DNA of 64,000 bases, from NCBI GenBank assembly GCA_052426225.1, contig JBNJNM010000006.1, positions 1,302,001 to 1,366,000 on the forward strand, in the 5' to 3' direction. The stretch is from Zancudomyces culisetae HAW-14-8. Lineage: Eukaryota; Fungi; Kickxellomycota. Below are positions 1 to 64,000 of this stretch, in pieces (position 1 is the stretch's first letter; each line of letters starts with the position of its first letter). The notes below the pieces were generated by a model, which worked only from the letters and a program-made list of their open reading frames with translations, searched no databases and was not told where the DNA came from. The position numbers and the translations under genes were made by a program.

Positions 1-1
1 C

Positions 2-439
2 CAAAGGTCTTGTAACGGCTGATAAACGGTACTGGATGTCATATAACATCGCATCAGTACGTTTATTGTCACCTGATAACTTGATGTTTTCCTCTGGTGG
101 TTCATAATCCATGCCAGAGTTTCTTGGGATGGCTGCGTAAAACTTCTTGCGTTCGACATCTGCCAGTGGTGTCCAAAAGAAATCCTGTTCAACTGTTGGT
201 AGCGCCTTTTGCAGTTTTGGATACATGACCAGGTCTGATGGTGTTGGTCTGGCAACCACGAAGTTTTCAACTGAATCATCGTCGACTGCATCAACGATTG
301 ATGGAGCAGTGATGTTTGCTGAATCACTGATTTCTGATACTGACATGTGATCATTTGGTGCGGTTTGTTTTTCAAGAGCTGATAATCTCTCCAAAATCTG
401 TTGCAAAACTTCAACTGTAACGTTTGCATTTTGACTCAT
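2..439 (-). mobile_element. 5' part of a gag-like ORF running off the left edge; probably a DIRS/tyrosine-recombinase-type retrotransposon ORF1
   Basis: Hand translation from the ATG at 439 is open for 146 codons to the edge (MSQNANVTVEVLQQILERLSALEKQ...LPTVEQDFFWTPLADVERKKF...MDYEPP...LYDIQYRLSAVTRPL). It is absent from the ORF track because there is no stop in the window. The family assignment is from recalled similarity to ORF1 of DIRS-like elements in early-diverging fungi, not from a search. Confidence 0.55.
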
Positions 440-780
440 TATTGAAAATTTAACTAATGACTTTTATAAATACTATGTATTTTTTATAAGCTGGTTGAGT
501 ACCTAGCGAAAGAAAAGATGGTAAAGATTCATCAGGAAACAGGGGACATCAGTTTATATATGGTTTAAATTTATTATATTTAGTTAGTTTTACTTATTTT
601 ATAAAAATTATACAGTGATGTGTGTCATTACACACATCATTACGTATAAAGTTTCTAAATTTAAACACTCTTTTTATCGATTTAATTTTTTACCAAATTT
701 TAAGGTAATGGATTAATCGATAAAAATAGTATCTAGGAAAGAATTTTCGATTATAATAAAGATTGGTACACACACATAAT

Positions 781-1269
781 TGTATCTGGATAAGTGAAGC
801 ATAATATAGTAATATTATTTTTTTATGGATGATAGTTTAGTGATTATTTATAAAGAGTTAGTTTATATAAATTAAAGACATAGGATGAATTTGAAAGCGT
901 CATCCATGTCTTAATATACGGACATATAAATAAAAATCTAGTTAACAATAAAAAAAATATAACAAAACTACGAAAATGTACTACTCAAATGGGTATGAAG
1001 ATGAGGAGATGGCAATAAGTACCACTTCAACATCTTCCGGAAGAAGTACTGGCAGCAGCATGGATCAGGATGCTGGGGTATTAAGCCCCCAGACCTTGAA
1101 AGATCTGACCACTAGCGTGCGTCAGATACAGATCCGTAGCAGCCTAGGGAGTCCGTCGGGGATCAGACTTTCCCCTACACCTCCAAAGGGGTGTGTGTCA
1201 CCCCATTCTGCGCAAATGGGGATAAGGTTACAGAGCAATTGTGTAACCCCCAGTACCCATATTGCGACA
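781..1269 (+). mobile_element. Possible LTR-like unit Z containing the start of an ORF (ATG 976)
   Basis: Begins TGTATC after ACA-TAAT and ends GCGACA, directly abutting the next unit. It has TATAAATA at ~925 and GC-rich hairpins near its 3' end (CCCCATT/AATGGGG, GGTTACA/TGTAACC). Boundaries are uncertain. Confidence 0.35.
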
Positions 1270-1730
1270 TGTTATATAGTGGCTAGTACTACATCTAGAC
1301 GCTATATAATAACATCTCACCAATAACTAATTCATTTATATATTAATATTTAGGTTTATCAATTAATTTATATTTTAATTATTATAGGATATTTAGTATA
1401 TTATGTGTTGCCTAGTTTTTTTTAGCCTTCTATATTTTTTCTACAGCAACATTCTGGTTTATTATTAATATTTAGTTTATGTTTTAAGTTTAAGTATATA
1501 TTTAGTTTTCAAGTATATAATAGTCATTTAGTTATGGGTATAAATAGGGCTAGGAAACTAGCTATGAAAACATCATCAAATAAAAATATAACAAAAGGTT
1601 TGGTCTATATTCAATAAGTGTATACTTTTATTTTGAAAACTACAAAGAATAGCACATAGGATAGTTAGTTATAATTAGAATATATTTACAAAAGCAATAC
1701 GAAAATAGTGAATCTGTATTTTCGTCAACA
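1270..1730 (+). mobile_element. Solo LTR A
   Basis: TGTT...AACA termini, flanked by GACA on both sides (1266-1269, 1731-1734). Has terminal hairpins, TATAAATA at ~1539 and AATAAA at ~1579. Its first 17 nt match unit C at 16/17. Confidence 0.7.
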
Positions 1731-1734
1731 GACA

Positions 1735-1967
1735 TGTCGTATAGTAAACTATACTGAAGAGTTGTCCTAATTTTATTGGTTAGTTTAATAGATGTATTTT
1801 ATAAAAATAGTATAAATATGTTTATTGTGAATTAATTAATAAATTGTCCTTTTCCACAGATAAATAATAGTATAATAAATTTATATACTATTGAAATTGA
1901 CCCGTCCCGTGTAGTACTTGGTTGCAAAAGTTACCAAGTAGGAAGTTAAGCATTTTCACTACACGTA
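1735..1967 (+). mobile_element. Solo LTR B (same family as D, F, G)
   Basis: Starts TGTCGTATAGT, identical to the start of the intact element's LTR. Flanked by GACA (1731-1734, 1968-1971). Its 3' region (CCCGTCCCGTGTAGT...ACTACACG) is homologous to 8996-9064 and to the reverse complement of 7914-7985. Confidence 0.75.
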
Positions 1968-1971
1968 GACA

Positions 1972-2366
1972 TGTCATATAGTGGCTAGACGAGGTTATGA
2001 CTAGTTAATTAGTCATAACGTTATTTAATAAAGCCGCTACCTTGTGGGGATTAGTTTTTTTCATCGATAAAGTAATGTAGTCGATACCTTTTTCTAATGA
2101 CTCACAGTTATTAATTATTATTCATTATTATTTTTAGTCCAGATTTATTAATAGCAAATTTTATTATATAAGTGATTTCTACTTGAATCAGGATATTCAG
2201 AATAATCAAAAAAAAAGTATAAAAAGCGTAGAATTTTATACAAAATAAAAAGATCAGACACATAAAAAACTAGTTATCCGTCTATAATAACTTTAACAAT
2301 ACTTAGATAACAATAAGTATAAAGTTTATTATAATATAAATAGTAAATAAAATCAACTATATTTCA
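1972..2366 (+). mobile_element. Solo LTR C
   Basis: TGTCATATAG...CTATATTTCA (8/10 terminal inverted repeat). Flanked by GACA and GAC. Has TATAAAA at ~2218, AATAAA at ~2244, and a 5' hairpin GTTATGACTA/TAGTCATAAC. Confidence 0.7.
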
Positions 2367-2369
2367 GAC

Positions 2370-2736
2370 TGTCGTATAGTGCCAAATACGACTTTATTCA
2401 AACATTTTTAGTTATTTTAATACTTAGTTTTATTGGTTAATTGAAATAATATTTTTTAGGAATTTTATTGGTTTAATTACGTAACCGTAAATAAGTGAAA
2501 TTATTTCGGTTTCGATTAAAAATATATTTAGTATTTATTTTAGAGGAAGAAAAAAAAGTGAGAGATATCAGATTCGAGATATAACAATAAAAATAGGTTT
2601 TGGAAATTCAACGTATATATTGATTACGCGATTCAACGACTATATAGTATTTAAAATATAACGATAATACTAGTTATTGAACAATTATATATATATATTA
2701 AACAAATAAAGTATAAATAAATTCATTTATACGACA
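2370..2736 (+). repeat. 5' LTR (367 bp)
   Basis: Direct repeat of 7085-7450 with about 4-5 differences by eye; TG...CA ends. Confidence 0.96.
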
Positions 2737-2737
2737 G

Positions 2738-2757
2738 TGGTGCCTTCTGTCGGAATC
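2738..2757 (+). promoter_or_regulatory. Primer-binding site complementary to tRNA-Thr(AGT)
   Basis: TGGTGCCTTCTGTCGGAATC is the exact reverse complement of GATTCCGACAGAAGGCA (7514-7530) plus CCA, and lies 1 nt after the 5' LTR. Confidence 0.95.
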
Positions 2758-2777
2758 TACATTTAAAGTTATTAACA

Positions 2778-5700
2778 ATGGACAAAGTCACTAAGTTTGA
2801 GAGTGGAAAAGGAATCAACGCCGAGGACTGGATTGATGATTTCCAATTGATTGCTAAGATTAACAAGTGGGCCCCTGAGGATTGGGTTGGGTTAGTTAAG
2901 TTGTGGCTTGGGAAGTCCGAGACAATCTGGTACAAGAGAATCAAGAAGAGCTTTACGACTTGGGATATCTTTGCTAAGGAATTCAGGAAAAAATTCAGCA
3001 ATGTGTACTCCACAGGTGGAGCTTGGAACAGGTTGGGATCTATCAAACGCACCGAGTTTGAAAGTCTAGAAGAGTTAGAGATGGAGCTTGAGAAGCTCTG
3101 GGAACAAGTAGGAATAAAAGAAGAAGAGACAAAGATTGGTTCGCTAGTGAGTACATTCTCGGATGAGATTAGAGAAAGACTATCTGACAAGGAAGAATTG
3201 GATAGAGAGCAGGTACTAACCTTTGTAACCAAGATGGAGCAAAGTAAGAATGGTAGGGGAGATACTCTGGCGTTAGCGAAGAGTAGCAAGCCAGCTACTA
3301 AGAACGCCGCTACCCGAGCTGGAAAGACGGTTAAAGAGTTAACCACGGAGTCCGGGCAGTTTGGAGAGTTTCTCAAGACATTCCAGGAGCTTAGCGTCAG
3401 TCTCTTAGAAAAGTTGGATAAGACAGTCGCCCCTAAAAAGGAATACGTGAGTCAGTCAAAAGTGGAAAGGGCAAGCGCTTGGGAGTGCTACTACTGCCAT
3501 GAAAAAGGTCACCGGAGATTTGAATGTCCACTGTTCCAGAAGGAGCATGCGGAGAAGAAGGTGAATTTCTTAGATATGGACAAAGAAATCACTATAGAAG
3601 ATGAAGTACTTACAGTCGAGAAACGGAAAGCAGTAGAGTCAATGGGCAGAGTAGGCAGGCCAGCAAAAGTTAGGAACACCAGGGAGACAGAGGAACCGGA
3701 AGTCTTAACTGAGAGGAGTGTGCAACCTGAGTTTGTTAGGATTGATAAAGGTAAAAAGTTTAATTTAAGGGAAGAATTAGAAAAGGTTTACCCTAAAATA
3801 AGCATGATACAGCTGTTGCACAACTCAGAGAAGATAGCGCAAGAGTGGAAAAACATTGTCGAGGTTGGACCTAACACTGCCCTGAACGAGATAAGACTGC
3901 AAGAAAAGACTACTACTAACTGTAGTATGTCTGTGGAGATATACCAACAACAGTGGAAAGCTGTAGTGGACACGGGAGCCGCCTGCTCCGTCGTAACTAC
4001 TGGTGCTTTGCTGAAGATTGGTTTGGAGCCGACACACAAAAGTTCACATGTTATCATCACGGCGGATGGTAAACGACATGAGACTCTTGGGATAGTTACG
4101 GGAGTACCTATTATGATTAGTAGAATTGAGTTTGTTGCATCCTTAGTGGTGCTGGGCAACAAGGTACCTACCTTAATTTTAGGTATGGACTGGCTGCTTA
4201 AGCATAAAGCAAACCTAAACCTAGGAATTCCGGAGTTGAGACTGCCAGTTGACAGAGCCGAAGTAGTTACCCCGCTGGTAACAACCAAAGCGACGCCGGT
4301 GGTTGAAGAAGAATGGGATTTATATATAGTTTCTGAAGCGCCCATAGGAACACAAGGAAAATTAAATAATGGTATAGTGGAACTGTTAGAGGAATATGAT
4401 GATTTATTTGTAGAGGATATAGATAAATTAAAACAAACTAACGTTGCAGAGCATAAGATAGTACTCACAGATAACAGGCCAATCAAACAGAGGCCCTATA
4501 GGATACCATTTCGACTGCAAGAGGAAGTAGGGTTGGAAATCGATAGGATGCTTGAGCAAAAAGTTATCGCACCAAGTAACGCCGAGTGGTGCTCCCCAGT
4601 TGTTGTTGTCCAGAAGAAGAATGGTAAGCTGCGCATCTGCGCAGACTATAGGAAGTTAAACGCGGTGACGGTTAAAGACTCGTACCCGTTGCCGATCATT
4701 CAGGACCTTTTTATGGCCTTAGCTGGTGCGTGTATCTTTACAACATTAGATGCACTCAGCGGCTTTTGGCAAATAAAGATGTCAGAAGAGGATAAGGAGA
4801 AAACCACATTTGCTTTGCCAGGAGGGGGGAGTTATCTCTACAACGTCATGCCGTTCGGTTTGACAAACAGTCCCTCTACCTTTCAAAGAACGATGGAGAC
4901 TGTGTTAAAAAAAGTGCTTTGGAAAAAAGCTGTTGTCTTTGTAGATGACATAATAATTTTTTCTAAAAGCGAGGACAGTCATTTAGAAGATTTAAGAGAG
5001 GTTATGGAGTTATTAAAAGAAGGGCAAATACAGTTACACAAAGACAAGTGCAAAATAGGATTGTATAGAATTGACTACTTGGGGCACGTTATTTCTGGTG
5101 ATGGTATAGCTACAAGTTCGGTAAAAGTAGAATCAATTGCGAATTTGAAGCCTCCAACTTGTGTGAAGGAAGTTCAGTCATTTTTAGGGATGACTGGATA
5201 CTATAGAAAATTTATTGAAAGATATGCTATAGTCGCTAACCCACTAACACAATTATTAAAAAAAGGTACAGGTTGGAAATGGGGAAAAGAACAAGACGAA
5301 GCGTTTCGAGGAATGAAAAATGCTATGACAAATACGCCAGTACTTGCACATCCGAATTGGGACGAAACTTTTATTGTAACAACGGACGCAGCGATATGTG
5401 GAGTCGGAGCGATTTTATCGCAAGAGGTTGATGGAAATGAGAGACCGATTGAATACGCGAGCCGAACTACAAACAAGGCGGAAAGAAATTATTCAATTAG
5501 TCACCTGGAGGGACTGGCGGTCGTGTGGGCCGTAAAGAAGTTCAAGTTTTATGTTTACGGAAGAAAATTTATTATTAGGACGGATCATAAAGCACTACTT
5601 AACATGTTTAACGGTGAAGAACTAAGTGGAAGACTAGCCAGGTGGGCTATGTTTCTGCGTAACTTTGAGTTTGATATAGTCCATATAGCTGGAAAGGTCA

Positions 5701-7073
5701 ATCCAGCGGACCATTTGTCAAGAAGTGGAATACATGAGATAACCGAGGATGAGCATGTTGAGGTGTTCGGAATGGTATACAGTGAAGAAAGTTTAGTTAG
5801 AAATTATTTATTAGGCGGTACTATACCGCGAGAAGCTACTGTTGAATTAGTTGAAAAAATAAAGAAAAAAGCAAAATATTTTAAGGTGATAGATGGTGTT
5901 ATTTACAAATGGGTAAGAGGTAAGTTGAAAGAAGTTCTAACGGAAGCGGAAAGCATCGAACTAGTCAAAAAGGTCCATGAGGAAACACACGAGGGGATCG
6001 AAAATACTTGGGCTAGAGTGAGCAGAGATCACTATTCGAAAGGGTTATACAGGCAGGTAGCCGACTACGTCAAGAGGTGTCACACTTGTCAGACGTACAA
6101 GTATGGGAGAACTCGAAAGCACGGTTTGAATTCAGTACATGCGGTTAGGCCTTTCGAAGTATTCGGTATGGACGCAATCGGTCCCATTAATCCTGTTTCT
6201 GAAACAGGGAATCGCTATATACTAACTGCAATAGACTATTGTACTAAATGGCCTATTGCAGTTGCAGTTGAAAATTTACTAAGTGAGACTATTGTGGATT
6301 TTGTAATAAACGAAATTGTGACTTACTATGGGGTACCGCAAAAGATAATAACGGATAGAGGTTCGAGTTTTGTCAGTAATGTATCGACGGAAGTTTACTC
6401 CTGGTTGCAACTGGACCACAGTCCGACTACTTCTTACCGCCCGCAGTCGAATGGACAAGTTGAACGGTTAAATAAAACATTAGTAAGTTTATTACAAAAA
6501 ATATGCAAAGTAGATAAGAATAATTGGGATAGGTACTTGTGGAAAGTACTACTTACTATGCGTACAATGAACAGTAAAAGTACCGGATATACACCTGCCG
6601 AGATGCTTTATGGAACCGAATTGCAAATGCCTTCGACGTGGAAGACGAACGGGATAATCGAAGACGACGTCGAACAAATCGAGCACCGACTTAAACTGAT
6701 GCAATCTGATTTACCACAAATTCGAAAAATCGGTGTTCGAAAAGCCGTTGCAGCGAAAGAAGCCGAGAAGATTCGATATAATAAGACTGTTAAACCCACG
6801 AAATTTCAAGTCGGAAATAAAGTTTTGAAAGTAGTAGAATACGATAGAGGTAAATTGGAATCTCTCTGGGAGGGTCCATTTACTATTATAAAAAGGTTTA
6901 GTAAAGGTGCCTACCTTATAACAGACCAGCTTGGGAACCGAGATTTGGTCAATGGAGATTTACTTAAGCTATATCACGAATCGAGATTTATGATCCCTGA
7001 AATTACTAGTCGCCTGAGACCTAAGTTAAATACGTTTAAACAAGCACGTTATAATGAGGACATTATAGCTTGA
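2778..7073 (+). CDS. Gag-Pol polyprotein (single ORF, 1431 aa)
   Basis: CCHC knuckle CYYCHEKGHRRFEC; protease VDTGAA; RT (MPFGL, FVDD); RNase H (TDA, LE, TDH); integrase HHCC, D-D-E core and GPF motif. No chromodomain is evident. Confidence 0.97.
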   Translation: MDKVTKFESGKGINAEDWIDDFQLIAKINKWAPEDWVGLVKLWLGKSETIWYKRIKKSFTTWDIFAKEFRKKFSNVYSTGGAWNRLGSIKRTEFESLEELEMELEKLWEQVGIKEEETKIGSLVSTFSDEIRERLSDKEELDREQVLTFVTKMEQSKNGRGDTLALAKSSKPATKNAATRAGKTVKELTTESGQFGEFLKTFQELSVSLLEKLDKTVAPKKEYVSQSKVERASAWECYYCHEKGHRRFECPLFQKEHAEKKVNFLDMDKEITIEDEVLTVEKRKAVESMGRVGRPAKVRNTRETEEPEVLTERSVQPEFVRIDKGKKFNLREELEKVYPKISMIQLLHNSEKIAQEWKNIVEVGPNTALNEIRLQEKTTTNCSMSVEIYQQQWKAVVDTGAACSVVTTGALLKIGLEPTHKSSHVIITADGKRHETLGIVTGVPIMISRIEFVASLVVLGNKVPTLILGMDWLLKHKANLNLGIPELRLPVDRAEVVTPLVTTKATPVVEEEWDLYIVSEAPIGTQGKLNNGIVELLEEYDDLFVEDIDKLKQTNVAEHKIVLTDNRPIKQRPYRIPFRLQEEVGLEIDRMLEQKVIAPSNAEWCSPVVVVQKKNGKLRICADYRKLNAVTVKDSYPLPIIQDLFMALAGACIFTTLDALSGFWQIKMSEEDKEKTTFALPGGGSYLYNVMPFGLTNSPSTFQRTMETVLKKVLWKKAVVFVDDIIIFSKSEDSHLEDLREVMELLKEGQIQLHKDKCKIGLYRIDYLGHVISGDGIATSSVKVESIANLKPPTCVKEVQSFLGMTGYYRKFIERYAIVANPLTQLLKKGTGWKWGKEQDEAFRGMKNAMTNTPVLAHPNWDETFIVTTDAAICGVGAILSQEVDGNERPIEYASRTTNKAERNYSISHLEGLAVVWAVKKFKFYVYGRKFIIRTDHKALLNMFNGEELSGRLARWAMFLRNFEFDIVHIAGKVNPADHLSRSGIHEITEDEHVEVFGMVYSEESLVRNYLLGGTIPREATVELVEKIKKKAKYFKVIDGVIYKWVRGKLKEVLTEAESIELVKKVHEETHEGIENTWARVSRDHYSKGLYRQVADYVKRCHTCQTYKYGRTRKHGLNSVHAVRPFEVFGMDAIGPINPVSETGNRYILTAIDYCTKWPIAVAVENLLSETIVDFVINEIVTYYGVPQKIITDRGSSFVSNVSTEVYSWLQLDHSPTTSYRPQSNGQVERLNKTLVSLLQKICKVDKNNWDRYLWKVLLTMRTMNSKSTGYTPAEMLYGTELQMPSTWKTNGIIEDDVEQIEHRLKLMQSDLPQIRKIGVRKAVAAKEAEKIRYNKTVKPTKFQVGNKVLKVVEYDRGKLESLWEGPFTIIKRFSKGAYLITDQLGNRDLVNGDLLKLYHESRFMIPEITSRLRPKLNTFKQARYNEDIIA

Positions 7074-7081
7074 AGGGGGAG
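7072..7081 (+). promoter_or_regulatory. Polypurine tract
   Basis: GAAGGGGGAG, 3 nt before the 3' LTR. Confidence 0.85.
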
Positions 7082-7084
7082 TGC

Positions 7085-7450
7085 TGTCGTATAGTGCCAA
7101 ATACGACTTTATTCAAACATTTTTAGTTATTTTAATACTTAGTTTTATTGGTTAATTGAAATAAAATTTTTTAGGAATTTTATTGGTTTAATTACGTAAC
7201 CGTAAATAAGTGAAATTATTTCGGTTTCGATTCAAAATATATTTAGTATTTATTTTAGAGGAAGGAAAAAAAAGAGAGATATCAGATTCGAGATATAACA
7301 ATAAAAATAGGTTTTGGAAATTCAACGTATATATTGATTACGCGATTCAACGACTATATAGTATTTAAAATATAACGATAATACTAGTTATTGAACAATT
7401 ATATATATATATTAAACAAATAAAGTATAAATAAATTCATTTATACGACA
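7085..7450 (+). repeat. 3' LTR (366 bp)
   Basis: Direct repeat of 2370-2736. Confidence 0.96.
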
Positions 7451-7457
7451 GCCAATT

Positions 7458-7530
7458 GCCTTCTTGGCTCAGTTGGCAGAGCGTCTGCCTAGTAAGCAGA
7501 AGGTCGTCGGTTCGATTCCGACAGAAGGCA
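7458..7530 (+). tRNA. tRNA-Thr(AGT)
   Basis: Cloverleaf: acceptor GCCTTCT/AGAAGGC, D stem GCTC/GAGC, anticodon arm TCTGC-CTAGTAA-GCAGA, T arm GTCGG-TTCGATT-CCGAC. Confidence 0.96.
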
Positions 7531-7536
7531 CTGTTA

Positions 7537-7608
7537 GCCTGATTAGCTCAGTGGTAGAGCGTTGGTCTTGTAAACCAAAGGTCGGGTGTTCAATCCACCC
7601 ATTAGGCA
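7537..7608 (+). tRNA. tRNA-Thr(TGT)
   Basis: Cloverleaf: acceptor GCCTGAT/ATTAGGC, anticodon arm TTGGT-CTTGTAA-ACCAA, T arm GGGTG-TTCAATC-CACCC. Confidence 0.95.
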
Positions 7609-7612
7609 TACA

Positions 7613-7617
7613 TTTTT
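7613..7617 (+). terminator. Pol III T-run terminator for the tRNA-Thr pair
   Basis: First T5 run downstream of both tRNAs. Confidence 0.7.
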
Positions 7618-7834
7618 ATTACTATTAATTCATTTTAAAGTTCTATACTGTATAATAAAGGTTACATAATTTTTTCTGCGATTCAATCGTGATTCCTTAG
7701 TAAGAGATAACTACCAATGAGAGCTAGCAAAAAACTTGTAGCTGTTATACTACACTATTCAAACTCAGAAATCACAATAGCTGAAATAATATATCAGATA
7801 TCATTTTATTTCTACATATTACGATTTGGCAAAA

Positions 7835-7906
7835 AGGTCCTACCGAGAGTCGAACTCGGGCTACTGGATTCAAAGTCCAATGTCATGACCGTTAGACCAT
7901 AGGACC
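7835..7906 (-). tRNA. tRNA-Gln(TTG)
   Basis: Reverse complement GGTCCTATGGTCTAACGG...TTGGA-CTTTGAA-TCCAG...CCGAG-TTCGACT-CTCGG-TAGGACCT, running into a T tract (A5 at 7831-7835). Confidence 0.95.
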
Positions 7907-7913
7907 AGTGCTG

Positions 7914-8167
7914 TGTTGTGTGTTGCCATGTTTAACGTCCCATTTAGTGTTTTTTAAACCAAATAACACACGGGACGGGTCATTTTACTTACCTTTTACT
8001 ATATGCTGCGAATTATTATACAGTACTTTGGATTTTGCAAAAGAGGACATTTATTTAGTTAAACAAAAATTTCAATTTTATACAATAAAATCTACAAAAA
8101 ATCTAACTAAAAATTACAAAACACAATTAACCAATGGAAATGTTTCACCTATTGTAGGCATACAACA
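7914..8167 (-). mobile_element. Solo LTR D with perfect 4-bp TSD
   Basis: TGTTGTGTG...CATACAACA termini with GCTG on both sides (7910-7913, 8168-8171). Lies 7 bp upstream of tRNA-Gln. Roughly 90% identical to 8547-8799. Confidence 0.85.
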
Positions 8168-8172
8168 GCTGT

Positions 8173-8541
8173 TGTCGTGAATTTAAATCATTATAATTTA
8201 TATTTTATCCAATGGGTTTTTAATTAGTTGCAAAGATGGATAAATTAATTTCACGTAACATCCTTGTAAATCTGAGAATCACACCGTCATAGATGAGTCA
8301 TGGGAATCATCTATAAATGATTTCAACATCTTTTCCCATTCAACAAGGGGAAACACCCTGTTTCAATATTATTATTATAATTCATATTTTACATGTTTAA
8401 ATCAGTTATAACTTTATAATAAAATTTATTATAGTAGTAGTTCGTTAGACCCAAAAAATTATAAAAGGGCAAATAATTAATATCTAGTTTTCGATATGAC
8501 TTAAGCAAATAAAAATATAAAACTATAATATTCACACGACA
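8173..8541. mobile_element. Solo LTR E
   Basis: TGTCGTG...CACGACA 7-bp inverted termini; flanks CTGT/GTGT (3/4 match). Confidence 0.7.
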
Positions 8542-8546
8542 GTGTG

Positions 8547-8799
8547 TGTTGTGAGTTGCCATGTTTAACCTCCCATTTAGTGTTTTTTAAACCAAATAAC
8601 ACACGGGGCGATTCATTTTACTTACCTTTTACTATATGCTGCGAATAATATATAGTAAATTATGATTTTGCAAAAGAGGACATTTATTTAGTTAAACAAA
8701 AATTTCAATTTTATACAATAAAATCTACAAAAAATAAACTAAAAATTACAAAACTCGTTTAACCAATGATAATTTTTCACCTATTGTAGGCATACAACA
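8547..8799 (-). mobile_element. Solo LTR F (second copy of D)
   Basis: Full-length direct repeat of 7914-8167 with about 20 differences by eye. Confidence 0.85.
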
Positions 8800-8802
8800 T
8801 CT

Positions 8803-9064
8803 TATCATATAAAATATTTATGTTATAGATTTCTCCTATTGTAATTAATAGTGTATTTTTATTTGTTATTTATTTTATAGTTATTCTAGTTGATTTGTAG
8901 TATTAAATCAATGAAATATTTAGTTAAATAAATTTGTCATCTTTTGAATATAATAATAGTACATATAAATATATATTAATGGTAACTATTTGCGGCCCGT
9001 CTCGTGTAGTGCTTGGAAGCCAATAGCTTTCAAGTAGGACGTAAATCATTACTACTACACGACA
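8803..9064 (+). mobile_element. Solo LTR G (B/D/F family, inverted relative to D and F)
   Basis: 3' end CCCGTCTCGTGTAGTGCTTGG...CTACACGACA is homologous to unit B. The 5' end is decayed (TATCATATA). ATCT occurs at 8799-8802 and 9065-9068. Confidence 0.65.
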
Positions 9065-9067
9065 ATC

Positions 9068-9176
9068 TGTAATATTTTATTTATAATTTAAATAACATTA
9101 ACCCGTTATGGGCAATTAAGTGTCTAAAAACTTAGTTATTTACTTCTCGAGTGAGTATTTATGCTAACTCGTTACA
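9068..9176. mobile_element. Short TGTAA...TTACA unit H (possible deleted LTR)
   Basis: 5-bp inverted termini and position in the stack only. Confidence 0.3.
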
Positions 9177-9187
9177 GTAACTAGCAA

Positions 9188-9723
9188 TGTCGTAAGTGTA
9201 GACAATTGTGTTTATTTTCTCAATATTCTTTATTACTACTCAAAATTAATATTATATATTATTTAAAAAAAAGATTCAAATCCTATTACTTTTCTTGATA
9301 ACGACTAACCTGTTATCAATGATAGAGATTGAATAAAACCCTCCATAGGGAGAAAAGTCCAATCACCAATGATAATAAATAAATAGATTAAATTAAATAA
9401 ATAAACTGCCAATCAAAGTTGGGCAGGTGTAAACCATCGTTATTTATATGACTAGACTTGTTAGATTCAATTTATTATCAATTCTATTTGGTTCTACTAG
9501 AGGGGTGGTATCATTAGACTCGGTCTAACCCTTTTAACTAGTTACCACTTTCTAGTTATACATTTAAACGGAACCGGAACATTTATATGGATCAAAAATT
9601 GACAATTTATTTAAGATTCAAAATAACAATTTCTTCAATACTAAATTTTACTAGAAAAACTAATAAAATTACTAACTATAAAATAAACCAATAGTATGCA
9701 AACGTTCTATTTTGCATACAACA
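9188..9723 (-). mobile_element. Solo LTR I
   Basis: TGTCGTAAG...CATACAACA. On the minus strand it starts with hairpin GTATGCAAA/TTTGCATAC followed by ATTGGTT, like the other LTRs here. Confidence 0.55.
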
Positions 9724-10063
9724 GTCACAGTAATAGAATAATTGTACCGTCAATACTAATTAAGTACGAATTCTTATCATGAATATGACATGAATAGATT
9801 TTGAATTAGTATTGTTACAATACTGATTCAAAACACTTATTTTAATTGAAACATTTTGTTGTTTTAATCATTTACTTAAGTAATGATAAACACAAAACTA
9901 AAATTATAATAATAACATTAATCTTACAATAGTTAATCATAATATTATTACATGTTTTTATTAGTAATATTTATTGAATCTATATAGTAATATTTTTTCG
10001 CTATGAAATCCTTAGCGATAAAATATTATCTTAACCTAATAAAAAAATTTTCAAGCAACAATC

Positions 10064-10839
10064 TGTTATGAATACACATGTATCATAACAGTTGTCGGGT
10101 GAGGTTGGGTGCAGCCTCATCCTTTGTCGGGTTTTTCAATTGTAAAAAAACATGATCCATAATATCAGCAAATGGGTCACGTGATTCTTTGGGATCCACT
10201 TCCATAGAAGTGGCTCCCGAACGGTCACTATCAGATGAGTATCTGCCCTCATCTTTTTCTGACTGGATCCATCTGGGTCTAAATTTACTCATGAAGCCTG
10301 ACATTCTTTATGTGAGATTTTAATAGTTTCTAATATGTCAAAACTTAATATTCATTAACTAGCCGTAGCACTATTCCTAATAAACTTCTTAATTATCCTA
10401 AACCTGGATTTTAATTCTGAATTGATATTTATTTATCTTACTTTCCTTTTTCTTATTAAAACTATCAAAAGAGCTGAGGAATCCTCATCGAGTCTTCCTT
10501 CGCTTATATATATACTATTTTATTTAACCTAATAAAAGCTAATTCAAATAACCTATGTTTCTACTGTATATACTGAGTTGTATCGTGTGTTATCGTTGTT
10601 ACTTCGTTTTCGTTTTCATATTGTTCCTATATTTGAATGTTGATTTCCTATAATCTTTTTAATTGTATTTTTCGTTTTATAATTTTTTTTGTGTTATTAT
10701 ATATATTTTCAAAAAAAAATAATTATCATAGTATTTTTAGTGATCAACTTTTAATAGAATGTTAGTTGATTGTTTATGTAGTAAATTAAATAATTGTTAA
10801 AAAATGTGAATTCCGATCGACATCGGAATACACACGACA
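10064..10839 (-). mobile_element. LTR-like unit K containing a 73-codon ORF (10083-10304)
   Basis: Minus strand TGTCGTGTG...TCATAACA. Hairpins at both ends (ATTCCGAT/ATCGGAAT; TGTTATGA/TCATAACA) and a TATA-like run at ~10505. The junction ACA-ATC-TGT (10058-10066) is identical to 9062-9070. Confidence 0.5.
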
Positions 10840-13800
10840 CAGTATTGTATAGTTAATACAACATTAATTAAAATATATTAATGACAATACATGTGTATCA
10901 TTAATATTAATTAATTATAAGTTTATATATTTAATTATTCTATTTTATTAGTTTTAAACATAAATATACTCATTAATAAAGATGTATGCTTATAGTTTAT
11001 TATAAATAGTTTTAATACTCATTTAAGTTTTATATTAATATTTAAACAAACTTAATTGTATAAAAGGAGATACAAATCATTTTCATGAACAATTAAGTTT
11101 GTCAATCTCGTTTATCAATAATAAAGATATTATTAACTAATATTATATTATTACTGTGTGTTTTAAACTAGTATAATTAATAATAACTTTTATAAATTAA
11201 CTGTGTGTTATTAGTTAATATCAATATTATTGGTATAAATTGGTATAATATTGGTATCTAACATTATTTTATAAAAGTAAATTAATTTTATTTATTCACG
11301 TAAAAGATTCAACATGTCGAAATGAAGATATTTACAAAATGAAATTGTACCAATTACAGTTTGTATAATATTATTAATTTTAAACTTGTCTTCTGTAAAT
11401 AAGTACAATTTATACAAATGTAACTGAATACAGAATACAAATTCAATATGACCTAGATAATCTTAAATCAACTTTTAAATAGAATTTCTAAAATTCAATT
11501 TACAAGCATATGAACAAATATAATATCTAAAATTATGAACCGAAGAAGACTTAGAGTAAACTAAAATACGCATCAATTGAATTTTTCACTCACCGTAGTT
11601 AATACCATAGTCTTGTTCATAAGTTTGATAGATACATTTATTGTTTAGAATGAATTGTACTTAGATAGTATTTTTTGAAAACCACTGTAGTAAAAGTAAA
11701 TAACACTTTCGAAATCTATTGAACGAAAACTTCAGAGAAAAAATCTTATTCAATATATATACTACATATTTCTAAACTAATTTATGTTTATCAAATAGTA
11801 ACTGAGGATTAATAACTACACGTTAGCTTTTTAATATAATTTTATCTGATAAATGGTTACTTTAATAATCATCTATATTAACAATAATATATTATAGTGG
11901 TTTTATATATTTTAATTAACGAATATTATGGGATAAAGTTTATGATAGTTTAAATTGATAAATACCTTTACTTACAAATTTAAATTATATTATTTTTTAA
12001 AATATTGTTTTTACATAATACTTTTAAACAAAATAATTACAATTATCTACTATTATTCTTTGTCTGAAAGTCTTGATTATTACTTAATACTGTACAAATA
12101 GTTGTTAATAATAGTATATTTTTTATGTTTCAGAAAAATTAAATATATTAATTAAACATATGTAATTGAACGTGTTTTATTGAATATACTGGTTGAAATT
12201 CCTAATGAATTACAGCTAGGTAAATCCATTTAATAAACACTTATGTAATAGAATAAATGTATTAGGGTGATAGATGTCACCCGATTGGTTATGACAATTT
12301 TTTATAAAGATTCATTCTAGGTTTTTTCAACTAACTACCTTGAATAATTAAAATTGATTAACATTACTAAAGTACACTAATAATTTATAAAATGATTTTA
12401 TATTAGCCTTAATTTATTCTATTTATTTTAATGAATACATCTTTCTATTATTACAAACTAGTTCTAATAATAATACTACTAGTCGAGCGGTAATATTAAT
12501 GGGGAATTTTTAAATTAATATATAGTTGCTTAATACTATAAATTATTTTTTACATTTTGTTGTTTATAATTCGATTATATAAATAAACTGAGATGGATAT
12601 ACTCTCACACCCTAAAAATGTCTTAAAAAACGTTTATTTTGGTCTTAATGTAGTGTCAAAACTCGTTGGAGTATGGATTTTTGGTTTAGTACTATAATTT
12701 ATATATTAATATACAATTTTTTTTAGATAAGAAATGTAAAGTTTAAAGAAAAAACAATAGTTTTTTAATTTTCGAATCACTAAAAATTATGTCAGAGATT
12801 GACATTACTTAAGGTTTAGCTTTCTAATCAAATATATCATAATATCAACTAGTTTAAAGATTATTAATTTTTTATGAATATAATGTTCTAGGATATTCTA
12901 GGGAAATCCCAAAACGTGAATTGCAAATTTCATAATTTAAATAGACACAATGGTCTATACTATATATTTATTATTGCTATGATTAGTAGACTCTGACTAT
13001 CTTTTATAAGTTTGAAAATTGTCATTTGAGTTAAATATTTAACATATTTATTATTATTTACCATACATTATTTCAGTTATATTTTAAATAAATAGATGAT
13101 ACGACTTCTATTTATAACAATTCATTCGTTGATCTCGTTCAACTTCTATTAGTATAACATATCTAATTTATCTCGACTTTGTTTTTATAAAATTATGAAT
13201 ATATTTTATAATTTAACTGTGATATTAAGTTATAAACTATAGTATTGTTTAATTATTGGTACAAATAAACCGAATTTAATTTTATTTCAAATTTAAACCA
13301 GTTGGTTGATTGCTAAACGAAATCCTGATAATTTCTATCTAGCTACTTGAATCAAATTCAACAAAAGTTAATAATTATGAGTACTCTATTGTTCAGTACA
13401 ATTAAATATATAGGATTTTATTACGATACCAGTCCAAGTATCAATTTCAATTTTAAAATATATGCTACACAGTTTTTGTGAATAACTTATATTTCTAACA
13501 TGGTGAAATATTTTTATAAAAATTTAAGTTAAGACCAGCTATATTATTGCACAGCGCTTGTTAGAGCGAAAATTATCATAATTGTCTCCATAAATATCAT
13601 ACCATTAATATTACCGAGTACACTATTAACTATGTATAACTTGTGTTAAATTTAACAATCTCATTATATAAATGTGCTTTAATAAATTAGCAATGTATTT
13701 TATTGTACGCAATTCTATTGAAATAGGAAATATAATCAATAGTTAAATTGCAAATATAGTATCTTCAAAACTCAGGGCTCATTAAAGCAGACATAACAGC

Positions 13801-15125
13801 ATGGGTTGATGAACGAGAATAATTAATCTATCACTCGTATAGTTTGTATTTAGCTCGTTTAATAGTCTCAAATAGAACGAGCATTAGTAAATAATCTTTG
13901 GCTTACTATATCATGAAATTTACAATATACCATTGTAATAGGAAGTACTAAAGTTAGAATCTAATTCATAACATTTCAATATCTTTGGTCGTTAAAAATA
14001 TCAATAGTAAAATTTATGTATTTGTGATTATTATGTCTCGAATAATATGTTACGTCATTATAGATTTTTAAAAATATTTGGTTCCAACTCTATTAAATGG
14101 TATTCATACAAATAAAAAATATATATTGAAAAACATATTTGAGACTGAGCTTTAAGATCATAAGTTATTGGAATAAATAGTTAATAACTACCACAGATGC
14201 TAAGTCGGGTCTGGTATACAGGTAAAATAGAGCAAAATAAAACAATATTATTACGAATCTTCTCAGGCTTTCTAGATCCAAAAGTATGGTTGTTGAGTAA
14301 ATGTTCATATTATACAAATTTTATTTTAATCGTAAATAATTTTATGAAAGCTAGTATACGTTATACATCAATAACTATTGAGAGCCAACGCCAAGCTTGC
14401 TCTTTGGCAAAGCAAGGATAAATGCAGTTATATATTGCAATCATACTTATTAAATTTATAAGAAGCATTGTAAAAAATATTTATATGTTATATTAAATAT
14501 TTTACTCGAGTAAAATTTAAAAAAAGTATATTTGATTATAAGAAAATATAACAAGAATAGTACTGAAATCGAATAATCATGTAAAAAATTACTCTTACAG
14601 CTTTATTCATAAAATATCCCTAGTTTTGAACCAAAAAAAATTTTTTTTACTCGTTTAATTTTTGAGGTATAGTTTGTTGGAATACTATACTATTATGAGG
14701 AATATATGTGCAATTAACACAGTTTCGGTACAGTTATTGTAAAGTTTGAAGTTATGATAGAAGACTCATTATTAGAATATAATGCTTTATAGAATATACA
14801 TAGTTTCAGTAGTTGCTATGAGTGAAAAAAGTAGCTAAGTTTGGTAAAAAAAAAAGGGGGGGGGTTTACAACAAAGCGGGTGTTGAAAAGTCAAGAAAAT
14901 CAGAGAAAAAAAATAGTATTGGATAGGCCCGAAATTTTGGATTTTTAGAGGTTTGAGTAAAATAAAAAAGAGTAGAAATATCGACAGTAGTCGTGTGCAA
15001 TGCTGTCATGCCATAGTGATTTGCGTATCATTAAGGGGTTCGTATGCATTAAAATTTTTGAGTAATTTGGTACGTTTATCTCAAAATGACAATTGCTATG
15101 GTTTGTCTTATCATTTTTAAAAAAT

Positions 15126-15923
15126 TTATTTAGCGCCATTTTTTCCACCATCCTTTCCATCGTTTTTGCCTTTGTCCTTTCCATCGTTTTTGCCTTTGTC
15201 CTTTCCATCGTCTTTATAACCCTTTCCATTATCTTTATAGCCCTGACCATTATCTTTATAGCCATTCTTATCATCTTTATAGCCATGTTTATCATCTCTG
15301 TAAACATTTTCACAATCTTTATAGCCATGCTTATCATCTTTATAGCCATGCTTATCATCTTTATAGCCATGCTTATCATCTTTATAGCCATGCTTATCAT
15401 CTTTATAGCCATTTTTATCATCTTTATAGCCATTTTCACAATCTTTATAACGGTTTCCATTGTCTTTATAACGATCTCCATCATCCTTATAACGATTTCC
15501 ATCGTCCTTTCCACAATCCCTATAACCATATACATCATTCTTTCCATTATTATACAAAAAGCCATATCCACCGTTTTTTCCATCATCCTTTCTGCCGTTC
15601 TTTCCATCATCTTTTACATCATCTCTTTTGTTGTATCCTCCACAGCTTTTATAACTATTTTTATCATCGTATACTACGCCATATTCTCCTTTTTTTCCAT
15701 CATCTTTTCCATAATGTGCATTATCATGATATTCAGGCTTCATCTGCACACTGTAGACGCTTTTTTCGTCACCACGTGCTTTGTAGCGGTTATATCTAGG
15801 ATTACTGCGTCTCTTGAGCTGCACGCCAAGGTTATGAGCTCCATTTACTCCACCCGGGATATGCATACTATTTGCGCACGCGGAGTAAAGCAATGTAGTT
15901 ATGAATAGCTTTCCAATTGTCAT
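15126..15923 (-). CDS. Secreted Gly/Tyr/Lys/Asp-rich repeat protein (GYKDDKH heptads)
   Basis: 265-aa ORF with a signal-like N-terminus, an LKRR dibasic site and 21-bp tandem repeats. The leader is homologous to 51040-51627. Confidence 0.85.
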   Translation of the reverse strand: MTIGKLFITTLLYSACANSMHIPGGVNGAHNLGVQLKRRSNPRYNRYKARGDEKSVYSVQMKPEYHDNAHYGKDDGKKGEYGVVYDDKNSYKSCGGYNKRDDVKDDGKNGRKDDGKNGGYGFLYNNGKNDVYGYRDCGKDDGNRYKDDGDRYKDNGNRYKDCENGYKDDKNGYKDDKHGYKDDKHGYKDDKHGYKDDKHGYKDCENVYRDDKHGYKDDKNGYKDNGQGYKDNGKGYKDDGKDKGKNDGKDKGKNDGKDGGKNGAK

Positions 15924-18900
15924 TTCAAAATTTTAATTTTGATTCCTGGTTTCTTGATTTATGGTTGATATCCTTATGGAAGGTTAAAATATAACAGTAA
16001 ATTTTGTTACAATATTAATAGCGCTATCTGCGTAAGAATATTTGTAAATACCGATAAGGTGTTAGAACGATGGGTTTTTATACACAATTTTTAATGGTGT
16101 ATTAAAGTAGTACACTGGTTTTGATAAACGGATATAAAACTAGTAAGCAATAAATCTAGAGCTATACTCACTTTTCTCATGATTAGAATGCATTTTACCC
16201 ATTATGCATAACATATAGCTCATATCTGTGTAAATTCTTGGTTCTCTAGAGGATTCTGGATTATGTTGAACAATTCGACAATCCGGTAGGTTTGATATTT
16301 CCATCCCTGTGAATCTCAAATGAATTTTTTCTTAATACGATAAACATTTAGTAACTGATATTACAAAGTTTAATGTTACATATAATAACAAAAGCTGCTA
16401 TTTTCTACCTCAATGGGATGTTTATAACTTGAAGATAATTGTGTTCGGCCGTTTAATTGACAAAAAAATTTATGACTTCTCCAGAGGAGTTATATACAAA
16501 CAAGCTTATAATCAGCTTAAAGGCTATTACTTCAAATTTCTAATCAATCTTTTCACCAGTTTATTCTAGGGAAATATTTAACTCAACTAGCTTTGTATTT
16601 ATTGTTATCACGATCATGGCACTATAATTTGAAGGAAAGGCCAAGCGATACAATTATTAAAACTATTCTTTGGTATTAACAATAGCAGTTAAAACGACAC
16701 ATTCACTAAATATCGTCGGTGCTAATAAAAATGAACTATTTTTACTATAAATAAGTGCTTAAAATGCTAACTTAAGCCTCGTGAGTTGTGGAAAATGTAC
16801 AAGCACTTTTTAATTTGACAAATACTCCCATGTATTTGGAATCTATTACTCATAATTTAACAGTAAATAACGGAGTTTTTGTGTTAACAATTGTAGAATT
16901 TATGTGCAGTTATTTCCGATAAGGCTATGATAAATGTTGGATTTCGAAAAAAATGTTCGGGAAGATTTGCAATTTTTTGCTTAATTATTCCCATTCATTA
17001 ACTTAGTCTATTTAATCAGAAAAATATTTTTCACCAAATATAATATGATTATACTTTTTAAAAGTTGAATAGATGAATATTGGAAAACGGATAATTAACT
17101 GAGAAAAAACAAATTATTCAAAATTGAGAACAAAGACAGTATTATTTTTATTAGCAATCACAGCATCAAAATGGTAAATCGATCATTTTGGTATCAAGTG
17201 TGTACATACTACTATCTGTGAAATAACACCCATTCTATCTGCTGTAATTCTTTTTCTAACTCTTCACGTTAGCTTTTCTACCACCATCCACGTTAAAATT
17301 AAAATAAATATTCAATTTACAATAATGATGCTAAAAGTTATAAGCTTGATTTTTCCCCAAGTTATATGGTGTAACCTAGTCTAAATCTTATTGTTTATTT
17401 ATGTTGTATTTTCTGCAATTTAATTTTATCAATTTATTCAATATTTAATATTTTGGCTAGAAACTATTACGACGCTGATTGCAAGATAGGAGATAGGGTG
17501 TCTGCTCATATTATCCAATTTAAAAAATAATTTAAAATTTACTTTGACTATGATTTTTTTGTGCATTGGCCTACTGCATACAAATTCATTTACACTATAA
17601 AAAGTATCATAATAAATATTCTTATTGTAAAAGTTAAAAGATAGTTAAATTCAATTTTACCACTTTTTCATTTTAAAATTATACGTACTTGGTCAAATGA
17701 GCCACTTGACGAACAATTAGTTAGTAAACAGATTTGGAATTCCTCCTGTCTTCCTTGATTTTATTTCGAAAACGAGGTTCTTAATTTGATGCTTTTGACA
17801 AATAGGCCAGAACCGAACTTCATGATCAGGACTAGATTCTGTGGGAATTAGGCTACTTTAAGAGATACTTTGACGCTTTGCCTATTATATATACTTTTTC
17901 ACTACCTGTAATAATTATTACAAAATTGAGTATTTTGCCTGTTTACTATCTTATTTCCATACATTTGTATAACTGTATACACTATTGAAAAGGTAAGCTA
18001 ACTTACATAGAGTTTTCAATTAAAATACATAAATTGAAGATTAGAATTAACTCTGAATCAATACAGTGTGAGCTTGGTATTCCTAGAGGAATAGAGAGAA
18101 GTTGGTTAAATCTATGCTTTTTGGGCTCACTTTTTGTATTCATGTGATATTTACTAATATATCGATAAATATAAAGAAAAATTACAGATTCATCACCTAC
18201 AACCACAAAGTGCGTATTAATTACTTAAAAGTAGCTTAGTCTAACAAGTGTGCTTGCTTGAGTAACCTAAAGTTTACATTCAGTATAATGGGGGTAGCTA
18301 GTGATTTCTTTCAAGCAATGTATCTGGTTAATTACTCTGATTATATAATTGTTTTGGCAAATTAGCCAAAATAGAAAAAACACTATAATAAAAGAGTACT
18401 AAACATAAATTGACATTTGTACCCACAATATGAACCGTGTTATTTGAAAAAGATACAATAAGACTGGTTTTGATAGCACGCAGAGATAAGACTGGTTTTT
18501 ATTTTAGAATTATATGATTCATTTTTATAAAATTTTAGCATTTTTTTCTGGTTGTGGGGGTATCATTTATCTTGCCGAGTGTATGAGATTGGGGCTTTTG
18601 TGACATTTTCTTTGACGTAAGGTACTAGAAATGTTTTGTCAAAATCGATTCATTTCACAAAATAATACTCAAAACTAAAAAAGTAAATAGAAAGAGCAAA
18701 ACAAATGACTTTGATGAATACTTAGTCTAGTTTGGATAGATGTGCACAAGTGAATACACGCTTTACCAAAAGCTATGATTTGTTGCTATTCTCATATATA
18801 TTATAGGTACAACTTTGTAGTTTTGTGCTACCAATTTACGGGGATATGCTTACAATAATTCATATATTAATTCAAACTCGAAAATACCATAAGAAATCCA

Positions 18901-20900
18901 AAGGCAAAACAGAACGTGAACCCTCCACCATACACCACTTTTCGATTAGCAATTTTTAATAAAACCAAAAAATCTACGCTTATGTTTGCGTACTTTGAAT
19001 TTCAAGGTATTTTTCAAGATGAAATACAGGGTAAACTCTAATTTTAATTTTGATCATTGCCAAAGTGTAACAACATGAAGCACAACTAACGCGTTTAGAT
19101 ACCCTTTTTAGAGAGAATTATTGCTTAACTGAGCTAGAAGAGCGAGTATTGAATGAATCTTCAAAATTAGTCATTTTGAAAAATGATGTCAGGAGGGCTG
19201 GATTATGTCTTTATCAGTACAAAAAGTGTAATATATTTGCGGTTTGCGCCTAAAAAGAGGAAGAAATTTAACTCTGAATATATTTCGTCATAATATTCGT
19301 GTAGTATAAAATTTATCAAGATAATATTACCAACTGGATAGACACAAATTTTTTTTTAAAAAAGTGAATAGATCAATACTCAGAGTTGAGGTAAAGTTGC
19401 TAAAAATGAATTATGTATAACGTTTAGTTGTTTTGAGATGCACTTCTTATATACAGTTTCCTATACTTCCAGGAAGTTACAATAAAAAGTAGAACTTGAA
19501 ACGATTCATTTACCCTCAGCGCAAGAATAGTTTTAGATTAACGGTGGCAAGAATAACTGTAGCTACACTCGTTACAATGTTATTGTTTGGTACCACTTCT
19601 TGTTTTAATGAGTTTGGAATTTAAAAAATAACAAAGCTTTGTAATCTAAAATAGTAAAAATTTCATATTAATAATGCAAAATATGAGTGTAAATCTCTTA
19701 TATAGTGGTAGTGTCGCTGATACTAGTTTGGCATTATACAGTTGCGTTATAATTATCCACTTCATTTGTTGTAGGAAAATACACAATTCCAATATAATGC
19801 ATGATATTACTCCTGAATTATTTTTAGGAGAAACAACAGATAAACCACGATAATGAATATTTTAGAGTAACCTATCTTTTGTATTTATTCAAAATGAAAT
19901 AATAGAAAAAGCAGTTGGTGTATAGGTAGTACTGATAAAAATATTAAACCATAGCCTATAAGGTTTCCGGCTAAAATGAGGCAGCTTTTATCTGCTGGTT
20001 AAAATGTTAATTCTGGAATGGAGAGCTAAATGTTTTACACAGTACGTGTGAAGTATAAATGATGTCTGTAAATCCGTCGCGTATAACAAGTAAATACACA
20101 TAAAAGTCAGGCCATCTGATTGGAAAGTGTATTTAGTTTATTCATACGGATGGATCTTGGAGTGGTGGGAATGATGGGAATGGTGGGAATTTTGGGAATG
20201 TTGTGATGCTCATCGAGTGCAAAAATAGAGGCACTTTCATATGCGCAAACGTATGCTGTGTATTATTATAGAACAAGTACACACAGCATGCACCCATACC
20301 TGTGTACAGATATGCTTTTACACTCGCTATTGAAAACTCTAGAAATACACAGAATAGTGAAAAGCTTACAGACATTTCTATTTTATACTTTCAAAAAATG
20401 GCCATACGCAAACTTGTTTGCGGGTAAAAAGATAATCAAAGGTTATGGACATAAGGCATATGAAATTAATACACTGTGTTTAATACAGCCTAATACCGAT
20501 TGAGAAGGTTCGAACCGAAATTATCAGTGCATGGTTAATAACTCGAGAGCACTTTTAATCTAAGATCTAGAAATGTTAGAAAATAGACTAGTATTACTTA
20601 ATACTGCCACTGAAACCTTGTAATATTATTCCAGAAAACTTGGTTTGACTTTTGGTGTACAACCTCATATAAAAAGATATAATTAGCATCAAAAACTTAT
20701 TTTTGATTAAGTGCAAGTTTATTCTTGTGTAGCTTTTTTTCTATTGAAAGCTCTTTATAATTTCTGAACTTAGAAAATATAATATTCATGTTTATACCTA
20801 ACCTAATAAGCCTTGTTCAATTCTAAGAGATATTAATGAATTTCTTCAAAAATACTAAAACGGACTTTTCAGAGATGGTAGACTTAAATAAAAATCTAAA

Positions 20901-21323
20901 TTACGCGGATGGTGCTGGTGCTGGTGCGGGTGCTGATACTGGTGCTGATTCAGGTGCTGGTGCTGGTGCGGGTGCTGGTGCGGGTGCCGATACTGGTGCT
21001 GATTCAGGTGCAGGTGCAGGTGCAGGTGCTGGTGCTGATACTGGTGCCGATACTGGTGCTGGTGCAGACCCTTTAATTGGTACACATACTCGTCTATACT
21101 TTCCACCACCAATATGCTTGTGATAGCAGTAATGTCCTGGTAGTGAATTAACTTGTGCGTCTTGCATTACGTTTGGAGCATACTCGTCCTGGTAGTTCTC
21201 TGGAGAGTAATCATTGTTTTCTGCGATATCTTGATCGCAGTGGTTATTGCAATTGTAGTTGCTTCCTTGCTGGCTGGCAAAGGCAGTGACTGCAAGTATG
21301 GCTGAAATTATAACGGTCTTCAT
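20901..21323 (-). CDS. Small secreted protein with Pro/Ala-rich tail
   Basis: Signal peptide MKTVIISAILAVTAFA, four Cys, and (AP)n / APVS / APES repeats. Confidence 0.8.
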   Translation of the reverse strand: MKTVIISAILAVTAFASQQGSNYNCNNHCDQDIAENNDYSPENYQDEYAPNVMQDAQVNSLPGHYCYHKHIGGGKYRRVCVPIKGSAPAPVSAPVSAPAPAPAPAPESAPVSAPAPAPAPAPAPESAPVSAPAPAPAPSA

Positions 21324-22305
21324 TGTTTTTTGCTTTTTAAGTTTTAATTGTAACTTATTGAGATTGTGCTAGGGATTATCGAGTCTATTTTTTGAAGTTT
21401 AAACGTGGAAATTGGCTCCCCTTTTATAGTTTTCTTTGTACCTTATAAAGGAATTTTAAAAGTATAAAGCCTTATTTTATTTATATAAAAGCTAATAATT
21501 TCTTTCATAATTAATTGAGTCTAGATAGTTACTTTTAATTCAATATAGCATTCCAAAAACTAGAATACCTGAACTGTGGTGCAATTACTATTCATTAAAA
21601 ATTGAATTCCGAATATTAAATATTAGCTATATATTAATTAAAAGCAAAAAAGCTAATGAGCCAGCCCATATTTCATAAGCAGTTCCACAATTTATTGGCT
21701 ATTTCAAGCAAGTTGTTCCAATTGCTGTATGGTTTGGTGGTATTTTGGTATATCCTAAATCAACCACCCAATACAAAAACATGTATATCTAGTTAGAAAT
21801 ATTGTAGGTGAATTTATTTAAAAAAGCAAAGAACATTCTAAAGACGCCAACTTGATAAAATAGTTAATAGAGTTGGATTTGTCATTCCTCGTGGAGGAGG
21901 GGGAGGATGGGGGGAGGTATGTGAGTTGTTTGGATCATTAGTAATAACTTTTCTTATTTCTTACTTTTGAAGTGCTCGTTGGTTCATGAACGAATAGTTT
22001 ATCCAATGTAATGTATATCATACATCGAGTTTATCAGAGGAACAATGAAACACATACCAATACCATAAATAAAGGATCACTGGGCTACTATAGCTAATAC
22101 ATTCATATTCGAGCTACCATATTGTGCGGGTTACAGTGGCCAGTGTTACGGCTTATCCACAACGGTCGGAACTCCAGATTCAGTTTTGCTCAGCTAAGGT
22201 TTATTTAATAAGTCCTATTTGAACCCGCCAAAACAAAAAACAAAAAACAAAAAAAAAATAATGACTGGTAATGATTGAACCAAAAAAAAGTGTCGGAAAA
22301 AAAAA

Positions 22306-23925
22306 TCAGCCAGATCCAGAAGCGAACTTGAGGTTCTTTGAGGACCAGATATTCTCCTCACAGTCAATCCAGCCGCGATGCTTGGTATAATCAACCAATT
22401 GGTCGCCAGATGCGCCAACACCACACTTTCCACCCACTTTGGCCCAGTCATCGACATATTTGAAGCCATAGGTATCCCAGATTTCACAAAGAGCGTTGAC
22501 TAGAGTGGTAGCAAGCTCAGGAGTGTGACCAGGACCAGGAGTGATTCTGAGACGTTCTTCGGAAACAGATACGGTGGGGTAGTTGATGCTTTGGACATAT
22601 ATGTTGTACTTGGACAAAAGAACGTCAGAAGCAAGTTTAGCACCTTCGGCATTTCCAATCAAAACAGGAACGATATGAGAAGGATTTGGAATGACAGGAA
22701 TTCCCTCGGCAGCGAGGCGCTGCTTGAGGTGTCTTGTGTGAGTTTGTTGCAAGAAACGCTCTTTGCTGCTGGATTTAAGGTATTTGATGCTAGCAATGGC
22801 TCCAGCAGCTATAGTGGGCGGGATGGAGGTGGTGAAGATAAAGCCAGGAGCGTAGGAGCGCAGATAATCGATAAGACTTGCATTTGCAGCGACATAACCA
22901 CCGACAATACCAAAGGCTTTTCCTAGAGTACCAGTAATCATATCAACTTGGTCAAGGACGTTGGTGTCAGCGCCATCAAAGCCGTAGTGCTCAGCAACAC
23001 CAGCACCGGTACGGCCGTACATTCCAACGGCGTGAACTTCATCCAAGAAGGTGAGAGCACCATACTTTTTGGCGAGAGCACAGATCTGGGGAATGTGACC
23101 AACAGTTCCAGACATTGAGTAGACCGACTCAAAAGCGATGATTTTGGGGGTAGAGAGAGGATACTTTGACAGCAGCTCTTCCAAGTGGGCCAAATCGTTG
23201 TGTCTAAATATTTCTTTTTTAGCACGAGAATTTCTGACGCCCTGAATCATTGAGGCGTGATTCATTTGGTCAGAAAAATAAACTAGACCTGGCATTGCAG
23301 CGGCCAGAGTCGAAAGCGTGGCGTCGTTTGCCACAAAACACGATGAAAAAACGAGTGCTGCCTGCTTGTTGTGCAGAGCCGCGAGCTCGGCCTCTAGCTC
23401 CAGATGGAGCGCTGAGTTTCCTGCAATGTTTCGGGTTCCTCCAGCACCAGCGCCGTACGTGTCCAACGCCTCTCTCATTGCGTCAAGAACAACAGGATGT
23501 CCTGACATGCCCAAATAATCATTGCTACACCATACTTCTACCAAATTGTCCTTTTTGGATGTGTGGGCTCTGGGGTAGTTCTTGGCCAACCGATTGATGT
23601 TGTTAAAATACCGGTAGCTCTTATCCTCGTGCTTCTTTCTGAGCTTGGCCTCAATTACTCCATCGTAGTCATATCCTCCCGCGCCTGTAACTGGGCTTGT
23701 TGACGCCATTTGGCTGGCTGGAACTGCTGCCCCCATTACTGGACACTCTGCTGCCTTTTCCATAATTCCCTTTGGTCCTCCCGAAAATGGACACCCGGTA
23801 TCTTTTGCCTTCATTCCTGAGCTTGTGCTAACCGATCTGGTGATCATTTTTCCTAGCTCCACTGCCGGCATTTTTCGCAGGTATGGGCATGTTCCCTTGA
23901 ATGCTGAAAATACTAACTTATCCAT
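22306..23925 (-). CDS. HEM1: 5-aminolevulinate synthase, mitochondrial
   Basis: Motifs [29 protein letters not shown] and the PLP lysine in TGTLGKAFG. Three N-terminal CP heme-regulatory motifs (CPY, CPF, CPV). Confidence 0.97.
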
Positions 23926-26900
23926 TCTGTATCCTTTATTTTCTCTCTTTGCTTTGGTTCACAATTGTTTTTCTATTTCAAAGTTGAAAACATAGCGTCA
24001 GAATATATATCCCATAAGCTGTGTCATCGTTTTAACAAAATGAAAAACTCAAAAAAAGGAATCATTTCAGCACAGTATCCTTTGTCTGCTCACACTTTTG
24101 ATCTCCACCGCTTGTTGGTGTTCTAATCTTAAAAACTTCTTTTTGTCTCGTCGGTATGAGAAAAATAAAAACGGAAATCCATCACCGACTTCATCCCATT
24201 CCCCCCAACTTTTGCCATCTAATGACAAACACCAGTTATCTTAATCCACACCAGACATTTTTCCTTCTTTTTTGCCTAATCCTCATTTATCATTTGAGTG
24301 CACTAACATAAAGCCCAAGTAACAATATACTTACATTCTTGATTTTAACTATCCTTATTTCCCACGATCAAATTAAAAATAGCGCGGTTTTATTGCAATT
24401 TTTCAACCTGTCCTTTCGCTGTTGATTTTTCTTTGTATCCACACACACAAAAAAAGCACTACAAACTGTCTTTAATCCTAGATTTCGATTTTTAGCTTGC
24501 GATATCAAGGCGAAAATGGCAAATTGACTTTTTATATACTTTTTACAGAGTGGAAACCAAATCGAAAAATTTTTTTTTCATGTGTCATTCCAACCTCAAA
24601 CCCGAGATTTTCTTTGTATCTCACCAAACAGCTATCTTTTTTCCCCCTTGTAAAAATAAATTGGCCTGCAAAATGTATTTAAACCCTGATTTGCGCGTTT
24701 ATTACCTCTGATACTGATAGCCTTTATTATTTCGTTCTGTCAAATTTGCCATGGGTTTATTTTTCTTGCTTTTTTTCAATTTTCAAGTTATTTTATTGGT
24801 GAAATATAAATCTACAGCTTTACAAAACCGTACTTTGCATAGATCCTCTCATAAATTATTGATTTGCTATTTTTGCGCTTTTTATTAAGTGACACTTGGT
24901 AATTTGCTTATTTTTTCTATTCTGTTTACACATTAGTCATCTAAATTTCCCGCCTTCAGAAACCCGAGTTCATTAACAAACGAGAAGTTTTGTGGGTCAT
25001 GAGAATTCAACAAAGTCTGGAGGATAAGGATGTATTTTTGATTATTTTACGGAACTTGGATAAGGCACTGTTGTTAAAAGTTTTTGTTTCCACTCTTGGC
25101 CGATATATTTTCAGGTTTATCTCTACCAATTTCTAATTATACAAGTATATAGGCCCTAGTAAGCGGAACCCAGTTGTTTAGTATATTTTTTCCATGCTCA
25201 CGGCATTTGGGTTTCTTATTCCACACATTTCAGTTTTCACCAGAAGGACATGGTCAACTGGATTAAATAAAATTTAATAAATGCACACAACAAAACAGCC
25301 CTTAGTAGAATCCTTGATGAGAATCTGTATTTAGTCTTGTGGTTTAAAGACGTATTTTAGCTATTATTAATACACAATAGCTTGTTTTTTTAATGTATGG
25401 TTTCAGCTAGTTGGATTAATCTCGCAAATCCTGCTTTAGCAACTCTTTCCAGTTTTGGAAATATTATTGTCGCGTAGCATTTAGGTTTTTCCGTTCTACT
25501 ACAAATCGATGAATTACTTTTCACAGAGCTTTCGAAAAAACTAAAATATGTTTTTATCTCCAATCTCCTCCTCGTCATCCTCCTCCTCCTCCTCCTTCCC
25601 CTCCACCACCCCGATCCCCACCATTCACTTCTCTCCTCCACATTATTCATTCTTCCCTCATTCCATATTTTCTTACTTTGGTTTGCGGTTTTCGCTAATT
25701 TCCTATCGAATCGAAAGCGTGAAATCATCTGAATATAAAAGCACAATAGTATTTACACCAATCAACATTTTAGCCTCACTAGAATATACACTGAAAAATA
25801 GCAAACTGGATTTATCCATCCATATTAATCAATTATAACATCAACAGCATTTAAAATCGCAAATCAACTCGTAAATGTTAGTGAATGGAGGAACTATTTC
25901 ACCCCCTTATTCGCAGATGGGTAAAGGATGATAATATTTTGTCTTTCCGCCCTGCACTCGCTTTTTCCCTTCTAAACCCGATTTTACGGTTTTGGAATCC
26001 AAGTAACAATGTGTCACTATGCGAGAAAGTACTGAACACATCAACCTGACAGATTTGGTGTGTTTTATTCTTGTTAATTCTTTGTAACCTGGTTTTTAAG
26101 GGGGTGGTGAAAGGGAAATCCATTCCAAGGTAGCAAAGTGGTACACAAACCAAAATATACCATTTACTTGAAATGTGTATTTGCTCAAATAATGAAACTT
26201 CTGGCTTTTCAAAGCTGTTTTATTCCCACATCAATGCGATTTAAAAGAATGTGGGTTACATAAAAATAAGGCTGAATAAGAAGGTGGAATGGTGATCAAA
26301 TGTGATTGAATGCGTGACCTTGGATTTCCCTTTCTCAGGTATCAGCATACTCCTCCCTCCCACCCCCCCCCCCCTCACTCGCTCTTTATCACCCCTTTCA
26401 CCTGATTCAAGTCATTACACCCATTGTGATCACAAACAAGAACACAAGAAAATATACAACCTTTTTTTTTATTGTCATACTAGCAGCCAAAGCTGGCCTA
26501 TTTAAAACAAAGGATTGCAAAATACAACATTGAGTAGTGCAGTTCTGGTGATATTTCTGAATGGGGGAGTAAGATGGAGGGAAGGATGGTAAGGGCAAGT
26601 GGTGCTTTTTTTTTGAATATTAATAGTATTGTTTTGAAGTATATACCAAGCAAGAGCAAAACATATTTTGATGCTTTTTATATTTTTGGTATTAACTGAT
26701 TCAAGACTCCAGAAATGGCACTTCCTAATTACCACTAAAAAAAAATGTAGAGAGATATACCAGCATTGCGAGTTACGACAAACTAACCAACCAAAGCTGA
26801 TGTGACTTTATAAAATAGCATTTCCAAGAACTTGTAGGTGTAGACTTTGTATCTATTGTGTATGGTTATTAAAAAGTTAATGTATACATTATGAATCTCA

Positions 26901-28163
26901 ATTTCAGTGTCCAAAACAAAAGTTGCCAAAGTGTAAATCCTTATGTATTTTATTCATGCATTAATTGATCTCTTTTCGTTCGAATTATTGAAAGAATTTC
27001 AATTGTATTTTAATAAATGGCTATGAATAGTGCGCTGAACGTTTTCAATGAGGCTGCATAATTACCCGTGTGGGATAGAGGGAAGAGAGGGAGGAAGGGA
27101 GGATAGAGAAGAAAAATACATCCATACTCAAGCAAATTAATGATGATTGTATTATCCGAGTTGATGGAGGGTGGTTAAGGTTATTCAATATGTACAACAT
27201 GATTAAGGTAAACAGAGATAAAGATAAATAAAAAACCATGTTGTGATAACTATCATGATACTTACAAGCAACCGAAAATACAACAGGAGAATAAAGCTAT
27301 GACTGGAACAAGTGCAAAGTATAGAAAAATACGAGATCAAAGCGTGATAGCACATGGTTAAAGAAAAAGTCATCATTATGCGGATATAAATAATTAGATT
27401 TTGTTTAAGTGTTTAAATGTTCAGATGTTTAATTGTCATGAATGTTTGTAAAATGATGAAAATAAAGTGAATCGAAAACATTGTCGCAGTTAAATGAAAT
27501 GATATTAACCAAGACATAGTTTTATTTCGGCTTAAAATAAAGAGATTTAACAAGAAACAAAGCGAATGGTGAAAAGTGAAAAGTGAATATAACATTGATA
27601 TTGATAGTGATCGTTGAGTTCAAAACTGGTATTAAGATGTAATATATTTTTGATTTATTAGTGTATTTATGCTTTGTAATTTTTTATTGGGAGGTCAGGT
27701 AAGATAGGGAGTAGAGCTGATAGGGAGATGAAAGAAAGGAAATAACGTGAGATGATTTGGGAATGTAAAAAGGGATGCACCTATCAAAACAAATAGATAA
27801 AAACTAGAAAGAGCTAAAATGTCTAGCTGCAATTAAAAGTGTATTTTAATTAAGCATTGGTAATAATCTTGAAAGTGTAGATTTTATGTGCAAAAAGTCA
27901 TTCGAGCTATAGATTTGCAAATCCCGAGACAAACTAAACAACGACCGGAATTTGGAAAAGAAAAAGACTAACAGTATATACAATATACATATTATATACA
28001 TCTCGGTGTTAAGAAAGGGAAATTGAACAAGTTCGCTGAAAAAGAAATAAAGAACTAGAGATAATTTGGAAAATTTTAAATTTTGCCAAGACTTTGAAAA
28101 AGGAGTATAAAACAAACAAATAAATAAATAAATAAACAGGAGCTTTGAGGCTTGAGGAAAGAA

Positions 28164-31100
28164 ATGCTTCGAAACATAATTAAAGGATCGAGAATTGACA
28201 AGGCGGGAAGGCTGAAGGCGGTGTTGGGGACGACTTCGAATTTCAGAAGTGGTGGGGGCGGTATGTTGGTGGTGTGGAAAATGAATGAGGGGATTGGTGG
28301 CAAAACACAATTGAGAAATCTAAGCCAAACCAAAAGGCTTGGGTTTACTCATAACCTTTTGCTGAGAAAAGATGAGCAGGAGAAGAATAAAAAGGCAAAT
28401 GAGGAAAAAGAAAAGGAAGAGGAAGAGGAAAAAGAAGAGGGTGTGGAAAAGGTAAAAGAAAAGGTAAAAGAAAAGGAAGAGAAAATACAAGAAGAAAAGG
28501 AAAGGGAAACTAAAGAAATTGAACACGAAAGCAAAGCCGAACAAAAGATGGAAAAGCAAGTGGTGAAGGAAGAAAAGATGGAAAAGGAAAAGGAAAAGGA
28601 AAAAGAGGAAGAAGAGGAGGGGGAAGGGGAGAGAAGTTTATCGAAATTCCGAGAGAGGGGACGCACAGTAGCTGATCAGATAAAAGAGACAATGGGGTTA
28701 ACAGATGCCAAAATGGAAGTGCCAAAAGTATACCCACGAGTGTTTGTGCTTCCAATTTCTAAACGGCCATTGTTTCCAGGCTTCTATAAGGCGGTGGTGA
28801 TCAAGGATCCCAAGGTAATAGCAATGATCAAGGAGTTACTAAAAATCGGCGAGCCATATGTTGGGGCGTTTATGCTTCGAGAGGAAGAGGCTGATGTGGA
28901 TCACATTGATGATGTAAAGAAAGTGTATGACGTAGGGGTGTTTGCACAGATAACATCGGTTTTCCCTAGCTCAATGCAGGAGGAGGATAGTTTGACAGTG
29001 GTTCTTTATTCACATGCGAGGATTAAAATCGAAGAGATGACAAGTGAGGTGGAACCCAACCAAGAAGAAGGTAAGTATATCAAAATTATATATATAAAAA
29101 ACACAAAAGATAAGAAATAAAGACAAGATAAAAAAAAAACAATAGAAGTGGAAAAGAGTCAACAAAAGGTAATGAAAGAATTGGAGGAGAGGGGAATGTT
29201 GGCAGGAAAAGTAACACGGATCGAGGCAAAGCCAATACCCAAGAAGAATCAAGTGGTAAAGGCACTAGCATCCGAGATAGTGTCGATATTCAAGGAGATA
29301 TCTACGCTAAACGCATTATTCAGAGACCAAATAGCAAGTTTTTCAATGTCACAGTCAGCGGGAAACGTGTTTGAAGATCCAGGGAGGTTAGCGGATTTTG
29401 CAGCAGCAGTGTCGAGTGGGGAGGCAAAGGAGTTGCAAGAAATATTGGAGGAGGAAGAGGTGGAGAAGCGGATGGAGAAGGCACACTTGGTACTGAAGAA
29501 GGAGCTTATGAATGCGCAGCTACAAAACAAGATTAGCAAGGATGTGGAGGCCAAGATAGCAAAGCGACAGCGAGAGTATTATCTGATGGAGCAGCTGAAG
29601 GGAATCAAGAGAGAATTGGGATTGGAAAGCGATGGGAAGGACAAGATGGTTGAAGCATTTAAGGGGAAAGTCAAGGATCTAAAGATGCCAGAAGAGGTGA
29701 AAAAGGTATTTGATGAAGAAATACAGAAGCTGATGCATTTAGAACCGGCAGCGTCAGAGTTTAATGTAACGCGAAACTATTTGGAGTGGCTGACAAACAT
29801 TCCGTGGGGCAAGAGTTCGGAGGAAAACTTTGACATTGCGCATGCGAAGAAGGTGCTGGACGAGGACCACTACGGGCTGGAGGATGTGAAGGACCGGATT
29901 CTGGAGTTTATTGCGGTGGGAAAGTTGCGGGGACAGGTGCAGGGCAAGGTTCTGTGTTTTGTAGGGCCACCAGGAGTAGGGAAAACGTCGATAGGCAAGA
30001 GCATAGCGCGGTCGCTGAACCGCGAATTCTATAGGTTCAGTGTTGGAGGTTTAGCAGACGTCGCCGAGATCAAAGGCCACCGCCGCACATACGTTGGGGC
30101 CATGCCAGGCAAGGTTGTTCAGGCGCTGAAGAAGACAGGCAGCAAAAACCCGCTGGTGTTGATCGATGAAATCGACAAGCTGGGCCGCGGCAGCCAGGGC
30201 GACCCGGCGTCGGCGCTGCTGGAGCTGCTGGATCCAGAGCAGAACGGATCGTTTGTTGACCACTACCTCGACGTTCCACTCGACCTATCACGCGTGCTGT
30301 TTGTGTGCACAGCCAATGTGATTGACACAATCCCTGGCCCGCTACTCGACCGCATGGAGCTTATTCGGCTGAGCGGCTATCTCAGTGCCGAAAAGGAAGC
30401 GATTGCTACACAGTACTTGATTCCTACGGCTAAGAAAGCAGCTGGTCTTGACTCTAGCAACATTTCTATTACCACCGATGCTCTCCAAACGCTAATTAAA
30501 AACTACTGTCGCGAAAGTGGCGTGCGAAACCTCAAAAAACATATTGAAAAAATCTACCGCAAATGCGCGCTCCAAGTCATCACACAGGGCGTGGTTGTCG
30601 AGCCCCAGCCCCCAAGCTCGTCGCTGCTTGTTTCGCCCGACTACTCGCTGCAGGTCGGCCCAGACAATCTGCGAGACTATGTTGGCCCACCCATGTTCAC
30701 CTCCGACAGACTATATTCGCAGCCTCCAATTGGCGTAGTCATGGGTCTGGCCTGGACCAGCATGGGCGGCTCGGCTCTGTACATCGAATCCATCGTCAAG
30801 GATAAAGTCACATCCAACAACGACGAATTCAAGGGCAAGATTGTGGTGTCTGGAAAACTCGGCCAGGTCATGCAGGAATCTGCCAATCTTGCCTATACCT
30901 ATGCCATTGTCTACCTGTCGCAAAACCATCCCCAGAACAAATTCTTCAAGTCTGCCGGCATCCACCTACACGTTCCCGAAGGCGCCACTCCCAAGGACGG
31001 CCCAAGCGCTGGCATCACCATGACCACCTCGCTGCTCAGTCTGGCCCTCAACAAGCACGTCCGCTCCGATGTTGCTATGACTGGCGAACTTACCCTCACT

Positions 31101-31286
31101 GGAAAAGTCCTCAAAATCGGTGGCCTCAAAGAAAAAATCATTGCCGCCCGCCGCTCTGGAATCAAGCGCGTCATCTTCCCCAAAGACAACCTCAGCGATT
31201 GGTTGGATCTGCCTCAAAACATAACGGATGGTATCGAAGGCTGTGCTGTTGACTACTACTCTGAGGTCCCACCACTTGTTTTTTAA
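28164..31286 (+). CDS. PIM1: Mitochondrial Lon protease; exons 28164-29070 and 29146-31286
   Basis: LON N domain RPLFPGFYK, Walker A GPPGVGKTS, DEIDK, catalytic PKDGPSAG and KIGGLKEK. A GTAAGT...AATAG intron at 29071-29145 restores the frame. Confidence 0.96.
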
Positions 31287-31309
31287 TCTAATCTAACCCT
31301 TTTTACTTT

Positions 31310-33751
31310 TCATTCGAATTCATATTTCAAGTCCAACAGTGGCTTTTTACTCTCTATTTTTCCTCCATTACTATCTTCTTTTTTATCCTTTCTTACCAGC
31401 TTTGTACTGTTATTATTACCTTTACTACTGTTGCTAGAGCTTGTGTCACTCAACCTAATTTTATTAAATTCTAACTCTTCAAAATCCAGCTGAATGAATG
31501 GCTTTTGCATTCCTCCTCCCATCTTGGGTCCTGTTGATACCTTGGCCTTGTGTTGCTCCTGTAACAACGACCCCTTAGTAAACATCTCTGCCTTTTCCTG
31601 CTCCCCAACTAAATACCTCTCTACTGCCTGGCTGTAGTTGTTGTTTTTTACTCTTCTTTGATCCCCTACTCCTCCTCCTACTCCTCCTCCTAATCCTACT
31701 CCTAATCCTCCTAATCCTCCTAATCCTCCTAATCCTCCTCCTCCTCTTGCTGTTGTTTTTGACTCATTCTTCGCTTTACTTGCTAAAAGTGATCCTGGAA
31801 TAAAGCTCTCCTCTTCCCTATACCTCTCCTCCTGTATTTTTCTTACTTCTTCCGCCTTTACTATATTCTTCCGCTTTTCATCAAAAAGCCTTGAGTTTAT
31901 CAACAACTTGCTGCTTTTCCCAAACATCTCCTCATCCTTTTCATTTTGTTCTCTTTTTTTTTCGATTTTTTTACTCGGTACTTTTTGGATTTTTCCTCCA
32001 TATTTACTCATATCAAACGCCCCGATATCGTTCTCTTTTACTCTACCTCCCTGTCTCTCCAATATATTCTTTATATCTCCCACATCAACTACACCCTTTT
32101 GTCTTTGCCTCTCTATTCCCAACCCATAACTTTTACCTCCTCTTCCTTCCATTCCTGTAATTTTACTAATATCCACCAATGGATTCTCTATTCTCTCCCG
32201 CCTCCCTCCCATCTCCGCACCATAACCATTCTCAACTTCATTTATATCACTTTCCTCAGCTTGATGCATAGCGCTATTCAAATATTTCACCAACATCACT
32301 TGACTTTTACTATCATATATTGCTTTGATCCACTCTACGCTCTCTTGTGCCGTTTCCACATTAAACTCTTTTACATAATCTTCTTCTGGTTTTTCGTACA
32401 TGGTAATTGACAACTCGGACTTTAAACAAAACCCATACCCTGTTGCCATCCCCTTTCTCTGTTGATATATCTCCCCCACATCAAAATTCTCCAATCCCTT
32501 GTACACACTCTTCACTCCCTTTTTGTTTTGATAAATCACATTGTTCTCTAAAATAAAATCTCCTTTAACCCACTTTCCCTTGGGCCCCTTATAATACAGT
32601 TCCCCTTCGAATACTATATCTCCCTTTTTCACCTGCTCCAGCTCCAATATTTCTCCCCCTTCATGCTTTTTTGCCACCAAGTAGTTTCCTTCTCTGTTTT
32701 CAAATCTTTCAACCACCTGTCCTACTTTTTCCCAATTTCGCAACACCCTCTCTATCCCATACTTACCTGTCCGCTCATAAAGTACGCAATTTTCCTGCTT
32801 TACAATTCCAACTCGACACATTTCTTGAACAAGCTGTCCACTAGTCGTATCTTGGGCCACTGCAACGTTGTAGTACTTTTTTTCATCTCCAATGTATACC
32901 CTAAAGTCACATCGAACTCTTTCCCTGACTTTTCTTCTCAGTTGTTCGTCTGTCCTCTTATCTCCACTATTCTCTCTACCCCACATCGTTCCCACTGTTT
33001 CTGCTGCTTCTTCTATATTATTTTCTCTCACAAGATCCCCGTTCTCCTCCAACTTTATTTCAAAAATTATTTGTGAAATTTCTGCTCCTATATCCTTTTC
33101 CTTAACACCTTCAAGCTCCTTAACCACCTCTGCTACCTCCCCGCTCTTCAACCTTCTTTTTACAAATTCACTCCTCATTTTTTCATCCTTTTCTTCCTCC
33201 TTTGCCAACATAAGCTTGATATTTATTGTCGGCTTTTTCTTTTCAATCCTCCGCTCCATACTTCTTTCATAGACAAAGTCACTTTTACTGCCTCCTGTAG
33301 CTGACCTCATCAGTTTTTCGCTTATTTCTTTAAAAAATAACATCTCACCACCATTCGTTGAGTTAGTTATATCGTATTTTTCCACACTAGCTTCCTTCTC
33401 AACCGGCTTTGGATCCCGAGATTCACCCCGGTCTTCTCTCTTCGTTGTCAGCTTTCTTCTAATTTGCGATAATGGAAGTTCTGAGTCTGAATCGGAGTCT
33501 TGGTTTTCCATTCGTCTTTGAGAGATACTTTCGTTTGTTGAAGATATATTTACTACACTGTTCCTACTTGATAGATTCTTGGTACTTATTAGTACATTTA
33601 ATGGCATATCTTCTGAATCCGAATATTCTGCTTTCATCTTCTCAAGCGATTTTTCTTTCTCTGACATTACCGATTTGTATACAGATAGATTTAACATTTC
33701 CTGTTCATTCCCGCCAGCCGGGTTGTCAATATTTCGATTTTCCGACCACAT
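31310..33751 (-). CDS. Ras-association + PH domain adaptor-like protein
   Basis: RA-like segment (FRVYI...LYE...GIERVLRNWE) followed by a PH-like segment (GELYYK...KWVK...FCLK...EWIKAI). Repeated C-terminal FxxGSLL motif. Confidence 0.75.
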   Translation of the reverse strand: MWSENRNIDNPAGGNEQEMLNLSVYKSVMSEKEKSLEKMKAEYSDSEDMPLNVLISTKNLSSRNSVVNISSTNESISQRRMENQDSDSDSELPLSQIRRKLTTKREDRGESRDPKPVEKEASVEKYDITNSTNGGEMLFFKEISEKLMRSATGGSKSDFVYERSMERRIEKKKPTINIKLMLAKEEEKDEKMRSEFVKRRLKSGEVAEVVKELEGVKEKDIGAEISQIIFEIKLEENGDLVRENNIEEAAETVGTMWGRENSGDKRTDEQLRRKVRERVRCDFRVYIGDEKKYYNVAVAQDTTSGQLVQEMCRVGIVKQENCVLYERTGKYGIERVLRNWEKVGQVVERFENREGNYLVAKKHEGGEILELEQVKKGDIVFEGELYYKGPKGKWVKGDFILENNVIYQNKKGVKSVYKGLENFDVGEIYQQRKGMATGYGFCLKSELSITMYEKPEEDYVKEFNVETAQESVEWIKAIYDSKSQVMLVKYLNSAMHQAEESDINEVENGYGAEMGGRRERIENPLVDISKITGMEGRGGKSYGLGIERQRQKGVVDVGDIKNILERQGGRVKENDIGAFDMSKYGGKIQKVPSKKIEKKREQNEKDEEMFGKSSKLLINSRLFDEKRKNIVKAEEVRKIQEERYREEESFIPGSLLASKAKNESKTTARGGGGLGGLGGLGGLGVGLGGGVGGGVGDQRRVKNNNYSQAVERYLVGEQEKAEMFTKGSLLQEQHKAKVSTGPKMGGGMQKPFIQLDFEELEFNKIRLSDTSSSNSSKGNNNSTKLVRKDKKEDSNGGKIESKKPLLDLKYEFE

Positions 33752-34558
33752 TTTTACTCCTATAGCAATATATTCGCTCGTTTCTTAATCCGTTTAAACT
33801 ATAACTTTTGCTTTTTTATTTTCAGTTTGGTTCTGAAAACTTTTGAAGCTTACAATATGTTGTATAAACGTAAAGTCTGCTCATATAACAAAAGCAAAGT
33901 ACAGAGAATATCATTTTTTCTATATTTCGTTTCACTTGGTTCTATTTCTTTAAAACTGCATACTGCGAACTGCGAACTGCAATAGGTTATGATCTAAAAT
34001 AAACTTTTTAATTGCGGTGATTTTTTTTTTGTATTGTTAAAAAAGTAATTCAGCAATAATTTATGGTTTCTGTGGTACAGAATCAAATAAAATTGAGATG
34101 GGAACAATCACTATTGATATTGACATGACCCAGAGTTATTAATTGCACTCCCCCCCTCCCTCCCTCCCTCCCTCCCTCTTCTTTTTTCATGTTTTCTCTC
34201 CATTCCTCATCTGTTTTCCTTATTGTTGTTTTGAGTTTGCATAGGTCTCACCCATTCATTTTTGTATTGTTTTAGCCATTGGGATATTTTTTTTGTAGTT
34301 TTGATAGGTTTCATTTGGTAAAAACATTCGGGAATCGAATTATTAAAAAGTCTCAAACCCCATTACCAAATGAATTCCTGCTAATATTCACGGTAATTAA
34401 CATGTTGTTCGGGTTGTTTAACCCTACTCATCCCTTTCAAAACCCACTTGTATAGAGGATAAATGGCTCACCAGTTTTCTCATCTGCACCTTTTTTTTAC
34501 AAATAAGCTAAACCGCATTTTACACAATCCATCTTAATGCCACCTCTCATGTTGGCTA

Positions 34559-34593
<35 letters not shown>
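34559..34593 (+). repeat. (TTAG)8 microsatellite
   Basis: Perfect tetranucleotide run. Confidence 0.95.
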
Positions 34594-35461
34594 TTAAGGC
34601 TGGTGAAAAGCACTGTGTTTTTGTCCTTTAAAGAAGATAAACCGAACTTTCAAGAACGTATTAGGCGATTTTGTTTGTCTTTTTTTTTTGTTTGTTCGGC
34701 TTAATCATGGTTAGGATTTACGATTAAATTCGCTCGGGCTTGGTTTTATTTATACAACAGTTAATGTGGATTAAGCCACATTGGAATACACAAAGAGATA
34801 AATCATAATCTACAAACACTAACAATCAGCCATCTATCAACTACTCTTGTGAATAAAAAACAATATTTTGTTGTTATAAAATCCGAGGCTTTTGCAAAAA
34901 AAAAAAAAAAAACAAAACAAAGCAAAGTTGTATAAGCGATTTACCTTGATAAGATTATACTTGATTCAATTCCTAAAACGCCCAAAAATCAGCTTAATAA
35001 CCCTTTTTAGTGGTTGACATTGTCAATCATGATTGTAGATATTTAGGATTATCTATTTTAGTGCATGCGTATAGTGATTAATGAGGTGAGTATATTTCCC
35101 TGTTCAAAAGCATAGCAAAGTAAATGGGGCGAGGAAATTAACCTGATGAACATCCAGACCAAGAGTAAAATGATAGGCTAGAACCGAGCACTTTTACCAT
35201 GATTACTTTGAAGCATCCACCACAAAGTGTGTAATCTTCTTCACTATTAGTAGGTATCACATATCCAAGCTAATAAACAAGTAGCAGTAAATTTTTTTTA
35301 TATCCGGTCTAGCATGCCTTAAAATAGCCAAATCATTTAGCTATATAATGTTTTCAAGCTCATTGGTGTAAAACCCAGACATTGAATAAAATCTTCTCTA
35401 ATACACGATGGTGAATCGAATTCTTTATAAAAAAAAGATAACCAGATCAATTCATCTTGAT

Positions 35462-36043
35462 TCAATAGTTTCGCAAATTTAGATTACACACAGGGCAGTT
35501 CGTCGAGCGGCTCAGTAAGTGGTAGTCCAAGCATGAGACATGAAACGGGTGTCTGCATTGTATAGAGCGAACAAGAGTTCCCTGTGGAATTTGGTTACCA
35601 CATAAACGACAGTGCACTTCAGCGCCCACCACACCTCCTGGCTCATCTCTCTGATTTAAAAATGTGATCGGAAATTGTTCCAGCTCTTGTGGAGAGTTAA
35701 ACAGGGTTGGCGTATACTTTGGTGGATATAGATCCCTGGGATGTTTATTTTCAACACTGGGCATTGGCATAGCAATGGTTTGAATATACCCAGTATTTGC
35801 TCCCGCTTTGAGTATATCAGGGACATGGTTTTCAGGTACCGTCGACTCTCCCTGAGCCTGCCTAGCTCGATCTGCGAATTTTCTCCGCCAGGCTCTTTTG
35901 CATATTGTGACTATTACTATTATTACAATCGAAATACCTACAATAATGCCAATTCTGGCACCAAATGACATTCCTGGTTTGGACATATTTGGATATATAC
36001 TATAAGACAGATCTAGGTATACAAAGGCTAGAGTTATTAACAT
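35462..36043 (-). CDS. Transmembrane RING-H2 protein (ATL-like E3 ligase); start uncertain
   Basis: TM segment IGIIVGISIVIIVIVTIC, a basic patch, and CRLC-x14-CRHPFH-x2-C-x11-CPVC. Confidence 0.8.
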   Translation of the reverse strand: MLITLAFVYLDLSYSIYPNMSKPGMSFGARIGIIVGISIVIIVIVTICKRAWRRKFADRARQAQGESTVPENHVPDILKAGANTGYIQTIAMPMPSVENKHPRDLYPPKYTPTLFNSPQELEQFPITFLNQRDEPGGVVGAEVHCRLCGNQIPQGTLVRSIQCRHPFHVSCLDYHLLSRSTNCPVCNLNLRNY

Positions 36044-37865
36044 TTAGTAAACTTTGTAACCAGAATTAAAACAGGCCAGTTTTTGGTTTAGATATTCTTC
36101 GTGGAACTATAAAAAGACCGTATAAACTGTAAAAAATAAAAGATAGTTCTAATGCTTTAGAACTTTGTTTCAAGAGGTTCTACAAAGTATTCTATCGAAA
36201 AGCAAAGTCTAGATCTTTTTTTCCCCGAACACAGAAATTATCATTCCAATTCAGGAAATAACAAGTTTATTATTTAATTTACAACTTAATTATATAAGAT
36301 CGACATGTTAAAGAGCACTATGTATGTAATACCTGAAATCTGTGGTAAAAAAAAAAGAGGATCCAGAAACATTTCCAGTTCTTTTTTATATGAATTTGAG
36401 GTTTCGAACTCCGCAATAGAACAATGATTTTAGTTAGATATCGGTTCCAGGATTTATATTTGAAGATTTGAACCCTAGCCAGCTCCGTTAATCTGTTGGG
36501 ATATTTAGAGTATTTCTTGGTCTTATGGATTTTCTGCAACACATAAAATTCGACCCAAATAAAAAATATAGCGGTAAATAAGAAATAGTAATGTTCTAGT
36601 TAACCGTTTTAAAAAAAAGCAAACCACTACTCTATTTATTTCTTGCTTTAATAGGCCAACTGTTGTATATTTGTTCCGATAAAGGAAAAACTTGGAGGGG
36701 GGGGTTAGGATGGCACTATTGTTGAAATATAATGTGTGATATGCCCATTTGTGTAATTTTCTGGTAGCTGTTTGTACAAGCGAAATCGATCTAAACCATG
36801 AATATCTGGAAATGTTATAGAAACTGAAAAAAATAAGCGAGTAAACAAAAAAAAGGGAAGATTGCACAGGAGTAAATTGGTTCACATAGCACAAAGTAGG
36901 TAAAACCTTATTATTTTAGATAATGGAGATAATAATGATTCATTTAAAGGCTGCAGAGCTTCGAGTATATCTAAACACAGAAACTATTGCACTATTTAAA
37001 ATACGTGCTCTAGTAACAACAGGAATCGCTGTGCGTTACAGAATTAGAATAATGTTCTATTTTCTAGTTCTATTTTCATGTTCTATATCTTTTTTCATTG
37101 TTGTAACTTTGGAAGAGAACATCAAGACACAAGAAAAACTTTTGTTATTACATGGATACTGAAGAGATTTGTTCAGTTTTTCTCTTTTAGCATGCACTTT
37201 TAAAGTTAAGACCTAGAAAAAATAAAAGCATGGCTTTATGTTAGAAGCTATTTACAGTCCCCTACATCAACTCAATGTCTTTAAATGTGTAAATATGTAT
37301 AAAAGCATTTTTTAGTGAGTTGTAGATAGAAAAAAAAAGCTAGATGTTCAAATTATTGGGAAGCTAACCATGAATATACGGAGATAAGCCCGTGTTAGTT
37401 GACTAAGAATATATCTTCTTGAACATAATTTGGTGTGGTGGTGCTTAAACACCATTTTCGTTATATTTGGGGGGAGAAGGAGAAATCTGGTTATATAGTA
37501 AGCTCAAAAGAAAGTAGTCACATTTATGGTTGATCTGGTGCTAAGAGTGTAAAGTTATCACCATTAAGCAAGGGATATTGGTGCCATTGTGTCAAAATAG
37601 GCCCTGATTAACTTAAATGGATATTTATATGATATATTTTCTATTGTCGTTCAATTTTGGCTAACTGAATACAGTATGATAAAACAATAAATCAAGCAGA
37701 ATGTTAATACCAAGTTAATATATATAGATACAAAAAAGAAAAAAAAAATAGAAAATCACACAACTAGATAAAGAAAATGTAACCTAGGCACCTAACAGTA
37801 ATGTACAACAGTATCGTAAGTAATAAAAATGAAGGGAATCTGAAAGCCAAAAGATGTAATGATGG

Positions 37866-39635
37866 CTAGTTACGGATTTGAAATACCAACTCATGCTTGC
37901 TTTTGATATCATAGAAAATCGAGTCATTTAACGGGTTTGTATTTACATAGCCATGATTACCCAGCAGGCTTTTATGTTTGACTCTAAAATTTCTAATGAC
38001 AAGGGCCATTATAAGCTTCATGGTATAGATTGTATACAGTTTGGAGGGACAAGCGGCGGTACCAATACCCCAAATGGCAGCATCCGCTTCGCTATGCAAG
38101 AGTGTGGTACCAAGACGAATGTGTCGTTTGTAGTCAAAGGTAGACGGTTTTGTACCATATGCTTCTGCGGTTCTATTGTAGGCATGGATATTTACACCCA
38201 CGTATTGATTCTTTTTGATTGTTACACCGTTTGATAAAACAATGTCTCTGACACAGGCCCTGGGCATAAGTGCACTTGTAGGGGAATATCTAATAGATTC
38301 TTTCAAATAGGCATCCAAGAGTACCATTTGATCAATAACGTCCATTGTAATCGCATTTGTTGCGCCACTGTACTTGTCGATTAGCATTTGTTGCTCGGCT
38401 ACAAGTTCTTCGTAAATATTTGGGCGTAGGCTGAGGTTCACAAGGGCAGAGTATAATTTAATCGACAGTAGCACAACAGCCAACTCCATTGCACTTTGTA
38501 AGGCAAAGACAATCTCATTTATACTTGTGGAAAATGTATCCTTGTTATCTGCTATATACTGAATTATATCTACAGGTTTTTTGTATTCTGGAAGATAAGA
38601 TCGCCGTTTTAACTCAAGCTCATAGTATTCCAATGTATAGTTTTCGCCCAATATTCCTTGTTTAAACAGTGCGTTGTATAGTGTCTCATCATTAATCACT
38701 CCAGTATTTGTATCTGTCGACTCGACTATACTTTCAATTAGATCGGCGTCCTTTATTACTCGTGTTCCAAAGTACCTATACGACACTGCAAATGTTGCAA
38801 TTCTTTTTATTACCAAATAGCATTCAGAAACTGATATTTCATGTTCGTTCATTTTTTCCCCTGCCGATGTAATTAATATTCTGATAATCCTATCCAGCCT
38901 ACCCTGGATGGATTCTACCGACTCTTTTAAATCAACTTGTGACATAAACGATGCCAGAGTACGTACATGCATATTGAAATGAAGCACTTCTCTACTCATA
39001 CTCACTGAAAATTTGCTTCGTTGAGAGAGATGTCCCTTAGCTTTATTTATCACTGATTGTGGGAGCGCCACGTACTCTGAAAACATTTTCCCCCCTATAT
39101 AAAGCTCCTTGTTCCTTCCCTTCACATTAACTTCACATACACTTTCATTCAGTTTTTTCCAGTGCTCGTCCGTAATATCGTCTGCTATACTATCATCGCT
39201 GTAGAAAAATGCAAACTCTTTGTGGCTAACTGTTCGAATACCATAGGGCACAGCATCCTCTATTAGCGTCTTCCGTATTTGATAAAGTACCGACCCGACA
39301 CAGCATGCTGTTAGTGATAGGTTTTTTACAACTAGAAAAAAGTGTCTTGCATTCGAGTCAAGCCCGAGTTGTTCTAAATATTCTTCAAAGTTGTATATCA
39401 ATAGCGGCAACCAGGCCAAATTTACCAGGATTCGAACATATCTATTGGAAATCGTCTGCCTTTTTAGATTTTCTAGAAACTCTTCGGATGGAAGGTGGTA
39501 TATAACTAAAAAATGCAGATATGATAGTGCACTGAGAAGCTTAGTAGTGTGACTTTCAAACATCCTTGGACTCAATCTCGAAATTTTACAGTTCACCAAT
39601 TCGGAATTGTAGCTTTCTTTTTCAATAACGGACAT
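37866..39635 (-). CDS. Divergent cytochrome P450
   Basis: ExxR (ESIR), K-helix context LLDAYLKE, meander FDYKRH, and heme loop WGIGTAACPS near the C-terminus. Confidence 0.8.
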   Translation of the reverse strand: MSVIEKESYNSELVNCKISRLSPRMFESHTTKLLSALSYLHFLVIYHLPSEEFLENLKRQTISNRYVRILVNLAWLPLLIYNFEEYLEQLGLDSNARHFFLVVKNLSLTACCVGSVLYQIRKTLIEDAVPYGIRTVSHKEFAFFYSDDSIADDITDEHWKKLNESVCEVNVKGRNKELYIGGKMFSEYVALPQSVINKAKGHLSQRSKFSVSMSREVLHFNMHVRTLASFMSQVDLKESVESIQGRLDRIIRILITSAGEKMNEHEISVSECYLVIKRIATFAVSYRYFGTRVIKDADLIESIVESTDTNTGVINDETLYNALFKQGILGENYTLEYYELELKRRSYLPEYKKPVDIIQYIADNKDTFSTSINEIVFALQSAMELAVVLLSIKLYSALVNLSLRPNIYEELVAEQQMLIDKYSGATNAITMDVIDQMVLLDAYLKESIRYSPTSALMPRACVRDIVLSNGVTIKKNQYVGVNIHAYNRTAEAYGTKPSTFDYKRHIRLGTTLLHSEADAAIWGIGTAACPSKLYTIYTMKLIMALVIRNFRVKHKSLLGNHGYVNTNPLNDSIFYDIKSKHELVFQIRN

Positions 39636-41168
39636 ACTGAAATCTCAAGGGTATTATTTTTTTGCATTGTCTACTATCAAGTACGGAGATACTTTAAATC
39701 ACTTTCACCTTTTTTGCCGACGGTTGTTACACTAATTCAGCCATTATTGCTATAAAAATGATGGAAGAAAAGAAAAAATCAAGTGGGTTAACAGTATTAC
39801 ATAATTCATTACAAGTTTCTTATATTCGTATAAGCTGGAGGCCGAATTTATTGGTACAAAAACTAAAGGTATAAACACCAACTCATCAAGCAAAAAAAAA
39901 AAGGAAAAAAAAACGATGAAAGCGCTAGTATGCCTCGATTTCCGAATTATCCCAGCAATTAACCGAGCTTGTTAGCTTTGGTATTTTTTGTTATCATGTG
40001 TTTCAAGTTTATGAGAATTGACATCAATTTATTTTAATATCTTCCGCTAAATTTCTTGCAAAATATCATCTGAGAATTACAAATTTTAACATAACTTATT
40101 TGGGTTTGAGTTGACCTAAATTCTAGGCAAATAATAATAGTCGAAAATATGTGGGAAACATTTATCCAAAGTTGTGTTTAATTAATTGATGTAAAATTAA
40201 ACAAAATCGGCTTATTCGAACAAAAAGAAACATGATTGATGAGTAAACCTTGGATGTAATTGTTATTGCCCATTGGCCAGTTTGTTGAAAAGATGAAACC
40301 GAAAGATTTAGAATATCAATATATACGCTCTAAAAAAACATTTTTTTTAGTGCAGATTCACCTTGTTAATAAGAACATGGGTGTATTTTACGTTTATGAA
40401 TATCAACCCGTTTTGAATAAGGGATTTGTACTTTCTCCAAAAATTGAATTAGGATAACGTTGACTAGAATGCATAGGTTTGGAACCAAAAAAAAGTAGAA
40501 ATGCATCAACAAAAGTCATTAGTACATCTAAAACGAATATCTCTAACAGCCATGCTTATTACTTATCAAAAGCAATGCGTAATATTAAGTAAGCGCGGTT
40601 GAAATGATGAATAAAAGCAGTCAAAGTTATTGATGCTGACATCATTATTTGAAAAAAATAAAAGAAAACATTTAGATAATGGGTCAACTCACTTTTGAAC
40701 AAATGTTTTGTGTGTATTTAACATTGGTGAGTTGGAGAGGTGTTTGCTTGTTATATATTTTACGCAAAATTCTATTTCTTTTTTATGACAGTGATTTATG
40801 TTATATATAATAGGTTCGCTTTGTGAAAAATTCGACCTTTATTATTATTATTTTTGCTTAATGATATGCGTCAAATTGAAATAAAATGCGCTTTAATCCA
40901 CCCAATAAATGAACGTTTGACATATACACACATGAATCTGAGTGGTTGCGTTGCGGAAAATCATGTATTTTCGGACCACAGACACCCAGGCGGCCCTTCC
41001 TTTCCCCCCAACATGTTTTGGCCACCAACAATTTATTTTTGTCTTATCAGTTTACCATTTCTTCGCCATCAGATTTTAACATAATTATTCTTTTTTTATA
41101 ATTTTTAGAAGCTACAGCCAGGGCTTTTAGTAGGGACAAAACCGATCCAGGATATTTAAGTCTAGAAG

Positions 41169-42427
41169 ATGAGCAGAGTATTTATAACTTCCGCAGGTAG
41201 GCATATAATTAATACAAAAGCTTAATTAGCCGGAACATACTACTTGTTGAAAATGTACTTAATCAGGAAATGTATTGTGTTTATTTTATTTTAGTGCGAA
41301 CTCCAACAGGAAGCTTCCTAGGAGGCCTAAAGAGTGAAAGTGCAGTTAAACTCGGCTCTGTAGCGATACGAGGCGCACTAGAAAAAATCAAAGTGGGCGG
41401 TGAAAAGGTAGATGAAGTATTTATGGGGAGTGTTCTGCAGGGTGGGCTTAAGCAGGCACCAGTAACACAGGCAATGTTAGGGGCAGGGATACCATATACC
41501 ACACCATCTACCACCGTTAACAAGGTTTGCGCTAGTGGGATGAAGTCCGTGATGTTTGGTGCACAGGCCATCCAACTGAAGCAAGCAAATGTTATAGTGG
41601 CAGGAGGAATGGAAAGCATGTCCAACGCACCATACCTTGTTCCAAGGGGACTCACTTATGGAATGCAGCAGCTTAGCGATATGATTATTCACGATGGATT
41701 GTTGGATCCCTACGATAACATTTCTATGGGATTGTGTACAGAAGAAGTTGCCGAAAAACACAACATCACCCGTGAAATGCAAGACGCCTATTCAGTAGCA
41801 TCATATGAAAGGGCACAAGAAGCACATAAGAACGGCTTGTTTGCAGAAGAGATAGTGCCTGTAGAAATTCAGTCAAGAAAAGGGAAAACAGTGGTAGAAA
41901 GTGATGAAGAGATATTTAAGGTCAAGTTCGATAAAGTCAGCGAGGTCAAGCCAGTGTTTAAAAAGGATGGAACTATAACAGTAATTAGTGCAAGTAAGAT
42001 TAGCGATGGAGCAAGTGCAATGGTTTTGATGGGCGAGGATGCTGTACAAAAGTCAGGCGTCAAACCTTTGGCTGAGATTATCTCATATGCCGATGCAGCT
42101 ACAAAGCCCAAACACTTTGCTACTGCACCACTGCTTGCGATCCCCATAGCACTAAAAAGAGCCAACTTGGCTTTGAAGGACATAGCCAAATGGGAGCTCA
42201 ACGAAGCCTTCTCAGTTGTGCCTCTACTAGCTACTAAGGTGTTTGGAATTGACCACAGTATCATAAACACTCGAGGTAGTGGAATTTCTCTGGGCCATCC
42301 TTTGGGTTCTTCAGGCTCAAGAATCTTGGTTACACTTACCCACATGTTGAAACAAAATGAATATGGCTGTGCTGCTATTTGCAATGGTGGAGGTGGTGCC
42401 AGTGCAGTTATTATTAAAAAACTATAA
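41169..42427 (+). CDS. ERG10: Acetyl-CoA C-acetyltransferase (thiolase); exons 41169-41196 and 41295-42427
   Basis: Spliced N-terminus MSRVFITSAVRTP; motifs NKVCASG, NEAF, GHPLG and CNGGGG. Confidence 0.93.
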
Positions 42428-42614
42428 TTTATTGCCTTTTTTTGTTTTTGTTTTTCTTTTTCTATATCTTTGATACAAAATTGTTTCTCGTTTTTGTAAA
42501 AGGCTGATTTAGTTATAAACCATTAAATTATTTGCATAAGGTGAAAACTGAATTTGTGGGATTAATTGAAACGAAACTAGAATAAAATTAAAATTCAATT
42601 CCGTAATATATCAG

Positions 42615-44525
42615 ATGAGTACAATATATATCCAGGAGCCTTCGACAAAGTAAGAGTTTTCTTTTTCATTCGAACCTGAAATGATTGAGCGAGTATTGTA
42701 AAATCACAAAAATTCGGAGCTAAAAACTGAATCTCAATTTTTAGAGGGAAGGTTAACATTATAACGAGCACAGGAGAGATAGAGGTAGAGTTATGGCCCA
42801 AGGAAGCACCCAAAGCCTGTAGAAACTTTGTTCAGCTCTGTTTAGAGGGATACTATAATAACACTGTGTTTCATCGAGTTGTTCCAATGTTTATAGTTCA
42901 GGGAGGCGATCCCACAGGGACAGGAGAAGGTACCAGTATTCTGTAGCAAACTTTAATAAATACATATATATATATACCATGTATGCTAATACAGCTGGAC
43001 AAACTGGTATTTTTTAGGTGGTGATTCAGTGTACGAAGAGGATTTTGGATTAGAGATTCATTCCCGTCTCAGATTTAATCGGAGAGGTTTGCTGGCTATG
43101 GCAAGCAACGATGAAGGAAAGAATGGTTCACAATTTTTTATAACTCTGGCAGCCACCCCAGAGTTACAAACAAAGCATACCATCTTTGGTACAGTAAGTA
43201 TTTCCACAAGAAAATATAATCTTTTGTTTAAATAAACCGTTTTTTTGAAAGTCTAAGGAATAAAGTTGAAAGAATGAGAATATACATACTAAATCAAGGT
43301 AAAAACAACGCTGTAGGTTGTTGGTGATACCATATTTAATGTTCTAAAACTAGCTGAAGGAGAAGTTGACACAGCGACAGAAAGGCCCTTGTATCCCAAA
43401 AAAATTACAAGAACAGATGTTATAAACAACCCTTTTGAGGATATTGTTCCCAGAATTACAGCTAAGGATCGAGAAGCGATGAAGAGCAGAAAAAACGAAG
43501 GTACAAAGCATGGATCACGACATGTTGATTCCCGGTTTAAGTAAGCACAATATGAATTCTTTTTTGTATAGTCAAGCGGATTACATCAATTTTTGAGCAC
43601 CATTCACTTATTGTTTGAATAACTACCTAGAAACAAACGCATGTTGACATTCGACGACCCTAGCGAAGACGAAGGAGAGGTTTTTAAAGTCAAAAGCATT
43701 TATGATTTAAATGACAAGGGTATCTTACCCACAACATCCAAAGGCAGAAGGAAGTCCAAGAAAAAAGACGAAGATGGGTCTAATAAAGCAGTGAAGCTTG
43801 ATAAGGACTCACATATCCCCAGTCTAGCTTCTAACTCACTTTCATCAGCACCAACTCGGAAGCTTGGAGATAATAATGACATATCAAATGCAGGTTTAGA
43901 CCCCCAGCTAGAATCTATGATAGAAAACCCCGTTAACACTAATGAAGATCTTCTGAATAATACCTCGCAATCTACCATCAAACCCGCTATACAAGAAGAG
44001 CCGCATACAAGAGTAACCACCGACATCGATGCTAACTCCAATGCTAATTCAAACACTAATCCCAGTAAAAAGTCATCAAAAGTACACCCCGATGACAAGC
44101 ATGTTAAATCTTCCAGCATCTCTTCCGAACTTGAAAAGTACAAGAAAAAGGCTCAGCTCCCTAAGAAAAGCAACTCTGACTACCAGACAAAGTTATTTCA
44201 AAAACTATCATTTTTCAAATCAAAGCTTCAGTCAAAGGACGCCGCTATTGGTGATTCAGAGCCCAAACGTCAAACCCCAACAGAGCATAGCGCGTGTAAA
44301 TTACACGGTATTTCCAATTGCGGTTCTTGTAACAAGCATGTTGCGGTAGGCGAAGAGCTTCCAGATACAACTGGAAGTAATTGGATGAACCATACACTTG
44401 ATTTTGGCGCATCTAACCCCAAGAAAGAGAAAAGCAGCTATGCCCCAAAAGTCGAAGACTATGTAGTCATAGATCCTAGGGAAAAGGAAAAGCTTTATTC
44501 CAAAAACAAGACCTCCAAGTCGTGA
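42615..44525 (+). CDS. CWC27: Spliceosomal cyclophilin CWC27; exons 42615-42649, 42745-42929, 43018-43193, 43317-43540, 43631-44525
   Basis: Spliced translation MSTIYIQEPSTKGKV...ELWPKEAPKACRNFVQLCLEGYY...QGGDPTGTG...HSRLRFNRRGL...NGSQFFITL...VVGDTIFN...NPFEDIVPR...WMNHTLDF...DYVVIDPR. All four introns are GT-AG and frame-consistent. Confidence 0.93.
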
Positions 44526-46406
44526 GGTTTTTTTTCTTGTAGTTTCTTTTTTTTTTTGAAATGTAAGATTTTGAACACATTCACTTCGTTTGACATCTGT
44601 TAGAATTTGTCTCTAATGTAAATTTGTAAATATCCTTGTATACCTTGTACTTTAATTTTTTTAAAGAACACATTGCTATTTTACTATGGAGAGCGTCTTT
44701 TTATCAAAAGACAATTCTCCCTTGTTTGTTATCTTATTGATAGTTCAATGAAAAGATTTACTTGTGTTTGAGGAAGGATTTGGCTAAAATTGAAACCAAG
44801 TCAATTTTATAGCAGTTGAAACAGGCTTTCTTATGCAGGTGAGAGTAGATAGAAATGTTTAGCCTTGATTACAGTGCATACTACTTGCCTTATACTAACT
44901 GAAACGGGGATGGTATAGCGGGATTCAGTGCATGTTTTTTCCGTACTAGGCCATGGCGTATGTAGAATTTACGCTATAGGGCGCTTCATAATTCTTGGTT
45001 CATAATTGAGCTCAGAAGACTGTCATCATCATTGTTATGGTAGACAATAGCTATTTACAGATATAAACTAACAAATGCATCAAGATATAGTTAGCTCTAT
45101 CTTTCGTTGTTTGTTGTCTGTTGTTTGTTGTTTATTGCTGTTGTATTATTCATATATACTGATTGATATAAACCCAAAAAAATCTGGCTATAGTCATTGG
45201 GTATGAGGAAAGAACAAAGCTGATCAAATCGAATCATATCAAATCAGGTCGACAAACAAGTATGTGTCAGCTTTAGATTTACGAAAATAATCCAATCCGG
45301 TCAACAAAAACCGTCCTTGAGAGAAAAGAACACAAAAATCCGTTCTTCTAGCTTATAATGTCCACTTGGTTCAACTCTATAATAGAAAAAAGTGATTTTG
45401 TTTTACTGAATCAAATTATTAATGCACACAAATAGATTTACTTGGAATCCAATCCTGGGTATTTTGAATCGCTCTACCAACTGTAGCCCTCTAATTTCAG
45501 ACTAAATGATGACCTGGTTTTTTAACTCTTTCATATAACAAGCCCCAGGGGTTACTTTTGGCTGTTGGTATAGATTACCTATTTTTTCGCCTTTTTGCTT
45601 TAATGGTGAAGGTTATAACATTCTGATTATACACACTATTTGGCGATCAAAAATATCGCTAGTTAATCAAATAATTTAAACCCAATTTACATTTAATTTG
45701 CAATATGCCTTCAGTAAGCGTTATTTTTATTGGCGCATCCATGTCTTTCCATGCGTTTTTTTTTTGCTTGATGACAAACTCATCCATAACCTGATAAAAA
45801 AAACGATTAGAATGATGGAGTATAATCGCTTCTGGATTAGCCTGGAGTTTGTAAAGAACGAAAAAGCTTGTTTAGAAAAATAAAAAGCATGAGGAGGGAA
45901 AAAAGTTTAAAACCAAAAATTAATGAAACTGCTGAGATTACTGCAAGATCGTTGAAAAGTACTTAAAAGTACAAAGGCCAAGCAAATCGCACCAATTCAT
46001 CTATTTACAAGAAATATGCTTTAAAGTATCAAGCGAGTATGAATGTACCACTGATGGTGGTCTAACACAAATCTTAATGGAAATCTGTAAATATGGGATA
46101 AATAAAGCTCATATTCACCAAAAAAAACAACAAAATGGCGGGGTTTGTAGAGCACATCATGAATCATACCAAGTGCCAGCAGATATGTTAATCCAATATA
46201 GAGCATATGTATAGTTCTAAATTTGAGTATAACTTACATTTTTCAAGCGAACAACGTTGTTAAGTTAAATGGAAAACAAAAAGCTATATAAATAGTACAC
46301 ATCGAGCCGTGAGTTTTGTTCTATACTCATTCGAAAAATCTACTAAATTATTTTTACCTCAAGTTCGCTTTGGCAAAGAACAAAGTAGAGCTCTTTTGAT
46401 TTTAAA

Positions 46407-49046
46407 ATGAAAACCGATAATTTATATGGTATTATTTCCACGCTGCTACTGGCATCATCAGCGGTGGCTGAAGTTGGTACAGAGAATCGACTTGTACGTA
46501 ATGTCATGAGGTTGAAGCAAAAACGAATTGATCGGTTAGAGCGCAGGCAAGACAATGGTGTGGTTATTACATTACCTGGTTTCACATATGCTGGTACAAC
46601 TGTGTTCGGTATTCCAGTTAGGGGTACTACAATAAATCCAGCTACATATACAATTACAGGAGCGACAGCTATCCCAGGCTTAACCATCCCAGGAATTGTG
46701 ACAATTCCAGGATTTACTTCTGTAGCACCTCCTACGCCTGACCCAACCCCTGATCCAACTCCTGACCCACAACCAACTCCTGACCCAACCCCCGATCCAC
46801 AACCAACTCCTGATCCAACTCCTGACCCCACACCCTCATCACCAAATGCTGGGATATTTACCATACCAGGAATAACATTTGCCGGTACAACTATACTTGG
46901 AATTCCAATCCCAGGAACTACACGAAGTCCAGTTACAATAACAGGACCCACAGCAATCCCTGGTCTAACAATTCCTGGAATTATCACAATTCCTGGATTT
47001 ACTTCAATGGCACCTCCTACACCCGATCCAACTCCTGATCCACAACCAACTCCTGACCCCACACCCTCATCACCAAATGCTGGGATATTTACCATACCAG
47101 GAATAACATTTGCCGGTACAACTATACTTGGAATTCCAATCCCAGGAACTACACGAGGCCCAGTTACAATTACAGGACCCACAGCAATCCCTGGTCTAAC
47201 AATTCCTGGATTTATTACAATTCCTGGATTTACATCTAGTCGACCAAATAGTTCAGCACCCACACCCACACCCACAAATACACCTATACCTCCTAACATG
47301 ACTCTAGCACAATTCTTAGCCTTGTTGAATCGTTTGAATGTTCCAGGAGTACCAACGCTGGACAATCTCAGTGATTGGCTGGGAGTACCTATACCTGAAA
47401 ATATGTCACTGAATGAATTTTTTGCTTTACTTTCAAGCTTAGACCTTCCATCTCTTGCTCTCAAAGAAATACTGGCTATAATTGAGGGTTCTGATATTTC
47501 TGGCATTATTTCTGATATTATCAATTGGTTACAAGACTTACGGAATCACACACATACAAGAACAAGACCTTCACGTACATCCAGCAGCAGTTCCACATCA
47601 AGTACTACGTCTTCGACTACAACATTACCTCCTGTGCCACCAAAAATGACATTAGCTCAATTTTTGGCTCTGCTAAACAGACTACAAATTCCAGGAGTGC
47701 CAACACTGGATGATCTTATTGATTGGTTAGGCGTACAATTGTCCGGAGATATGTCTCTTTTTGATTTCTTTGCTTTGCTTGTAGATCTGGGACTGGATGC
47801 AATTCCATTGGATATTTTTATGAACCTATTTAGACCAGGAAATATTGATGATGTTATTAATTTTATTGTTAACTGGATTAACGAATTACGTGACCATCAC
47901 CGCACTAGAACCATACCAACGCCAACAAGAACAAGAACTCGCCCAACATGGACTCGCCCAACATGGACCCGTTCAACGGGAACCGATTCAACTGAAACTG
48001 ACCCCACAAGAACTCGCCCAACAAGAACACGACCGACATGGACTCGCCCAACATGGACTCGTCCAACGGGAACTGATCCAACTGAGATTGATCCAACTGA
48101 AACTGATCCAACTGAAACTGACCCTACAAGAACTCGCCCAACAAGAACACGACCAACATGGACCCGCCCAACATGGACTCGCTCAACTAACACCTACCCA
48201 ACAAATATCTATCCAACAAATACCAACTCTGCCTCTGTCGATAGCGTATTCTCACCCACATACGGTCCCATAACTACCGCTATTCCTTGTACCCAAACTA
48301 CTTACACCTCCATCGTTTATCCTACTAACCCCATCACTGTTACCACCACTGTTACCGGTCCAGGTTTCACTACTGAAACTGTTATTACTGTTACACCTAA
48401 CACTACTGGAACTCCAGGTTGTCAAACTGAACCTGTAACCATAACAGTAACTCCAAACACCGCAGGTTGCACCTACTGTACCGTCCCTACCACAATCACC
48501 TATACTCCCAGCCCAACTCTTGCCACCATAACTACATATCCTACTGGTCCTATCACTATAACTGTCACTCCAAACACTCCAGGTTGTACTTACTGCACTG
48601 TTCCAACCACTATCACCTACACACCCATCCCCTCCATTACTACCATCACTATCTACCCTACACAAACCATTGATTCTATTCCTACTGTAACTACTATCAC
48701 TATATACCCTACCACATCTATTACTCTCACTGTTTACCCACCACCTCCTCCTCCCACACCCACTGTATCTATTGCCACTATCTCCATTAACTCGGTATCC
48801 TGTGTATGTCCGGAAGTGACTACATATTCCAATTGCATACCCGTTACTTTCTACCTACCCGCATCTACTGTCACTGTAACTGCCCCTCCAATTACTGTCA
48901 CTGCTTCATGTACTTTTGTAACGCTAAACAGTTTGCCAACTTTCTCTACTTCGTGTACTCCTGACGTAAATCCCACCATAGCCTCAGTTTCCACTGAAAC
49001 CTGTATTACAGAACCCGTTACAAGAACCATAGTTGTCAACTACTGA
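46407..49046 (+). CDS. Secreted modular Thr/Pro-rich protein of unknown function
   Basis: 879-aa ORF with a signal peptide, a dibasic site (ERR) and several kinds of internal repeat. Confidence 0.85.
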   Translation: MKTDNLYGIISTLLLASSAVAEVGTENRLVRNVMRLKQKRIDRLERRQDNGVVITLPGFTYAGTTVFGIPVRGTTINPATYTITGATAIPGLTIPGIVTIPGFTSVAPPTPDPTPDPTPDPQPTPDPTPDPQPTPDPTPDPTPSSPNAGIFTIPGITFAGTTILGIPIPGTTRSPVTITGPTAIPGLTIPGIITIPGFTSMAPPTPDPTPDPQPTPDPTPSSPNAGIFTIPGITFAGTTILGIPIPGTTRGPVTITGPTAIPGLTIPGFITIPGFTSSRPNSSAPTPTPTNTPIPPNMTLAQFLALLNRLNVPGVPTLDNLSDWLGVPIPENMSLNEFFALLSSLDLPSLALKEILAIIEGSDISGIISDIINWLQDLRNHTHTRTRPSRTSSSSSTSSTTSSTTTLPPVPPKMTLAQFLALLNRLQIPGVPTLDDLIDWLGVQLSGDMSLFDFFALLVDLGLDAIPLDIFMNLFRPGNIDDVINFIVNWINELRDHHRTRTIPTPTRTRTRPTWTRPTWTRSTGTDSTETDPTRTRPTRTRPTWTRPTWTRPTGTDPTEIDPTETDPTETDPTRTRPTRTRPTWTRPTWTRSTNTYPTNIYPTNTNSASVDSVFSPTYGPITTAIPCTQTTYTSIVYPTNPITVTTTVTGPGFTTETVITVTPNTTGTPGCQTEPVTITVTPNTAGCTYCTVPTTITYTPSPTLATITTYPTGPITITVTPNTPGCTYCTVPTTITYTPIPSITTITIYPTQTIDSIPTVTTITIYPTTSITLTVYPPPPPPTPTVSIATISINSVSCVCPEVTTYSNCIPVTFYLPASTVTVTAPPITVTASCTFVTLNSLPTFSTSCTPDVNPTIASVSTETCITEPVTRTIVVNY

Positions 49047-51039
49047 TTGGTTAACTTGTGTATGTTTTTATTCAATCGATAAACATATTTCACGACTATC
49101 TCACTAATACTTATTTTACACTATTTTGTTTTTTCAAGAAGTAAATAAAGTCATACTATCGTAGCAAAATATTTCGCAAGATGGAGTCATTTGAGCATTT
49201 ATCTTTACCTTTATACTAGAATTTATGACTAAACTACTATCAATGTCATACTTACAAGGCACACCATGACTTCATTGTTCATACTATTGGCCTCATTAAC
49301 TTTTAGTGAAAAATATTCAACAACATGACTAGTATTATGCGCATAAAAACTGCCAGCTTTAGAACGAGTTGACACCTTGGAAAGGAAATCATGAAAAGTA
49401 GTTATTATATACGCAAGGGTGAGAGAAGCCAAATTGCTATTGCTTGGTTGAATTGGGCACAGCGAGATCCTTGGATAGAGTCTGCTGAGCCAGGATAATT
49501 AGCTTGGGTCGATTCCAAGCAGAAATGTCACTCTTGAACCAATACCCGGTGGGTATGGAATCCCTAGAAGAGCAGGATGTGATTGGATATATTAATATCA
49601 TGTATGATACACTTTGTAGTGTTTAATGTGATTTCCTTTTGTAAATATATCTTTCAAAAAAGAAAAAACAGAACTTTTTTTTTCGTGGTTTTGTGTGATA
49701 TTTACTCAATAAACCCATTGGGGCTTAGAAAAAAAATTCACTTGCAGAGGCAATTGGTCAGTCTTTCCTGAAATAACGCCCAAGTAGTCACATTGTTGTG
49801 TTGGCGGCCTATACCACACATCTTTTTTATTTTATGAGTACCAGCCACTACTGAAAAATGGCTACTTCACAAAAGATCACATTAATATCATGTATACCTC
49901 TGTATTTAATATTGTTTAAGCCTTTTCAAATCTACCTGTTATAATTATGATAATTTTTAATGTTTGATATGACAACAATACTAAAAATACATGTAGTTAT
50001 TGTACTACTCTTCCCTTACCTTTTTCCTGATATCCAAGACCTTGAAATTTTGTTAACAATTATAGTAAAGTAATCATCGAAACCAGAATTGACATAAAAA
50101 CGAAAAAATATTTATTATAGTACATGGAACTTATATCCCAAGTGAACAAGAAAGTTACCATACTGAAAAAAAAACATTTTACTGTGAACAGTGGACAGTT
50201 CACTAGGCTTAAAGTAATGGTCTAAAATTTTATTCTGGGCTATGCACTTGATTTTTATGGGCTTCAAAGCAGAATTGTGTGAAACAATTGTTATTGAATT
50301 CTGTAGTGCCTAGGTTTCGATTTTGTTAATTGTGCAACTTGGCACTTTCTGGTATTAAACTTACTTTTACACTTTCTTTGGTCATAGCAAACACATAATT
50401 AATGATAGAACCCAGTTTTTCTCAACTAAAAAGTAGAATGAAATATATTTCTATACACCATTTTCCGAGTTATCTGTTGATAATCTCGTAGGAGTTTCTT
50501 AGAAGATACATCTCTTGCTAGTATTTTTTTTTAAACATTAGGACCCATATCTTTGGATGCTTGAACTTTACGTAATTCACGCTTCAAGTATTGTTGATAC
50601 AATAATTCTCATACCTTTTGTTGGCTCTACGCAATTTTGCAGCATATGGCATCAATTGCAAGTGTATTTAACATATCAAAAAGTAATTGAGCGTATAAGC
50701 ATACTCCTATTTATATTTTTAAATCAACTGTGCTACTGATAATTTTGAACATAATGCTTTGAGAAACAAAACTTTGCAGTTATACATGTTTATTATAATG
50801 AGTAATTGGTAAATTGCAGTATGGTCATGAGAAAGGCAGGTAAAGCTGCAAATGCTACAACTTATTGGTGTTATACAATATACCAAAGTTAATATAGTAT
50901 CACAATTCGATACTTCAAAACATGTATAAATACCCGTACCTTCAGCCTCTATACAAATATAATTAAGCATTCTTGTTCACTTTACAAATTTAAATAAACA
51001 CACAGGATCAACAAACTTGAAAAAGAAAAACAGAAAAAA

Positions 51040-51627
51040 ATGGCAATACTCAAATTGACAGTTGGAAAGATGGTTTTGGCCGCATTGGTCTACACTGTTT
51101 GCGCAAATGGTATGCGTATCATGGGTGAGGAAAATGGAGTCAACAACGTTGGTGCACAACTCAAAAGACGCAACAACAACCTCTATGTACGCGGTCCACA
51201 AGTATATGGCAACAACGCATATAGTAGTGCAGAAAGTAGTAGCGCAGACAACACCAATACAGATACTGCCAGCTCAGATACTGCCAGTTCAGATCCCGCC
51301 AGTTCAGATCCCGCCAGCTCAGATACTGCCAGTTCAGATCCTGCCAGCTCAGATCCCGCCAGCTCAGATCCCGCCAGTTCAGATCCTGCCAGTTCAGATC
51401 CCGCCAGTTCAGATCCTGCCAGTTCAGATCCCGCCAGTTCAGATCCTGCCAGTTCAGATCCCGCCAGTTCAGATCCTGCCAGTTCAGATCCCGCCAGTTC
51501 AGATCCTGCCAGTTCAGATCCCGCCAGTTCAGATCCTGCCAGCTCAGATCCCGCCAACCCAGATCCTACGAACACAGATCCTACGAACACAGATCCCGCC
51601 AACCCAGATCCTACTGCCGCAACATAA
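51040..51627 (+). CDS. Secreted acidic repeat protein (DPASS pentads)
   Basis: Signal-like N-terminus, LKRR site and ~20 15-bp repeats. TATAAATA at ~50925. The leader is homologous to 15126-15923. Confidence 0.85.
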   Translation: MAILKLTVGKMVLAALVYTVCANGMRIMGEENGVNNVGAQLKRRNNNLYVRGPQVYGNNAYSSAESSSADNTNTDTASSDTASSDPASSDPASSDTASSDPASSDPASSDPASSDPASSDPASSDPASSDPASSDPASSDPASSDPASSDPASSDPASSDPASSDPASSDPANPDPTNTDPTNTDPANPDPTAAT

Positions 51628-52992
51628 GTTACTTGAAGGGCGCCAAAGAAAAAGATAGCGATTATCATATTGGGATAATGGCACCAAATCACACCAAAAA
51701 AAAGACTTTTTCTTTTTTTTAGTTGATGCTTGGATTCTATATTGATTGCTAGCAATGTTTCTTGTTTGATTTTTCGTTGTATACAAACCGCAAAAATAAA
51801 ATTCTTGATCTTGGTCTAGGTAATAAAAAGTTTGAGTAGTTCTTTTAGTTCCCCCCCCCCCAAACAACCACCTCATAAATACTGAAAAAAAGGACAAGAG
51901 AAGATAAAGGTAATTTAGTAAAGGAGTATTATTTTACTATTTCAATATCTTCCGCTTCTACTGAATATCGGTTATGGTTGATCAAATATTTAGGAAAATA
52001 CAAAAATGTAGAATGTTTATGACTTTTCAACTATACCAGCCGTCACATCTATATATTCCACCGTTAGCTAATAAAAACCAGTAAATAAAAAAAAACCGCA
52101 CAAGAGATGAAAGAGGTGTACAAATCTGCGAGATATTATATTCGTTACTAAAGTAAATGTGTTGTAGTATATCCTAAAACAATTGGAACATTCGTTAATC
52201 TTAGGTTTAAAATATACATTTATAGTGTAAAATAATAAAAGTAACAATGTTTTTTAGTTATTTTTATTTATATTTTTTGCTAATGATGGGAGTAGATGAG
52301 AAATAGATAGGGGGGAGGAAATCCCTTTTGTATACGATTTAACTAGATGTGTTCAGAAAAACAGTATAAGAAGAAAAAGAAATACTAAAGAGAATGTTAT
52401 GATTGGAGTTAATGTGTTTACGGAAACTTTTGGGATTTTACACCTGTCAATTCCAAAAACCAAAATAATAAAAAAAGTGCTGAAGTTGGCAGTTAATGGG
52501 AGGGAGGAGAGGGGAGAGAGGAGAGATGTGTTGTAAGAATAATGATACAAGAAAATTCCTGCATAGAAAGTACAAACCAATCGAGTTGATTTTAAAAGTT
52601 TGGGGGAAGGAATGAATAGGGGAGGAGAAATGGACAAGGCGCTTGAAAACCTAAAGTTTAGTGACACTGGGATATTTTATTTAAAATAAAAGTATGATTG
52701 GTGATCACAAGTTTGTAAAAAAAAAGAGAGAGAGAGCAAGTAGTAACGTATATTTCGAGTATTGGGGAGGAAGAGGAGGTGGAAAGCACACAAATACTAC
52801 ATTTTTGACCAGGAATGGTTTTTGGAAATGCAAGTAAATATAAAAAGACCTATATTTGTTGCATCAGCTCTAATCACGAGCCACGAGTGTTATCAAAAGT
52901 CAACAATAGTTTAACTGTTCGTGTGTTGATAAGAAAAAGAGAATAAAAAAAAAGGAAGATAATAGCACATCATTTGTGAAGAGAGGAGGAGG

Positions 52993-53086
52993 GATGGAAA
53001 GGGAGGGTAGATGGAAAGGGAGGGTAGATGGAAAGGGAAGAGAGATGAAAAGGGAAGAGAGATGAAAAGGGAGGGGGTGATGGAAA
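52993..53086 (+). repeat. 17-bp purine-rich minisatellite (~5 copies)
   Basis: Units GATGGAAAGGGAGGGTA and GATGAAAAGGGAAGAGA. Confidence 0.85.
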
Positions 53087-54610
53087 ATATTTTATAAAGA
53101 GTTTAGTAGAGTTTATGGTTTGAAGGTGAGTGAGAAAGACCAATAATTATAGTAATAGGATTCTACAAAGTTCGGGTGTATTGATCTAAAAAAAAAAGAA
53201 TTCCCTAATTATGACTTTTTAGTCCAATTGTAATACTAGCATGGGGAGGGAGAGAGGGGACAAGCTCATTCAAAATGATGTGCATCTTTTATAAAAGAAT
53301 CACTTGAACAAGATTAATGATACACTGAGCTTTAAAAAGTAATAAAAAGAAAAGCAATATAATTTTGTGCGTATTAAACAGGAGGAAATAAGACCAGTAT
53401 TTCGGATAGTGAGGTCATTGCAATCTAGACTGGAGGGCCTATTTTGAATTATTGGTTAAAATTGAATTATTGGCGTAATTGAGATTGCATCATTTTTTAT
53501 TTTTTTTTCTTGATGACAATGTTGATGAGAACATGATTTCAAAAAAAAAAGTTGTAAAGATTAAAAAAAAATATAAAGCTGACAAAACTAGCAAATCGTA
53601 TAAAAGAACACTAATCCTTTGATAAAGCTGTAGCAAAAAAAAAATTACAAAAAATAGCAAAGAAGGAAATAAGTAGGGGTAGAAATAAAATTAGAACCCT
53701 CGTTCTAGAACATTTGATGGAATTCATTAAACGTCCAAATACAAAAAGGTCAGGATTGTGGATAGGGGGGGGAAGGAAGAGGAGGAGGAGGAGAAATTCT
53801 AGTCATAGAAAAAATTTTCAAGTAATTAACCGGGAATATTTCCTAAAGTCCAACATTAACAATTTACTGGGCAAAAAAATGGTGAATAGGCAATGGTTGA
53901 GGATTGTGAAAACAAAAAAAAATAAAATCAAAAGCACAAACGCTATTCATGCAAGATTAGCATATAAAGGACCCAAAGTCATGCTTACATCCTAGAAAAG
54001 GGATAGTTAAAGGGGGAAAAGAGAGAAAGGAGAAAGAGATAAAGAAGGAAAGAGAGAGAGGAGCAAAGTTCTATACAAGTTTTTATCAATTTTAATTATT
54101 ACCCTTTTGTAAGATAGAGTAATGTATCAACATCTATAGCAATAGCAATTAAATCTTTGTGTTAATAACAAAATCACAGGTCTTGTGGAGAATAAAGATA
54201 TATAAAAAGGTCTTGTGGACAACGTGGTGGACTGATGTAAAAGTAGTTTATTTGGATAAATGGAAGAATACATTTATTTGGATAAAGCATGGAGAAGAGG
54301 TGATGATGGTGATTAGTGGCGGTAAAAGATATACATACAGTGTGCAACGTGTCATCAGATTAAAAGAGAAATGAATACATGATTGATGGATAAAGTATCA
54401 CAGTAAGAAAAGAAAAAAAAAGTATATAATATAAGAAATAGAAAGAGTAGAAACTCAAATATGTATATATTATAAATCTATATCAACTACAATGCCTGTA
54501 AATGGAAAAAAAAAATGAGAGATATGATCTGAGAGGGTAAATTGTGACAACATCACGGCTGAAGAGAAAGAGAAAAAGGGAGGGAGTTATGACAAAAGGT
54601 AGGAGAAGTT

Positions 54611-57600
54611 TCAGGAATCGTTCTTTGCATCATGGTCCTTTTGGTTATTGGTCTCGGTACAGTTTGGCTGCAAGGCATTGGAAGAAGAAGGATGGATAAA
54701 TGAACCATAGGGAATGTTTTCAGCGTATAAGGGAGGAAAGGAGCTTACAAGAATGTTAGAGGATGAAGGGTCGAGTAGGCTGGGAGACAGATATTGGGAG
54801 TTGGAAGCAAAATTGAAATCAGTGGGATTGTCAAGTTTGGAGCGATTGGAATCATTGTTTGAAATGGCGCCACTGAAGCTGGAATTGTTATTTGTATCAG
54901 AGTTGGCATTGGCATTGACATTGGAATTAGGGTTGGGGTTATTGTTGTTGGAGGGGTTAGAGTTGGTATTGTAGTAGTAGTAATTGTAAGAATAGTTGGG
55001 AGGAACAAAGTTAAAAGAATTATGGACAGGTATTTTGGAGCTATTCGGGACTGGGTACGAAGACAACAGTTTGTTTTCATTTTTGAAAGAGTTCCTGAGA
55101 TCATAATTGGAGGAAGGATGAGAGTTGTTATGCAGGCGAAAGGCAGAAGTAGGACCAGGACCAGGATCAGGACCAGAAGTAGAAGTAGCAGTGGGATTAG
55201 GAATAATGAGATTGTTGGGAGGATTTGTGAAAAACTTTCTGAGGTTTTGGGAGGAAGAGATTAAGGATTCAAGATGAGAGTTATTGGAAGTAGATAGAGA
55301 GGCAGAATTGAGAGGATTTGAAGAAGAGTTGTTGTTACAATCGAGAGAAGGATTATCAAGGGAGTTATAAGAGGAGGTAATGTGGAAGGAATTGGGAGTA
55401 GGGGTAGGAGTGGGATCAAAGTGGGAATCACGGTGATTGCTATTGCTATCGACAGAGAGATTGGAGTCAAGGTGAGGAGGAGATTTGATGGAGGACAGAT
55501 TATGATTGTTTAGTAAAGGGCTGCTGTAATCAATGAAGGAAATGGGATTTGTTGGATTGTTATCAAAACCGACAGTGGAGTTTTTGAGAGATAGGTTATT
55601 CGAAGTAGAGGGATGAGAAGGATTGCGGATGGTTTCAGGAGGAGAAACGGGATGAGAAGAGTTTGTATTTGTATTTGTGTTAGTATTTGTATTTGTGTTA
55701 GTATTTGTGGTTATGGTTGTGGTTGTGGTTGTGGGATGAGGAAGGTTTGGGTTTGTGGATCGACCACGACCTCTACTGCGACCACGACTACGACTGTTAC
55801 CACGACTGCGATTAATGTTATTGTTAATGTTGTCAGTATCAACAGGGCGAGTAGGATGAATGTTTAAGGATGAATGGGAATGAGAGTGGGAGTGTGAATT
55901 AGAAGTGTCATGATTTTTGATTTGATCTTGGGATAAAGAAAGGGAAAGAGCAATGGAAGAGACGGTTTCAGGAGGTTTGTTAGGATTTGCAGAGACATGT
56001 TGTTGAGGAAGGGAGGAAGGATAAGGAGATACAATACCTATGGAGGCAGAAGAGGAAATGGATTCAGAGGGTTGAGGTTTTGGCATTTGATGGATAAACT
56101 GGTTTCTTTGAGAAATGTTTTGGAAAGATGATGAACTTCGAGATTGAAGAATAGGTACTGAAGAGGACGAAGAAGAAGAAAGAGCTGGAGCAAAAGCAGG
56201 AGGGAAAGGATGATGAGAAATAAGTAAAGGTTTGGAAGTAGAAGCTGAAGCGGAGGCAGAGGAAGAAAGGTTATGTTGGTATTGATATTGGTAGTGTTGA
56301 AGTTGGTTATGATGGTGAGGGTGAGGGTGAGGGTGAGGGTGAGATGATAAAATTGATTTGATTGATTTGTTAGAATCTATTATGGAGAGGAAATCATCAT
56401 GACTAAACCCAAAAGAATCTAAAGATGTTTCCGAAAATAACAGCCAAGGATGAAAATCATAAGACGACAAAGCACACATTCGGTTGAAGACAAGAGTGTG
56501 GTTTGATAAGGAATTGGAGCTGACTTGAACAGTGCGTTTCCTGTCGAGTTCCTGAAGAATCTGCAGATACAAAGTAGAAGAAGAAATATAACGAGACTGA
56601 GCATCCAAAATGTTTGTGGTTACTTGGAAACCCTTTTTGATTTCGTTTATGGCAGGATGATCGTCGATGGTTTTACAGTTGAGTAGAATAGTGCCGACGG
56701 TAAAAGCACAGTAAGAAAGCTGGCAGTCCCAGTATTTCAGGGGAATGTTTTCCATTGCCCACAGCAACAGGCTGCACGATCGCATCGAAGCTTCGATACA
56801 TACTTTTTTTGCCGAAACAACACGGTCGGCTAGTGTAGAGAGATTGAGGTGTTGGTAAGTATATAAGTTTCCTAGATATGCTCGGTTGATTTCATATCTG
56901 AATAGAACGATCTTTGCGGCCTCGTAAAGCACCGACACACCAAATTGGATCAGTGCTGACGTCTTCATTGCAGTCATTAGCAGGCTGGATGACCGTCCAT
57001 CGCTCTTGGGTATATCTACAAAATGGTTAGGCGATATCAACGTACATTTATCTATTACCTGATTCCTAACTTTTTCTAACTCGCCTGTAATTATCATGAA
57101 TTCTTCGTTTGGATTTTCATTTTGACTATTCCTTGAATTTCCGACCTCTCCTCTGGTATTGACGTTGTTGACATTGTTGTTGTTGTTGTTGATGTTGTAC
57201 TTTGGCTGGTTATTCGAATTGACATTTGCATTTGCATTTGCATGGATATTTGTATGGATATTAATATTGGGATTCTCAAGTGTATTAATGCTGCTATTTT
57301 CTTCTATATTATACTCAAAATCCTTGGACCTCCTGTTTACATATCTACCAACTTTGGCCATCAACATGTAAATCGTACATACCATCCAAACCGTATCTGG
57401 TGGTTTAAGTGAAGGTTGTTCATTTTTCACCTTTGTTTGCTGGTTTGGACTCTGAGTATTTGTGCTCTCATTGTTTTGCCCTTGATTTTGGTTCTGACTT
57501 TCTCTGTCATCTGTGCTCATACTTGTATTCGTGTCTCCAAACACCCAATCATAATCCCCAGTTGGCATATTTACCGAAAATGTATTTTGTGGAATTGACG

Positions 57601-58792
57601 AAGGAAGTGCGCCGTTAAAAACCATAAACTGATCAAGCACATAACATACCCACCACAACCTTCTTTTCTGCTCGTTATCTACATCGGTATATTTTTGTGT
57701 TTCGTCGTTTTCGTTTCTGTCCCTTTGTTTCTTTCCCTGTCCGAGTGCTCTGGGCGAATGTTCGTTACTCTTACCGTTGTTACTGCTATTGCTATTGCTA
57801 TTGCTATTGCTATCTACATGTCTTAACCCCAACTTTTCTACCCCTTTCATCGCCTTGTTCAAAAACACTATTACTTTATCGTAGCTCCTTGTGCTTCGCC
57901 AATAATATACTGCAACAAACACCGATGCCTGGATATAATAAAAATCATAGTCATACAACACCTGTTCAATCTTTTTTGATGCATGTGTTGCAAATACCGA
58001 GCTTTCAAAATTCGAGTTTTTGAACTGTGGCTTATCCATAAATTCCAGCCCCAACCCCATTGCTGCATACACAAAATATTCGGGTAACTCTTTTTCTTTA
58101 AATTTACTTACCAATTCCCGTATCCTCAGCGCGCTGCCAAGTAGTGGCATGGCTTGTGCGATCTTTTCAAACACATTTTCCACAAATTCGGCACTCAAAA
58201 CTCCCGTACTTCCAACATCTACGTTTTTCGTGTTGGTGATACTTCCGCAATAGTTTTCTTCTTCGGTTTCAAACTCTTCATCTTCACCTTCTTCTTCACC
58301 TCGTCCTCCTTCACCTCGTCCTCCTCCACTGCCACCCGCGCCTCCAATTCCTATCCCAATTGCTCCTCCTTTGGTCTTTATTCGTTTTTTCGTTCTCTCT
58401 CCAATATTTTCCTCCGGAACCACCGGTCCTCTAGCTTTCAACACCAGTGATATTTCCATCAACCCCTTCTCTATCGCTATCAACCGTCTATCTATCTTTT
58501 GTGTTGCGCTGCTCCGGACCTTCTTCTTTTTTATCAGCGGGCTGTATGTACATTCTATCCCCAGCTTCTCGCAGTTTGTACATGTTGGTTTCCTCCCGCT
58601 ACATTTTATCTTCTTCTTTCTACACATATCACACGACCTTAGAAGCTTCATTTTTATTTCTACTTCTGCATCACTTGCTTCACTATTATCTTTTATCTCA
58701 TCCTCTCCTCTTTTTCTTCTCTTTTCTCCTACCCCTACCCCTACCCTTTTCCCTCTCTTTTCTGAGGTTTCATTTTGGTTGTTACTTTGCAT
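54611..58792 (-). CDS. Zn(II)2Cys6 fungal transcription factor
   Basis: CDMCRKKKIKC-x6-CTNC-x6-C, a middle homology region (EQKRRLWWVCYVLD), and a long S/N/P/H low-complexity tail. Confidence 0.93.
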   Translation of the reverse strand: MQSNNQNETSEKRGKRVGVGVGEKRRKRGEDEIKDNSEASDAEVEIKMKLLRSCDMCRKKKIKCSGRKPTCTNCEKLGIECTYSPLIKKKKVRSSATQKIDRRLIAIEKGLMEISLVLKARGPVVPEENIGERTKKRIKTKGGAIGIGIGGAGGSGGGRGEGGRGEEEGEDEEFETEEENYCGSITNTKNVDVGSTGVLSAEFVENVFEKIAQAMPLLGSALRIRELVSKFKEKELPEYFVYAAMGLGLEFMDKPQFKNSNFESSVFATHASKKIEQVLYDYDFYYIQASVFVAVYYWRSTRSYDKVIVFLNKAMKGVEKLGLRHVDSNSNSNSNSSNNGKSNEHSPRALGQGKKQRDRNENDETQKYTDVDNEQKRRLWWVCYVLDQFMVFNGALPSSIPQNTFSVNMPTGDYDWVFGDTNTSMSTDDRESQNQNQGQNNESTNTQSPNQQTKVKNEQPSLKPPDTVWMVCTIYMLMAKVGRYVNRRSKDFEYNIEENSSINTLENPNINIHTNIHANANANVNSNNQPKYNINNNNNNVNNVNTRGEVGNSRNSQNENPNEEFMIITGELEKVRNQVIDKCTLISPNHFVDIPKSDGRSSSLLMTAMKTSALIQFGVSVLYEAAKIVLFRYEINRAYLGNLYTYQHLNLSTLADRVVSAKKVCIEASMRSCSLLLWAMENIPLKYWDCQLSYCAFTVGTILLNCKTIDDHPAINEIKKGFQVTTNILDAQSRYISSSTLYLQILQELDRKRTVQVSSNSLSNHTLVFNRMCALSSYDFHPWLLFSETSLDSFGFSHDDFLSIIDSNKSIKSILSSHPHPHPHPHHHNQLQHYQYQYQHNLSSSASASASTSKPLLISHHPFPPAFAPALSSSSSSSVPILQSRSSSSFQNISQRNQFIHQMPKPQPSESISSSASIGIVSPYPSSLPQQHVSANPNKPPETVSSIALSLSLSQDQIKNHDTSNSHSHSHSHSSLNIHPTRPVDTDNINNNINRSRGNSRSRGRSRGRGRSTNPNLPHPTTTTTTITTNTNTNTNTNTNTNTNSSHPVSPPETIRNPSHPSTSNNLSLKNSTVGFDNNPTNPISFIDYSSPLLNNHNLSSIKSPPHLDSNLSVDSNSNHRDSHFDPTPTPTPNSFHITSSYNSLDNPSLDCNNNSSSNPLNSASLSTSNNSHLESLISSSQNLRKFFTNPPNNLIIPNPTATSTSGPDPGPGPTSAFRLHNNSHPSSNYDLRNSFKNENKLLSSYPVPNSSKIPVHNSFNFVPPNYSYNYYYYNTNSNPSNNNNPNPNSNVNANANSDTNNNSSFSGAISNNDSNRSKLDNPTDFNFASNSQYLSPSLLDPSSSNILVSSFPPLYAENIPYGSFIHPSSSNALQPNCTETNNQKDHDAKNDS

Positions 58793-61700
58793 CTTTTTTT
58801 TTTCATTGACTCGTTTATTTAATTTACATATTTGAATGTCTATGAAATTTTTTTTTTGCCCAATTTTAGAACCAAGGTTCTGTTATTCCATTTTATTTAC
58901 TGCAAAAGTGTTTTTTTATTATACTTTTTTCCCTTTTACTTTTGTGCTCTCTATAATCTCTCACTTTTCAAATTTGTTTTTTTTTTTTGTATTTCAAAGG
59001 AGCTGAATTTTTATTTTTACTTTTATTTTTGATTTTCCTTATACCTTTTACCTTCTACCTTCTACCTTTTACCTTTTACATGTGCGAATGGCCAGTTTAT
59101 TATATTGAGCCAGAAATAAAAATTTTTCACTTTTTTTATTTTAACGATCTTTACATACCGCCCGTTATCTCGTTACTTTTCTTTATGCCTAATGGTTAGT
59201 TTTCCTGCATTATTATTTGATCATAATTATCTATATTCACATTTTGTGTTCTTGTATTATAAATGCCTCATCATTTATTAACAAAGCATGAAACAATTTT
59301 AGGTCATGATTAAATTGCTTTTATATTCTCCTACTCACTTTTACTTTTTAATCCAATCTCTCATCTCTTCCACCCCCAATTCTCACCTCAACCTCCAACT
59401 TCCACATCCCCCTTTTCTTTTCTCCTTTCATCTTTTCATCTTTTCATCTTTTCATCTTTTCATCTTTTCTCATTTTCATTTTCCGTGTTTTTTACCTTCT
59501 TGGTCTCGCATCTTTTGGTAGGGAAATCTAATGTTTTTATTTTCAAAATTTTTTTTTTCGCTGCACTTTCTTTACAACCCAATTTTTTTAAATAATATTC
59601 ACGAATGGTATCATTTACAAGTCATCTAAATTAATTTTTTGTTCACCAAAATGCACTATCTTGATGAATTAAAAGATGTTGTGTAATTCTGCATAATTAT
59701 TATGATGCCTTTATTTACTTTTTTTTTGCCCCATATAAATGTTTATTATACAATAAGTGAATTGTAACACTAATCGAGCAAATGGTTAGCAATTACTGAA
59801 TTATCTCGAAATAAAGCTTCAACCCGCTCCTCCGCCATCTTTAGCGAATTCCTTAAAATCCTCCCTTTTATTATTACTCTTTTTGATATTTAAATTCTGC
59901 AATTTCTTTGTCATTTAGTGTGTATTTTTTTCCTACTATTACATTACATAGATATACCACATACTCCGCCAATAGCTTGTCGTTCAATTCCAACTCTTCA
60001 TCAATATTCCAACCGTACCAACTTTTTAATGCGTGGTGATTACATTTACTCCAGCAAAACCTTGTTGCATTTTACTTCCTTTTTCCCGGAACGACTTTTA
60101 CTTTGTGACCTTGGTAAAATTTTACAGTGTTTTTTCTTTCTTTGAATCAATATTTCCTTATAAGTTTGTATCTTCGGAGGAATTGAAAAATTATTCTCTC
60201 AAAATTACCACGAGTCAAGTGATCTATTTCAAGATCCCAACCATTTATTAATTTTCCCAATACTCTTCAATTTTAATAAATGATTATAAATAGTTTTATT
60301 CGTTTTTTATTCTTGGTTTTTTTTATTTGTAACCAATATCCAGGATTTAAAATGTTTCAAATTACAAATTTAGTATAAATTCAATCAATATAAAAAGTAT
60401 AGTATAAATGTTATTGAAAAGGTGTGATAGTGGGATAGGATAAGATAAGGGAATGGAGTTGAATGGAATGGATACAAAATGCAAAAACCAACTTTGTATG
60501 TATAACAGTTATAAAAAAAATTTTTATAAAAAAAAAACATATAAATACTTGGTTGTCTGATATTATTTCTTTATACAAAAAATCGGATTTCGGCTTTAAC
60601 AATACTTGTTTTTTCCATTTAGTATGACATCACCTCAAAATATATATAAAAAAGGCTTGAATTATTTCTCATTTGACACCTAATCCTAGTACATGTAAGC
60701 TGTTGAATTTTTCTAACTACTCCTCTTCCCCCTTTGCTTGACAATTCAGCACATCTTAACACTTTTCACATATTTTCACATTTCTCCATGTTGTTTTAGT
60801 CAAGAGCTTTGTAATAACTTTATCACCTAACATTTTAAAAACACATAAAAACAGCATACATAAACCATGTATATGATTATTCACCAAACCATTCAGGTTA
60901 ATAACAAAACCTCTAAATCACAGCAATTTAGCCCCCCTACATGATTTGTATTTTTGCATGTTCTTTTTCTTTTCTTTTAGAAATATCTCTAGCCACATTG
61001 AACCATAAAAAATGGATTACCAACAATATTATTTTCCACTATTGCCATTAAAAAGTATTTATCTGTTAAAAATTCCAAACCTTTTATTTAACTTTTGATA
61101 TTGCAAATTAATAATATCAATAACTAATTTGTGACAATGGGGGCAGGAGACACGCAATAAATGCAATTCCCGATTCCTTGAACTGTGAATGACTTTTCTT
61201 CATTTTCCAATCTGCTTTTCAACTCCTTTTCTTACGCCTTCCTCCTCCCCCCTTTCCCCAAAAAAAATATTGCTTTTATGTGTTTGTATTTTGTTTGTCT
61301 GATCGTCTGTTTGTTTGCATATATGTTTATAATTTGGTATTAGTCAGCAGTTTATAATAACTAGGGGTTATCTTTTCATGACTTTTAGAAAAGCCGGAAT
61401 ACAAACTAATCATGCAAACATAGCCCAATAGAAAAAATATATGAATATGAATTGTTTTATTATAAAATAACATTATACATAAAAGAAATGAGGAGAGCGA
61501 GGATAGAGAGGCCCAACGCATTGCTTTGCAGATGCATATCCCATCATTCTAATACTAAAACCATCATAGTTTGTAGTCGGTAGTAAATATTTAGATCAAG
61601 ACCAAACCTTATTTTTGTATTAAATTCTTACCATGCTGCATTTTTTTTATATATGTATGGTCTAATGCATTTCCTTTAGCATACTTTGCCTCAAATAAAC

Positions 61701-62116
61701 AAAAGTGTACCACCCTTTTCATCTTTCCATCTTTTTACTTATTTGTTTGTTTCTTTGTTTGTTTTTTTTGTTTTAAAAATATACATGATACTCTATACTT
61801 GTGTAATTAATAGCATATATTAACATTTCGAAGCATAAAAAAAAGCTGTAGAGTGATCATTATGATGCGGAAAACGTGTTTTACACTCAAGTAAAATAGT
61901 ATAGTAAAAATACGCATACATACACACACATATACACACACAAAAGGTATAAAAGCCCATCAGTTTCCCCATGTCTTTCACTTCACTCAACCCTTCTGTT
62001 ATATATCTGATTAAGAAGTTTTACTTTCCTTCGTTAAACGCTTAAAATTTGTGATTAATACCTATACATCTTATAACCCAGTGTTGTATTTAAAAAGAAA
62101 AAAAAAGTTTAAAATA

Positions 62117-62641
62117 ATGTTTGTAAAGAGATTGGCAATCGTTTCCTGTGTCCTACTTTTTGCTTCAACAATCAGTGGTCAAGAAACACCAATGCCAGAT
62201 TCGGTACAAGAGCCAATGTCAGAACCAATGTCAGAGCAAGCTTCAGTTGCTACAGAAGCTCCAGGCTCCGTTGGTGATGAATACCCAGGAAATGTGTATG
62301 ATAAACATGAATCCGAAGGAAATTCTCAAACTTTTGAACTTGGTAGTGCGCTTTCCAAAGTCAACAAGTCGGTGGGTGACAGATACACGATTGTTAGATT
62401 TGACAACAGCCATCTGATGACCCATTTTGGCCCCAGTGGGATTAAAACCATGGAGGAAAAGTCAATGGACGTGTTGGAAATTGAGCTGAATAAGCCAATG
62501 GAGCAGGAGACCCCAGCTGAAGTTGAGGGTAGTGAGGCGGAGGTAGCAGAGCAGAGCAGTGAAACTGTAGAACATGAACAACAGGGATATGGGCAGGAAA
62601 ATGCGACATCACAGGAGTTTGAATTGACAGAATCTATGTAA
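62117..62641 (+). CDS. Small secreted acidic protein, unknown function
   Basis: ATG 62117 gives signal peptide MFVKRLAIVSCVLLFASTISG; Glu-rich body; TATAAAA at ~61948. Confidence 0.75.
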   Translation: MFVKRLAIVSCVLLFASTISGQETPMPDSVQEPMSEPMSEQASVATEAPGSVGDEYPGNVYDKHESEGNSQTFELGSALSKVNKSVGDRYTIVRFDNSHLMTHFGPSGIKTMEEKSMDVLEIELNKPMEQETPAEVEGSEAEVAEQSSETVEHEQQGYGQENATSQEFELTESM

Positions 62642-63356
62642 ACCCGAAGCACAACCCGAGACCTTATGTGGCTTGTCATTTTTGATGATGTTTAGGTTCT
62701 ATTTCCTTATTTTGTAGAACTAATTTTATTTTTTAAAATCTTCGAGTTTGCGAATTAATGGCAACGCCTGCCACCTTTGTCTAATAAAAAACCAAAATAA
62801 CCAAAAAGTTAAAGGAATGGCTATACTTGTAAATACACACAAAGTGGTAAATCTGGCGATACACATATCCTATGCACTCGTTTATCGTTTTGGTTAAAAA
62901 ATGTAACTTAAGTTTGATATTTTTCCGCAAGTAATAAATTTATCAGTGGTATTCTTGATGAATTAAAAATGATCAGTATTTCTAGATTTTTAACCTGTGT
63001 AAAAGCTGAATATGAAAAGTAGATAAAATCAATAATATAATAAGAATCGTTTGATTGGCATTTAAATTAGAACCACCAACATATTTATAAAGGATAAACC
63101 CCCAAGGATAAGAAATGAATCCGATTTAAAGATAACAAAGGCCATATAAAGTAACCAAAATTTTGAAAAAGGAACAGTATATTTAACGAATATACCTGTT
63201 CATTCTCAAAATCCAATATCCTGACGTTGAAAACGCAAAAAAAAACAACAGTACAATATAATAATAGTAGAGCGAAAAAACTCGGTAGCTTAGTGACGGA
63301 GTAAAGGGAGTAGGTAGAATTGAAAAAAGTGGAGTTGCGGTACGAAAACGAAAGGG

Positions 63357-64000
63357 ATGGAACAAAGCCAACAAACGCAGGCTACCCAATTGGACGCAGA
63401 TACTCAAAATTATTGGCCCCTTGGGTATTTTGAAGGTCAAGATAGTATTCGACTCGAGGGGGTACAAAATGATGGCGATTTTGAAATGAAATATGGAGGG
63501 ATTGAGGGTAGACTAGTACGGGAATACAGACGAAAAACAGAGAATGCCGAGCTATTAAATCTACCCATGTACAAAAACATTCTTGAATCAATGGGTAAGC
63601 CCAAAGACAGCGAGTGTTAAAAAAATATCATTGTGTTTGTATATGATGATTACCAAAGAAAAAATAACTACAAGAGAAGGTTTACTTTATGTTTTTATGT
63701 AAACAAATAGAGGGATATCTACTTGGTAGCGGAGAACAATGTCATTTGCGACTGGAAGAGAGTGGAGGGAATAAAATACAGTGTACTATAAAAATGCAGC
63801 ACGAGAAGATTATGGATAAAAAGGAAATTTCAATGTTTGTGATATACAATGAATGTTGCAAAGCTCTTTTAGTCAATGGAGTGAAAATAGAACCCAATGA
63901 AAGGCGGTATATATTTGACAAAGATAAACTGAAAATAGGAGATATGGAATATAATGTGGAAATAATAAGCCAGCGAAGCTTATCAACTGAGGGCGAGCAG
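63357..64000 (+). CDS. 5' part of an SQ/TQ + FHA-like protein (Chk2/Rad53/Cds1-like); exons 63357-63594 and 63711->64000
   Basis: N-terminus MEQSQQTQATQLDADTQ. A GTAAGC...AATAG intron leads in frame to EGYLLGSGEQCHLRL...LLVNGVKI...DKDKLKIG, open to the edge. No kinase domain lies within the window. Confidence 0.6.

Follow-up and report, generated by a model that had tools for sequence, protein, structure and literature searches.

The window analysed here is a stretch of 64,000 nucleotides from Zancudomyces culisetae, a mosquito-gut fungus, and includes three tRNA genes flanked on both outer sides by rows of LTR units. The tRNA genes, on which ARAGORN and Rfam agree, and their leaders are as follows:

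7458-7531 (Rfam: 7458-7530, 72 bits), + strand: tRNA-Thr(AGT), target of the left stack and first of a close pair
7537-7608, + strand: tRNA-Thr(TGT)
7835-7906, - strand: tRNA-Gln(TTG), target gene of the right stack
7451-7457, + strand: leader GCCAATT, 7 bp from the LTR end of element A to tRNA-Thr
7907-7913, - strand: leader CAGCACT on the tRNA strand (AGTGCTG on +), 7 bp from tRNA-Gln to LTR B1

The two tRNA-Thr genes are separated by a gap of 5-6 bp without a T-run, and a T-run follows tRNA-Thr(TGT) at about 7617. The genes are convergent, so that their 5' flanks point outward, which confirms the tail-to-tail arrangement of the original prediction. On both sides, precisely 7 bp separate the nearest LTR junction from the 5' end of the mature tRNA, as had also been read from the sequence. 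The boundary at 7450 is set by the LTR pair of element A together with a copy in another locus (L001), and that at 7914 by five independent members of the B family, whose alignments all end exactly there. The outer 4 bp of the tRNA-Gln leader are one copy of the B1 target duplication. The expected absence of LTRs between the tRNA genes held as well, and homology comparison of the 226 bp at 7609-7834 revealed no resemblance to any LTR. LTR homology was likewise not found in the 3' flanks of the tRNA genes, and in the remaining 52 kb of the window, which is gene-dense, almost nothing resembles an LTR unit. Ty3-like elements that target Pol III genes, such as Ty3 and Tj1, also use 5S rRNA and U6 genes; Rfam found neither gene in the window or the sampled loci.

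The intact element and the LTR units of the two stacks

The left stack contains the sole intact element of the region, element A, which ends at 7450, 7 bp from tRNA-Thr, and thereby proves tRNA-proximal as predicted. Its parts are:

2370-7450, + strand: element A, intact Ty3/gypsy, with LTRs, PBS, gag-pol ORF and polypurine tract
2370-2736 and 7085-7450, + strand: direct LTRs, 98.6% identical
2738-2757, + strand: PBS, exactly complementary over 20 nt to the tRNA-Thr(AGT) 3' end plus CCA
2778-7073, + strand: gag-pol in a single ORF of 1431 aa
7072-7081, + strand: polypurine tract preceding the 3' LTR

Judged from its sequence, element A is a Ty3/gypsy retrotransposon. The LTR ends are TG...CA and the PBS lies beside the 5' LTR, which are structural criteria of the Metaviridae. 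The Pfam domains RVP (residues 385-481), RVT_1 (611-772), RT_RNaseH (835-963) and Integrase_H2C2 plus rve (1061-1222) give the pol order PR, RT, RNase H, IN of Ty3/gypsy elements. The top PDB matches are the Ty3 RT (3.5e-86) and the Ty3 IN (7.8e-20), and the nearest proteins are all from Z. culisetae. A Pfam chromodomain was not found in the predicted integrase, the alignment to Ty3 stops at Gag-Pol residue 1424 of 1547, and about 50 query residues extend beyond the aligned CTD. The A-type integrase thus appears to lack anything recognisable as the chromodomain 'ruler' of Ty3, and the Ty3 mechanism would not be simply transferable. The flanks of element A (AGAC and GCCA) carry no target duplication.

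Distal to element A, the left side holds the following:

1972-2369, + strand: U4, placed by typical termini only, with weak alignment and a 5' end TGTCATATAGTGGCTAG typical of the D clade
1735-1971, + strand: U3, solo LTR, 84-86% identical to L010 687-910
1270-1730, + strand: U2, solo LTR of the D clade, sharing 68-77% identity with L002 9530-10007 and, in part, with the LTRs of an element in L006
781-1269, no strand assigned: outermost left 'unit' of the original prediction, GC-richer, with an ORF at 976-1269

Of the four to five LTR units predicted on this side, element A, U3 and U2 are supported by homology and U4 by its termini. The homologue of U3 abuts a full element in L010, and U2 is flanked by a perfect 4-bp duplication, GACA (1266-1269 / 1731-1734). 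The canonical ACA end is missing from U4, which may be truncated at its 3' end, and a homologue search of the sampled loci found none. The outermost stretch was not verified as an LTR: a search for repeat copies of 781-1269 found none, the single match of its ORF is a Z. culisetae hypothetical protein, and it is likely to be sequence that flanked the tRNA locus originally.

The right stack and the region beyond it comprise:

7914-8167, - strand: B1, solo LTR of the B family, rank 1 on the Gln side; the family is abundant, with copies elsewhere
8173-8541, - strand: C, solo LTR, a distant relative of L005-M
8547-8799, - strand: B2, solo LTR of the B family, rank 3, 90% identical to B1
about 8803-9064, + strand: unit of the U3 family, opposite in orientation to B1, C and B2
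9068-9206 and 9211-9456, no strand assigned: two putative units with TG...CA-type termini only
about 9459-9723, - strand: E, solo LTR, 84% identical to L002 1721-1999
10084-10293, - strand: ORF, within the outer right region of the original prediction
10842-11262, + strand: N, LTR-like unit, 76-85% identical to L010 193-651

About seven units had been predicted here, of which B1, C, B2, 8803-9064 and E are backed by homology and 9068-9206 and 9211-9456 by their termini only, these two yielding no significant homologue above the level of shuffled controls. B1 carries a perfect 4-bp duplication, GCTG on + (7910-7913 / 8168-8171), so the perfect duplication predicted on the Gln side is indeed tRNA-proximal. 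C shares only about 58% identity overall with L005-M, a weak match in which both termini agree, including the last 15 nt; its flanking 4-mers agree at 3 of 4 positions. At least one unit of this stack, 8803-9064, is inverted; its 3' part matches window 1901-1965 and L010 783-913 and 168-106, and the homologue of E directly abuts a full element in L002. The stretches 9724-10063 and 10330-10836, once taken for LTRs, were not borne out. Spacers between units measure 0-5 bp in the window, a wider range than the mostly 3-5 bp first given, and 1-8 bp in other loci. Unit N falls past the end of the originally predicted stack.

Position, orientation and target duplications across loci

About 100 kb of other Z. 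culisetae contigs, picked via gag-pol homologues, were compared with the window, and tRNA starts in these loci were placed by Rfam and acceptor-stem pairing. The proximal LTR ends, all sharing the direction of the tRNA, lie at:

window: element A to tRNA-Thr, 7 bp; B1 to tRNA-Gln, 7 bp
L001: A to tRNA-Gly, 7 bp
L003: A2 to tRNA-Val, 7 bp
L006: D to tRNA-Ile, 7 bp
L009: B to tRNA-Tyr, 9 bp

All six proximal ends are thus 7-9 bp upstream of the tRNA's mature 5' end, all six units are forward relative to the tRNA, and at least three LTR families are involved, in agreement with the proposal that elements land at a tRNA-defined position. The distances, which come from the window and the sampled contigs, peak at 7 bp (5 of 6). 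Stacks also occur in L004, L005 (an unbroken run of 10), L006, L007 and L009, all with co-oriented units. Exceptions in orientation lie deeper in the stacks, at window 8803-9064 and L002 8008-9539. The L002 stack ends inside the contig, its forward and reverse units face each other with their 3' ends adjoining, and neither a tRNA nor another Pol III gene was detected in it by Rfam. In L010, a copy of a different LTR family (5255-5716) is nested in an integrase gene and flanked by a 5-bp duplication.

Perfect 4-bp target duplications flank 6 of 22 units, compared with 3.2% expected by chance (P about 6e-5), and in three further units the flanks match at 3 of 4 positions. When 5 bp were compared in the units with perfect 4-bp duplications, only 0-1 of 5 positions matched, and a 5-bp duplication does not fit. 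All six perfect cases are solo LTRs (6/15), and none of the seven full-length elements has a duplication, including three young tRNA-adjacent ones in which the entire leader is comparable. Some perfect duplications repeat leader sequence, such as CAGC at tRNA-Gln and ACTA at tRNA-Tyr. Those of L005-M and L009-B take in terminal bases of the outer (distal) neighbour, which must therefore have been present already, and none of the perfect duplications extends into the start of the neighbour on the proximal side.

Probable repeated integration upstream of tRNA genes and the order of the stacks

The tRNA cluster has probably taken repeated insertions at its two outer flanks from a radiation of Ty3/gypsy elements, through fixed-site integration and outward displacement. 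At each integration the end of the 3' LTR would settle 7 bp (at times as much as 9 bp) upstream of the point where the mature tRNA begins. A newcomer would insert between the tRNA and the preceding copy, so that older copies would be pushed outward, and LTR-LTR recombination would then trim most copies to solo LTRs. The expected outcome is a head-to-tail row of many families with few-bp spacers and no nesting, and repeated hits at one site account for such end-to-end stacks. The process belongs to the Pol III-directed integration known from Ty3 and Tj1; the stacks are its by-product, and their polarity follows passively from site-specific integration. By analogy with Ty3, which is positioned by TFIIIB (PMC8632968), the integrase may be tethered to the Pol III initiation complex, as its position suggests, and the -7 position would lie near the tRNA transcription start.

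It is unlikely that new copies aim instead at resident LTR ends, the tRNA merely seeding the first insertion and stacks growing at any junction. The L002 stack without a tRNA would suit such aiming, as would element F of L004, a young copy (LTR identity 99.2%) with a B LTR on either side, and six places where another element lies 3-7 bp past a B 3' end. However, every stack end that reaches a tRNA stops 7-9 bp away (6/6), and the perfect duplications at tRNA-Gln and tRNA-Tyr copy leader sequence. Insertion at inner junctions would sometimes duplicate the first bases of the proximal neighbour, which no perfect duplication does, and the spacer lengths agree with 4 bp plus slight differences in offset.

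Equally improbable is that targeting is real but the order of units results mainly from DNA-level events, including ectopic LTR-LTR or element-element recombination, gene conversion, inversions and segmental duplication, in which case position would hold little time information. Such events could explain the lack of duplications in full-length elements, the inverted segments at window 8803-9064 and L002 8008-9539, the pair I-J of L005 that reappears in reversed order as J'-I', and the mismatched flanks of L005-Bb, whose right flank ACTAC is the tRNA-Tyr leader in L009. They are also in line with ages that are non-monotonic in two stacks: in L004, element F is farther out than a B copy that carries 7 private changes, and in L005, the B copy lying distal to an element with 92% LTR identity carries 2. 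However, most units are co-oriented and intact to the last base, and six solo LTRs retain perfect duplications. Spacers are alike by eye within a stack (GTCA/GTTA/GTT in L004, ACTAC/CTAC and ACAT/ACATAA in L005, CAGC/ACAGC in the window), and the contrast between B1 and B2, together with the two neighbour-overlapping duplications, fits polar growth. Random insertion with survival only at harmless tRNA-adjacent sites of a compact genome is highly improbable: the rest of the window is gene-dense and tRNA flanks are classic safe havens (PMC5006619), but selection cannot make the units face one way or set five out of six of them at exactly 7 bp, leaves the unit-free 3' flanks and the 226 bp between the tRNAs unexplained, and faces an LTR family that does nest (L010 5255-5716, in the integrase gene, 5-bp duplication).

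Under repeated integration at the tRNA, rank should follow age, and the order along a stack is roughly, not strictly, chronological. Private changes, compared in six copies of the B family only and thus thinly sampled, number 0 in B1 and 0 in L009-B (both rank 1) and 16 in B2 (rank 3). The LTRs of tRNA-adjacent full elements are 98.1-99.1% identical, compared with 84.7% and 92.1% in two mid-stack elements. In both window stacks, where sampling is thin, identity to the nearest sampled relative does not drop steadily with rank. The original claim that position records age thus finds support in the B1-B2 difference and the two overlapping duplications, and is weakened by L004 and L005. A cleanly ordered archive is not supported, given the head-on units of the tRNA-less L002 stack and the inverted unit in the right stack. 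Recombination, inversions and perhaps other entry routes scramble the order. Telomere arrays of HeT-A/TART (PMC5537684) and CRISPR arrays resemble the stacks, by analogy only, in that additions occur at one defined end and position reflects relative age; their machinery is unrelated, and the order here is visibly scrambled in some stacks.

Targeting of this kind is known from the yeast elements Ty3 and Tj1, and what is new here is the fungal group, the Harpellales. Tj1 is a Ty3/gypsy element from Schizosaccharomyces japonicus whose insertions lie 5-11 bp upstream of mature tRNA 5' ends, always in the direction of the Pol III gene, a trait that its authors termed unique (PMC4600332). The 7-bp offset therefore lies within known behaviour, and the set of precedents first named was too narrow. 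Tj1 also resembles the elements here in its LTR termini, which are of the TGTCA...TGACA type (10.1101/2022.12.06.519325), and in that elements of S. japonicus build up as arrays near tRNA clusters (10.1101/309815). The fixed forward orientation and upstream offset of Tj1 were found in all six proximal units. The host of Tj1 belongs to the Ascomycota and not to the Zoopagomycota/Harpellales, its duplication is 5 bp instead of 4 bp, and its gag and pol are separate, with stop-codon readthrough, whereas one continuous ORF is present here. In Z. culisetae, the habit is common to at least 15 LTR families, with a more tightly defined offset (7 bp in 5 of 6); ordered end-to-end stacks are not described in the Tj1 literature searched.

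Ty3, the best structure match for the RT and IN of element A, integrates at Pol III genes within a few bp of the transcription start, leaves the gene undisrupted and persists as solo LTRs (sigma) upstream of tRNA genes (PMC8632968, PMC5911963). It differs in lying about 15-17 bp from the mature end, in its 5-bp duplication and in its use of both orientations (PMC8632968, PMC5911963). What positions Ty3 is a chromodomain at the C terminus of its integrase (IN residues 446-511), for which element A has no predicted Pfam equivalent. DGLT-A of Dictyostelium, with a single ORF like element A, and beta/Tca8 of Candida albicans are Ty3/gypsy elements that likewise occur, with their solo LTRs, just upstream of tRNA genes in compact genomes, but in wider and farther windows of 13-33 bp (DGLT-A) and 6-30 bp (beta) (PMC5006619, PMC5911963), and in DGLT-A in either orientation. 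Many families, mostly as solo LTRs, also gather 5' of tRNA genes in the case of Ty1-Ty4 of S. cerevisiae (PMC5911963). There the insertions occupy a region of up to about 1 kb, whereas the units here abut at one site. Ty1-Ty4 insertions upstream of S. cerevisiae tRNA genes are often nested in each other.

LTR units at tRNA genes of the window and of related contigs

The stacks of the window adjoin a group of three tRNA genes, each called by both ARAGORN and Rfam.

tRNA genes of the window
7458-7530, + strand: tRNA-Thr(AGT)
7537-7608, + strand: tRNA-Thr(TGT)
7835-7906, - strand: tRNA-Gln(TTG)

The three genes are convergent, and both 5' flanks therefore face outward. This tail-to-tail arrangement with no LTR between the genes, as originally predicted, was confirmed by the agreement of the ARAGORN and Rfam calls with the similarity search, in which no LTR resemblance was found between the window tRNAs. 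Over the other 52 kb, the window has essentially no similarity to any of the LTR units collected. On the left, the 3' LTR of the intact element A (2370-7450) ends at 7450 and is followed by GCCAATT and tRNA-Thr. On the right, AGTGCTG lies between tRNA-Gln and the LTR starting at 7914 (B1, 7914-8167, a B-family unit), a boundary at which the alignments of five other same-family copies all end exactly. The predicted 7-bp distance between LTR and tRNA is thus correct on both sides.

For comparison, ten contigs were examined, nine from the Z. culisetae assembly GCA_001969505.1 and one from Smittium culicis, which had been found via gag-pol homologues and not via tRNAs. The sample outside the window amounts to only about 100 kb, its short contigs frequently stop within an element, and the counts are not whole-genome statistics.

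tRNA-proximal units outside the window
L001: 99.7% copy of A, 7 bp from tRNA-Gly(GCC)
L003: A2, a full element related to A, 7 bp from tRNA-Val(AAC)
L006: D, a full element of a different family, 7 bp from tRNA-Ile(AAT)
L009: B-family solo LTR, 9 bp from tRNA-Tyr(GTA)

Together with the two window cases, the offsets are 7, 7, 7, 7, 7, and 9 bp (n=6), measured from Rfam tRNA starts verified by acceptor-stem pairing, three of the six being placed 1 base earlier by ARAGORN. The element or LTR runs in the direction of the tRNA in all six cases, and no LTR homology was found 3' of these six tRNAs. The S. culicis contig (L008) is uninformative on the offset, as an assembly gap separates its LTR from the tRNA cluster. 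Every stack whose 3' side runs into unique DNA has a tRNA gene there, with the one exception of L002, whose stack contains neither a tRNA nor any other Rfam Pol III gene and in which forward and reverse units meet 3' end to 3' end, 2 bp apart. For L002, the inverted repeats 1253-1715 and 9071-9539 were considered as the ends of an inversion, a reading rejected since the orientations would still not be uniform. Relaxed Rfam searches revealed no decayed tRNAs at the L002 stack end or in the window at 7600-12000.

In several families, a TATAAATA or AATAAA motif lies 16-25 nt before the LTR 3' end (in A at about 7425-7433). This is presumably the poly(A) signal of the element. Insertion brings the motif to a place about 25-32 nt upstream of the tRNA at which, speculatively, a TATA-like TFIIIB site would sit.

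Element A and the composition of the stacks

Element A has LTRs at 2370-2736 and 7085-7450 that are 98.6% identical, a polypurine tract at 7072-7081, and a single ORF of 1431 aa (2778-7073) encoding protease, reverse transcriptase (RT), RNase H, and integrase in this order. Among solved structures, Ty3 is the best match of both its RT-RNase H (3.5e-86) and its integrase (7.8e-20), and A belongs to Ty3/gypsy. The proteins nearest to its gag-pol all come from Z. culisetae, a gut fungus of the order Harpellales living in mosquito larvae, and one is 100% identical over the part covered. Look-ups of identical proteins for the gag-pol and for the thiolase of the window gave no match. The primer binding site (PBS, 2738-2757) is the exact 20-nt complement of the 3' end of tRNA-Thr(AGT) plus CCA, and the matched gene is the same one that A adjoins (7458-7530). 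Primer identity was rejected as the reason for this position, because copies with the same PBS are found at Gly and Val genes, and the adjacency of A to its primer tRNA gene looks coincidental.

Stacks are the rule in this genome. Ten co-oriented units, one of them a full element, stand in a row in L005. The order in L004 is a B unit, full element F, another B unit, and element G; in L006, a B unit, 7 bp, and element D; and in L009, a full element, two solo LTRs, and tRNA-Tyr. In L007, an internally deleted element, whose RT region runs straight into the final 137 bp of its LTR (2733-2873), is followed by the spacer CAAT and another full element. At least 15 LTR families occur in the stacks, with the common termini pattern TGT(C/T)(A/G)T...ACA, and the units are not nested in one another. 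A Ty3-like element in L010 has, nested in its integrase gene, a solo LTR of a different family (5255-5716) with a perfect 5-bp duplication ACTGG. The tRNA habit is not universal among the LTR elements of Z. culisetae, and the tidy stacking is therefore a trait of this clade rather than of the genome. Copies of the nested LTR family are also present at L005 2124-2245.

The outer parts of the interval originally predicted to consist of LTRs could not be verified as such. No repeat copy of 781-1269 was found, its sole match being a hypothetical protein of the same species. Homologues of 9724-10063 and 10330-10836 were not found, and 10084-10293 (- strand) is a 69-aa ORF with a 55% identical stretch at L006 7351-7443, downstream of another tRNA locus. 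The hits of sensitive blastn searches with the unverified units did not exceed those obtained with shuffled queries (up to 47 bits) and were discarded. A clear LTR-like unit is present at 10842-11262, past the predicted end of the right stack. Within that stack, the unit 8803-9064 is of the same family as 1735-1971 and is inverted relative to B1, C (8173-8541), and the second B-family unit, B2 (8547-8799).

The B family, the 1735-1971 family, and the unit 8803-9064 have in common the motif GACCCGTCCCGTGT together with its neighboring sequence, located about 60 nt from the LTR 3' end (window, about 1894-1953, 7928-7986, 8561-8619, and 8996-9061). A metagenome scan for the B-LTR end gave no match. 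The same 27-bp palindrome, TGTTATGAATACACATGTATCATAACA, is found between LTR pieces at window 10064-10090 and at L010 169-195, and the palindrome ends are similar to those of the nested L010 LTR. Pieces of mariner-like DNA-transposon transposase genes flank stacks at L002 1-654 and about 10560-11212 and at L003 16970-17753, with 92% identity between L002 1-654 and L003 17623-16970. Tandem repeats at 46554-48661, 51254-51612, and 15207-15501 of the window lie inside long ORFs, which indicates repetitive coding sequence.

Target duplications and order along the stacks

Target duplications were assessed from the 4 bp on each side of 22 units, with ends taken from family alignments or canonical termini. 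A perfect 4-bp duplication flanks six of them, where mismatched pairs would predict 3.2% (P about 6e-5), and three further units match at three of the four positions. The six are the solo LTR U2 (1270-1730, GACA) and B1 (CAGC) in the window, the stack units Ba (ACAT), M (CAAC), and J' (CTAC) in L005, and the B unit of L009 (ACTA). As the matches vanish at 5 bp, the duplication is of 4 bp and not of the 5 bp of Ty3 and Tj1.

All six belong to the 15 solo LTRs, and none of the seven full-length elements (window 2370-7450, L003 9132-14679, L006 71-5460, and those in L002, L004, L005, and L009) has a target duplication. The seven include three young tRNA-adjacent elements with the whole leader, namely A in the window (AGAC vs GCCA), A2 in L003, and D in L006. 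At the intact elements, neither 5-bp or shifted duplications, nor carried-over bases adjacent to the polypurine tract, nor tRNA-spanning duplications fit more than one element. The duplications may have been lost through ectopic exchange between the 5-kb copies. It is also possible that insertion was accompanied by loss of upstream DNA, which the lack of a canonical end in window 1972-2369 would fit. The missing duplications around all full-length copies are a puzzle.

If an insertion at offset d duplicates 4 bp, the spacer between neighbors would be 4 + d(old) - d(new), and small differences in d would yield the observed spacers of 0-8 bp. By eye, spacers are alike within a stack: GTCA/GTTA/GTT in L004, ACTAC/CTAC and ACAT/ACATAA in L005, and CAGC(ACT)/ACAGC on the Gln side of the window.

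The proposal that the stacks are a time-ordered archive, the newest unit nearest the tRNA, was supported in part. Among six aligned B-family LTRs, the tRNA-adjacent B1 and L009 copies carry no private changes and B2, at rank 3 from tRNA-Gln, carries 16. The LTRs of tRNA-adjacent full elements are 98.1-99.1% identical, and those of two mid-stack elements 92.1% and 84.7%. In two cases (L005-M with its neighbor H, and L009-B with X), the duplication takes in the last 1-2 bases of the LTR of the outer neighbor, which was therefore already there, and no converse case was found from duplications. Against the proposal, the element with 99.2% LTR identity in L004 lies distal to a B copy with seven private changes, and in L005 a B unit with two private changes lies distal to the element with 92% LTR identity while a more proximal B unit has six. 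Private changes may mark a subfamily and not age, a possibility that makes the evidence weaker both for and against the proposal. With very thin sampling, identity to the nearest sampled relative shows no steady fall with rank in either window stack. That most stacks are faithful polar records, the departures seen being later rearrangements, is possible but less likely than not. If they were such records, each tRNA gene would carry an ordered list of the families that struck it, the newest nearest the gene, and the stacks across the genome and across strains would provide a relative timeline of element radiation, like CRISPR spacer order.

Probable Pol III-directed integration and known systems

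Integration directed to Pol III genes is a textbook retroelement choice of a safe landing site. It is the best explanation for the position, orientation, duplication, and stacking observed here. An intasome held by the transcription complex on a tRNA gene would carry out strand transfer at a constant distance and with a single orientation, and since insertion leaves the gene and a short leader intact, the site would be usable again. By analogy with Ty3 and Tj1, the Pol III complex may serve as the tether, and the -7 position may lie near the transcription start (PMC8632968; PMC4600332).

Of known elements, Tj1 is closest in behavior: its insertions lie 5-11 bp upstream of the mature ends of tRNAs and invariably face forward (PMC4600332), and it has LTR ends of the same TGTCA type (10.1101/2022.12.06.519325). 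Ty3 differs from the Z. culisetae elements in its offset, freedom of orientation, duplication length, and chromodomain, the last (IN residues 446-511) acting as a ruler (PMC8632968). The A integrase can be aligned with Ty3 as far as the SH3-like C-terminal domain and has only about 50 residues beyond it, and no Pfam chromodomain was found in this integrase, so the Ty3 ruler has no evident counterpart in A. The insertion windows of DGLT-A (13-33 bp) and beta/Tca8 (6-30 bp) are wider than that found here (PMC5006619; PMC5911963). "Retrotransposon arrays" near tRNA clusters have been described in S. japonicus centromeres (10.1101/309815).

In reviews, LTR elements targeting Pol III genes are listed only from ascomycete yeasts and dictyostelid amoebae (PMC5911963; PMC5006619). 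Literature searches turned up nothing on tRNA genes and transposable elements of Harpellales, and no description of ordered end-to-end LTR stacks at tRNA genes. This is a known type of targeting in a new phylum, with an unusually neat genomic footprint, and it extends the Pol III-gene habit to a gut fungus of zygomycete grade. The orientation is fixed, as previously reported only for Tj1, and the sharpness of the offset is unusual. As the habit is common to many families and the integrase seemingly lacks the chromodomain ruler of Ty3, these elements offer a second system for studying how the distance of the intasome from TFIIIB is set. As a natural substrate, the tidy stacks lend themselves to dating transposition waves and to studying tRNA genes that work with their whole upstream region replaced by successive LTRs.

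Some tRNA genes of the sample are themselves very closely spaced, with gaps of 3-6 bp lacking a T-run (window 7531-7536, L001 4855-4858, and L008), a spacing that suggests polycistronic Pol III units. The S. culicis contig L008 contains two copies, in inverted orientation to each other, of a cluster with at least three tRNAs (6383-6673 and 10766-11048).
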